From the IMG/VR virus record IMGVR_UViG_3300037714_000168, positions 1 through 40,448 of that record: a stretch of 40,448 nt of DNA, one strand, 5' to 3'. The position numbers and the translations under genes are program-made. Origin of the DNA: a virus. Lineage: Duplodnaviria > Caudoviricetes. The notes under the pieces were generated by a model. It ran no database searches. It was given only the letters and a program-made list of their open reading frames with translations, and was not told where the DNA came from. Of this stretch, positions 1-40,448 are shown piece after piece (the stretch's first letter is position 1; each line of letters begins with the position of its first letter).

Positions 1-127
1 CCGCGGCGGTCATCGGGGCCTTCTACAGCGAGCAGCAGCCGGCAAGCCTGGAGGCAGCGGGCACTCAATGGATGTATGCGGGGACGGTGGCGAAGCTCTA
101 CCGCTACGCGGCGGCTATCGCTCCGGC
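1..127 (+). repeat. Terminal direct repeat copy 1 (assembly circularisation overlap)
   Basis: 1-127 identical to 40322-40448; falls in the middle of a gene that reads in frame across the join. Confidence 0.95.
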
Positions 128-923
128 AGCTTGGGCCGATGTAACGCGGGTTGCGGGCGGCGATTACACGGCAGGCCGCTGGCGATTTGTGAAGTTCGGG
201 GCGCGGGTGATCGGCGTTGACGGTTCGGGCGCGCCGCAGAGTTTCCTGGAGGGCACGGATACCGATTTCTCGGCCCTTGCCGGCTCGCCGCCATCAGGGG
301 CGCAGGTAGTGAGCGTGGTCCGGGACTTTGTGAACATGGCGCCGCTCAGCAATACGCAACATTGGAGCGCTATCGACGATCCCGAAGACTGGACGCCCTC
401 GGCGACGACACAGAGCGACACGCAGACCATCCCTGAAGGCGGGTTTATCACCGGCCTTGCAAGCGGTGAGTACGGCGTGACGTTCATGGAAAACGCCATC
501 TACCGGCAGACCTACATCGGGTCGCCGCTGATTTTCCAGTTCGACAAGATCACGTCCAACGTAGGCATGCGTCTCGATACGTCGCTGGCCCAATTCGAGA
601 ACATCTGCTTTTTCCATTCCGGCGATGCCTTCTACATGCTGGTTGGCGGGCAGCAGTTGATCCCCATCGGCGAGGGGAAGGTTGACCGGTTCTTTCGAGA
701 CGAGTTTCCGGGCAACGTCACGCCGGCCTACATCAAGTCGGCCTGTGTCGATACGGTGCGCAAGCTCTATTGCGTCCACTATCAGAACGCGGATGGAGAC
801 GCGCGGCTGCTGTTCTATCACTGGCCGTCGCAGCGGTGGTCGCGCATGGAGGCGGTGGTCGACAGCGCAAATGTCGTCGAGTTCATCGTGGCGGCCAAGA
901 CGATCATGACCGGAGCAGAATAA
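1..923 (+). CDS. Tail hub / packaged-DNA stabilisation protein (P22 gp10-like), N-terminal part; gene starts at ATG 40177 and crosses the circular junction (about 355 aa)
   Basis: ATG 40177 is in frame with ATG 72 across the join (MIPLGEYRPDLP...); motifs WSAIDDPEDW, QSDTQTIPEGGFITGL, YIGSPLIFQFDKI, IPIGEGKVDRFF typical of podophage hub proteins; position after adaptor genes. Confidence 0.75.
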   Translation, partial: AAVIGAFYSEQQPASLEAAGTQWMYAGTVAKLYRYAAAIAPAAWADVTRVAGGDYTAGRWRFVKFGARVIGVDGSGAPQSFLEGTDTDFSALAGSPPSGAQVVSVVRDFVNMAPLSNTQHWSAIDDPEDWTPSATTQSDTQTIPEGGFITGLASGEYGVTFMENAIYRQTYIGSPLIFQFDKITSNVGMRLDTSLAQFENICFFHSGDAFYMLVGGQQLIPIGEGKVDRFFRDEFPGNVTPAYIKSACVDTVRKLYCVHYQNADGDARLLFYHWPSQRWSRMEAVVDSANVVEFIVAAKTIMTGAE

Positions 924-1309
924 TGACCAATGTCCGCACGGGCTTTACCCTGACGGCCTTCAATGCCTCTCACCGGCATGTCGGGTTTAACGGAACATCA
1001 GGGTCATTTCCGGCGACGATCGAGACGACGGAAGCGCAGATATTCCCCGGCCGGCGCGCGTTCGTGCAGGGCATCAGGCCGATTGTCGACGGCGGGACGG
1101 ATGCCAATATCACCGTTGCTGTTGCCGCCCGGTCGGCGCCAAACGATACGGTGACGTTTGGCTCGGCCGTCGCGATGAACGGCAGCGGGCTCTCTCCGCA
1201 GCGTTCGTCCGGCAGGTTCCACCGTGCGCGCGTGAACATTGCAGAGGACGACACCTGGGATAATGCGCTGGGCGTTGACGTTGAGGCCGTTCCCGAGGGC
1301 GAACGTTGA
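923..1309 (+). CDS. Tail hub protein, C-terminal part encoded as a separate ORF
   Basis: TAATG stop/start overlap at 921-925 with GGAG at 912-915; ATIETTE...IRPIVDG...PQRSSGRFHRARV...W..ALGVDV..PEGER resembles the C-terminus of this protein family. Confidence 0.7.
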   Translation: MTNVRTGFTLTAFNASHRHVGFNGTSGSFPATIETTEAQIFPGRRAFVQGIRPIVDGGTDANITVAVAARSAPNDTVTFGSAVAMNGSGLSPQRSSGRFHRARVNIAEDDTWDNALGVDVEAVPEGER

Positions 1310-2457
1310 CCGGCTACACCGGCCCGACGCTGCCGAGCACTGGAATCCCTCTCGTTGACGGTGCGCTTCGCCGGTTTGCCGACTGGTGCATGTCTACGCC
1401 CATGCAGGGGCATCTCAACAGCGACCTTGCGAGCATCTCTGACCTGACTCCGGCAGATGGAACGATCATCGTCGGCGACGGAACGGATTGGGTGGCGGAA
1501 TCGGGGGCCACGGCCAGGGCCTCCCTCGGGCTCACCATCGGCACGAACGTCCAAGCCTGGGATGCCGATCTCGATACGCTTGCGGGCCTAGCGAAGACGG
1601 ACGGCAATATCATTGTCGGAGATGGCGCGGCGTGGGTTGCCGAGTCAGGGGCGACGGCGAGAACATCTCTCGGGCTCGGCACTATCGCAACTCAGTCGGC
1701 GGCCAGTGTTGCGATCACCGGCGGCTCGATCACCGGGATCACCGATCTTGCCGTGGCGGACGGCGGCACGGGAGCCGGCACGGCGGCAGATGCCCGGACC
1801 AATCTCGGGCTGGTCATCGGGACCAATGTTCAGGCGTTCGACGCCGATCTGTCGGCATTGGCCGCGCTTGCTACCGCCGGCATTCTCGCACGCACCGGGG
1901 CCGGAACGGCGGCGGCCAGAACGATCACGGAGGGCACGGGGATCACCGTCGCTAATGGCGATGGGGCGGCTGGCAATCCGACCATAACCGCAACGCTCAC
2001 CGGCACCGTGGCGCAGATCGTCACGGATTTTGACGGGGCTGTGGCGACGGGGACGGCCCTGATTCCGTTCGACGACACGATCCCCGATCAATCCCTGTCC
2101 GAGGGCGACGAATACATGTCGGCCACGATTACGCCGACGAGCGCCACGTCTACCCTGCTGATCTTCGCGGTGCTGAATTTCTCGTCATCCACAACCGGAC
2201 ATATGACGCTCGCGCTGTTTCAGGACAGCACGGCGGCGGCCCTGAAAGCCAATACCCATCGTGTTGACGTGGTTGCTGCGGTTGCCCCCAGCATCCTCAT
2301 TCACTCCATGGCGGCCGGGACGACAAGCGCGACCACCTTTGCATTGCGCGCCGGCAGCAACGGCGCGGGCACAACGACATTCAACGGCGTAACCGGGGCG
2401 CAGCGATTTGGCGGCGCTATGGGCTCAGCCTTCATTGTCATTGAGGTCAAGCCATGA
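1306..2457 (+). CDS. Tail fibre/spike protein with internal repeats
   Basis: Repeats DG(T/N)IIVGDGxxWVAESGATAR(A/T)SLGL x2 and GTNVQA(W/F)DADL x2, LAVADGGTGA..A.DARTNLGL fibre motif, beta-rich C-terminal domain. Confidence 0.8.
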   Translation: MTGYTGPTLPSTGIPLVDGALRRFADWCMSTPMQGHLNSDLASISDLTPADGTIIVGDGTDWVAESGATARASLGLTIGTNVQAWDADLDTLAGLAKTDGNIIVGDGAAWVAESGATARTSLGLGTIATQSAASVAITGGSITGITDLAVADGGTGAGTAADARTNLGLVIGTNVQAFDADLSALAALATAGILARTGAGTAAARTITEGTGITVANGDGAAGNPTITATLTGTVAQIVTDFDGAVATGTALIPFDDTIPDQSLSEGDEYMSATITPTSATSTLLIFAVLNFSSSTTGHMTLALFQDSTAAALKANTHRVDVVAAVAPSILIHSMAAGTTSATTFALRAGSNGAGTTTFNGVTGAQRFGGAMGSAFIVIEVKP

Positions 2458-2717
2458 TCGGCGCGGTTCTCGGGTGGAAGTTCGACCATGCGCCTGGCAT
2501 CAGGACCAAGCAGCAGCCGGACGGCTCGATCACCATCACAGGGTGGCCGGCGAGCCTGGGCGCCCTGCCGACTCCCGAACAACTGGCGCAGTGGACAGCG
2601 GAATATGAAGCGGCTCGCAAGGCTGAGCCGACGCTTGCCGACGTGGTTGCGGCGATCCGCGAGCATGACGCTGCGCTTGCGGCGAAGATCGATGCGGAAA
2701 CTGGAAAGAGACCGTGA
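2454..2717 (+). CDS. Probable tail fibre assembly chaperone (XkdW-like)
   Basis: ATGA overlap with fibre gene; ITGW..LGALPTPEQL pattern; position. Confidence 0.55.
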   Translation: MIGAVLGWKFDHAPGIRTKQQPDGSITITGWPASLGALPTPEQLAQWTAEYEAARKAEPTLADVVAAIREHDAALAAKIDAETGKRP

Positions 2718-3841
2718 TGGCGACTCCATTTGAACTCTTCTCCCAGCGCTTCGGTGGCCAGCAGCTCGGCGCCTATAACCCGTTCCAGACCGCGCCGAGC
2801 TATCAAAGCCCATACACCCCCGGCGCGTTCAATGCACCAGCCTCGCCGGGCGGCGCACTGTCGCCGCCACCCGCCCAAGGCGGCGGCGTGCTGTCGCCCC
2901 CCGCAGGCGGTCAAGCGGCCGGCGGGGTCGGCCCCGGAGAGGGCGGGCGGGGGAATGATGCGGGAGTTCTCGGGCAGGGCAACCCCGGCTATGCGCCGGG
3001 CTACTCGGACACGGCGGCGGCGATTGGGGCGGGCCTTGGAATGCTGATCCCGGGGGTCGGTCCGCTGGTCACGGCCGGGAATGCCATGGCCGGACAAAGT
3101 GCTGCGCAACAGCAGGCCGACATGATGTCCAAGATCACGGGCAAGCCTATCGACTTGGGCGGCGTTCTTAGCCCGGACAATCTCTATGCCGGAACCGGTG
3201 GATTCCTGGGCGACAGTCCTTACGCCAAGGGCCTGGGCGGCTACGGCGAGCTGGGGACCGGTGGCATCACCGGCATGCAGAACATGATGGACCCCGGCGT
3301 CATGGGGGCGGCCAGGGCGCAGGCGGCCTCGCTGGTGAACGAATTCAACCCGGCCGGTCCGATCGGCCCCGCCCCCGGCGTGCTCTCCGGTGCTCCTGCG
3401 GCTCCTGCTGGCGGCGTTCTGTCGACTCCTGCCAAAGCTCCCGCGCCCGTTTCCAGCGCGGCAGCCACGGCCGCCCGCGCCGCCTTTGCTGGCTCGATTC
3501 CACAAGGCCCGGAACGGCAGGCGGTCATGGCCGAGTATGACCGTGCCATCAAGAACGCCGTTGCCGGCTCCGCCAGCGGCACGCTTACCCAGGCCGCGCT
3601 TGATAAGGCCAAGGCTACGGCGAAGTCCTCCGCCGCCGCTAAGGGCGTAGGTGGGGGTAACACGACGGGCTCCGGCGCCAAGAGCGGACAGGCTGCCGGG
3701 CAGTCGGCCAAGGCCGGCGGCAACGGCGGCGGCAAGCGATCGGACTCTGGCGGGTCTGCAAAGGGCGGTGGCAAGAGCAGCGGCGGTGGTTCTGCCGGCG
3801 CGGGGCCGAAGGGCACGGGCAGCAAGGGCGGGAATAAGTAG
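2714..3841 (+). CDS. Gly/Ala-rich low-complexity virion-associated (possibly ejected) protein
   Basis: 375-aa ORF, coupled start, repeated GGVLS(P/T)P motif, Gly/Lys/Ser-rich tail; lies between fibre and ejection genes. Confidence 0.6.
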   Translation: MMATPFELFSQRFGGQQLGAYNPFQTAPSYQSPYTPGAFNAPASPGGALSPPPAQGGGVLSPPAGGQAAGGVGPGEGGRGNDAGVLGQGNPGYAPGYSDTAAAIGAGLGMLIPGVGPLVTAGNAMAGQSAAQQQADMMSKITGKPIDLGGVLSPDNLYAGTGGFLGDSPYAKGLGGYGELGTGGITGMQNMMDPGVMGAARAQAASLVNEFNPAGPIGPAPGVLSGAPAAPAGGVLSTPAKAPAPVSSAAATAARAAFAGSIPQGPERQAVMAEYDRAIKNAVAGSASGTLTQAALDKAKATAKSSAAAKGVGGGNTTGSGAKSGQAAGQSAKAGGNGGGKRSDSGGSAKGGGKSSGGGSAGAGPKGTGSKGGNK

Positions 3842-3856
3842 CCCTGCTTTAGCGTG

Positions 3857-3875
3857 CAGCAGGTAAGTCCTGCTG
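3857..3875. terminator. Hairpin CAGCAGG-TAAGT-CCTGCTG followed by a T-rich tract
   Basis: 7-bp perfect stem between two late genes. Confidence 0.4.
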
Positions 3876-3903
3876 TCATTTGTTTCTGTGGAACATCAAT
3901 GAA

Positions 3904-4254
3904 ATGAGCAACATACCTGCCTGGACGGGCGGGCCGTGCTGGATTTGTGGCGCCTACCGCCCGAATTCGCGGTCTTGCCAGTCTTGTCAAAACGCACGGA
4001 TGCGGGCTTGGCGCAAGACGCATCCGTTGACCCCAGAACAGCGGTTCAAGGACACCGCGCGAAGCTATGCCGGAGTCTATAAGCGCCGCGGCCATTTGGT
4101 GCCGGAGCCATGTGCTTGCGGAAGCTTTAATGTCGAGATGCACCATCCGGACTACAGCAAGCCTCTCTTGGTGGTCTGGATGTGCCGTCCCTGTCATCTC
4201 TGGCATCATGCTGCCGAACGCCAGCCCCAAGAGTTGCGGGAGATCGCGGCGTGA
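3904..4254 (+). CDS. Zn-finger/HNH-like endonuclease
   Basis: CxxC pairs plus HHPDYSKPLLVVWMCRPCH motif common in phage HNH-like proteins. Confidence 0.65.
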   Translation: MSNIPAWTGGPCWICGAYRPNSRSCQSCQNARMRAWRKTHPLTPEQRFKDTARSYAGVYKRRGHLVPEPCACGSFNVEMHHPDYSKPLLVVWMCRPCHLWHHAAERQPQELREIAA

Positions 4255-4676
4255 GAACGGCTACTGACAGCCTGCCTGTCCTTATAGGCGTCAAATCCGA
4301 CCGGATCGACGCCGTCTGGCCGGAGATCGAGGGGCTTGTGGTCCGGGGGCTGGAATATTGCGCCGGTACGCATTGGCCGGAAGACGTGAAGGCGGCGTTA
4401 ATCAAGCGGCAGATGCAGCTCCATGTGGCCCAGGGCGACCGGATCGAGGCTATCTGCATCACTCAGTTTGTCAATTACCCCCGCCGGTTGCTGTGCAACC
4501 TGTTCTTGCTGGCCGGCGCGAATATGGGCCGGTGGTTCCACTACTTGCCCGTCCTGATGGCATGGGCGCGGTCAGAGGGCTGCGACGGGCTTGAAGTCCG
4601 CCATGGCCGTCAGGGATGGGCCAGGGCGCTCGGCCCTGAGTGGTCGACGGCTGTTATCCTGAGGAGAGACCTATGA
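4251..4676 (+). CDS. Conserved podophage GNAT-fold virion assembly protein (P22 gp14-like position)
   Basis: GTG start overlapping previous stop; T.FVNYPR...LAG...WARSEGC......GRQGWAR motif. Confidence 0.65.
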   Translation: MRTATDSLPVLIGVKSDRIDAVWPEIEGLVVRGLEYCAGTHWPEDVKAALIKRQMQLHVAQGDRIEAICITQFVNYPRRLLCNLFLLAGANMGRWFHYLPVLMAWARSEGCDGLEVRHGRQGWARALGPEWSTAVILRRDL

Positions 4677-5440
4677 GCGGCGGCGGCGGTTCCGATACGG
4701 TTGTCCAGAATAACGACCCTCCAGAGTATGCGCAGCCCTATCTTCAGCATGCGCTCGGCGAGGCACAAAACCAGTACCAGACGGGTGGCCCGTCGTTCTA
4801 TCCGGGGTCAACCCTGGCCGCCCAGAGCCCGGAGACGCTGGCGGCGACCGGTGCGCTCGCCAGCCGAGGCATGACCGGCAACCCGCTTGTGCAGAGCGCC
4901 CAGGCCCAGCAGCAGGGCACCGTTGGCGGCCAGTACCTTGCCGGCAACCCCATGCAGGATGCGGTGTACGGCAACGTGGCCTCCAAGGTGTTGCCAAGCG
5001 TGACCAGCCAGTTTTCCGGCGCCGGGCGCTACGGATCGAACGCGCATCAGAATCAGCTCGTCGACCAGTTGACCAGCGCCTACGCTCCCTACGCCAGCCA
5101 GAACTATCAGTTTGAGCGTGGCAACCAGGAAGCCGCCGCCGCACGGTCGCCACAATTCGCCGCCGAGGATTACCGGGATATCGCGGCCGTGGGGCAGGCC
5201 GGGGCCATGCGGGACCAGTACGGCCAGCAGCAGATCAACGCCGACCGCGAGCGGTTCGACTTTGCCCAGCAGAGCCCGCAAGACCAGCTTGCCCGGTACA
5301 TGGCGCTCATCTCCGGCGGGACGGTTGGCGGGACCAGCACGACGGAACAGCCGAGCGCGAGCACAGTTCAACAGCTCTTGCAGGGTGGTGGCCTGCTCCT
5401 CGGCGGATATGGAGCGGGTGTTAGCGGAGGGCTTTGGTAA
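4673..5440 (+). CDS. DNA ejection (internal virion) protein, gp7-like
   Basis: MSGGGGS..T...PPEYAQPYL start, Gln/Gly-rich body, hydrophobic Gly-rich C-terminus. Confidence 0.7.
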   Translation: MSGGGGSDTVVQNNDPPEYAQPYLQHALGEAQNQYQTGGPSFYPGSTLAAQSPETLAATGALASRGMTGNPLVQSAQAQQQGTVGGQYLAGNPMQDAVYGNVASKVLPSVTSQFSGAGRYGSNAHQNQLVDQLTSAYAPYASQNYQFERGNQEAAAARSPQFAAEDYRDIAAVGQAGAMRDQYGQQQINADRERFDFAQQSPQDQLARYMALISGGTVGGTSTTEQPSASTVQQLLQGGGLLLGGYGAGVSGGLW

Positions 5441-6726
5441 TGGCATTCGGCGTCCTCTCCAATCCCGCTACCGACCCCCGCCGTCAGGCGTTCGGCCAGG
5501 GCGTGCTGAGCCTTGGGGCGCAACTCGCTCAGGGCGGGCAGGGCGGTGTGCTGTCCAATCTCGGGCGTGGCCTCGGGGCATTCCAGCAGGGTCAGCAGGG
5601 CGCGCTCAATCAGCAGCGGCAGGACCAGCTCTATGACCTGCAACTGCGGGGGCTGGAACGCGATGAGCGGAAGGCTGCGCTTACCGAACAGCAGCGGGAC
5701 CAGATGGCGCAGGCTGTCGAGGAATACCTGCAAACCAACCAGCTCCCGCCAGAGGTCGACAGCATCGTGCGGACCCGCTACGCAGGCGGCGATGTTGATG
5801 GCGCGCTTACAGCGGCCAGCGATTACGTCATGAAGCAGATGGAAGGCGGCGATGCGCCTAAGACGGTCGGCGGCATGCAGTGGAATGCACAGGCCGGTCA
5901 GTTCACCCCAATCCCCGGCTATACCGATCAGGCGTCGGCGATTGCTGCGGCGGGCAGGGCGCCCGGGCCGACGAATGAGAATGCTCGCCAGATTGACGCC
6001 CTCATGATGCGCGGCCTGCCCCGTCAGGACGCCGAAGACATTGCCTATGGGCTGGTCCGGCCCGTCACCGATCCGATCAACGGCACGACCAAGCTGGTCA
6101 ATATTGCTGACGGCACGGAGCGGCCTCTGATGCCCGCTACGGGAGGCCCGGCTGGCGGCACCATGACCTCAGGCGGGGTCGACGTGAGCGGCCTGCCCAA
6201 GACCGTGCAGACGGAGATGGCGGGGCAGGCCGTCACCATCATGCCGGTGGTCGAGGAACTGGCGAAGTTCAAGAACGAACTGACGGCGGTCGGCTTTGTG
6301 CCGGTTATCAAGGAAATTGCTGGGTCGACCATCGGCCAGATACCGGGGATGGAAGGCGCGGTGTCCGAGGATGTGACGCGCCAGCGTACCCGGCTCCGGG
6401 TGTTGCGGGAAAACCTGCTGAAGGCGATTTCCGGCGACGTGGGCCAGGGCTTCAGCAATGTCGACCGCGCCCGGATCGAGGCCCTGCTGCCGTCTACCGG
6501 CGTGTTCGAGTCGGTCGATCAGGCGCGGATCAACCTGGATGAGCTGGAGCAACTGCTGCGCAGCAAGCTTGGCTCGCTCGGCGTCCCGACGCCACCGGCT
6601 GGCCCGTTGCAGGGCGATACGGCGGTTATCGATGGCGTGACGGTGGAAGTGCTGGGCAAGAACGCGGATGGTTCCATGCGTATCCGCGACCCGTCAACCG
6701 GTCGCACCGGCACCTATAGGCCCTGA
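5440..6726 (+). CDS. DNA ejection protein, gp20-like
   Basis: TAATG coupling; Gly/Gln-rich N-terminus, helical body; second of three ejection genes. Confidence 0.65.
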   Translation: MAFGVLSNPATDPRRQAFGQGVLSLGAQLAQGGQGGVLSNLGRGLGAFQQGQQGALNQQRQDQLYDLQLRGLERDERKAALTEQQRDQMAQAVEEYLQTNQLPPEVDSIVRTRYAGGDVDGALTAASDYVMKQMEGGDAPKTVGGMQWNAQAGQFTPIPGYTDQASAIAAAGRAPGPTNENARQIDALMMRGLPRQDAEDIAYGLVRPVTDPINGTTKLVNIADGTERPLMPATGGPAGGTMTSGGVDVSGLPKTVQTEMAGQAVTIMPVVEELAKFKNELTAVGFVPVIKEIAGSTIGQIPGMEGAVSEDVTRQRTRLRVLRENLLKAISGDVGQGFSNVDRARIEALLPSTGVFESVDQARINLDELEQLLRSKLGSLGVPTPPAGPLQGDTAVIDGVTVEVLGKNADGSMRIRDPSTGRTGTYRP

Positions 6727-6727
6727 C

Positions 6728-9412
6728 ATGCCCATTGAATGGGATTCCCAAGAGAGCGCGCCCGCTGGCGGCAAGATCGCCTGGGATGACGAGCAGCCTG
6801 ACTCTGGCGGGCTCTTGCAGCAAGGCGTCTATGGGTTCAACCGCGGCCTCGCCAAAATCCTGCCCTACCAGCTCCTGCCGGAAGGCGCTGAGCGGTTCGT
6901 TGAAGAGCGGTTTCTGGGCTCTGAGCGTCCGCCGCAGGGCATGGCTGAGCGGATTGCCGGGCGGACCGGTCAGGAAGTTGGCGCTACTGCCCCTCTGGCG
7001 GCCCTTACGATGGGCCTTGCCCCGCTGGCCCCGGCGGTCAGTCAAGCCGGCAATGCCGTTCAGCGGGGCGCCGCAGCTCTGATGGAGGGCATCCGGAGCA
7101 CGCCAGGGCGCGCTGCAATCGGCGAGCTGGTATCGGCTACCGGGGCAGGGGCGGGCGCCGGCATCGCTCAGGAGATCGCGCCCGGCAGCGCGGGTGCCGA
7201 GATGACAGGCCAGCTTGCCGGCGGTGTCGCGCCCCTGGCCCTGGCCGCCGCGCCTACCCGCTGGATCATGAAGGGCGGCAAATGGGTGCTGGAGCGTGTT
7301 GTTCCTCCTACCCAGCCGGGAGAAGAGCCGGGCATGATCCGCAGCGTGATCGACTGGCTGCTGCCCAACCGCGGCAGGGTCCAGGGCAACGCGGCCGGGC
7401 AGGCGGTGCAGGCCACCATCGGCGGCGAGCTGACGCCCGGCGCCTTGGAGCAGTTGCGGCAAGCCGATGAGATCGCCGGCCGCGTCCCCGGCTTCAGGCC
7501 GAGCCTTGCTGAAGGAACGGGGAGCCCGGCCCTGGTTGCGACACAGCGGGCGCTGGAGCGTGGTCTGACCGGCAAGGATCTGGAAATGGCGGCCATGCGC
7601 CGGCAGGGCAATGAGCGTGCCCTGGAAACCTTCGCCACTCGACAGGCCCCGCCCGGCAAGCCGGTCGAATTCGTGATCGACGCGGCGACCAGGAGTGTCA
7701 ATGACATCCGGGCTGGGATCACGGGCAAGCAGGGCGAAATGACGGCCATGCGCCAGCAGCTTGCCGAGCAACGGCTGCCCATCGCGGATCGCTCCAAGAT
7801 CGGTTTCGGCATGCGGGACCAGCTTCTCGTTGAACAGCGCCGGGCTGCGGCCGAGCTGGCGAAGACCCGCGCGAACATCGGGATTGACCAAGCCGACGTG
7901 ACGGTGCCGTTCGGGCAGTTTGCTGCCGACGTGGCCGCGATGGCGCCGGACTCGCCGTTCCGCGACCTCCGGCGCTATCCGGATATCATGCAGATCATCC
8001 GGCGCGTGGGCGCGGATGAAGTGCCGTCCGGCGCTCCCAAGACCTATGAGGGTGGGCCAAACGAGCCACCGATAGGCAGCCTGGAATCTGCCTATCTTGA
8101 TCCCAGCGCGTCATTGCCGGAGCCGACGCAGGTTAATGTCAGCTTCAGTGATCTTGTGGCTCTCCGAGAGGAAATCGGCTTCCAGGTCCGCAACGCCGAG
8201 GCTGCGGCCAACCCGGATTTCCGCAAGGTCAGGTTGCTTGTCGGCCTGCGGCAAAAGCTGGATGATACGCTTGAAGGTCTGGATTTCCCTGACCCCGGAC
8301 TCTCGGCTGCCTACAAGCAATATCGGCAGCAGTATTTCACCGATTACGTCGAGCGCTTCCGTAAGGGCGCCGCCTGGGAAGTGCGCCGCAAGGATGGGCG
8401 CGGTTTCTACCGAACGGAGGACGAGAACGTTGCGACGACTTTCTTCCGGCCCGGCGACGTTGAGGCGGCGCGCCAATTCAACGCCATCTATCGTGGCAAT
8501 CCCGAAGCCGATGCCGGTTTGGCGGCGGTGGCTCTGGATGATCTACGCGATGCTGCGGTTCGGGATGGGCAGTTAGACCCCCGCCTTTATGAGACATGGC
8601 TGCGCAAGCACCGCAGCGTGCTTGACCAGTTCCCGGCCCTTCGGACCAAGATCGCCGAGCTCGGCTCAGCCAATCAGGGCTTGCTTGCCCGCGAGGCCGA
8701 GCTGCTGGAACGCTCGCAGGCTATCGAGGATCAGGTTCTCGTCAAGTCGCTCAACGCCATCTCCGGGGGCACAAAGACCCCGCCACAGCTCGTTGCCGAA
8801 GCGCTCAAGAATCCGATGAAGATGGGCCAGATGAAGGCGATCATCCGCGGTAACGAGGCGGCTGAACAGGCGTGGGCGCGTGCCGTCTGGGATGCCGCGG
8901 CCGGGCAGAAGGACATCGGCCAGTTCATCGCCGCCAACGAGCCGGCGCTGAAACTCGCCCTCAGCTCTCGCCATATCGACGACCTGAAAATCCTGGCTCA
9001 GGGATCGGAGATTCTGGCCCGCGTGCCGGCACCGTCAGGTGGCGTGCTGCAAAGCGACCCTGCGGCATCCCTGCAAAAGGCATTGGGCGGGGTCAAGCTC
9101 ACTACGCTGGAATCCCGCATCTCGGCCGTACGGCAGGGGCGGACCAACTGGCGGACGGAGACCATCGCGCTCATGTCCCGCTTCATGCGCGGCTACAGTC
9201 AGGATCAGTCGGCGGCCCTGTTGCAGGAGGCCCTGTATGATCCTCAGGTGGCTCGCGACCTTGCGAACACCATGCGATTCCGGACGCTCACGCCGGTCAT
9301 CGCGCGGCGCTTGAATGTGCGGCTGTTCAATCTCGGGATGAACACTCGGGAGCAGCAGGGCGAGGAAATGCAGCCGGTGCAAATGACGCCCGGCTACAGC
9401 GCTATCCCTTAG
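6728..9412 (+). CDS. Large DNA ejection protein, gp16-like (about 894 aa)
   Basis: Largest ORF, Ala/Gly-rich membrane-like segments then long helical region; last gene of the ejection cluster. Confidence 0.7.
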   Translation: MPIEWDSQESAPAGGKIAWDDEQPDSGGLLQQGVYGFNRGLAKILPYQLLPEGAERFVEERFLGSERPPQGMAERIAGRTGQEVGATAPLAALTMGLAPLAPAVSQAGNAVQRGAAALMEGIRSTPGRAAIGELVSATGAGAGAGIAQEIAPGSAGAEMTGQLAGGVAPLALAAAPTRWIMKGGKWVLERVVPPTQPGEEPGMIRSVIDWLLPNRGRVQGNAAGQAVQATIGGELTPGALEQLRQADEIAGRVPGFRPSLAEGTGSPALVATQRALERGLTGKDLEMAAMRRQGNERALETFATRQAPPGKPVEFVIDAATRSVNDIRAGITGKQGEMTAMRQQLAEQRLPIADRSKIGFGMRDQLLVEQRRAAAELAKTRANIGIDQADVTVPFGQFAADVAAMAPDSPFRDLRRYPDIMQIIRRVGADEVPSGAPKTYEGGPNEPPIGSLESAYLDPSASLPEPTQVNVSFSDLVALREEIGFQVRNAEAAANPDFRKVRLLVGLRQKLDDTLEGLDFPDPGLSAAYKQYRQQYFTDYVERFRKGAAWEVRRKDGRGFYRTEDENVATTFFRPGDVEAARQFNAIYRGNPEADAGLAAVALDDLRDAAVRDGQLDPRLYETWLRKHRSVLDQFPALRTKIAELGSANQGLLAREAELLERSQAIEDQVLVKSLNAISGGTKTPPQLVAEALKNPMKMGQMKAIIRGNEAAEQAWARAVWDAAAGQKDIGQFIAANEPALKLALSSRHIDDLKILAQGSEILARVPAPSGGVLQSDPAASLQKALGGVKLTTLESRISAVRQGRTNWRTETIALMSRFMRGYSQDQSAALLQEALYDPQVARDLANTMRFRTLTPVIARRLNVRLFNLGMNTREQQGEEMQPVQMTPGYSAIP

Positions 9413-9548
9413 GCCCCTGTGTCGCCACCGCCCGGTCTACCGACATGGGCTCGACATGGGGTGCGGCCGCATTCTGCGGGACCTTGCCAGGGCAGGCCAG
9501 GACGGGCGCGGCGAGCAGCAGAAACGCAACGGCTATAAGGTATTTCAT
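9402..9548 (-). CDS. Small exported or lipoprotein-like peptide (48 aa, MKYLIAVAFLLLAAPVLAC...), antisense moron
   Basis: Not in ORF track; read from sequence: GGAGG RBS, ATG 9548, TAG 9402-9404, signal peptide ending VLA-C. Confidence 0.65.
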   Translation of the reverse strand: MKYLIAVAFLLLAAPVLACPGKVPQNAAAPHVEPMSVDRAVATQGPKG

Positions 9549-9660
9549 CTAGTCCTCCGGTTGAGAAACGCCTACAATTCAGGCCAAAGACGGGGCGGCG
9601 GAGTGGGATCAGCACCCCGCCGTCCCTGGCCACCCGCAATCCTGGCTAGAGGATACGCGA

Positions 9661-9972
9661 ATGGTTGTACGAACGATAGCCGCGGCGCTCGCCGTCTGGC
9701 TTGTTAACTTTCCGTTAGATTTGTGGGCTCAGCCCGCCCCGCCAGCCGATCCCCCTCCGAAATGCTACAGCGTTGCCGAGATCGGCGCGGCCTTGGCTGC
9801 CGAGACAGGTCAGGCCCTTGCCTATGAGGCTGTGACCAAGACAGGCACCCGGCTTGCCGTCTTTGTCGACAGCCGCGGTCTGTGGACCGTAGTTGTCACC
9901 AGCCGAAAGACCGGCTGTGCTGTGATCTTCGATTGGGGCGCGCACTGGTCCGTGCCCGGTGACGAAACGTGA
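9661..9972 (+). CDS. Exported hypothetical protein
   Basis: GAGG RBS; N-terminal hydrophobic signal; two Cys and G.WT..V...G.C...G..W pattern. Confidence 0.65.
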   Translation: MVVRTIAAALAVWLVNFPLDLWAQPAPPADPPPKCYSVAEIGAALAAETGQALAYEAVTKTGTRLAVFVDSRGLWTVVVTSRKTGCAVIFDWGAHWSVPGDET

Positions 9973-10157
9973 GACCGGACCTGGACGAACGCGACGAGCG
10001 GATCGCCCGGCGAGCCGAGGAATTGGTATTCCAGCGGGTCTATGCCGAGATCGGCCGGTCTGTCGTCAAGCGGGCGTGGTGGCTCTCCCTGGTAGCCCTG
10101 GCGGGGCTGCTGGGGGTGGCGGGCTACTTCGGGCTCGTCAAGGGGCCGCCGTCATGA
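9969..10157 (+). CDS. Small single-TM membrane protein (holin-like)
   Basis: GTGA overlap; charged N-terminus, C-terminal TM; lysis-region position. Confidence 0.55.
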   Translation: MRPDLDERDERIARRAEELVFQRVYAEIGRSVVKRAWWLSLVALAGLLGVAGYFGLVKGPPS

Positions 10158-10266
10158 GCGCCCGCCGTGGCGCGCCTCAGAGGCATGGGCAGGCGGGTCT
10201 TGTGGTGGCTCCTGCTGCTGCCGCTCAATCTGGTGACGGCCGGGCTGTGGCTCTGGCTCGAGCGCC

Positions 10267-10563
10267 GTGAAAAGCCTCATCTTCCTGCCCACTCAGTGCG
10301 CCCTGTCGTGGAACGGGAAAAGGCTGGACCTGAACGAAAATGAGACGGCGGTCCTGATCCTGCTGTCGGCCCGGCCCGGACACTGGTTCCTGTGGTCGGA
10401 GATCAAGAGCCATGCCGTGCAATACGGGTGGCCGGAACGGCGATTGGCGGGCTTGACCAGCGTTCTCTACAACGTGGCGTCGGCGCTCATCGGTACTACG
10501 GCATGGCTGGAGCGCAGCCCGGAGGACGCCTACAGGTTCATGGGAGAGATTGAGATCGGGTGA
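10267..10563 (+). CDS. Winged-helix protein resembling an OmpR/PhoB DNA-binding domain
   Basis: LSWNGKRLDLNENETAVLILLSARPG pattern matches the start of Trans_reg_C domains. Confidence 0.5.
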   Translation: MKSLIFLPTQCALSWNGKRLDLNENETAVLILLSARPGHWFLWSEIKSHAVQYGWPERRLAGLTSVLYNVASALIGTTAWLERSPEDAYRFMGEIEIG

Positions 10564-10565
10564 GG

Positions 10566-10588
10566 GGGCCGCCCTGCCTGAGCGGCCC
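10566..10588. terminator. GC hairpin between convergent genes
   Basis: GGGCCGC...GCGGCCC stem between stops at 10563 (+) and 10594 (-). Confidence 0.45.
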
Positions 10589-10593
10589 GGTGG

Positions 10594-10851
10594 TCACGCC
10601 CGGCGGGTGCCGCCCTTGTTGCCCTTCGGTCCCCGAGGACCGGCTGTGTTCGGTGACGGGCTCTCGGTATGCCCGGCGGGGCTGCTGTTGTTGTCAGGGT
10701 GGCCGCCAATGGACGCCCCGCCCTTGTTCATCGGACGCGGCGCCGTACTGCCCAGGAAGTTGTAGCCGGGCGTCACTGCCAAAGGGCCGCCGTTCGGATC
10801 AGACTGAGGCCGGCTGGCTGCGGCATCCCTATTTGGATCCCCTTTGCCCAT
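10594..10851 (-). CDS. Disordered Gly/Pro/Asn-rich hypothetical protein (85 aa), moron gene 2
   Basis: TGATG coupling to upstream gene at 10851. Confidence 0.55.
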   Translation of the reverse strand: MGKGDPNRDAAASRPQSDPNGGPLAVTPGYNFLGSTAPRPMNKGGASIGGHPDNNSSPAGHTESPSPNTAGPRGPKGNKGGTRRA

Positions 10852-11111
10852 CAGTCGATCACCCCGAGAGCCCAATCAAACTGGCTATCGGCCTCGGTCT
10901 TGATATCCGCCAGGGTATCCCAACGGCCGATGTTCTTGGCGTTCCACAGGCAGGCGACGATCAGGGATTCGTTGCCGTCGTACTTCTCGCTCTGGTTGGT
11001 CTTGACCCAGGTATACAGGGCCGCCGCCTGCGTCCTGACGTCGGCGACCGTCCACTGACTCGTCGAAATCACCAGGGCAAGGCATGCGGTGATGAGCTGC
11101 TCGTTATCCAT
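10851..11111 (-). CDS. Hypothetical protein (86 aa) made of two internal repeats, moron gene 1
   Basis: GGGGA RBS; NEQLITACL...W-TVADVRT.A....W versus NESLIVACL...WDTLADIKT.A....W. Confidence 0.7.
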   Translation of the reverse strand: MDNEQLITACLALVISTSQWTVADVRTQAAALYTWVKTNQSEKYDGNESLIVACLWNAKNIGRWDTLADIKTEADSQFDWALGVID

Positions 11112-11145
11112 TGTCTGATCCCCATGGACAGGTTGCGGTGGGGAG

Positions 11146-11174
11146 AACATAGCAGAAACACGGGCGAGCGTCTA
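11146..11174 (-). promoter_or_regulatory. Sigma70-type promoter for antisense moron
   Basis: Minus strand TAGACG-17 nt-TATGTT with TG extended -10. Confidence 0.5.
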
Positions 11175-11196
11175 TTATCGCAGGCAGGAGGCCGGG

Positions 11197-11421
11197 ATGA
11201 GTTTCACGCTGTCCGCCGGAGAGCTGATGATGCTGATCGCCCTGGTAGGCGGGGCGGTCGCGGCCGGCTGGTACAAGATGGAGCGGGGGGACGCGGCTGT
11301 CCGGGCTGAGGTCTCACGCCTGCGCCACCGGGTCTTCAACCTTATGCAGCATGTAAGCGCCCTGCATGCCCGGATGGGCATGTCCGAGCCGGATTGGAAG
11401 GACGGGGACGAGGAAGACTAG
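11197..11421 (+). CDS. Small membrane protein (holin/antiholin-like)
   Basis: GGAGG RBS; N-terminal TM then amphipathic helix and acidic tail. Confidence 0.6.
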   Translation: MSFTLSAGELMMLIALVGGAVAAGWYKMERGDAAVRAEVSRLRHRVFNLMQHVSALHARMGMSEPDWKDGDEED

Positions 11422-11430
11422 AACCGCGAA

Positions 11431-11456
11431 GGGCCGCCACCCGAAGATGACGGCCC
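11431..11456 (-). terminator. C(UUCG)G hairpin on minus strand; possible terminator or sRNA 3' end
   Basis: GGGCCGUCAUC-UUCG-GGUGGCGGCCC, 11 bp with two G-U pairs that work only on the minus strand. Confidence 0.55.
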
Positions 11457-11653
11457 TCAATTCGCGAAGAACTTCCTCTGAACCGGCATGGGCCGCCGGA
11501 GAAGGGCAGGCGTGCTTGCAGCGAGGGTCTCCGCCCTTTAGGGCGTGCCGGGCGCAACTTGCAACAAGGCCCTTAGCCCCCAAGGACGTCGCGTCCGGAC
11601 AAGCCCCACGAATTTACCCCAGCCGCCCCGGCGGCGCAACTAGGAGACTTTCT

Positions 11654-11866
11654 ATGAAGGGTTATCGCACGATCATCTTCAACGTGATCATGGCCGGCAT
11701 CATGGTCCTGTCGCAGTTCGGGCTTTTCGGCGACACGGTAGCCCCGGATGCCGCTGCGGTGAACCAGGGCCTTGATACGCTGGAGGTCATCCTGACGGCC
11801 GTCTGGGGTGCCGGCAATCTCGGCCTGCGGGCTGTGACCACCACGCCGGTCGGCAAGAGCGCCTGA
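11654..11866 (+). CDS. Holin-like protein
   Basis: AGGAG RBS; MKGYRTIIFN...NLGLRAVTTTPVG pattern, two hydrophobic segments. Confidence 0.65.
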   Translation: MKGYRTIIFNVIMAGIMVLSQFGLFGDTVAPDAAAVNQGLDTLEVILTAVWGAGNLGLRAVTTTPVGKSA

Positions 11867-11927
11867 TGCGGGGCATGTTCATGGCGGCGCTCCTGGTGGG
11901 CGCCGCCGGCCTCTCGCCGGAGTTGCC

Positions 11928-12041
11928 ATGACCGGCCTCGGGATCATCCTCGCGGCCGAGCACCTGTTCTTCTGGGCCGTTCTGGCAATCATGGCCGTGG
12001 CCCTGATCGGGGCGGTGGTGCAGTGGATGGTGGGGGAGTAG
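11928..12041 (+). CDS. 37-aa hydrophobic membrane peptide
   Basis: GGAG RBS, MTGLGIILAAEHLFFWAVLAIMAVALIGAVVQWMVGE. Confidence 0.45.
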   Translation: MTGLGIILAAEHLFFWAVLAIMAVALIGAVVQWMVGE

Positions 12042-12170
12042 CTGCGGGCCGGGCGCTACTCCGGCTCCCTATTCCCGGTCCGACCGCAGCCGGCCATCTT
12101 GCACGGTAGGGCGGCACACCCACCCCGGGGAGAATGCGCACTGCGTGTCTGCTTTCCACGCCGCCGCAGC
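12041..12170 (-). ncRNA. tRNA-like structured RNA with non-canonical D/T loops and expanded central region
   Basis: 7-bp acceptor GCUGCGG/CCGCAGC, 2-nt linker, D-arm GCGU/ACGC, T-arm GCCGG/CCGGC directly stacked on acceptor; no canonical anticodon arm or encoded CCA. Confidence 0.65.
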
Positions 12171-12177
12171 CCCACGA

Positions 12178-12384
12178 TTATGGAGCGTAACCGCCACAAT
12201 CACAAGGCCCAACCGGCAGCGCTGGTGCGTTATTGGTCGCGCAGTCTGACCAATGCTCGCTTCTGGCCCGCGCGTTTAACCCTGCGCAAAAGTAGGACGA
12301 ATGCACATCGACAGGCACACCCAAAACGCGATGCGCAAACCACATGGCCAAACGGAGGCGAAATCTTTGCGCGCCCGTCAACAT
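12178..12384 (-). CDS. Small Cys/His metal-binding phage protein
   Basis: GGAG RBS, ATG 12384; HWSDCATNNAPALPVGPCDCG motif. Confidence 0.6.
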   Translation of the reverse strand: MLTGAQRFRLRLAMWFAHRVLGVPVDVHSSYFCAGLNARARSEHWSDCATNNAPALPVGPCDCGGYAP

Positions 12385-12529
12385 TGTTAGAACTCCAAAA
12401 CAGAGACAACCGCAGCCCTCAAACCCTAGCAGCCACCGCGAGGATTTGCAACGATGAAGCCCGACGATATCCGCCAGCGCATGCGCGCCAAATGGCCTGT
12501 CGAGCTGGCGACCGGCGATCCGGTGTAGC

Positions 12530-12748
12530 CTACGCCAGCCGCCATACCCTGATTCCCGGCACCGGCGCGCGCTCGACACGTTGGGTGAACTTCAGCCCAT
12601 GTTCCGCCTTAAGCCGGTTTAGCGACCGGCCGATCCGGCACTGCACAAGGTACGTGGGCTCGCATTCGTACAGGATATCGTCGCCCACCAGCATATCCCA
12701 CCAGGGGTATTTACGCAGGCAGCCGACCTTCGCAGGAACCGGCCTCAA
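12530..12748 (-). CDS. Small phage protein, probable DNA-binding
   Basis: GGAGG RBS, TTG overlapping upstream stop; KYPW..M.VGD...F..R....GIRVWR pattern. Confidence 0.6.
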   Translation of the reverse strand: MRPVPAKVGCLRKYPWWDMLVGDDILYECEPTYLVQCRIGRSLNRLKAEHGLKFTQRVERAPVPGIRVWRLA

Positions 12749-13200
12749 CGCACCCGCCTCCACTCGCTGCCGTAGGCCGAGAGCGGAGTGATGGTGCCGA
12801 GCTGCCGGTCCAGGCAGATGGGGCTCTCCTGGCCTTCCAGGGTGGCACAGAGCGCCATGTGGGGCTCGCCGTCCAGGCCGTAGCCCAGGTAGTAGCCCAA
12901 CGCCTCACGGGGCCATCTGCGGGCTTCCAAGGCCCGTGCCGCCCAGCGCGCCCAATCCTCGCAATCGAACTTGCCATCCGTCATCGGCCACGCCGGCTCC
13001 GGGATCGTGGCGGCCCGGCGCATCTCGGCATGCACGCCGACCAGATCGGCGAGGGCTGGCGGCTCGGCCAGGGCCGGGGCGGCGAGGAGGAGGGTGAGGG
13101 CGGGCAGTGCAAGAAATTTTCCATAATGCCTATTACGGCGAATAGCCCCGGATAACTTGGTTCGTTCCTTGGCCGCAACGTTGAAGCCGACTCCAAACAT
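12745..13200 (-). CDS. Exported transglutaminase-like cysteine peptidase (BTLCP/LapG, Peptidase_C93-like)
   Basis: DCEDWA (Cys), GEPHMAL (His), CLD (Asp) triad pattern; signal-like LALPALTLLLAAPALA; start codon uncertain. Confidence 0.65.
   Translation of the reverse strand: MFGVGFNVAAKERTKLSGAIRRNRHYGKFLALPALTLLLAAPALAEPPALADLVGVHAEMRRAATIPEPAWPMTDGKFDCEDWARWAARALEARRWPREALGYYLGYGLDGEPHMALCATLEGQESPICLDRQLGTITPLSAYGSEWRRVR
13116..13143 (-). other. dif-like Xer site A (good XerD arm, degenerate XerC arm)
   Basis: Minus strand ATTCGCCGTAA-TAGGCA-TTATGGAAAAT; right arm 9/11 identical to E. coli dif XerD arm TTATGTTAAAT. Confidence 0.55.
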
Positions 13201-13316
13201 CCGATCCGGGACCAAACTGTGGTAGAGAACAAACCGTGATGTGAATCACGGGGAAACCGGGGAGAAAGTTACTAACAAATTGGAGTCGCAACGAACGTAA
13301 TTTGTATAAGAATCTG

Positions 13317-13344
13317 ATTTCGCATAATGTATAATACAGTAACC
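13317..13344 (+). other. dif-like Xer site B, candidate attP (good XerC arm and core, degenerate XerD arm)
   Basis: ATTTCGCATAA-TGTATA-ATACAGTAACC; 13 consecutive nt CGCATAATGTATA identical to E. coli dif; AT-rich intergenic island. Confidence 0.75.
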
Positions 13345-13367
13345 AAAGTATTCAACGCAACATCTAG

Positions 13368-13715
13368 TTACCGCGCAACGCCGTTACGTTTGCTATTATA
13401 GACCTCTGGCCTTTGCCGCGGCAAGAGTTGCTCCCGTATTCGCGCCCTGGGCTCTTTCAGCTCCCACTTGAGCTGACGGAACCGGGTAACAGGCGGGGTC
13501 GCTACGGCAAGTGCTGCCCGTTCGTACGCCGCCGCCATTACTCGCAGGGCATCTGCGACCGCGCGGTAAGTCGTGCCGTCTCCCTCGATTGGAAGATCGA
13601 CCCTGAGCGGCTTCAGGTCGGCCAGCCGCCGCTCCCATTCCGTCAGTTCGCCAGGCACATGCACTTCCTTCGGTCGGCGCGCCATCACATCCTCTGGGGT
13701 CATCCAGGTTTCCAT
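13368..13715 (-). CDS. Hypothetical protein at the integrase position next to the dif-like site
   Basis: AAAGGAG RBS; 115 aa; stop 23 nt from site B; no tyrosine or serine recombinase motifs. Confidence 0.7.
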   Translation of the reverse strand: METWMTPEDVMARRPKEVHVPGELTEWERRLADLKPLRVDLPIEGDGTTYRAVADALRVMAAAYERAALAVATPPVTRFRQLKWELKEPRARIREQLLPRQRPEVYNSKRNGVAR

Positions 13716-13751
13716 GCGTACTCCTTTCCTGGTCTGTGGGGTAGGGGAGGG

Positions 13752-14135
13752 TCATGCCTCGAAATCCTTGATGCGTCTGTCCATCATGGCCCGGAATGCA
13801 GCCGGCGTGACCTTCAGCCCGTGCTTGCTGTAGCAGTCACAGTCGGGAGCGAAGCACAGTTGATCGAGCGACGTGTCCGTTGCCGGCAGGCCGGTGCAGA
13901 TGACGGGGATTCCGGTGTCGATCATCTCGGGTGTGGCATCGCGGGTGCCCTTGAGGACGGCCTGGATCAGCTTGCCGGCATCCTCAGAAAACATCTGCCA
14001 TGTCTGGTCGACATACGCCTGCTCCGATGCACAGCCACATCTGCGCCAGCGCGGGCGGCTCAGGTGTCCGCCAGAAACCCACATCCCGGCGAGCATCCTC
14101 GACACCTGTTCGACAAGCTCGTCGGCGGCCTTCAT
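13752..14135 (-). CDS. Hypothetical protein, shares termini with neighbour (DELVEQV...RIKDFE)
   Basis: ATGA coupling; terminal similarity to 14132-14374. Confidence 0.65.
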   Translation of the reverse strand: MKAADELVEQVSRMLAGMWVSGGHLSRPRWRRCGCASEQAYVDQTWQMFSEDAGKLIQAVLKGTRDATPEMIDTGIPVICTGLPATDTSLDQLCFAPDCDCYSKHGLKVTPAAFRAMMDRRIKDFEA

Positions 14136-14374
14136 GTCTCGAAATCCTTGATGCGCTCGCCGATCATCGCTGAAATTTCCATGCCGCCGTCCTGCCATCC
14201 TGCCGTCCAATCACCGCGATGCCCGAGCGGTTCGGCAGATGGCGGGTTGTCGGCAATCACGTTGATCTCCGGCAGCACGCCCTTGAGGGTGGCCCGGATG
14301 GCGGCGCGGGCTTGGCCGCGCGAAATGACAGCGGCATCAGCCACCTGTTCGACAAGCTCATCCCGGTCAGTCAT
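14132..14374 (-). CDS. Hypothetical protein (MTDRDELVEQV...RIKDFET)
   Basis: GAGG RBS; coupled to neighbours. Confidence 0.65.
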   Translation of the reverse strand: MTDRDELVEQVADAAVISRGQARAAIRATLKGVLPEINVIADNPPSAEPLGHRGDWTAGWQDGGMEISAMIGERIKDFET

Positions 14375-14564
14375 CGGCTTTGTCCTCTGTGGGCTGGCGG
14401 CCGGTGCCGTGGCAGGTGGGGCAGCAGTCTTGATCCGGGTGGCTGCTCTGGCGTGGGCCGCAACACCCAACCCCACCGCACTCAAATTCGGCTTGCTGGC
14501 AACATTCCTGATGCGGCACTTCAATCTCTACGAGACCGCTGCCGCCGCACGTCGGACACGTCAT
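14367..14564 (-). CDS. Cys-rich zinc-finger protein (DnaJ-like CxxCxGxG x2)
   Basis: CPTCGGSG and CPTCHGTG motifs. Confidence 0.7.
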   Translation of the reverse strand: MTCPTCGGSGLVEIEVPHQECCQQAEFECGGVGCCGPRQSSHPDQDCCPTCHGTGRQPTEDKADD

Positions 14565-14866
14565 GTCGGCTCCTTGGCGAGGGCTCTGATTGCATTGGCA
14601 TGCAGGCGGTGCAGCATGGCCGCTCGGCCGGCCCCGTTGGTTTTATCCCCCATCGCTGCCCGCTGAAACAGGGCCGCCTGTGTATCGTGCCACTGCGCCG
14701 CTAGTTCCAGCGCCGCCGTCTTCGCATCGGCCAGCGCGAGGGCGATGCGGGAATTGGTTTCTTCTAGTTTGTCAGACGTGAGCCAGCCCAAAAGCGGCTT
14801 GGTAATTTCAACGGCCTTCTCCCGCTCGGCGGCTGTGGGAGTAGGTGTGGTTTTATTTCCTATCAT
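14561..14866 (-). CDS. Hypothetical protein
   Basis: Coupled ORF; ALELAA...ANAIRAL pattern typical of small early phage proteins. Confidence 0.6.
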   Translation of the reverse strand: MIGNKTTPTPTAAEREKAVEITKPLLGWLTSDKLEETNSRIALALADAKTAALELAAQWHDTQAALFQRAAMGDKTNGAGRAAMLHRLHANAIRALAKEPT

Positions 14867-15014
14867 TTAACATTTCCTCATAGTCGCGAGAGCACTTACA
14901 GATTTCGCCTTTAAAAGGGCATTGAATATACTTTTTAAAAGATGGTGCTCCACCAGCATATGCACAGAAAAACTCCTGTGCTTTCGCCAGATAGGCGGCT
15001 GTGGGCGTGGTCAT
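14853..15014 (-). CDS. AT-rich hypothetical protein (53 aa)
   Basis: GAGG RBS, ATG 15014; markedly AT-richer than flanks. Confidence 0.5.
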   Translation of the reverse strand: MTTPTAAYLAKAQEFFCAYAGGAPSFKKYIQCPFKGEICKCSRDYEEMLNDRK

Positions 15015-15094
15015 TCCTCGCTCCACAAATAAAAGAATAGAACAATCAAAATCGATCCCGAAAACCAAAGACCGATCCAAGGTAATACACTCAT
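15011..15094 (-). CDS. 27-aa TM peptide
   Basis: GAGGGTGAG RBS; MSVLPWIGLWFSGSILIVLFFYLWSEE; ATGA overlap. Confidence 0.45.
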   Translation of the reverse strand: MSVLPWIGLWFSGSILIVLFFYLWSEE

Positions 15095-15095
15095 C

Positions 15096-15389
15096 TCACC
15101 CTCCCTGCCCCGGCGCGCCGTCGAGGGCGCGGATCGCAGCATATCCAGCTTGGACAGCAGCCACCTTGCGCTTGAACGCGGCCCAATGCTCGAAGTCTTC
15201 TTTGTCGTCCAGCGCCTCAACGTTGTCGGCCGCGAGTAGCTCAACCAGCGCATCCGCTACGGCCTGTAGCAGGAGGAGATGCTGAGCGATGCTGAAATGG
15301 TCCATCTCTTCTGGCTGAAGCGGATATCCGTTCTCGACCGCGTTCACAAAGCGCCGCGCCAGCGCAACGGTTGGGTGCTCGGGGGTCAT
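15096..15389 (-). CDS. Hypothetical protein
   Basis: 97-aa ORF with GGAG RBS in operon. Confidence 0.6.
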   Translation of the reverse strand: MTPEHPTVALARRFVNAVENGYPLQPEEMDHFSIAQHLLLLQAVADALVELLAADNVEALDDKEDFEHWAAFKRKVAAVQAGYAAIRALDGAPGQGG

Positions 15390-15392
15390 GGC

Positions 15393-15545
15393 CTATTCTC
15401 CCAACGGACACATAAGACGGTCGAACAGTTTAAATCTCAGCAGCGCCCAATCCTTCTCCGGGCCATCCTCCATAAGACGAATACGTTGTTCTTCTGCGTT
15501 GCACGTTTTCTGGTAATCAAAAGCGCGATCTTTCGGACCAATCAT
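15393..15545 (-). CDS. Hypothetical protein (50 aa, MIGPKDRAFDYQ...)
   Basis: Read from sequence; fills gap, ATGA overlap with upstream gene, GGAG RBS. Confidence 0.5.
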   Translation of the reverse strand: MIGPKDRAFDYQKTCNAEEQRIRLMEDGPEKDWALLRFKLFDRLMCPLGE

Positions 15546-15967
15546 AGCTCCCCACCCTTCGCCTCGGCGGGGAGGGCGGCTCGGGCATGGGAAACTATGT
15601 CATCCAGCGTAGCCGCCATGGCCGCATCTCCGTTGCGCGTTGCCTTTTCCGCATGATTGGCAATCTCCGCTAGCGCCTCCCGCACCGCCAGCAATTCCGC
15701 CGCGAGCTGTGGGGCGAGGTTGTAGCCGGCAGCAAGGAGCTTAGCGTTAGCCTCGCATTCAGCATTGGTCATCCCAACGCGCCTGGAAGCCCACGCAACA
15801 ATGCCGCGCGACGGGTTGGTAATCCGTAGCTCATCGTTCGATGCGATAACCCCACAGCCGCCTTCTATGCCTTTCCCCCACGCCTTTTCTTCAGCTACTA
15901 CCGGCCCCGGCGTCGCCTTCTCGCTCAGCCCCACCAGCCGCCGCAGTTCTTCATCTGTGATGGTCAT
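15542..15967 (-). CDS. Ead/Ea22-like early protein
   Basis: EELRRL...EKATPGP...EANAKLLAA motif. Confidence 0.65.
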   Translation of the reverse strand: MTITDEELRRLVGLSEKATPGPVVAEEKAWGKGIEGGCGVIASNDELRITNPSRGIVAWASRRVGMTNAECEANAKLLAAGYNLAPQLAAELLAVREALAEIANHAEKATRNGDAAMAATLDDIVSHARAALPAEAKGGEL

Positions 15968-16314
15968 GTGGTTTTCCTCAACACTGTCCTGCCGTCCAGT
16001 GTCCGCTTGAATTTCGACCCGCGTCCGCAGGGCAGGGGCGTGCGGGACGGGGGCTTGCCGAGATGCGCCGCGCGCTGCCGACCGGCCTTGGCAATCTGCG
16101 GAATATCGCCGCCGTAGGTCTTCGCATCGTCACATGTCGCGCAAATGACCTGACAGTTCTCCAGCGTCGGCTGGCCGCCTAGGGCATCAGGTAGTTTGTG
16201 GTCGAACTTGAACTTGCCGACCGTCAGCCGCGTGGCGCACCCAGGCATCTCGCACTGCCCCTTGCACCGCTCATAGGCGGCAACGCGGACACGGGCGGGG
16301 AATTCGCGTCTCAC
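15964..16314 (-). CDS. HNH endonuclease
   Basis: C..C...FDHKLPDALGGQPTLENCQVICATCD HNH motif; GTG start overlapping upstream stop. Confidence 0.85.
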   Translation of the reverse strand: MRREFPARVRVAAYERCKGQCEMPGCATRLTVGKFKFDHKLPDALGGQPTLENCQVICATCDDAKTYGGDIPQIAKAGRQRAAHLGKPPSRTPLPCGRGSKFKRTLDGRTVLRKTT

Positions 16315-16766
16315 AACGGCGCAGTCCACTGGCCAGTGTCGATCATGTATTGCTCGTACATGCGAGTGAACTTCACCACAGCACCGGCATTGCCAGAAAT
16401 ATCGGCCCGCGATTTAACGCCGCATGTGCGCCGGATGAAGGCAGCAGCCGCCTCTTCCTCCCATATTCCGCATGCCCACATCTGAAACCGCTTGTCGTTC
16501 GCCAGTATCCCGGTCTGGGTTGGCAGGGGCAGGGTGTGGAAGGGCGTGCGTTCCTTTGCCGGTTCCTCGGGCTGCGCGGGCTCAGGAGCGGCTTCCTGCC
16601 CCTCGACCACTTCCGCATAGCCGACCATGAAGATCGTGCCTAGCGGCGCGGCGGCGAGGTCCGGAGATACATCCGAGGGATGGACCGTGAAGGCGATTAC
16701 CACGCCGTCCTGCGTCTGCCGGTAGGCGTGCTTCTTGGCCTCGAATGCGCCTTTGATCTGGGGCAT
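16311..16766 (-). CDS. Conserved phage hypothetical protein (recombination module)
   Basis: GIL..D.RFQ.W......AA..IR..CGV.SR pattern; between SSB-like and HNH genes. Confidence 0.65.
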   Translation of the reverse strand: MPQIKGAFEAKKHAYRQTQDGVVIAFTVHPSDVSPDLAAAPLGTIFMVGYAEVVEGQEAAPEPAQPEEPAKERTPFHTLPLPTQTGILANDKRFQMWACGIWEEEAAAAFIRRTCGVKSRADISGNAGAVVKFTRMYEQYMIDTGQWTAPL

Positions 16767-16775
16767 GGCTACACC

Positions 16776-17405
16776 CTAAAAAGGAATCTCGTCGTCGAGA
16801 TCGCCGTGCGCGCCGTAGTCATCTGGTGACGTGACCGGCGGAACATCTCCGTTCGGCTGGACGGCCTTGGCGAGCTTGTCCTTGACCCACTGCGGCAGTT
16901 CGTTGAATTGTAGCCGCTCGTCATCGGAATACCGGATGATCGCGTTCTCCGTCGTGCCGACTTTCGGCATGCCCTTGGGCCAGCCGGCGACATTGGCGAT
17001 GTTGGCGTAAGTCTTGCCCTCCTTGATCGCATGAACGATTGTCACCTGACAGCCGACGCTGAGCAGCTTGAACAGATCAAAGCCGTCAAGCTCTTGTTCG
17101 GTGAACGCTTTGCCGCGCCACGCCTGCAAATCCTTCCGCAGGTTGGCCTTCTCCGACAGGCTCAGCGTGTAGGTTTTGCCAATGACCATCGGCCCCGAGT
17201 GCTGCTGTCCCTCTTTGTCTGTCCAGTCCAGGCGCTCATGCGGCAGTTCCCATCGGATGTAGCACTGATGCTTGACTGATGCCTGTCCCTGGTAAGTCGT
17301 CTCCTGGAATCCCAGGTCAACGACCATGTTACAGATCGCGAGATGCGTTCCCTGCGGTACAGGAGTATAATCCCCACCGCCGGTATCCTTCGCTACGAGT
17401 GGCAT
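16776..17405 (-). CDS. Phage ssDNA-binding-like protein
   Basis: G.H.A.C..VVDLG.Q...YTLSL.EKANLRKDL..WRG motif and acidic DDEIPF tail. Confidence 0.75.
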   Translation of the reverse strand: MPLVAKDTGGGDYTPVPQGTHLAICNMVVDLGFQETTYQGQASVKHQCYIRWELPHERLDWTDKEGQQHSGPMVIGKTYTLSLSEKANLRKDLQAWRGKAFTEQELDGFDLFKLLSVGCQVTIVHAIKEGKTYANIANVAGWPKGMPKVGTTENAIIRYSDDERLQFNELPQWVKDKLAKAVQPNGDVPPVTSPDDYGAHGDLDDEIPF

Positions 17406-17632
17406 CAGTCTGTCTCCTTCGATGTCAAAATATTGGGGCCTTCCACGTATTCGCTACAGTCGCCCCGGTTTATTGACCGGCAGAGCGCGTACGGCTCATG
17501 CCAGCCGCCGTCAGTAAATCTCCGCCTTGGCTCGGTGGGGGCTGCGTTGCAGGTCCACCGGTACTCTGGCCGTAGCTTGGCGGCGCTGTTGAGTCGCGAA
17601 CAACATCTACAGAGCGTGATTCCCTCAGCCAT
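17405..17632 (-). CDS. Cys-rich hypothetical protein
   Basis: CxxC and further Cys; TGATG coupling to SSB-like gene. Confidence 0.55.
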   Translation of the reverse strand: MAEGITLCRCCSRLNSAAKLRPEYRWTCNAAPTEPRRRFTDGGWHEPYALCRSINRGDCSEYVEGPNILTSKETD

Positions 17633-17796
17633 TCCAGCCTCGCTATTATGTCGCCGATCTTCTCATGCGGACGGTCGGCCCAGCCGTGGCCGTATGACAT
17701 GCTGAGCAGTTTGGTTCGGTCCTGGATTTCGTTCAGCAGTTGCGACCGGCGGAAGCGCATCCAGGCGGCGTGCTCGCGTTGCTGGGCGGGGGTCAT
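17470..17796 (-). CDS. Hypothetical protein (overlaps next gene)
   Basis: ATGA coupling at 17793-17796. Confidence 0.4.
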   Translation of the reverse strand: MTPAQQREHAAWMRFRRSQLLNEIQDRTKLLSMSYGHGWADRPHEKIGDIIARLEWLRESRSVDVVRDSTAPPSYGQSTGGPATQPPPSQGGDLLTAAGMSRTRSAGQ

Positions 17797-17930
17797 GGGC
17801 GCATCCTTTCCCGATGGTTTGGATCCCAGCGCCATTTATCGCGCTCATCCAGTTGGCCGGAGCGATAGCCCACACCAAAGCCGAAGCCGACAATGATGCA
17901 AATCATGATCGCCAGCACAAGACCGCTCAT
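17793..17930 (-). CDS. Small TM protein
   Basis: MSGLVLAIMICIIVGFGFGVGY; ATGA coupling. Confidence 0.55.
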   Translation of the reverse strand: MSGLVLAIMICIIVGFGFGVGYRSGQLDERDKWRWDPNHRERMRP

Positions 17931-18118
17931 CCCGCCACCACCCCCAGCGCGATCCACAGCGCGGCCACGACGGCAGCGAAGACCAGGCCGTACCAGAACC
18001 ATGTTGCCAGCTTGGACGGCGGCTCCTGCTCTGCCCAATGCGGGTCTGTGCGGGCGAGGCCGAAGAACAGGTTAGCCGGGCTGTGCAGCGGCGGGGCCGT
18101 GCGGGGCGTGGGGGTCAT
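17927..18118 (-). CDS. Small TM protein
   Basis: C-terminal TM; GGAG RBS. Confidence 0.55.
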   Translation of the reverse strand: MTPTPRTAPPLHSPANLFFGLARTDPHWAEQEPPSKLATWFWYGLVFAAVVAALWIALGVVAG

Positions 18119-18119
18119 G

Positions 18120-18386
18120 TCAGGGCTCCGTTCCTATATCGTAGTTTCCGATCTCCTCGGCCTGATCCAAGCGCGCTTCCATCATGTCGAGAGCGCGGCG
18201 AAGGTCAGCCATTTCGCGCCGCAGCCAAACGGCGTTGAATTCCTGTTGTTCCTCGGGCAGCTCTGGATTGACTGATAGGAAGCCCCAGCGCATGGACTTG
18301 CCCGCTGCGGCCAGGACTTCGCCGGCCTCTTCGATCAGATAGCCGAGCGTGTCGCCAAGGCTGATTGGCCGATACTGTGGTTTCAT
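18120..18386 (-). CDS. MazG-like nucleotide pyrophosphohydrolase
   Basis: LIEEAGEV...GK..RWG......N...L.REMAD acidic helical motif. Confidence 0.65.
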   Translation of the reverse strand: MKPQYRPISLGDTLGYLIEEAGEVLAAAGKSMRWGFLSVNPELPEEQQEFNAVWLRREMADLRRALDMMEARLDQAEEIGNYDIGTEP

Positions 18387-18440
18387 CTCACCCTCTCCAT
18401 GTGCAGCGGCGGGGCGAGGCGAGAGGTGGGGGTCATGGCA

Positions 18441-18593
18441 TCACCTATCGTCCCGGTCGCGCCACTTGTCTTCGCCGTCCTCTCGGTAGCTTTCGAGATG
18501 CCACCGATAGCCACATGCGAGGCAAGTGAGGGTCATGCCCTCAACGCGCCCGCCCTCTTGTTCGTAGTGATAAGCACCACAGTTCGGACACAT
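18441..18593 (-). CDS. Zinc-ribbon protein
   Basis: CPNCG...CLACGYRW. Confidence 0.6.
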   Translation of the reverse strand: MCPNCGAYHYEQEGGRVEGMTLTCLACGYRWHLESYREDGEDKWRDRDDR

Positions 18594-18751
18594 GATTATA
18601 ATCCTCTCCGCTACTCCCGGCCGCCGGGGGAACTGTGCAGGGGCGGCCGGGAGTCCGTGCGGTACATGCGCGCCCAGCATGCTAGGGAGCCGATAGGGAA
18701 TTGCGGTCCAACCGCAACTCTACTTGTCACCCGCCGAGCGCGTGCGGTTGG

Positions 18752-19315
18752 TCAACGGGCGTATCTCTCGCAAAGTTCGCGGCACCAACTGCCCTGCCAG
18801 TCGCAGCGCCGGCCATACTTCCGATGAAGCGCCTTCATGCCGTCGAGGTTGTCTGTGCAGATATCATCCCAAATGTCGTGCCACACCACGTTCCAACGCT
18901 GTCCTTTCGGTGGCTGCCATGTATAGGCGTCGGCGCCGATCATTGTCAGGCGCGGGTCTGTGATATGCTCGCCAACAAGTCGGACGACCTCGGGGGCCAG
19001 TTCAATCACGGTGACGGCGTGAACATCAGGCTTAGCAAGTGCCATTTGAACGGCGACACCAAGACCTAGGCCATTAATCAGCACGCCGCCGGTAGCGCGA
19101 TGCTGGAAATACATCAGGTCGCGCAACTCTGCCTGCGTGTTTGACATGATAACGCGACCGTTGCGCATCAACCGATGAAAGGCGCCCGGCTCAACGCTGC
19201 GAGCCCCAGGCTTGAAAGCAGAGCGGATACGGTCAAGCTTGGCGTCGTCTTCGGAGATTACGAACCGTTCCACTGCCCATGCGCCATCGGTGGCCTCTGG
19301 CAATTGAAGTTTCAT
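18752..19315 (-). CDS. Spermidine-synthase-like class I SAM-dependent transferase
   Basis: VLINGLGLG motif I, VTVIE, ADA, WHDIW; TGATG coupling. Confidence 0.8.
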   Translation of the reverse strand: MKLQLPEATDGAWAVERFVISEDDAKLDRIRSAFKPGARSVEPGAFHRLMRNGRVIMSNTQAELRDLMYFQHRATGGVLINGLGLGVAVQMALAKPDVHAVTVIELAPEVVRLVGEHITDPRLTMIGADAYTWQPPKGQRWNVVWHDIWDDICTDNLDGMKALHRKYGRRCDWQGSWCRELCERYAR

Positions 19316-19419
19316 CAATTTATCCCCACAACGAACGCCGCGAACAGCAGCCCATAGACAGCCATGCCCACGACCACGGTCCACAGGGCGTCGGGACGGC
19401 GGGTGTAAGGGCTAGTCAT
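19315..19419 (-). CDS. 34-aa TM peptide
   Basis: Start lies in 21-bp boundary repeat; hydrophobic C-terminus. Confidence 0.5.
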   Translation of the reverse strand: MTSPYTRRPDALWTVVVGMAVYGLLFAAFVVGIN

Positions 19420-19599
19420 GGTCGGGCTCCTGGTCATGCATCGCAGAAAGCGCATTGAGTTGGGCCGTGACCGCATTTGCCGCCCGCAATGCCGCAAGTG
19501 CTTCACCGATGTTGCCGATTGCGTAGGCGATTTCCTCGGTAGCCCGTAGCCGCCGAAGCTCAGCAAGGAGCGTCTCCCGGCTAGTCATGGTCGGGCTCC
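19410..19599. repeat. 21-bp direct repeat GGCTAGTCATGGTCGGGCTCC (19410-19430, 19579-19599) containing RBS, start and stop
   Basis: Exact match read from sequence. Confidence 0.9.
19412..19588 (-). CDS. Hypothetical helical protein (58 aa) flanked by the 21-bp repeats
   Basis: GGAG RBS; ends EPDHD like upstream gene. Confidence 0.55.
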   Translation of the reverse strand: MTSRETLLAELRRLRATEEIAYAIGNIGEALAALRAANAVTAQLNALSAMHDQEPDHD

Positions 19600-19940
19600 G
19601 GGGGTGCGGGGAAGGGGAATGGTTTGGGAACTTCCCGCCAATATGTCGGGTCAGCCAAGCCGCAAGGCTCAATGCCGTCGTTCCAATTCTTCCAGCGTGC
19701 CGACCAGTGCCCGGCTACACACCACCACAGGCATGTGGCGTGATCTGGGTGGCCTACAAACTTTGCGAGCAGAATCTTGTGCCCATCCCTCGGCGCCGTC
19801 TCTATCGGCAGCCACTCACCCGCAGCGCGGCGAAGGGCGGAGGCGATCAAGTCGGCTGAGCCAGCGGAAATCATCAATTGGTCGCAAAGCCTGATTTGCA
19901 GCACAATCATGCCGGCCTCTTCATCCCACCTATCGGCCAT
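19581..19940 (-). CDS. DUF551-like protein
   Basis: WLPIETAPRDG...PTYWR..P motif. Confidence 0.75.
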   Translation of the reverse strand: MADRWDEEAGMIVLQIRLCDQLMISAGSADLIASALRRAAGEWLPIETAPRDGHKILLAKFVGHPDHATCLWWCVAGHWSARWKNWNDGIEPCGLADPTYWREVPKPFPFPAPPEPDHD

Positions 19941-20100
19941 CGGACTCACCTTTCTGCCCATCCAGCGCCGCCAACTGCTTTTGCAGCTCCGCCTGTTTTG
20001 CCCTGAGCGACAGCCGGTCGGACGCGCCCAATCGGAACCGGAACAGCATGTGACACTCGACCTCTTCAAGCTCATCCAGAAGGCGTTCGCGCTCAGACAC
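19930..20100 (-). CDS. Hypothetical coiled-coil protein
   Basis: GTG start with GGGAG RBS; operon context. Confidence 0.5.
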   Translation of the reverse strand: MSERERLLDELEEVECHMLFRFRLGASDRLSLRAKQAELQKQLAALDGQKGESDGR

Positions 20101-20299
20101 CGGGCTCTCCCCTCTGGCGGGCGCGGGCCAAACGCGACGCATCTTCGATGTTGCCGCAATAGGCCAAAATATTGATGGCCTCTTCCAGTGCTTCGTCCAG
20201 CTCCCCCACCAGCTTCTCCGCCGCCTCGGCGCGGGTTTTCAATCGCGCAATGCGGGCCTCAAGCTGCTCCAGTCTGTAGGCAGCGAGTTTAACCGTCAT
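20093..20299 (-). CDS. Hypothetical coiled-coil protein
   Basis: ATGA coupling; heptad pattern. Confidence 0.55.
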   Translation of the reverse strand: MTVKLAAYRLEQLEARIARLKTRAEAAEKLVGELDEALEEAINILAYCGNIEDASRLARARQRGEPGV

Positions 20300-20673
20300 T
20301 CCGCAGCCCTCCGTTCATCCGGACCATCGTCGAACAGCCGCACCTGCTCCCGAAGCTGCCGCCGGTATTCATCGGCAAGCCGCTTGCCCTGGCCTGGAAA
20401 CAATTCCTCCATGACGGCATTGAGTTCCCGCCGCCCCCGTGCGCCAAACGGGTTCCGGGGCGACCGCCGCCCTGCAATCTCTGCCTCGCAAGCCTCAATC
20501 TCATCCTCAATGCAGTCCATCCGGTCGGACAGGATGACGGATAGGTAAATATTGCCGAGCTGTCGTGCCCGTTCCCATGCGGCCTGAGCCAGGGCAAGCC
20601 GTTCCTTCAGCCGCTCGACATGCTGCGACAGGGACAACGACGGGGCGTTGAGATAGGGCGAGGTGGCGGTCAT
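20296..20673 (-). CDS. Hypothetical protein
   Basis: ATGA coupling, AGGAG RBS. Confidence 0.6.
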   Translation of the reverse strand: MTATSPYLNAPSLSLSQHVERLKERLALAQAAWERARQLGNIYLSVILSDRMDCIEDEIEACEAEIAGRRSPRNPFGARGRRELNAVMEELFPGQGKRLADEYRRQLREQVRLFDDGPDERRAAE

Positions 20674-20999
20674 GTGCCGGGCTCCTTGAGAGCGCTAACG
20701 GTGCGGGCCAAAAACTCCGCATCTGTCGCCCTTGCCTCGGTTGCGGCCAATTCAGCATGCGGGCATCGTCGGTGGCGCTTAGATTCCAGAACACCGCGAA
20801 CAGTTTCCGCACGGTCTTTACAAATCTGTATGGCTTTCCCCAGCGCCTCCGCCCGCGCTTCGCGTACGGCATTCTTCGCATTGACCTCATACCCGGCCGC
20901 GTCGAGGGCGGAGAGGATGTCGTCGGTGATGGCCTTGCAAAATTTCAGGTTCACGTACCTGCGTTGCATGCGGGCAATCAGCACATCTCTCGGGCTCAT
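20670..20999 (-). CDS. Hypothetical protein
   Basis: ATGA coupling; ALDAAGY pattern. Confidence 0.6.
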   Translation of the reverse strand: MSPRDVLIARMQRRYVNLKFCKAITDDILSALDAAGYEVNAKNAVREARAEALGKAIQICKDRAETVRGVLESKRHRRCPHAELAATEARATDAEFLARTVSALKEPGT

Positions 21000-21202
21000 G
21001 GCTTGGTCATCCTGGATAGGAGGGCGCGGGCTTTGTCGAGCGCCGGCTTTGTTGGGAAGGCGCCGTCAGTCGTTTCAACAGTCATCTGCGAAAGTTCAAT
21101 GAGCATGTCCCGCAGCTCCTCCGCCGACCGGTACGGCTCCGGAAGATATTCCACGAGCACCCGCTGGCCGTTATCGCATGTGATGGTCTGGCGCTCGCTC
21201 AT
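20996..21202 (-). CDS. Hypothetical protein
   Basis: AGGAG RBS, ATG 21202. Confidence 0.55.
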   Translation of the reverse strand: MSERQTITCDNGQRVLVEYLPEPYRSAEELRDMLIELSQMTVETTDGAFPTKPALDKARALLSRMTKP

Positions 21203-21206
21203 GTCC

Positions 21207-21779
21207 CTACTCCTGTGCAGCCGGGGCGGTGGGGTCGCGAAGGGGCTGGCCGGTGGCGAAAAGATAATCGACGCGCTTGCCAAGCGATCTCGCGAAGTCT
21301 ATTTCGCGGCGCGTTGACGAGCCGATATAGCCGCCGACGTTCACCACGAAAATGGCATCCGAAATGGCTATTTTGTCGAAGTGCAGGCGATCAAGGTTTT
21401 GCTTTTCGGGCGCCTTCTCGTCGCCGTCTAGGCAAAGATGTTTGGCGCCGCGCGGCTGATCGGCATGGCCATACATGGCGACGGAAAGCACGATGCAGCC
21501 CATCATTCCGAGGTGCGCGGCGGCAAGCTCGAAGGCATCTGGGAAGCGCGTGGACCCGCAAAGCGTGACGATCAGTCTGGCGGGCTGGCCCTCTATTGCC
21601 CTCCCGTTGGCCTTGCAGGCGGCTAGAAAATCCCGACAGGCGCCTTCATAGTCGTGTCTGACTTCGGGGTAATCATCGTCAACAACCGCCGTCAGTTGGA
21701 GCCGGCGCCACTCCTTCGCGAGACGATCCATGGCGTCGAACTCGACGTTTTGCCGTCCAATGCCTTTGTTAGACTGCAT
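21207..21779 (-). CDS. Nucleoside deoxyribosyltransferase-like (DUF4406-type) protein with N-terminal extra domain
   Basis: IVTLCGSTRF...H..KI..SDAIFVVNVGGYIGSST..EI..A..LGK motif; GGGAG RBS. Confidence 0.7.
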   Translation of the reverse strand: MQSNKGIGRQNVEFDAMDRLAKEWRRLQLTAVVDDDYPEVRHDYEGACRDFLAACKANGRAIEGQPARLIVTLCGSTRFPDAFELAAAHLGMMGCIVLSVAMYGHADQPRGAKHLCLDGDEKAPEKQNLDRLHFDKIAISDAIFVVNVGGYIGSSTRREIDFARSLGKRVDYLFATGQPLRDPTAPAAQE

Positions 21780-21792
21780 CTCCCTCTCCCTG

Positions 21793-22062
21793 TCAGGCGG
21801 TGGCGCGGGCGATGGCGGCTTCGAGTTTCTGTATATATGGCTCAGCACTGGCCCAGCCTTCCAACCATTCCTTGGCGGCCTCGCATGCAGCCAGTAGCTC
21901 GGGCGTGGCTGCGCAGAGGCGGGCGTTGGCCTCTTGCTCGTCTTCGGTCCCCTCGTAACATTCGCAGACCATCGTGCCGTCCTCTGCCTCGACGGTGTGA
22001 TAGCGCCCTTCCAGGGCCGGGCCTGTCTCGTATGTCCAACGCCCCGCCGTGTGCTTCGGCAT
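21793..22062 (-). CDS. Conserved phage hypothetical protein
   Basis: KHTAGRW...EANARL.AATPELL.A...AAIARA family pattern. Confidence 0.7.
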   Translation of the reverse strand: MPKHTAGRWTYETGPALEGRYHTVEAEDGTMVCECYEGTEDEQEANARLCAATPELLAACEAAKEWLEGWASAEPYIQKLEAAIARATA

Positions 22063-22074
22063 CTGTCTCTCTCC

Positions 22075-22284
22075 TCAATCGGCCCGGGCGGGTGGGGTGG
22101 CAGTGGCTGCATCAATTGCTGCCGTTAACGACTGCGGCTTTTCGCCTGCGACAACCTTTCGGACGCTGAAAATCACATCGCCACAGCTTTCTTGTTTCTT
22201 GGCGAAAGCCTTTGCCTCGCGCAGCGTCGGGAAAATCTGCTCCCATGCCGGCATCGTCTCGCCGTAAACAACTCGGTAGTTCAT
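22075..22284 (-). CDS. First gene of the leftward early operon, hypothetical
   Basis: Purine-rich RBS, ATG 22284. Confidence 0.6.
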   Translation of the reverse strand: MNYRVVYGETMPAWEQIFPTLREAKAFAKKQESCGDVIFSVRKVVAGEKPQSLTAAIDAATATPPARAD

Positions 22285-22411
22285 CTCTCTCTCCGTCCAT
22301 CTCCCCCAAAGGGCCGGCCAGGGAATTCGTAGCGCCCTGGCCGGCAGGCTTGGAGGAATCGCGGCTCCCAGGGAGGGAGGGGCCGGTCGAGCCAATGTGG
22401 CTGACAGGAGG

Positions 22412-22452
22412 AGTGTAAAGCCGCGCTTTCGGTACTGTCAAGCCAAACTTAC
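22412..22452 (-). promoter_or_regulatory. PL-like promoter with two operators (OL)
   Basis: Minus strand TTGACA (22436-22441)-18 nt-TACACT (22412-22417); AAG-N5-CTT operators at 22416-22430 and 22438-22452. Confidence 0.75.
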
Positions 22453-22533
22453 GCGCGGAGGCAAAGAAATAGGGCGCCATGACAGGCGCCCCTGGAAAAT
22501 CGGGTTACTCGGCCGGCGTCGCTTTGACGAGCC

Positions 22534-22980
22534 TTAGGACGCGCGGCCGGTCTGAGGGTCCTGGGCGGCGGCCTCGGCGCCTTGCTGCCTCTTCAGGCGA
22601 GCGGCTCTGATCCGCTCGTACCAGGCCGCGCGCTCTTCTGGGGGCAGTGGGTCAAGCTCCTGTATGAACGCTCTCTGTTCGACTGGTGACATGGTTGGCT
22701 CCTTCTCCACACCAGTAGCGTCGTTCACAGAGGTTGACGATTTCTTAACGCCAACATCCTCAGATTCTATGGGTTTTGGCTCATTTCCTGTGGATAAATA
22801 CTCCCAAGATCGCCGTAATTCCTTAACGAGGGCTGGGATACGCTTTGGTTCCGGCAGCGCCACGTCGTTTTCCCACTGAGAGATCGCGGCCCGCGACACG
22901 CCGAGCTTCTCCCCGAGCTTCTCTTGCGTGTCATGCCCCGTTGCGATGCGGGCTTCTCGGATTCGGCGGCCTAGCGTCAT
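22534..22980 (-). CDS. cI: CI-like XRE HTH repressor, no S24 peptidase domain
   Basis: LGRRIREAR...TQEKLGEKLGVSRAAISQWEND HTH; divergent from cro. Confidence 0.85.
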   Translation of the reverse strand: MTLGRRIREARIATGHDTQEKLGEKLGVSRAAISQWENDVALPEPKRIPALVKELRRSWEYLSTGNEPKPIESEDVGVKKSSTSVNDATGVEKEPTMSPVEQRAFIQELDPLPPEERAAWYERIRAARLKRQQGAEAAAQDPQTGRAS

Positions 22981-22986
22981 GCCGCC

Positions 22987-23056
22987 ATTATGAAAGGCGG
23001 GCTTACCGGCTGGAACGAAAGACTGGCTTGACATAAGCGAAAGTCACACTTAACCT
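22987..23056. promoter_or_regulatory. OR region: three operators with divergent PR and PRM promoters
   Basis: GAAAG-N5-CTT at 22992-23006, 23017-23031, 23039-23053; PR TTGACA(23028)-17-TAACCT(23051); PRM -10 CATAAT (minus, 22987-22992) 6 nt before cI ATG. Confidence 0.8.
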
Positions 23057-23064
23057 GTCCGGCC

Positions 23065-23280
23065 ATGAGCCGAGAAATCATTGAGCGCGCTATCGAGGCC
23101 GCCGGCGGACAGACCGCGCTTGCCAAGGCCCTGGGGATCAAGACGCAGGCCATCTCGCAGTGGAAGCACAACGGCGTGCCGGCCGAGAAGGCGCTTGCTG
23201 TTGAGCGTGCCAGCGGTGGCAAGGTCAAATGTCACGAGCTACGCCCCGACGTGTTTCCAGCTCCGGCGCCGGCCGAGTAA
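23065..23280 (+). CDS. cro: Cro/YdaS-like repressor
   Basis: AIEAAGGQTALAKALGIKTQAISQW...VPAE...ELRPDVF. Confidence 0.9.
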   Translation: MSREIIERAIEAAGGQTALAKALGIKTQAISQWKHNGVPAEKALAVERASGGKVKCHELRPDVFPAPAPAE

Positions 23281-23852
23281 TGTCCGTCTATTTTCTCCAG
23301 GTCGAGGGCGGCGGGCCGATCAAAGTCGGCGCATCTGCAAATCCTGAGGTTCGCTTGTGTTGCCTTCAGGTCTGGTCTCCCTACACGCTCGTCATGCTGG
23401 CGCAATTTCCCGGCGGGTACGTTGAAGAGGGCTATATCGAGCACCGTTTCGCCGTCGACTTGATTCGCGGCGAGTGGTTCCGCCCCTCCGTCGATTTGCT
23501 GAGCTACATCGAAGCCTGCCGTATCGCTGGCCGTGTTCTTGATGCGTCCGGCCCAGCTTGGAGCGTCTGGCAAACAACTAAGATCGGTCCAGCGCTGGCG
23601 CAGCTTGGCATGTCGTGCGCGCAATTCGGCCGCGAGTTCGGCGTATCGCGAGAGTGCGCAAATAAGTGGGCGCGGTTCCGAGTGTCGCCGAAACGAGTCC
23701 ATGAGATTCAGGCGTTCTTCCAAGCGCGCGGCATCACTCTTGCGCCGCTCCCAAGGTCAGCCCCCACCGCAGACCTTATCCGCAGGGCCTCCAAAGACAA
23801 GGTGACGCACGCCGACCTCGCCGCGATCCAGTCGTCCGAGGCAGCCGAGTAA
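23280..23852 (+). CDS. GIY-YIG (T5orf172/MUG113-like) domain fused to C-terminal HTH
   Basis: VYFLQ....IKVG.S.NP..RL..LQ...E..IE..F.....RGEWF; then LGMS.AQFGREFGVSRE..NKW. Confidence 0.75.
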   Translation: MSVYFLQVEGGGPIKVGASANPEVRLCCLQVWSPYTLVMLAQFPGGYVEEGYIEHRFAVDLIRGEWFRPSVDLLSYIEACRIAGRVLDASGPAWSVWQTTKIGPALAQLGMSCAQFGREFGVSRECANKWARFRVSPKRVHEIQAFFQARGITLAPLPRSAPTADLIRRASKDKVTHADLAAIQSSEAAE

Positions 23853-23968
23853 TGGGCTTCCTCCTCGGCATGCTCTGCGGCGCTCTTCTGACGTTCGCTC
23901 TGTCCTGTGTGCTCTACCCCGTGCGGGAGACGGAGCTGCCGGACGACACGGATGAGGCGGGGGTGTAG
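23852..23968 (+). CDS. 38-aa TM peptide
   Basis: TAATG coupling; MGFLLGMLCGALLTFALSCVLYP. Confidence 0.5.
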   Translation: MGFLLGMLCGALLTFALSCVLYPVRETELPDDTDEAGV

Positions 23969-24415
23969 ATGGGCGCCCTCTCTACCGTGCCGCTCGCTCT
24001 GTCCGAGGCTAACGCTTTTGTGGCGCAGCATCACCGCCACCATAGGCCGGTCGTCGGGCACAAGTTCAGCATCGGCGCGGCAATGGGTGACGCGATTGTC
24101 GGCGTTGCGATCATCGGCCGCCCGGTCGCGAGAATGAGGGACGACGGCCTGACGCTTGAAGTGACGCGCCTCTGCACTGACGGCACGCGCAACGCATGTT
24201 CGTTCCTCTACGGCGCCGCAGCCAGAGCGGCTTTCGCTCTCGGTTACAAGCGCATCGGCACGTACATCCTGGCCTCGGAACCGGGCACAAGCCTTGCGGC
24301 GGCAGGGTGGCGACAGATCGGTGAAACAAGCGGCGGCTCTTGGTCGCGAGATTCCCGGCCGCGCGTCGATAAGCATCCGACGCAGGCGAAGATGCTCTTT
24401 GAAGTGAGCGCCTAG
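23969..24415 (+). CDS. XF1762-family GNAT-fold (Mom-related) protein
   Basis: EANAFV..HHRHH.PV.GHKFS...GRPVAR..DDG.TLEVTRLCTDGT.NACS.LY. Confidence 0.8.
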   Translation: MGALSTVPLALSEANAFVAQHHRHHRPVVGHKFSIGAAMGDAIVGVAIIGRPVARMRDDGLTLEVTRLCTDGTRNACSFLYGAAARAAFALGYKRIGTYILASEPGTSLAAAGWRQIGETSGGSWSRDSRPRVDKHPTQAKMLFEVSA

Positions 24416-24558
24416 CATGCTCCCCATTGTTCCCTGCCCGTGTCCGTTGTTCATGCGCGCGACCCTAGCGGGTGATCCAGGGCATATCCATACATTCCTA
24501 TGGTTAATTACCAAGATTTAATAGGTTCCCGGTCCTAACGGCCAGATAGGCAGACCAC

Positions 24559-24768
24559 ATGCGCGATGAAGCCCCTCTCATCGTCTACCAGTCCGGCCCG
24601 GCATTCGAGCGGCTGTGTCCGAAGTGCGGCCGGTTCATGAAGTTCCCGGACACGCTGGAATACCGGCAGAACTGGCTATCCGAGCTGTGCGAGTTCCCGA
24701 AGCTCGATTGCAGCAAGTGTGGGCCGGTCCAGCCGGTGCATGTCGGATGGGCGGGGGATTTCGAGTGA
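24559..24768 (+). CDS. Zinc-finger protein
   Basis: CPKCG and CSKCG. Confidence 0.6.
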   Translation: MRDEAPLIVYQSGPAFERLCPKCGRFMKFPDTLEYRQNWLSELCEFPKLDCSKCGPVQPVHVGWAGDFE

Positions 24769-25127
24769 AGCGCCGCAATCCCGAACAGACCTTCCACCGC
24801 ACGGTCGCCGCCTATCTCACGGCCGTCCTCCCTGAGGGCTCATGGTGGACAACGATACCGGCCGGTGGGGGCGGGCGGTTGCGCGGCGCGATCCTCAATG
24901 GGCTCGGCTATAAGGCCGGCACACCGGACATTCTGGTGATCTATCGCGGTATGGCGGTCTTCATCGAACTTAAGGCGCCGACCGGCACGTTGTCGGCCGA
25001 CCAGAGGCGCACCATCGAAGCGATCCTCGCAACCGGCGCCGATGCCTATGTCTGCCGCACCCTCGAACAGGTGACGGAATGCCTGCGGTTCAATCGTATC
25101 CCGCTCAGAGGAAGGATTGCGGCATGA
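24765..25127 (+). CDS. VRR-NUC nuclease (Holliday junction resolvase-like)
   Basis: E..F...G.KAGTPDI......FIELK...G.LS..Q PD-(D/E)xK motif. Confidence 0.85.
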   Translation: MKRRNPEQTFHRTVAAYLTAVLPEGSWWTTIPAGGGGRLRGAILNGLGYKAGTPDILVIYRGMAVFIELKAPTGTLSADQRRTIEAILATGADAYVCRTLEQVTECLRFNRIPLRGRIAA

Positions 25128-25306
25128 GCGCCGTTATCCACCATCCCGAGGAAGTCTTCCCGCTGTTCGACCTGGCTACCGCCGCCACGGCCCTGTGCAA
25201 CGCCTTGGCTGCCGACCGGCTTCTCCTGGCTGTCCTGGCCCGGCCGGAGCACAGGGCTGTCCACGCCGCAGCGGACAGGCTTAGAGCAGCATTGGAGGGC
25301 GTATGA
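25124..25306 (+). CDS. Hypothetical protein
   Basis: ATGA coupling on both ends. Confidence 0.5.
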   Translation: MSAVIHHPEEVFPLFDLATAATALCNALAADRLLLAVLARPEHRAVHAAADRLRAALEGV

Positions 25307-25536
25307 GCGAGAAGATAGGGCTAGGCGACAAGCTGACGTGCGGCCTTTGTCGGATGAGCTTCATCGTCGAATACCAGAACGGTGAATCCCTGCGGTGCCC
25401 TGACTGCAAGAGGCCGTTCTGGTGTGTAACTCATGGCCCGCGAAGCTGCGAGTGCGGCATCCACCCTGACCATCGAACGGAATGGAAAGACGGGGTTATT
25501 CGCGGGGGCTACAACCCGGACGGTACACCAGCATGA
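25303..25536 (+). CDS. Zinc-finger protein
   Basis: CGLC...CPDC; GGAGG RBS. Confidence 0.6.
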   Translation: MSEKIGLGDKLTCGLCRMSFIVEYQNGESLRCPDCKRPFWCVTHGPRSCECGIHPDHRTEWKDGVIRGGYNPDGTPA

Positions 25537-25579
25537 CCGCAGCGGACGCGCTCAGGGCGGCGGTGGAGGGGGTGGCGAA

Positions 25580-25783
25580 ATGAAGCTCAGCCATCGCGGC
25601 CACCACGCCCTTCACCGCCTCATCCGTGGCGGCCCGCAGAACATCAACGGCATGGTGCCGTTCAGGACACTCTGCCTGACGCTCGCCGATGCCGGGCTGG
25701 TCAAGGTCACGGTCGAGATCACCGCGGCCGGTCTGGCTGCCCATGCCGAGGGGCCGCCGGAGAAGATCTGGGCTTGGAAATGA
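25580..25783 (+). CDS. Small winged-helix-like hypothetical protein
   Basis: L.DAGLV....ITAAG pattern; GGAGG RBS. Confidence 0.5.
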   Translation: MKLSHRGHHALHRLIRGGPQNINGMVPFRTLCLTLADAGLVKVTVEITAAGLAAHAEGPPEKIWAWK

Positions 25784-26013
25784 CGCGCATCGCCACCCCA
25801 TCAGATACCGCCCACCCGCTGATCCGGCAGCTGTATGCCTTGATCGTACAGCTCGAAACCAATCCCGGCGCGCTGTCCGGCAAGGCCGGGCTCTGCCCTA
25901 ACGCCGTCTGGCGCATCCTGAAATGCAAGCGCAGCACCCGCATCGACATGATGGACAGGGTACTGGCCCCGCTCGGCTACGAGCTGGTGATCCGGCCGAA
26001 GAGGGGCGAGTAG
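25780..26013 (+). CDS. XRE-type HTH protein
   Basis: LSGKAGL....V.R.......RID....VL..LGYEL. Confidence 0.65.
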   Translation: MTRIATPSDTAHPLIRQLYALIVQLETNPGALSGKAGLCPNAVWRILKCKRSTRIDMMDRVLAPLGYELVIRPKRGE

Positions 26014-26870
26014 TGGCGCGCATCCGCACCATAAAGCCTGAATTTCCACAGTCGGAGAGGATGGGCAAGGTCTCTCGCGAAGCGCGTCTCCTTTTCGTGA
26101 ACATGTGGACACTTGCAGACGACGAAGGGAGGCTTCGCGCGGCGTCGCGAATGCTCGCGAGCCTTCTCTACCCATACGACGACGATGCACCGGACCTGAT
26201 CGAAGGGTGGCTTGGCGAGCTGGAGCGGGTAAGGAGCATTCATCGCTACGTCGTGGATGACACCACCTATGCACAGGTCACTAACTGGTTGGAACATCAG
26301 AAGATTGACCGGGCATCAAAGTCGCGCTTGCCGGCTCCCGGAGAACCCTCGCGACAATTCGCGAGCCCTCGCGAGGTTTCACCCCCCTACCTAGGACCTA
26401 GGACCTTGGACCAAGACCTAGGAAAGAGTGCTGATGCTTGCGCACGCGACCCTCGCTTGAAAGCCGTTGGCGAGCGTGTGCTCGCTCTCTGCGGCGATAG
26501 CCCGAATCTGCTGCACTACGCCAGGGTCGAAACTTGGCTGGGCAGCGGAGCCGACCCCGAGCTGGATATTTTCCCAACAATCACCGCCGTGGTTGCCAAG
26601 CTCGGCAAGGCGCCAAGCAGCTTGAACTATTTCGACGGCCCGATTGCCGATGCCGTAGCGCGGCGGACCAAACCCATGCCGACCGGTGATCCTTTCGAGC
26701 CGCCAGCCTTCCTCGACCGTCGTCCCAAATCCCGTGCCCAGGAGCAAGCCGATGCAGCCGCAGTCGTCTTCGGAGCCGTCAATCAGCGTGTCAATGGTCC
26801 AGGCAATCAACCAAGTCCTGCAAGAAATCCGCGTTTGCTACCAGCCGCCATCGGGAGCAAAGACGCCTGA
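26013..26870 (+). CDS. Replication initiator (replisome organiser-like)
   Basis: MARIRTIKPEF...ARLLF..MW..ADDEGR...NWLEHQKI; internal iteron-like repeats. Confidence 0.8.
   Translation: MARIRTIKPEFPQSERMGKVSREARLLFVNMWTLADDEGRLRAASRMLASLLYPYDDDAPDLIEGWLGELERVRSIHRYVVDDTTYAQVTNWLEHQKIDRASKSRLPAPGEPSRQFASPREVSPPYLGPRTLDQDLGKSADACARDPRLKAVGERVLALCGDSPNLLHYARVETWLGSGADPELDIFPTITAVVAKLGKAPSSLNYFDGPIADAVARRTKPMPTGDPFEPPAFLDRRPKSRAQEQADAAAVVFGAVNQRVNGPGNQPSPARNPRLLPAAIGSKDA
26347..26423. repeat. Candidate replication origin iterons inside initiator gene
   Basis: TCGCGA x3 at 10-bp spacing (26349, 26359, 26369) then ACCTAGG-type 7-mers x5 from 26389. Confidence 0.55.
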
Positions 26871-27240
26871 GGACATGGCGATTTGGGTGTCGGCGTTCTC
26901 GCGTGCTGTGGCCGATGAGGCAAGCAACGCGGATGAGGTTGCAGCGGCATGGCGAGAGTTTCGGCTGGATCACAGCCGCGGCTTCTGGCCGACGCCGGGA
27001 GCGTTCTGCGAGGCTATCCGGTCACTGCGGCGGAAGCGTCGGGAATTCACGCCGGAAGACACGACGATGAAGCGGTTGACCGAGCCGGACTATCATCGGC
27101 CGGAGAGGGTCAACCTGCACACTCGGCTTCGGACCATGGCAGCAATCGACCAAGCCCGCGCCATCCCAGGTCCGCTTGGCACCATGTTGGTCAAGCTCGG
27201 CGAGACGATCATCGCCCGCAACGGCGCCTCGGAGAGTTGA
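26752..27240 (+). CDS. Probable helicase loader/inhibitor
   Basis: Follows initiator; FWPTPG motif; GGAG RBS. Confidence 0.55.
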   Translation: MQPQSSSEPSISVSMVQAINQVLQEIRVCYQPPSGAKTPEDMAIWVSAFSRAVADEASNADEVAAAWREFRLDHSRGFWPTPGAFCEAIRSLRRKRREFTPEDTTMKRLTEPDYHRPERVNLHTRLRTMAAIDQARAIPGPLGTMLVKLGETIIARNGASES

Positions 27241-27241
27241 G

Positions 27242-27475
27242 ATGGGATATCACGGGATTGTCGAAGCAGTCTTTGCCGGCGCACTCGGCCCGGACGTTGA
27301 AGAGCCCGAGGAAGTGGCCGCCGGGATGCGCAAGTTGCTGGAACGCCATCTAGAGCAGGCCGGCTACTGCATCGCGCCGCTGGAGCCGACGCGGGAAATG
27401 GAAGATGAGGCGGCGGCATGCTTTGATGACACGGCAGCTTATAAAGCCATGATCTCCGCTCGGCCCAAGGAATGA
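27242..27475 (+). CDS. Hypothetical protein
   Basis: AGY.IAP.EPT.EM......YKAMI.A.P family pattern. Confidence 0.65.
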   Translation: MGYHGIVEAVFAGALGPDVEEPEEVAAGMRKLLERHLEQAGYCIAPLEPTREMEDEAAACFDDTAAYKAMISARPKE

Positions 27476-28029
27476 CCATGCCCTGGTACGTCGTTTATAC
27501 GAATGCCAACCGCGAGCAATTCGCCCTCGAGCACCTGATCCGCCAGGGCTACGAAACCTTCTGGCTGCATCACCGGAAGACCGTCCGGCATGCCCGGCAG
27601 GAGCGGCTGGTCACGCGCTCGCAGCTCCCCCGGTACATCTTCGCCGCCGTCCACCCCGGCCAGTCGATCTACGCGATCAACACAACCCCAGGCGTCTCGA
27701 CGGTCCTGCACGGTCCTGCGGGGCCGCTGGAGCTGAGTGCGGACGCCCTAGCCGACCTCAGGGGCAGGGGAGACGCGAACGGCCTGTGTGCCCTTCCCAG
27801 CCCGGTTGAGCGGCAACGCTGGAAGCACGGGGCGACGGTCCGAGTCACGGCTGGCCCGTTTGCCGGGTTTTTAGCCCTAATTGGGGTTGACACCGGGGCG
27901 GCGGTCAAGATATGGATGGACCTGTTCGGCCGGCGGGTCGAAGCGTCATGTCTTCCTGGCGACCTGGAAGCCGCTTCACCCGAACGTGCGGAGCATCCTC
28001 AGCCGCTCCAATACCGCGCCGCAACATGA
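27472..28029 (+). CDS. nusG: NusG/RfaH-family antiterminator (late regulator)
   Basis: WYVVYT...E..A...L.RQG, LPRYIF, TPGVS.VL NGN domain; VRVTAGPFAGF KOW; LFGR. Confidence 0.85.
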   Translation: MTMPWYVVYTNANREQFALEHLIRQGYETFWLHHRKTVRHARQERLVTRSQLPRYIFAAVHPGQSIYAINTTPGVSTVLHGPAGPLELSADALADLRGRGDANGLCALPSPVERQRWKHGATVRVTAGPFAGFLALIGVDTGAAVKIWMDLFGRRVEASCLPGDLEAASPERAEHPQPLQYRAAT

Positions 28030-28096
28030 CAGCCCGCCAGCATTCCGCTCGCGGGCGTTTTGCTGTTCGCTGGTCCGACGACGGAGGCCCTACGCC

Positions 28097-28387
28097 GTGA
28101 CAGAAGGCGTGCTGCGCCAGACGATTGAGCCCGGTGACGCTGTGCTTTGGCGCGAACACCCGCGCCGAATAATGGGTGATTTGAGGAGAGGCATTGCCAG
28201 GGAAATTGACGGTGAGCGGGTCAGTGTCGAGTTTCGCAATTGCCGGCAATGGTTGCCCCTCAGTTCCCTGGAGCGCATGCCGAGCATAGAGGAGGCTTAC
28301 GGCGACAAGCCCGAGGGTATCTACGATGACGATTGGTACGTCGGCCCGGTCGACGAGGGCGTGATTTCTGAATGGCCCATGCCATGA
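28097..28387 (+). CDS. SH3/KOW-like hypothetical protein
   Basis: GGAGG RBS, GTG; PGDAV.W...G....I.G.RV.VEF. Confidence 0.55.
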   Translation: MTEGVLRQTIEPGDAVLWREHPRRIMGDLRRGIAREIDGERVSVEFRNCRQWLPLSSLERMPSIEEAYGDKPEGIYDDDWYVGPVDEGVISEWPMP

Positions 28388-28593
28388 CGGAGACAACGGG
28401 CTATTTCGAGGTCAAGTACAAAGACGGCCGCCAAGACGGCTGGCTTGTCTCGAAAGAGCAGGCTGAAAATGCGTTGAACCGAATGGAGCAGTTCAATCCG
28501 CCGGATTGTCCTAGTCGTATGTGCCGCATCGGTGCGCATGCGGTGGTCGACATGGCCGATGTGACTTCCATGTGTTTTGAGGCTCGCAAATGA
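28384..28593 (+). CDS. Hypothetical protein
   Basis: ATGA coupling. Confidence 0.5.
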   Translation: MTETTGYFEVKYKDGRQDGWLVSKEQAENALNRMEQFNPPDCPSRMCRIGAHAVVDMADVTSMCFEARK

Positions 28594-28694
28594 CCCCCGC
28601 CCGCCGCAAACAGCTCGCCGTGTACCTCCGCCAGGAACGGGTATGGATGAAGAGCAAGGCCAAGCCAAAGCGCAAGGGCGGGAAGCGGTGCTAG

Positions 28695-29204
28695 ATGGCT
28701 GTTGAGCCGCTGACGCCCAACGTTCCTGCTCCAGCCATCCAGCGAGGCCCAGGACGTCCGTCATCTTACAACACGGACACCTGCGCTGAGATATGCCGCC
28801 GATTGGCAGATGGGGAAAGCCTGCGGGCGATCTGCCGGGACCAGATCATGCCTTCGCGGCCGACCGTTTTGCGGTGGGTTGAGGATTTCCCCGAATTCCG
28901 TACCCAATACGCCCGCGCGCGCGAAGCTCAGGCCGATCACTACGCCGAGGAAATCCTTGATATTTCCGACGACGGCGAGAACGACTGGATGTGCCGTGAG
29001 GGCAAGGATAAATCCGAATCCTGGCAGCTCAACGGCGAGCACGTCCAGCGGTCAAAGCTCCGGGTCGACTCCCGCAAATGGCTCATGTCCAAGCTGGCGC
29101 CGAAGAAGTACGGCGACAAGGTGACACAGGAGCTTGTCGGGCCTGGCGGCGGCCCTGTGCAGATCGAGCGCCGCATTGTCGACCCTACAAATCCCGACTC
29201 CTAG
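28695..29204 (+). CDS. terS: Terminase small subunit (Sf6 gp1-like)
   Basis: GRPSSY....EIC.RLA.GESLR.IC....MP...TV.RW...F..QYARARE...R.KL.VD.RKW..SKL.PKKYGDK. Confidence 0.92.
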   Translation: MAVEPLTPNVPAPAIQRGPGRPSSYNTDTCAEICRRLADGESLRAICRDQIMPSRPTVLRWVEDFPEFRTQYARAREAQADHYAEEILDISDDGENDWMCREGKDKSESWQLNGEHVQRSKLRVDSRKWLMSKLAPKKYGDKVTQELVGPGGGPVQIERRIVDPTNPDS

Positions 29205-30423
29205 GGTATTCCTGCCGCTCCTGGAGCCCAGCCGCTACAAGGGCGCATACGGAGGCCGGGGGTCTGGCAAGTCGCACTTCTTCGCCGAGCTGGGGGTTGA
29301 GCGTTGTCTGATGCGCAACGGATCGCGCGGGGTCTGCATCCGTGAAGTCCAGAAGACGCTGAAGGAATCGGCCAAGCGGCTGATCGAGGACAAGATCGGC
29401 GCTCTTGGCGTAGGGGAGCAATTCAACATTCTGAATACGGAGATCGGCACGCCCGGCGGGGGTGTCATCCTGTTCCAGGGCATGCAGGACCACACCGCGG
29501 AGTCGATCAAGAGCCTGGAGGGCTTCGATTGGGCATGGGTGGAAGAAGCCCAGACGCTCAGCGCCCGCAGCCTCGAAATGCTGCGCCCGACGATCCGGGC
29601 GGACGGATCCGAACTGTGGTTCTCCTGGAATCCTCGCTCAGCCACCGATCCGGTCGACCAGCTTCTCAGGGGACCTAACCCCCCAGCCGACGCGGCAGTG
29701 GTTAGGGTGAACTACAGCGACAACCCGTTTTTCCCCAAGGAACTGGCGGCCGAGCGGGAACATGACCGGCTCAACAACCCCGGCCGCTACGGGCATATCT
29801 GGCTCGGGGAATACGAGCCGATGGCTATCGGGGCGATTTGGGACCGGGACAACTTCCGCCGCAACCGCCGGCAGGAAGCACCGGAGATGGAGCGGGTGCT
29901 CGTGGCGGTCGACCCTGCGGTATCGAGCGAGCCCGGATCGAATGAGCACGGGATCATCTGCGCAGGGCAGGGCGTCGACAAGCGCGGGTACGTCCTGGCG
30001 GACGCGACGATCAAGGGCAAGCCGCAGGAGTGGGCGCAGCGGGCTCTAGCGACACATGACCTGTACGAGGCGGACGGCATCGTTGTGGAAGTGAACCAGG
30101 GCGGCGACATGGTGAAGCACACCCTGCAAAGCATCCGGCCGAATGTGCGGATTATCGAGGTCCGGGCCAGTCGTGGAAAGCACGTCCGGGCCGAGCCGAT
30201 CTCAGCCCTGTACAGTGCAGACCGGGTTTCGCATGTCGGCACGTTCATCGAACTGGAGAACCAGATGTGTCAGATGACGGCAGCGGGTTATGAGGGCGAC
30301 GGTAGTCCTGACCGTACTGACGCACTGGTGTGGGCGTTGACCGAGCTTTTTCCGAGCATGATCCGCCGGGCTGCCAAGGTGACGGTAGAGCGGCCGGTGG
30401 TACAGGGTGGGTGGATGGGATGA
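29176..30423 (+). CDS. terL: Terminase large subunit
   Basis: Walker A GGRGSGKS, Walker B WVEEA, SWNP; nuclease VDPA...SPDRTDALVWA; TTG start inferred. Confidence 0.95.
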   Translation: MSTLQIPTPRVFLPLLEPSRYKGAYGGRGSGKSHFFAELGVERCLMRNGSRGVCIREVQKTLKESAKRLIEDKIGALGVGEQFNILNTEIGTPGGGVILFQGMQDHTAESIKSLEGFDWAWVEEAQTLSARSLEMLRPTIRADGSELWFSWNPRSATDPVDQLLRGPNPPADAAVVRVNYSDNPFFPKELAAEREHDRLNNPGRYGHIWLGEYEPMAIGAIWDRDNFRRNRRQEAPEMERVLVAVDPAVSSEPGSNEHGIICAGQGVDKRGYVLADATIKGKPQEWAQRALATHDLYEADGIVVEVNQGGDMVKHTLQSIRPNVRIIEVRASRGKHVRAEPISALYSADRVSHVGTFIELENQMCQMTAAGYEGDGSPDRTDALVWALTELFPSMIRRAAKVTVERPVVQGGWMG

Positions 30424-30581
30424 GTTGCGAACCAAAGCGCCTGCTTACACCGGTAGAGGTCACCAGAGAAGCGTTCCGCATTCTCGGCCGGCTTATGGCC
30501 CCCGGCATTGCGCGGGAGCAGGCTCAAGAGCGGGCGGCAGAAATAGCCCGCTGGTCTGACGACGGAGGGGCTGTGGGATGA
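30420..30581 (+). CDS. 53-aa protein resembling the coat N-terminal arm
   Basis: LLTPVEVTREAFRIL versus coat ILTPTAVTREALRIL; ATGA coupling. Confidence 0.65.
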   Translation: MSCEPKRLLTPVEVTREAFRILGRLMAPGIAREQAQERAAEIARWSDDGGAVG

Positions 30582-30766
30582 AAGACGCGCTGGGCTGGTG
30601 GGCGAATGACGTGGGGGCCGTCGTCTTCGGCCGTGAGGTTGATTGTCGTGTCAGCGTCAGGGAGCCGACCGCGAAAGAACAGGAGCGGTTTACGAGCATG
30701 GGGCTGCGCCTCGGCGAGATTGTTGAGATTAAGCCGGTGGATGACGATGGCGGGGTTGTGGGATGA
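30578..30766 (+). CDS. Hypothetical protein (62 aa)
   Basis: ATGA coupling, GGAGG RBS; ends DDGGVVG. Confidence 0.55.
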   Translation: MKDALGWWANDVGAVVFGREVDCRVSVREPTAKEQERFTSMGLRLGEIVEIKPVDDDGGVVG

Positions 30767-30852
30767 GCGAGCGCGGGGATTTGATGGTGTTGACAGCGTG
30801 CGCACTGGCAATCGCAACGCCGTGGATTCTATGGGCGTTGCTTAATGGCTAA
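30763..30852 (+). CDS. 29-aa TM peptide
   Basis: ATGA coupling; MSERGDLMVLTACALAIATPWILWALLNG. Confidence 0.4.
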   Translation: MSERGDLMVLTACALAIATPWILWALLNG

Positions 30853-32818
30853 AGGCGACTCCTACTCCTCCAAGTCCGACGACGAAATCCTGGAAGAGGC
30901 CAAGGAAGCCTTCACCCGTTGTCAGGACTGGCACTCTGAGAACTACCAGACTGCGCAGGACGATATCCGGTTCGCCCGTCTCGACGATCAATGGCCTGAG
31001 GCTATCAGGAAGCAGCGGGAAAAGGATGCCAAGCCCTGCCTGACGATCAACAAGCTGCCCAGCTTCATCCGCCAGGTGGTCAACGATGCCCGGCAGAACA
31101 AGCCGCAGATCAAGGTGCGGCCGGTCGACAGCGGGTCTGATCCCGAGACGGCGGAGATATTCAACGGCCTCATCCGCAATATCGAACAGTCCAGCAATGC
31201 CGACGTGGCTTACGACACGGCTGCGGACTTCGCGGTGTCAGGTGGGATCGGGTACATCCGGGTCACCATCGAATACGCGCACGACGACACGTTCGACCGG
31301 GAACTCAGGATCGAGCGGGTCGCCAATCCCTTTGCGGTGTTCGGTGATCCCGACAGCACGGCGGCTGACAGCTCGGATTGGAACGTCGCGTTCTTTGTCG
31401 ACAGCATGTCCAAGAAGGAATTCGAGGCGAAGTACAAGGACGCCGAGAAGGTCGACTGGGATTCCGAGGGCTATACCGGGCTGGGCGAGCCGTGGCTTGA
31501 GGGCGATAACGTCCTGGTCGCAGAGTACTGGTTCCGTGAGGAGGCCGACCGCGAGCTGGTGATGCTGTCGGACGGCCGGGTCATGGATCGCGAGACATTC
31601 GAGCAGGGTGCCGATCTGGCCGAGGCCGAGGGCGTCCAGATTGTCGATACGCGCACGACCAAGACGCACAAGGTCAAGATGTGCCTGCTGACCGGCGCCG
31701 AGGTTCTCGAGGAGCATGAGTGGGGCGGGAAGTACATCCCGATCATCCCCGTCTATGGCGACGAGATCAACCTGGAGGGCAAGCGGTACTTCCGCAGCCT
31801 GATTCACAGCGCCAAAGACGCCCAGCAGATGTTCAACTATTGGCGCACGTCAGCAACCGAATTGGTTGCGCTGGCTCCCAGGGCGCCGTTCATCGGCAAA
31901 TCCGGCACGTTCGATACCGATCTGGCGAAGTGGGATACGGCGAACACGCAAAACCACAGCTTCATCCAGTACGACGGCGACGTTCCGCCCCAGCGCCAAG
32001 CCTTCGCGGGTGTCCCGGCCGGGCATCTCCAGGAGGCCCTCAACGCCTCGGACGACATGAAGGCGATCATGGGCATGTACGAGCCGGCGCTCGGACAGAA
32101 ATCAAACGCTGTCTCCGGTGTCGCGATTCGTAACCTCCAGCGCGAAGGCGATACATCAACATTTCATTTCCTGGACAACTTGGCTCGCGGTATCAGGCAG
32201 GTTGGCCGGGTGATCATCGACCTGATCCCCAAGGTCTACACGGGGGAACGGATTATCCGCGTGCTGGGCAATGACGGGTCGGTTGATCGTGTTCCGCTTG
32301 GCCAGCCGACGCCGGTCAAGGGGCCGGGGGGCCTGCCGCAGCAGGGGCCGGACGGCAACCCGATCATGAAGGTGTTTGACCTGACTGCCGGCAAGTACGA
32401 CCTGACGGTCGAGACCGGGCCGAGCTACACGACGCTCCGGCAGGAGGCCGCTCAGAGCATGGTCGAGATGGTCCAAGCGTTCCCGCCGCTGGCCCAGGTT
32501 GCCGGCGATCTGCTGTTCAAGAATCTGGACTGGCCGGGCGCCGATGAGATTGCCGAGCGGCTGAAGGCCATGAATCCCGCGGCCCAGGGTGAAAACCCGG
32601 AGATGGCGAAGATGAAGGCCGAGCTTCAGAAGCTCACGCAGGAAAACCAAATGTTGAAGCTTCAGGCTGCCGGCATGAAGGCGGACAAGTCCGTTGGCAT
32701 GATGGGCGCCGAGACAGACAAGTTTGCAGCCCAGACGGATCGGCTGGAGGTAATCGCGGATGCGATGAAGCCCCCACCGCAACCCCGTCCGATGCCTGCT
32801 GCTGCCGGCCGCCGTTAG
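30845..32818 (+). CDS. Portal protein (P22 gp1-like)
   Basis: DDIRF....QWP......R.....PCLTINKLP.FIRQVVND.RQN, KDAQ.MFNYW, GKYD..V.TGPSY.T.RQEAA. Confidence 0.95.
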   Translation: MAKGDSYSSKSDDEILEEAKEAFTRCQDWHSENYQTAQDDIRFARLDDQWPEAIRKQREKDAKPCLTINKLPSFIRQVVNDARQNKPQIKVRPVDSGSDPETAEIFNGLIRNIEQSSNADVAYDTAADFAVSGGIGYIRVTIEYAHDDTFDRELRIERVANPFAVFGDPDSTAADSSDWNVAFFVDSMSKKEFEAKYKDAEKVDWDSEGYTGLGEPWLEGDNVLVAEYWFREEADRELVMLSDGRVMDRETFEQGADLAEAEGVQIVDTRTTKTHKVKMCLLTGAEVLEEHEWGGKYIPIIPVYGDEINLEGKRYFRSLIHSAKDAQQMFNYWRTSATELVALAPRAPFIGKSGTFDTDLAKWDTANTQNHSFIQYDGDVPPQRQAFAGVPAGHLQEALNASDDMKAIMGMYEPALGQKSNAVSGVAIRNLQREGDTSTFHFLDNLARGIRQVGRVIIDLIPKVYTGERIIRVLGNDGSVDRVPLGQPTPVKGPGGLPQQGPDGNPIMKVFDLTAGKYDLTVETGPSYTTLRQEAAQSMVEMVQAFPPLAQVAGDLLFKNLDWPGADEIAERLKAMNPAAQGENPEMAKMKAELQKLTQENQMLKLQAAGMKADKSVGMMGAETDKFAAQTDRLEVIADAMKPPPQPRPMPAAAGRR

Positions 32819-32828
32819 GCGGCTTTTT
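32808..32828 (+). terminator. Intrinsic terminator after portal
   Basis: GCCGCC-GTTA-GGCGGC-TTTTT. Confidence 0.75.
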
Positions 32829-32863
32829 CATGACTGCCACTAACCCCTGAGGAGTGGACTCTT

Positions 32864-33739
32864 ATGCTGCCTGATGAAGATGACGACGTGACCACGCCTG
32901 ATACCGAAGCCGAACCGGAAGGCGAGGAGCAGGAAGTCACGGAAGCCGAACCCGAAGAGGGCGACGGCGAAGAGGGTGAGGAAGAGGAAGCCGAGCCCGA
33001 GGAGCTGGACGAAATCGAGCATGAGGGGAAGAAGCATGCCATCCCCAAGGCGCTCAAGCCGCTCTTCATGATGCAGTCGGACTACACGAAGAAGACCCAG
33101 GAGGTCGCCGACACGCGCCGGGAACTTGAGGCACGCCAGACGGCGTTCCAAGAGCATACCAAGGCGCAAGAGGCATTTATCGGGGACTTCGCGAAGATCG
33201 AGGCGCTCAACGGGCGCATCGCGGAATTCGAGAAGGTCGACTGGCAGACTTTGAGCCAACAGGATGCGCCGCGCGCGCAAGCACTGTGGTTCGAATTCAG
33301 CCGGTTGAAAGACCAGCGTGTGGCGTTGTCCGGTGGACTGCGCCAGAAGATCGACGAGCGCTCTCAGGCACAGCGTCGTGACCACGACAAACGTGTCGAG
33401 GAAAGCCAAGCCGTTCTAAGGAAGGAAATCCCCAACTTCGGCCCCGAGCTGGTGAGCAAGCTCAGGGACTTCGGCATGACGCAAGCCGGCCTCACTCAGA
33501 AGGAGGTCGACGCCGTGATCGATCCGCGTCACGTCAAGCTCCTGTACCTCGCCCATATCGGCCATGAGTTGGCAGAAAAGCAGCGTAAGGCGATGACCAA
33601 GCCCAAACCCACGGAAGCAAAGCCCGTGCCGACCGTCCAAGCCAAAGGGAAGACGGATTCTCGGCTCCGGGACGATCTTTCGATTGAGGAATGGACGAAG
33701 CGTCGTGATGCGCAGGAGCGGGCCGCGCGAGCCCGCTAA
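32864..33739 (+). CDS. Scaffolding protein
   Basis: Acidic N-terminus, MMQSDYTKKTQE, coiled coil, C-terminal LS.EEW..RR; between portal and coat. Confidence 0.88.
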   Translation: MLPDEDDDVTTPDTEAEPEGEEQEVTEAEPEEGDGEEGEEEEAEPEELDEIEHEGKKHAIPKALKPLFMMQSDYTKKTQEVADTRRELEARQTAFQEHTKAQEAFIGDFAKIEALNGRIAEFEKVDWQTLSQQDAPRAQALWFEFSRLKDQRVALSGGLRQKIDERSQAQRRDHDKRVEESQAVLRKEIPNFGPELVSKLRDFGMTQAGLTQKEVDAVIDPRHVKLLYLAHIGHELAEKQRKAMTKPKPTEAKPVPTVQAKGKTDSRLRDDLSIEEWTKRRDAQERAARAR

Positions 33740-33750
33740 ACTCCCCCGTA

Positions 33751-33770
33751 GCCCCGTCGTGAGACGCGGC
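33751..33770 (+). promoter_or_regulatory. GNRA-loop hairpin upstream of coat RBS
   Basis: GCC-C-CGTC-GTGA-GACG-C-GGC in scaffold-coat spacer. Confidence 0.4.
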
Positions 33771-33795
33771 ATGCCCTTAGAAGGATCTTTTCCTC

Positions 33796-35022
33796 ATGTC
33801 CAACACGATTCTGACTCCCACTGCGGTAACGCGCGAAGCGCTCCGCATCCTCCACCAGAAGCTCAACTTCATCGGCACGATCAACCGGCAGTATGACGAC
33901 TCTTTCGCCAAGTCCGGCGCGAAGATCGGCGACAGCCTGAAGATTCGTCTGCCGAACCAGTACACGGTCCGCACCGGCCGTACCATCGACGTGCAGGACA
34001 CTGTCGAGTCGAGCGTAACGCTCCAGGTCGCCACCCAGAAGGGTGTCGACATCGCGTTTACCTCGGCCGACATGACCCTGTCGTTGCAGGACTTCTCGGA
34101 TCGCATCCTGAAGCCGGCAATGTCGGTCCTGGCGGCGAACATTGAGAGCGATGCCATGTCCATGTACAAGGACGTGTACAACGAGGTGTCGGATTTGGGT
34201 GCCGACGCGACTGTCAACTTCGTGCTTCAGGTGGGCAAGAAGCTGACGGATGACTTGGCGCCGGTCAGTGACCGCACGCTGAACCTCAACACGACCGACA
34301 ACATGGACCTCGTTGACGCGCTGAAGGGCCTGTTCAACGACCCGGCCAAGCTCAGCAAGAACTTCCGTGAGGGCATGGTGGCTGCGAACTTCCTGGGCTT
34401 CCAGGACGTGATGCAGAACACCCTGTGGCCGATCCACACCACCGGCACTGACGACGGTACCGGCGATTACCTCACCGATACCGCTGCTGGTGAGGCCGAT
34501 GGTTCGGCGGGCTTGCTGAACGTCGATACTGGCGCCGGCTCGTGGAACAAGGGCGATATCTTCCACATCGCCGATTGCTTCCGCGTGCATCCGGAAACCA
34601 AGGTCTCGACCGGGCAGCTTCAGCGGTTTGTCGTGACCGCCACATCCACCCCCGGAGCCGGCGGCGGTAGCCTCGCCATCAGCCCGAACATCGTGACCTC
34701 GGGTGCCAAGCAGAACGTCACCGGCTTTGCCAACGACAAGGCCCTTCACAAGAACGAGTCGGACACGACCACTGATGTTGGCAACGCGGCCGATTACAAC
34801 ATCAGCATGGGCTATCACAAGGACGCCTTCGCGTTCGCGACGGCCGATCTGATCATGCCCAAGGGTGTGGACTTCGCCTCTCGTCAGGTCATGGACGGCA
34901 TTTCGATGCGCATCATCCGCGACTACGACATCAACAACGACAACCTGCCGTGCCGTATCGACGTGCTGTACGGCTACAAGACGACCCGGCCCGAGCTGGC
35001 CTGCCGTCTCGGCCTGAACTGA
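33796..35022 (+). CDS. Major capsid protein (P22 gp5 family)
   Basis: ILTP..VTREAL.IL...L.F...INRQYDDSF...GAKIG..L.IRLP...RIDVLYG...RPE.ACR. Confidence 0.95.
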   Translation: MSNTILTPTAVTREALRILHQKLNFIGTINRQYDDSFAKSGAKIGDSLKIRLPNQYTVRTGRTIDVQDTVESSVTLQVATQKGVDIAFTSADMTLSLQDFSDRILKPAMSVLAANIESDAMSMYKDVYNEVSDLGADATVNFVLQVGKKLTDDLAPVSDRTLNLNTTDNMDLVDALKGLFNDPAKLSKNFREGMVAANFLGFQDVMQNTLWPIHTTGTDDGTGDYLTDTAAGEADGSAGLLNVDTGAGSWNKGDIFHIADCFRVHPETKVSTGQLQRFVVTATSTPGAGGGSLAISPNIVTSGAKQNVTGFANDKALHKNESDTTTDVGNAADYNISMGYHKDAFAFATADLIMPKGVDFASRQVMDGISMRIIRDYDINNDNLPCRIDVLYGYKTTRPELACRLGLN

Positions 35023-35034
35023 GGAGATTGAAAC

Positions 35035-35250
35035 ATGGCAATTCACCACCTCTCGAACGGCAACCCCGACGGCACTCTCCTCGGGCAGTCGTCTAGCGAC
35101 CTGATCGGCTTCTATGGGCTCACCACGCCCATTGCCCGGCCGACTATCACGGCGGTCACTACCGCCACCGCGACTACGGCGCTCAATGAAACCCGTATTC
35201 TCCGGCTCTATGCGGCGCTGGAGAATCTCGGCCTGATCGTGACTGCGTAA
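35035..35250 (+). CDS. Small capsid-associated protein
   Basis: GAGGAG RBS; G..LGQS.SD.IGFYG.TP..RP...L..LGLI. Confidence 0.7.
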   Translation: MAIHHLSNGNPDGTLLGQSSSDLIGFYGLTTPIARPTITAVTTATATTALNETRILRLYAALENLGLIVTA

Positions 35251-35256
35251 ACCCAT

Positions 35257-35289
35257 GGGGCCGGTGCAGCAGCCGGCCCCGCTTTCTTT
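35257..35289 (+). terminator. Intrinsic terminator after capsid genes
   Basis: GGGGCCGG...CCGGCCCC followed by GCTTTCTTT. Confidence 0.65.
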
Positions 35290-35302
35290 CGAGGGATGAC
35301 AG

Positions 35303-35548
35303 ATGATTGTCGATTTCTCCGTCGTCGCTACCGACGCTATCGCCGTCACGCCGAATGACACGACGGTTCTTGCTCCGACGCTGGGGCTGTGGATCGGCGG
35401 CGCCGGCTCGGGAAACCTCACGGTCGTGACCGCACAGGGCCGCACCGTGGCATTCGCTGGGATTGCGGCGGGAACATTCATCCCGATTGAGGTAACGGAA
35501 GTGAGCGACACAGGAACGGACGTAACGTCGATTGTTGCGTTCTACTGA
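35303..35548 (+). CDS. Head spike base protein (RcGTA Rcc01079-like)
   Basis: A.AVTPND......GLWIGGAG..L.V....G.TV.F....AG..IPI.V..V..TGT..T.IVA. Confidence 0.75.
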   Translation: MIVDFSVVATDAIAVTPNDTTVLAPTLGLWIGGAGSGNLTVVTAQGRTVAFAGIAAGTFIPIEVTEVSDTGTDVTSIVAFY

Positions 35549-36819
35549 TGAGCAATCTGTTCTTCGATGCCGGCCCTTCTGCGTCCGGGCAGAAGGTCAT
35601 GCTTGCCACGACCTCTTACGACAACCCGGACTCCAGCTATGTCTTCTCAATCGCCAGCAGCCGGGAGGCCCTGCACAAGGCGGGCGTCCCCACGGCCTAT
35701 CTATTGTTGCAGGGCAATTGCCACGTCGATGATGCCCGCAACACGGTTGTCCGCGACTTCCTGGTTTCCGACTGCACTGATCTAGTGTTCCTAGACGCTG
35801 ACGTGTCCTGGGAACCGGAAAGCCTAGTTGCGCTATGCAAGTTTGACTGCGATCTGGTCGGCGGCGTCTATCCATACCGCCGGGACCGACACGGCAAACA
35901 GAGCATGCCTGTCCGCAATCTCAGGGGCGTCTATGTCCCTGACGAGAGCGGACTGCTTGAGGTTGAGGGCCTGCCTACAGGCTTCATGCGAATTAGGCGT
36001 CACGTCCTGGAAAGGATGGCGGCTGAATCGCCGTCCTTCCGTAAGGATGCCAGCGGCCCGGTCCCGCTGCTCTTCGAGCGCGACATTTGGAACGGCGAGC
36101 GCAGGGGCGGGGATATTCATTTCTGCATGAAGTGGCGGGCGATGGGCGGAAAGCTCTACGCCGCCGCCGAGATGCGGCTGGGCCACTGTGGGGAGCAGAT
36201 CGTCAGGGATAGCTTGGCGGCAAATCTGAGGCGCCAGGCGGGCCTCACGCTGGGCCACGTCGCGGAGATCATCCGGGACGGGAAAGAGACTGCTGAGACC
36301 TACGCAGAGGCCCGAGAGGCTATGGATAACCCATGGGGCGCGCAGACGGACGTGCTGTTCCTGGCCGTGGGGCTCGCCAGAAAGGCGCGCGGGCCGATCA
36401 TTGAGGCCGGCAGCGGTCTGACGACAATCCTTATGGCGGCGGCGAATCCAGACCAAACTGTCTGGTGCCTGGAGCATCATCCGGTGTACGCGCTGAAACT
36501 GGAGCACATGGCGTATCAGGCGGGGGTGAAGAACATCGCGCTCGTCACCTGTCCGATCAAAGACGGCTGGTATGACGTTGCAGCAGATCTGCCTCACATG
36601 CCGAAGCGGTTTGCGGTCGGGCTTATCGACGGCCCACCGCGTCTGTTGGGCGACCGCATGAAGTTCTTCGACGTGTTCGGTGATTGCTGCGAGGCATTCC
36701 TTGCCGACGATGCCGACGACGCGGGCTATGCGGCCACGCTCACGACATGGGCTGACAACAACGGCCGGGCGCTCAAGATTTATGACCGGGCTGCGGTGAT
36801 CCTGAAGAGGGCAGCATGA
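35548..36819 (+). CDS. GT-A glycosyltransferase fused to class I SAM methyltransferase
   Basis: N-half ARN.....FL...CTDLVFLDAD (DxD)...GGVYP...PTGFM.I.R...GGD..FC; C-half IIEAGSGLTT...LEH...IDGPP. Confidence 0.85.
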   Translation: MSNLFFDAGPSASGQKVMLATTSYDNPDSSYVFSIASSREALHKAGVPTAYLLLQGNCHVDDARNTVVRDFLVSDCTDLVFLDADVSWEPESLVALCKFDCDLVGGVYPYRRDRHGKQSMPVRNLRGVYVPDESGLLEVEGLPTGFMRIRRHVLERMAAESPSFRKDASGPVPLLFERDIWNGERRGGDIHFCMKWRAMGGKLYAAAEMRLGHCGEQIVRDSLAANLRRQAGLTLGHVAEIIRDGKETAETYAEAREAMDNPWGAQTDVLFLAVGLARKARGPIIEAGSGLTTILMAAANPDQTVWCLEHHPVYALKLEHMAYQAGVKNIALVTCPIKDGWYDVAADLPHMPKRFAVGLIDGPPRLLGDRMKFFDVFGDCCEAFLADDADDAGYAATLTTWADNNGRALKIYDRAAVILKRAA

Positions 36820-37454
36820 CCACGTTCGCGAACGTCAAGGCCAACATCGCCGACGATCTCAACCGCTCGGACCTGACGACGCAGATAAACCGGTACGTTC
36901 TCCGGGCGATCACGCACTACGCCAAGATGGATTTCTGGTTCAACGAGGCGCAGGCCACGGCTGCCACCGTTGCCGCTCAGGAATTCTACGCCCTGCCCAC
37001 CGATTTCCAGGCGCCCAAGCGCATGCAGCTAGCCGATAGTTCGACCAAGGAGTGGCTGGTTCGGAGGGCCAATCAATGGATGGACGCGAATTTCGAGACG
37101 GACGATACGGGACGGCCGACCTGGTGGTCTGTCCTGGCGAGCCAGTTTCGCCTGCGGGATATCCCGGATGCTGTCTACACGATGACCCTGACCTATCGGA
37201 AGGAATTGACGGCCCTCTCCGCCGATGGGGATACGAATGCCTGGACGGAAGATGCGGAGATGCTGATCCATCACAGGTCCGCTGCCCTGGTTGCGGCTTT
37301 TGTGATGCGTGACGAGCCGCGGGCCAATCTGCACCGCATGGCCGAGACGGACGAACTGCGGCAACTGCGGCAGCAGAACACGGCCATCCTGTCGGCCGGC
37401 ACGCTGGCGACGGAGATCGGTGTCTCGCGGCCGTTCAATATCAATTACGGGTGA
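36816..37454 (+). CDS. Head-to-tail adaptor (P22 gp4/T7 gp11-like)
   Basis: IADDLNRSDLT.QI......AI...YALPTDF...G.P..W...PDAVY...Y......L..D.DTNAW. Confidence 0.8.
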   Translation: MTTFANVKANIADDLNRSDLTTQINRYVLRAITHYAKMDFWFNEAQATAATVAAQEFYALPTDFQAPKRMQLADSSTKEWLVRRANQWMDANFETDDTGRPTWWSVLASQFRLRDIPDAVYTMTLTYRKELTALSADGDTNAWTEDAEMLIHHRSAALVAAFVMRDEPRANLHRMAETDELRQLRQQNTAILSAGTLATEIGVSRPFNINYG

Positions 37455-37680
37455 GCGCGTCACCTTCAGGCGTGCGCTGGTACATGCGAATCCCGCCTCG
37501 CGACCACTTGGTGCGCCGAGCATAGCCCATGCGGGCCAGCCTGCGGCAGACCTTGCGCAGCCTGCCCGTCACCACCCGGTGCCCCGTCGTGCCGGCGTCA
37601 GGAAGCGACCGCAGGACGGTCATCTCCTCCTCGGAGAGGCCGCCGGCCAGGAACCGGAACATGGGGGCAAACCACGGCAT
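37441..37680 (-). CDS. Small winged-helix-like protein, antisense moron
   Basis: LS.EE..VL..L...V.RRL...GYA.....Y..T.EG pattern; upstream TTGCTA-17-TACGGT-7-ATG. Confidence 0.5.
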   Translation of the reverse strand: MPWFAPMFRFLAGGLSEEEMTVLRSLPDAGTTGHRVVTGRLRKVCRRLARMGYARRTKWSRGGIRMYQRTPEGDALTRN

Positions 37681-37759
37681 ACCGGCAACCGTAGCGTGTT
37701 CGCGGGCCGGTAGCAAATCTCACATCAATGCTTCTCGGGATCAGCGAGGGCGGGGAAGA

Positions 37760-38161
37760 GTGGCAAGAGCAGTGTCAAAGTCCTACTACATCGCACCGCT
37801 GATCGGCATCGGTTCATTCGCGGACCCGTATCGTGCTGATACGCCGTCAGAGGGGCTTGACGGTTGGCACGTAATCATCCCCACCGATGAAGACCCGGAG
37901 AGCCCAACCTACGGCCAGCCCGTCTACGACTGGTGCCTGATCGAGGTCGACGCCGTAGATCATGCCGGTGTGACCGCGCGTGAGGGCTGGATTGCCCTGC
38001 CGAACAGCGAGACCCGCACTCTGGTGCCGGGCGACACTGGCGCGATCAATCAGGTTGCCGCACGCTGCGATACCGACCTGTCGGCCGCGACCACGACGGA
38101 TGAGCTGATCGAGATGGTCGGCAAGGGGCTGGCGCCAACGTTCCCTGGTCGGCAGCCCTGA
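37760..38161 (+). CDS. Hypothetical virion protein
   Basis: GTG start inferred; YYIAP.IG.GS..DPYR pattern; TGATG coupling. Confidence 0.6.
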   Translation: MARAVSKSYYIAPLIGIGSFADPYRADTPSEGLDGWHVIIPTDEDPESPTYGQPVYDWCLIEVDAVDHAGVTAREGWIALPNSETRTLVPGDTGAINQVAARCDTDLSAATTTDELIEMVGKGLAPTFPGRQP

Positions 38162-38829
38162 TGGCGACGTTCGTCTCGGATACCTTCACCGATACCAGCG
38201 CGACGGCTCTTGAGAGCCATACCGGCGAGACGGGCGCAACGTGGGTAAAGAACAGCACCTATGCCGGCGGGCTGGTCATCTCGGATGCCAACCGTTGCCG
38301 GCATGTCGACGACACCAGTAACGCCGGGTACTACGCATCGGGCACGCCGGCCGCTGCTGATTATGAAGTTCAAGGGACCGTCCGGTTCCTCTCCGATTTG
38401 AATGGCGGCATTGGCATCGGCGGGCGCATGAGTACATCGGCCGATACGATGTACTTTGCGCACTATAACAACAACGCCGCCAATGAGGCCTTCGACCTAT
38501 ATAAAATTGTCGCGGGCTCCTACACCCAACTGGGCAGCAGCTACAGCGATCCTCTAGGCGCCGGTGACGAGCGCGTGATGCGCTTGCGCATGGAGGGGGA
38601 CCAGATTTCCCTCTATGTCGACGATGTTCTCCGCATCGGCCCGATCACGGATACTGCCCTCACTGTTGCAGGCCGAGCCGGCATCCGGGCGTTCCTGAAT
38701 GCGACAGATGCCGGCGGCATCCACATCGACACGTTCTCCGCGACGGACATCGAGGCCCCCGGTGGCGCTGTCATCGGCGCCGGCCTCACCACCGGCTTGA
38801 AACTTGAACGTATGAGGCTGGTCGCATGA
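38161..38829 (+). CDS. Concanavalin/lectin-like beta-sandwich virion protein
   Basis: F.SDTFT...T.L..H...Y........L......G..I..YVD.V......D.....G.AG. Confidence 0.6.
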   Translation: MATFVSDTFTDTSATALESHTGETGATWVKNSTYAGGLVISDANRCRHVDDTSNAGYYASGTPAAADYEVQGTVRFLSDLNGGIGIGGRMSTSADTMYFAHYNNNAANEAFDLYKIVAGSYTQLGSSYSDPLGAGDERVMRLRMEGDQISLYVDDVLRIGPITDTALTVAGRAGIRAFLNATDAGGIHIDTFSATDIEAPGGAVIGAGLTTGLKLERMRLVA

Positions 38830-39986
38830 GTGGCAAGCTCCTCGATACCTATCCGGCCGGTTCGACGATCTACGTGCTGTTCGACAGCTTCGGCAGCGAC
38901 GGGCAGAGCATCACGCTCACGGGTCTTCTCGCGAGCGACGTGGAAATCTACAAGAACGGCTCGGTAACGCAGCGCGCCTCTGATGCTGGGTACGCGCTCC
39001 TCGATACGGACGGCATCGATTTCGACGGCGTGACCGGCATCCACGGCATTTCCATCGACCTCAGCGACGACACGGACGCCGGTTTCTACGCGGTCGGCTC
39101 GCAGTACACCGTCGTCATCTCGGCCGTCACCATCGATACCCAGACGGTGAGTTTCATCCTGGGCAGCTTCCGCATCATGGCGGCCGAGGGTGTGGCGGGC
39201 GCTTCAAGCGTCAATGCCACCCACCTTGGCGGCACGGCGCAGACCGGCAACGACGTGGGCGCCGACGTTAACGCCATCCTGGTCGACACTGCCGAGATCG
39301 GTGCGGCCGGTGCTGGTTTGACGGCGCTGGCAACGCAGGCCAGCGTGGACACTATCGACAGCAACGTTGACGCCATTCTGGTCGACACGGGCACGACTCT
39401 CGATACCAAGATCAACACTATTGACGGCATCGTTGATGACATCCTGGTAGATACCGCCGTCATCGGGGCTGCGGGGGCGGGCCTCACCGCCTTGGCGACA
39501 CAGGCGAGTGTCGACACCATCGACGGCATTGTTGATGCGATCCTGGTCGATACAGCGGTGATCGGCGCGGCCGGAGCGGGGCTCACCGCACTCGCCACGC
39601 AGGCCAGCGTCGATACGATTGATGCAAATGTCGATGCAATTCTCGTCGATACCGGCACCACGCTGGACGGCAAGATTGACACTATCGATACAAACGTCGA
39701 CAGCATCCTGGCGGACACCGGGACTGACGGTGTTGTCGTCGCTGCTGCATCGAAGACCGGCTATGCGCTGTCGGCAACTGGCTCCGCTGCACTCACCGAA
39801 GGCTATGCCGCAGACGGTGCGACCGCGACCCTGCCGCAGCTCCTCTACATGATCTGGGCCATGCTGGCGGAAAAGGAAGTCGCGTCGACCACGCTTACGG
39901 CCAATAAGCTGGACGGCACGACGGCGGCCATGACGTTCACGCTCGACGACGCGACCACGCCCACCACGATCACGCGGGCGACCTGA
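38826..39986 (+). CDS. Fibre-like virion protein with tandem repeats
   Basis: Repeats ILVDTA(E/V)IGAAGAGLTALATQASVDTID x3 and ILVDTGTTLD.KI.TID x2. Confidence 0.7.
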   Translation: MSGKLLDTYPAGSTIYVLFDSFGSDGQSITLTGLLASDVEIYKNGSVTQRASDAGYALLDTDGIDFDGVTGIHGISIDLSDDTDAGFYAVGSQYTVVISAVTIDTQTVSFILGSFRIMAAEGVAGASSVNATHLGGTAQTGNDVGADVNAILVDTAEIGAAGAGLTALATQASVDTIDSNVDAILVDTGTTLDTKINTIDGIVDDILVDTAVIGAAGAGLTALATQASVDTIDGIVDAILVDTAVIGAAGAGLTALATQASVDTIDANVDAILVDTGTTLDGKIDTIDTNVDSILADTGTDGVVVAAASKTGYALSATGSAALTEGYAADGATATLPQLLYMIWAMLAEKEVASTTLTANKLDGTTAAMTFTLDDATTPTTITRAT

Positions 39987-40180
39987 TGGCCGGCGATCTC
40001 ATCACCTTCGGTGTAGGGCCGCAGGGCAGCATCACGCGCCTGCTGACGTTCGGCTTGGAGATTGGCGAGGAGGGCTCAATCTGGGCGCCGGTCTCCGGTG
40101 CGTCCGCTTCATGGGCTGTCGTGTCCGGCGCTGGCGGCACATGGACGCCGGTTGCTCCTGCTGAAGCGGAGTGGTCATGA
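39986..40180 (+). CDS. Small virion protein with Trp repeats
   Basis: TGATG and ATGA coupling; W..V.....W spacing. Confidence 0.6.
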   Translation: MAGDLITFGVGPQGSITRLLTFGLEIGEEGSIWAPVSGASASWAVVSGAGGTWTPVAPAEAEWS

Positions 40181-40448
40181 TTCCCCTCGGTGAGTACCGG
40201 CCAGACCTTCCCGACTTCCAAAACCCCGGCGCGACGGAGGCCCTGAACGCCTTCCCGGACTTCACGAGCTATCGCCGCATTCCAGGCCAGAACGCGCTTG
40301 ACAACGCAACCGGTGCCCCGGCCGCGGCGGTCATCGGGGCCTTCTACAGCGAGCAGCAGCCGGCAAGCCTGGAGGCAGCGGGCACTCAATGGATGTATGC
40401 GGGGACGGTGGCGAAGCTCTACCGCTACGCGGCGGCTATCGCTCCGGC
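40177..40448 (+). CDS. 5' part of tail hub gene, continues at position 128 after the overlap
   Basis: GGAG RBS, ATG 40177, open frame through the end and in frame with 72..923. Confidence 0.75.
   Translation, partial: MIPLGEYRPDLPDFQNPGATEALNAFPDFTSYRRIPGQNALDNATGAPAAAVIGAFYSEQQPASLEAAGTQWMYAGTVAKLYRYAAAIAP
40322..40448 (+). repeat. Terminal direct repeat copy 2
   Basis: Identical to 1-127. Confidence 0.95.

Follow-up and report, generated by a model that had tools for sequence, protein, structure and literature searches.

How can a temperate-type tailed phage enter the chromosome of its host if it carries no integrase? In P22-like phages, the leftward operon ends with int and attP. In the viral DNA analysed here (Caudoviricetes; IMG/VR record IMGVR_UViG_3300037714_000168, 40,448 nucleotides, the full length of which we call the window), a site resembling the bacterial dif site adjoins the end of that operon. 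This position had been pointed out in a sequence-only reading, which proposed that the phage lysogenises at the chromosomal dif using host XerC and XerD, as IMEXs do.

A closed P22-like genome

The genome had been described as closed, and this is borne out by a 127-nt terminal repeat, which places the record in the class with direct terminal repeats, with the caveat that CheckV estimates its completeness at 67% despite these repeats. A P22-type portal and coat and a terminase pair are present without long tail genes (Pfam, PHROGs; Table 1), as in P22-like podophages, and further products comprise ejection and tail-fibre-like proteins and a NusG-like antiterminator (Pfam, PHROGs). The cI-like repressor is clear, but the reported “full cI/cro switch” is only partly borne out, as the divergent gene gave only a weak HTH match (E 0.035). 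The window represents the closed genome of a P22-like, temperate-type phage.

Table 1. Positions of features in the window.
Feature	Position	Strand	Basis or remark
Transglutaminase-like (BTLCP) ORF, 5' part overlapping site B	12745..13215	-	PF06035 E 0.024, below cut-off
Site B, inverted dif-like: XerD arm 13116-13126 host-type, XerC arm imperfect, spacer unlike dif	13116..13143	-	
Conserved block between XerC arms, within 173-bp segment	13155..13225	.	pairwise alignment with G047
Site A, candidate attP: XerC arm 13317-13327, spacer 13328-13333, degenerate XerD arm 13334-13344	13317..13344	+	
ORF115, 115 aa, last gene of leftward operon, end 23 bp from site A	13368..13715	-	helical family without name
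41-nt element, ORF115 ribosome-binding site and start	13712..13752	-	97.6% identical in G047
cI-like HTH repressor, first gene of leftward operon	22534..23034	-	PF01381 E 8e-10, phrog_4
Replication initiation protein	25923..26870	+	phrog_2149 E 5e-27
Sf6-type small terminase, large terminase, P22-like portal, scaffold, P22-like coat	28695..35022	+	PF20901, PF04466, PF16510, PF11651; PHROGs

The reported absence of recombinase, ParA and ParB genes was upheld by Pfam searches of 135 six-frame segments of at least 120 aa and by PHROGs searches of 94 chosen ORFs, in which none was detected. Six-frame HMM searches for PF00589, PF00239, PF02195 and PF13614, the check that had been recommended, likewise gave no match in the window, while the controls for these family searches were positive in 10 to 14 of 14 genomes. 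Many ORFs of the window have no family, and the unassigned long ones are located in the virion region. A contig from a public sequencing run, possibly of the same source, covers 8000-20000 with no difference to the window. PF00589 occurs in 5 of 20 early-gene relatives and, therefore, lysogeny modules vary across the wider group.

Several other features of the gene content were recorded. No endolysin was recognised in the window with Pfam or PHROGs; the end of the late operon (9400-12100) contains holin-like and small membrane ORFs, and a phage lysozyme lies at a like place in the related genome G047 (see below). A small ORF at 10267-10563, winged-helix regulator-like by eye and without Pfam or PHROG match, is weakly similar to ORFs at the equivalent position in the relatives G021 and G013. 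The BTLCP ORF, for which a counterpart was sought in G047 and not found, has a signal-peptide-like start and is possibly an accessory gene expressed in the lysogen. A Mom-like DNA modification gene and a methyltransferase (PHROGs) are found at 23969-24415 and 18752-19384, and the head module includes a 423-aa gene (35548-36819; absent from G047) with a glycosyltransferase-like part, recognised by eye, and a weak methyltransferase part. A 39-nt direct repeat (82%; 13752-13790 and 14132-14170) at the 3' ends of two neighbouring leftward genes suggests paralogous gene ends. Searches for tRNA and Rfam families gave no match in the window.

Two inverted dif-like sites

Site A lies exactly where the sequence-only reading had placed it. 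The window contains its 13-nt core a single time (0.13 chance matches expected at ≤2 mismatches) and, with a matrix built from 27 host dif sites, XerC arm and spacer of site A score 32.9 against a shuffle maximum of 19.9, a score reached by none of 300 Markov shuffles. The XerD arm is indeed degenerate, agreeing with host XerD arms at 5 of 11 positions, next to an intact XerC arm and spacer, which is the arrangement of TLC-type IMEXs. In a 6-bp register this arm has neither T at position 1 (T1) nor G at position 5 (G5), whereas both are present in a 7-bp register; the 6-nt spacer is that of dif, although a 7-nt centre can also be read. Site A had been compared with E. coli dif, with which it was said to share one stretch exactly, but this was the wrong yardstick; both sites fit alphaproteobacterial dif.

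The dif-like sites had been called paired, and a second one, site B, is found at 13116-13143. Its two arms score 19.6 on the minus strand (shuffle maximum 18.2, 0/300 shuffles reaching it), compared to 16.9 for the direct reading. The best matches to the host dif matrix in both the window and G047 are sites A and B (0/300 shuffles). The pair is likely inverted, judging from these scores, with 173 bp between the sites. Two inverted dif-like sites are also characteristic of CTX-type IMEXs; the VGJ type has a single 29-bp site, the centre of which departs from dif on the XerD side. A CTX-like hairpin between A and B is not formed, as the minimum-energy fold of neither strand pairs A with B, and a short peptide encoded between the sites is unsupported, the frames shifting between the window and G047.

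The first 19 nt of site A also occur in 22 small low-GC viral contigs (L021-L042), probably filamentous phages, several of which have a second dif-like site with another spacer. This only shows that such sites are common.

The likely host

The site A core was found, nearly always once, in 48 of 83 genomes of the order of the Dongiaceae record G125, which we take to be the Dongiales; the reversed control was found in 1 of 83. Among the 30 core loci listed, a canonical XerD arm follows in 27, with the sequence TTATGGAAAAT in 16. The XerD arm of site B is the commonest host arm, being identical in 16 of the 27 host dif sites. In one candidate host, G134, dif equals site A over 17/17 bases of XerC arm and spacer and site B over 11/11 bases of the XerD arm. 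The candidate attP thus matches a host dif on XerC arm and spacer, as in IMEXs, with the host taken from portal relatives and dif match. The candidate hosts G134, G125 and G141 have two Xer-type genes each. The majority of the 80 genome loci with portal relatives is alphaproteobacterial, and the named portal relatives (56-60% identity) come from Phenylobacterium, Rhizobium and Aminobacter. Because the same spacer also occurs in other Alphaproteobacteria, we can only infer the host, but dif and portal together point to a likely Dongiales-type alphaproteobacterium.

A module kept in the closest complete relative

G047, the closest complete relative, is a closed record of 42,118 bp (CheckV completeness 53% despite terminal repeats) with a portal 70% identical to that of the window. 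No integrase was detected; PF00589, PF00239, ParA and ParB were sought in the same way as in the window and none was found. The two genomes are collinear across the structural module and in both the A/B sites lie ~23 kb downstream of the portal. In G047, site A (28210) keeps 15 of 17 bases of XerC arm and spacer next to a different degenerate XerD arm, which has G5, and site B (28026, minus strand) keeps 10 of 11 XerD-arm positions with another spacer; its inverted reading is clear, although it is without clean inner arm geometry. Retention of XerC arm and spacer with drift of the XerD arm would be the pattern expected under selection for recombining with dif, not with itself. Some 70 bp between A and B are also conserved, and this block may be accessory-protein or promoter DNA. 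The distance from B to A is 203 and 213 bp in the two phages, i.e., one helical turn apart, which is a weak hint from two cases. Apart from the 41-nt element at the start of ORF115, the early regions share little other DNA.

The conservation of A, B, the block and the position of ORF115 is seen in one relative, G047. The closest relative by portal (G021, 89% identity) is uninformative, as its record ends before the region, and 78 further viral relatives found by portal or early genes (43 + 35; most of them fragments) gave chance-level matches except for G003, which has a XafT-type module (see below). Searches for the B-to-A pattern yielded nine matches in viral records, real in G047 only, and 15 in metagenomes, none of which resembles the phage.

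In G047, a counterpart of ORF115 (23% identity) occupies the equivalent position, with an HNH gene between it and the site; five other homologs are at 67-83%. Its profile took in 8 proteins and then 85 or more clusters at E≤0.001, and none of 69 family members has a Pfam family. The structure model is a confident helical hairpin (pLDDT 84), for which fold searches returned only generic helical matches (best Z 5.5), none at E≤0.001; a serine integrase formed the top rows of one search at a non-significant E of 4.6. No ORF115 locus other than G047 was found in the viral scan, phage records, the feature-based atlas search or 452 loci, and its genomic neighbourhood is known from two phages. We regard ORF115 as a tentative candidate for a Xer helper or directionality factor, with site B as a putative aid to XerD loading and not a second crossover.

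The plus strand of the 41-nt element contains two overlapping KOPS-type octamers, called with what we take to be the KOPS consensus. A KOPS strand bias as a sign of residence by dif was considered and rejected: the ratio is 25:9 over the window and G047, yet permuted octamers show a comparable bias (p 0.30) and the ratio is 19:7 in 12 control loci that have no dif-like site.

XafT-type modules in other phages and genomes

In V. cholerae, XafT-driven integration requires T1 or G5 in the XerD arm (PMC9226527). Of the relatives of our phage, G013, a 41-kb record reached via an early gene, has a P22-like portal, no PF00589, and a similar site that matches in position and orientation and is followed by an HTH gene; DUF3653 was found in 14 of 103 homologs of the HTH protein. 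A XafT-like gene was found in 22 viral loci, and each of them has, 24-48 bp upstream of the gene, a site in which the XerC arm is intact and the XerD arm degenerate; in 21 of these 22 only G5 is kept in the XerD arm. A portal related to that of the window (P22-like) is present in six, for which a tailed nature is thus indicated. PF00589 was detected in 2 of the 22 (2 of 13 near-complete). The records with XafT-like HTH-DUF3653 genes (L056-L077 and L003; e.g., L013:12259-12693) are mostly 39-70 kb long, and the near-complete G031 and G035 each carry a XafT-dif module plus a PF00589 gene.

Among 400 Gammaproteobacteria, XafT-like matches were obtained in seven genomes. In four of these the gene lies inside a 0.8-1.6 kb element with a half-degenerate site on one side and a full dif on the other; two of the remaining three, which are partly short stretches, have a full dif alone and one has none. 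Such elements show the expected integrated geometry of the module, for small elements and not for tailed phages. Minimal dif elements with a XafT-like gene occur at G840:C15:8719-9676, G1025:C7 near 239,200-240,400, L440 and L443, and these 0.8-1.6 kb elements are possibly satellites or activator cassettes.

The window and G047 themselves gave best E-values of 0.098 and 0.34 with a 101-sequence XafT profile, compared to 26 locus matches at E<1e-43, and ORF115 matches the XafT-like profile with a probability of 0.3%. PF12375 was not found in the window, although the same search also missed the G013 protein. The XafT-like query reaches orf135/154 of Vibrio phage VFJ, and the profile of this query has no match in the window.

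Comparison with known Xer-dependent elements

Close in anatomy is the TLC-phi satellite of Vibrio cholerae (PMC6744903, PMC9226527), which likewise lacks an integrase and has a dsDNA attP in which a degenerate XerD arm is combined with a XerC arm and spacer of dif type. The analogy with TLC-phi had already been drawn and stands for the site; it fails on the protein side, as there is no XafT-like gene. Our phage differs from TLC-phi (PMC6744903, PMC9226527) in being tailed, self-packaging and 40 kb in size, with a likely alphaproteobacterial host, a second inverted site, no HTH-DUF3653 activator and, in the 6-bp register, neither T1 nor G5. The gonococcal genetic island is, in the same sources, also a large dsDNA element that lacks XafT and the XerD arm of which is degenerate, and for it the authors allow an activator from another family; however, it is an island, the integration of which at dif has been observed.

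A second, distinct Xer activator, XafV, is encoded beside the attP of VGJ-phi (PMC4246890; bioRxiv 10.64898/2026.06.12.731946). The 29-bp site of this phage is resembled by site A if read with a 7-nt centre, but VGJ-phi is filamentous and its spacer departs from dif on the XerD side (PMC4246890). XafV is, like XafT, of the HTH type (bioRxiv 10.64898/2026.06.12.731946), whereas ORF115 is predicted to be a helical hairpin. CTX-phi shares with our phage two inverted dif-like sites a short way apart, yet there the folded single-stranded genome pairs its sites (PMC4246890), while here no pairing is predicted and the genome is of the dsDNA type. The dif-type double jelly-roll vibriophages (PMC12715192) and the enterobacterial gokushoviruses (PMC7062461), for the latter of which dependence on XerC/XerD has been demonstrated, are also described as integrase-less with full or half dif mimics but, unlike our phage, are tail-less with small genomes. 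By anatomy, then, the phage would be a TLC- or gonococcal island-type IMEX that departs from the TLC type in XafT and from the CTX type in pairing. The IMEXs described in the papers considered are filamentous phages, satellites, double jelly-roll phages, microviruses and one island; in the literature searched, mostly openly readable papers without their supplements, we found no report of a tailed phage integrating via host XerCD.

Search for an integrated copy

No prophage of the lineage of the window was found, at dif or elsewhere, in the genomes searched. A P22-like portal is present in 8 of the 83 genomes of the order, never on a contig with a dif match (in six the match is on another contig and two have none), and six portal regions fetched from genomes of the order contain no dif-like site. 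The ORF115 profile found 0 of these 83 genomes and only four weak matches in 401 genomes, in which the B-to-A pattern was found 0 times. The source run, the only run containing the phage, yielded no phage-host joint, and none of the six loose ends listed (of 56) is at the site. Similar DNA was absent from 72,556 plasmid records. The proposal of lysogeny at dif via host XerCD is thus partly supported, namely by the missing integrase, the site kept in one informative relative and the match to the dif of a plausible host, whereas the checks of portal relatives and read joints, which had been recommended, produced neither a prophage at dif or elsewhere nor a joint.

How might the phage integrate?

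Insertion by host XerC/XerD is likely because the phage has no detectable integrase and because a half-perfect copy of dif, an inverted site and a small gene are kept in the closest complete relative. We put the probability that site A is the attP of a tailed IMEX using host XerC/XerD at roughly two in three; that this phage integrates is likely from its sequence, with no integrated copy at hand. Host XerC/XerD would recombine site A with the chromosomal dif; one end of the inserted phage would then carry a hybrid with the poor phage XerD arm, and a functional dif would be restored at the opposite end. As in TLC-phi and the gonococcal island, the poor XerD arm might limit FtsK-driven excision. 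As XafT is absent, another helper would be needed: ORF115 could be the activating helper in its place, and site B an extra high-affinity XerD-binding site looping towards site A. These two are favoured because both are conserved beside site A and XafV has been shown to be a second activator family. The wider scenario, in which tailed lambdoid phages repeatedly swapped int-attP for a host-Xer module and this lineage represents a third route, with ORF115 as a new activator family (unrelated to XafT and XafV) and a second inverted XerD-loading site one loop from a poorly XerD-bound attP, seems rather unlikely in this full form.

The sequence-only reading also offered an alternative, that the site resolves dimers of an extrachromosomal prophage. 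The phage would then persist as a circle, the multimers of which host XerCD would resolve at A or B, with the DNA in between acting as cer/psi-like accessory sequence. That no integrated copy was found is in line with this, as is the partly conserved 173-bp segment on the XerC side of both sites, since cer relies on flanking accessory sequences (PMC9226527). Both phages moreover keep the arms of site B but not its spacer, as would be possible for a site that recombines only with its own copy. However, self-recombination does not need the identity of the site A spacer to host dif seen in both phages, site B of G047 has no clean inner arm geometry, and neither ParA/ParB nor a plasmid replication protein (in the Pfam matches) nor similar plasmid DNA was found; we consider multimer resolution improbable. 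More improbable still is a reading of the sites as remnants of a XafT-type module in decay, in which xafT was lost and a base gained in A, so that the phage has either lost autonomous integration or depends on an activator in trans. XafT is missing from a position occupied in 22 other records and site A is without T1 and G5, but decay would not spare A, B, the block and ORF115 with its near-identical start region in two phages that share little early DNA.

Finally, the integrase may only appear to be missing, due to an unrecognised phage recombinase or an incomplete assembly, with the likeness to dif being secondary. The CheckV estimates of 67% and 53%, the unrecognised endolysin and the many ORFs without family fit this idea. 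However, terminal repeats close both records, the structural modules of the two are collinear, the public-run contig over 8000-20000, possibly of the same source, shows no difference, and the long unassigned ORFs lie in the virion region, which makes this very improbable. Site A as the attP of an IMEX remains our preferred reading.

Implications

If this reading is true, a tailed phage without an integrase need not be lytic or plasmid-like, and this would matter for predicting the lifestyle of uncultured phages. The range of XerCD hijacking, so far small elements without tails, would come to include 40-kb tailed phages and the Alphaproteobacteria. The module, with its 660 bp, is of a size that is testable on a plasmid. 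The reading would also provide a candidate answer to the question, raised in the XafT papers, of how integration is achieved by large elements, such as the gonococcal island, in which the XerD arm is degenerate and XafT is missing.
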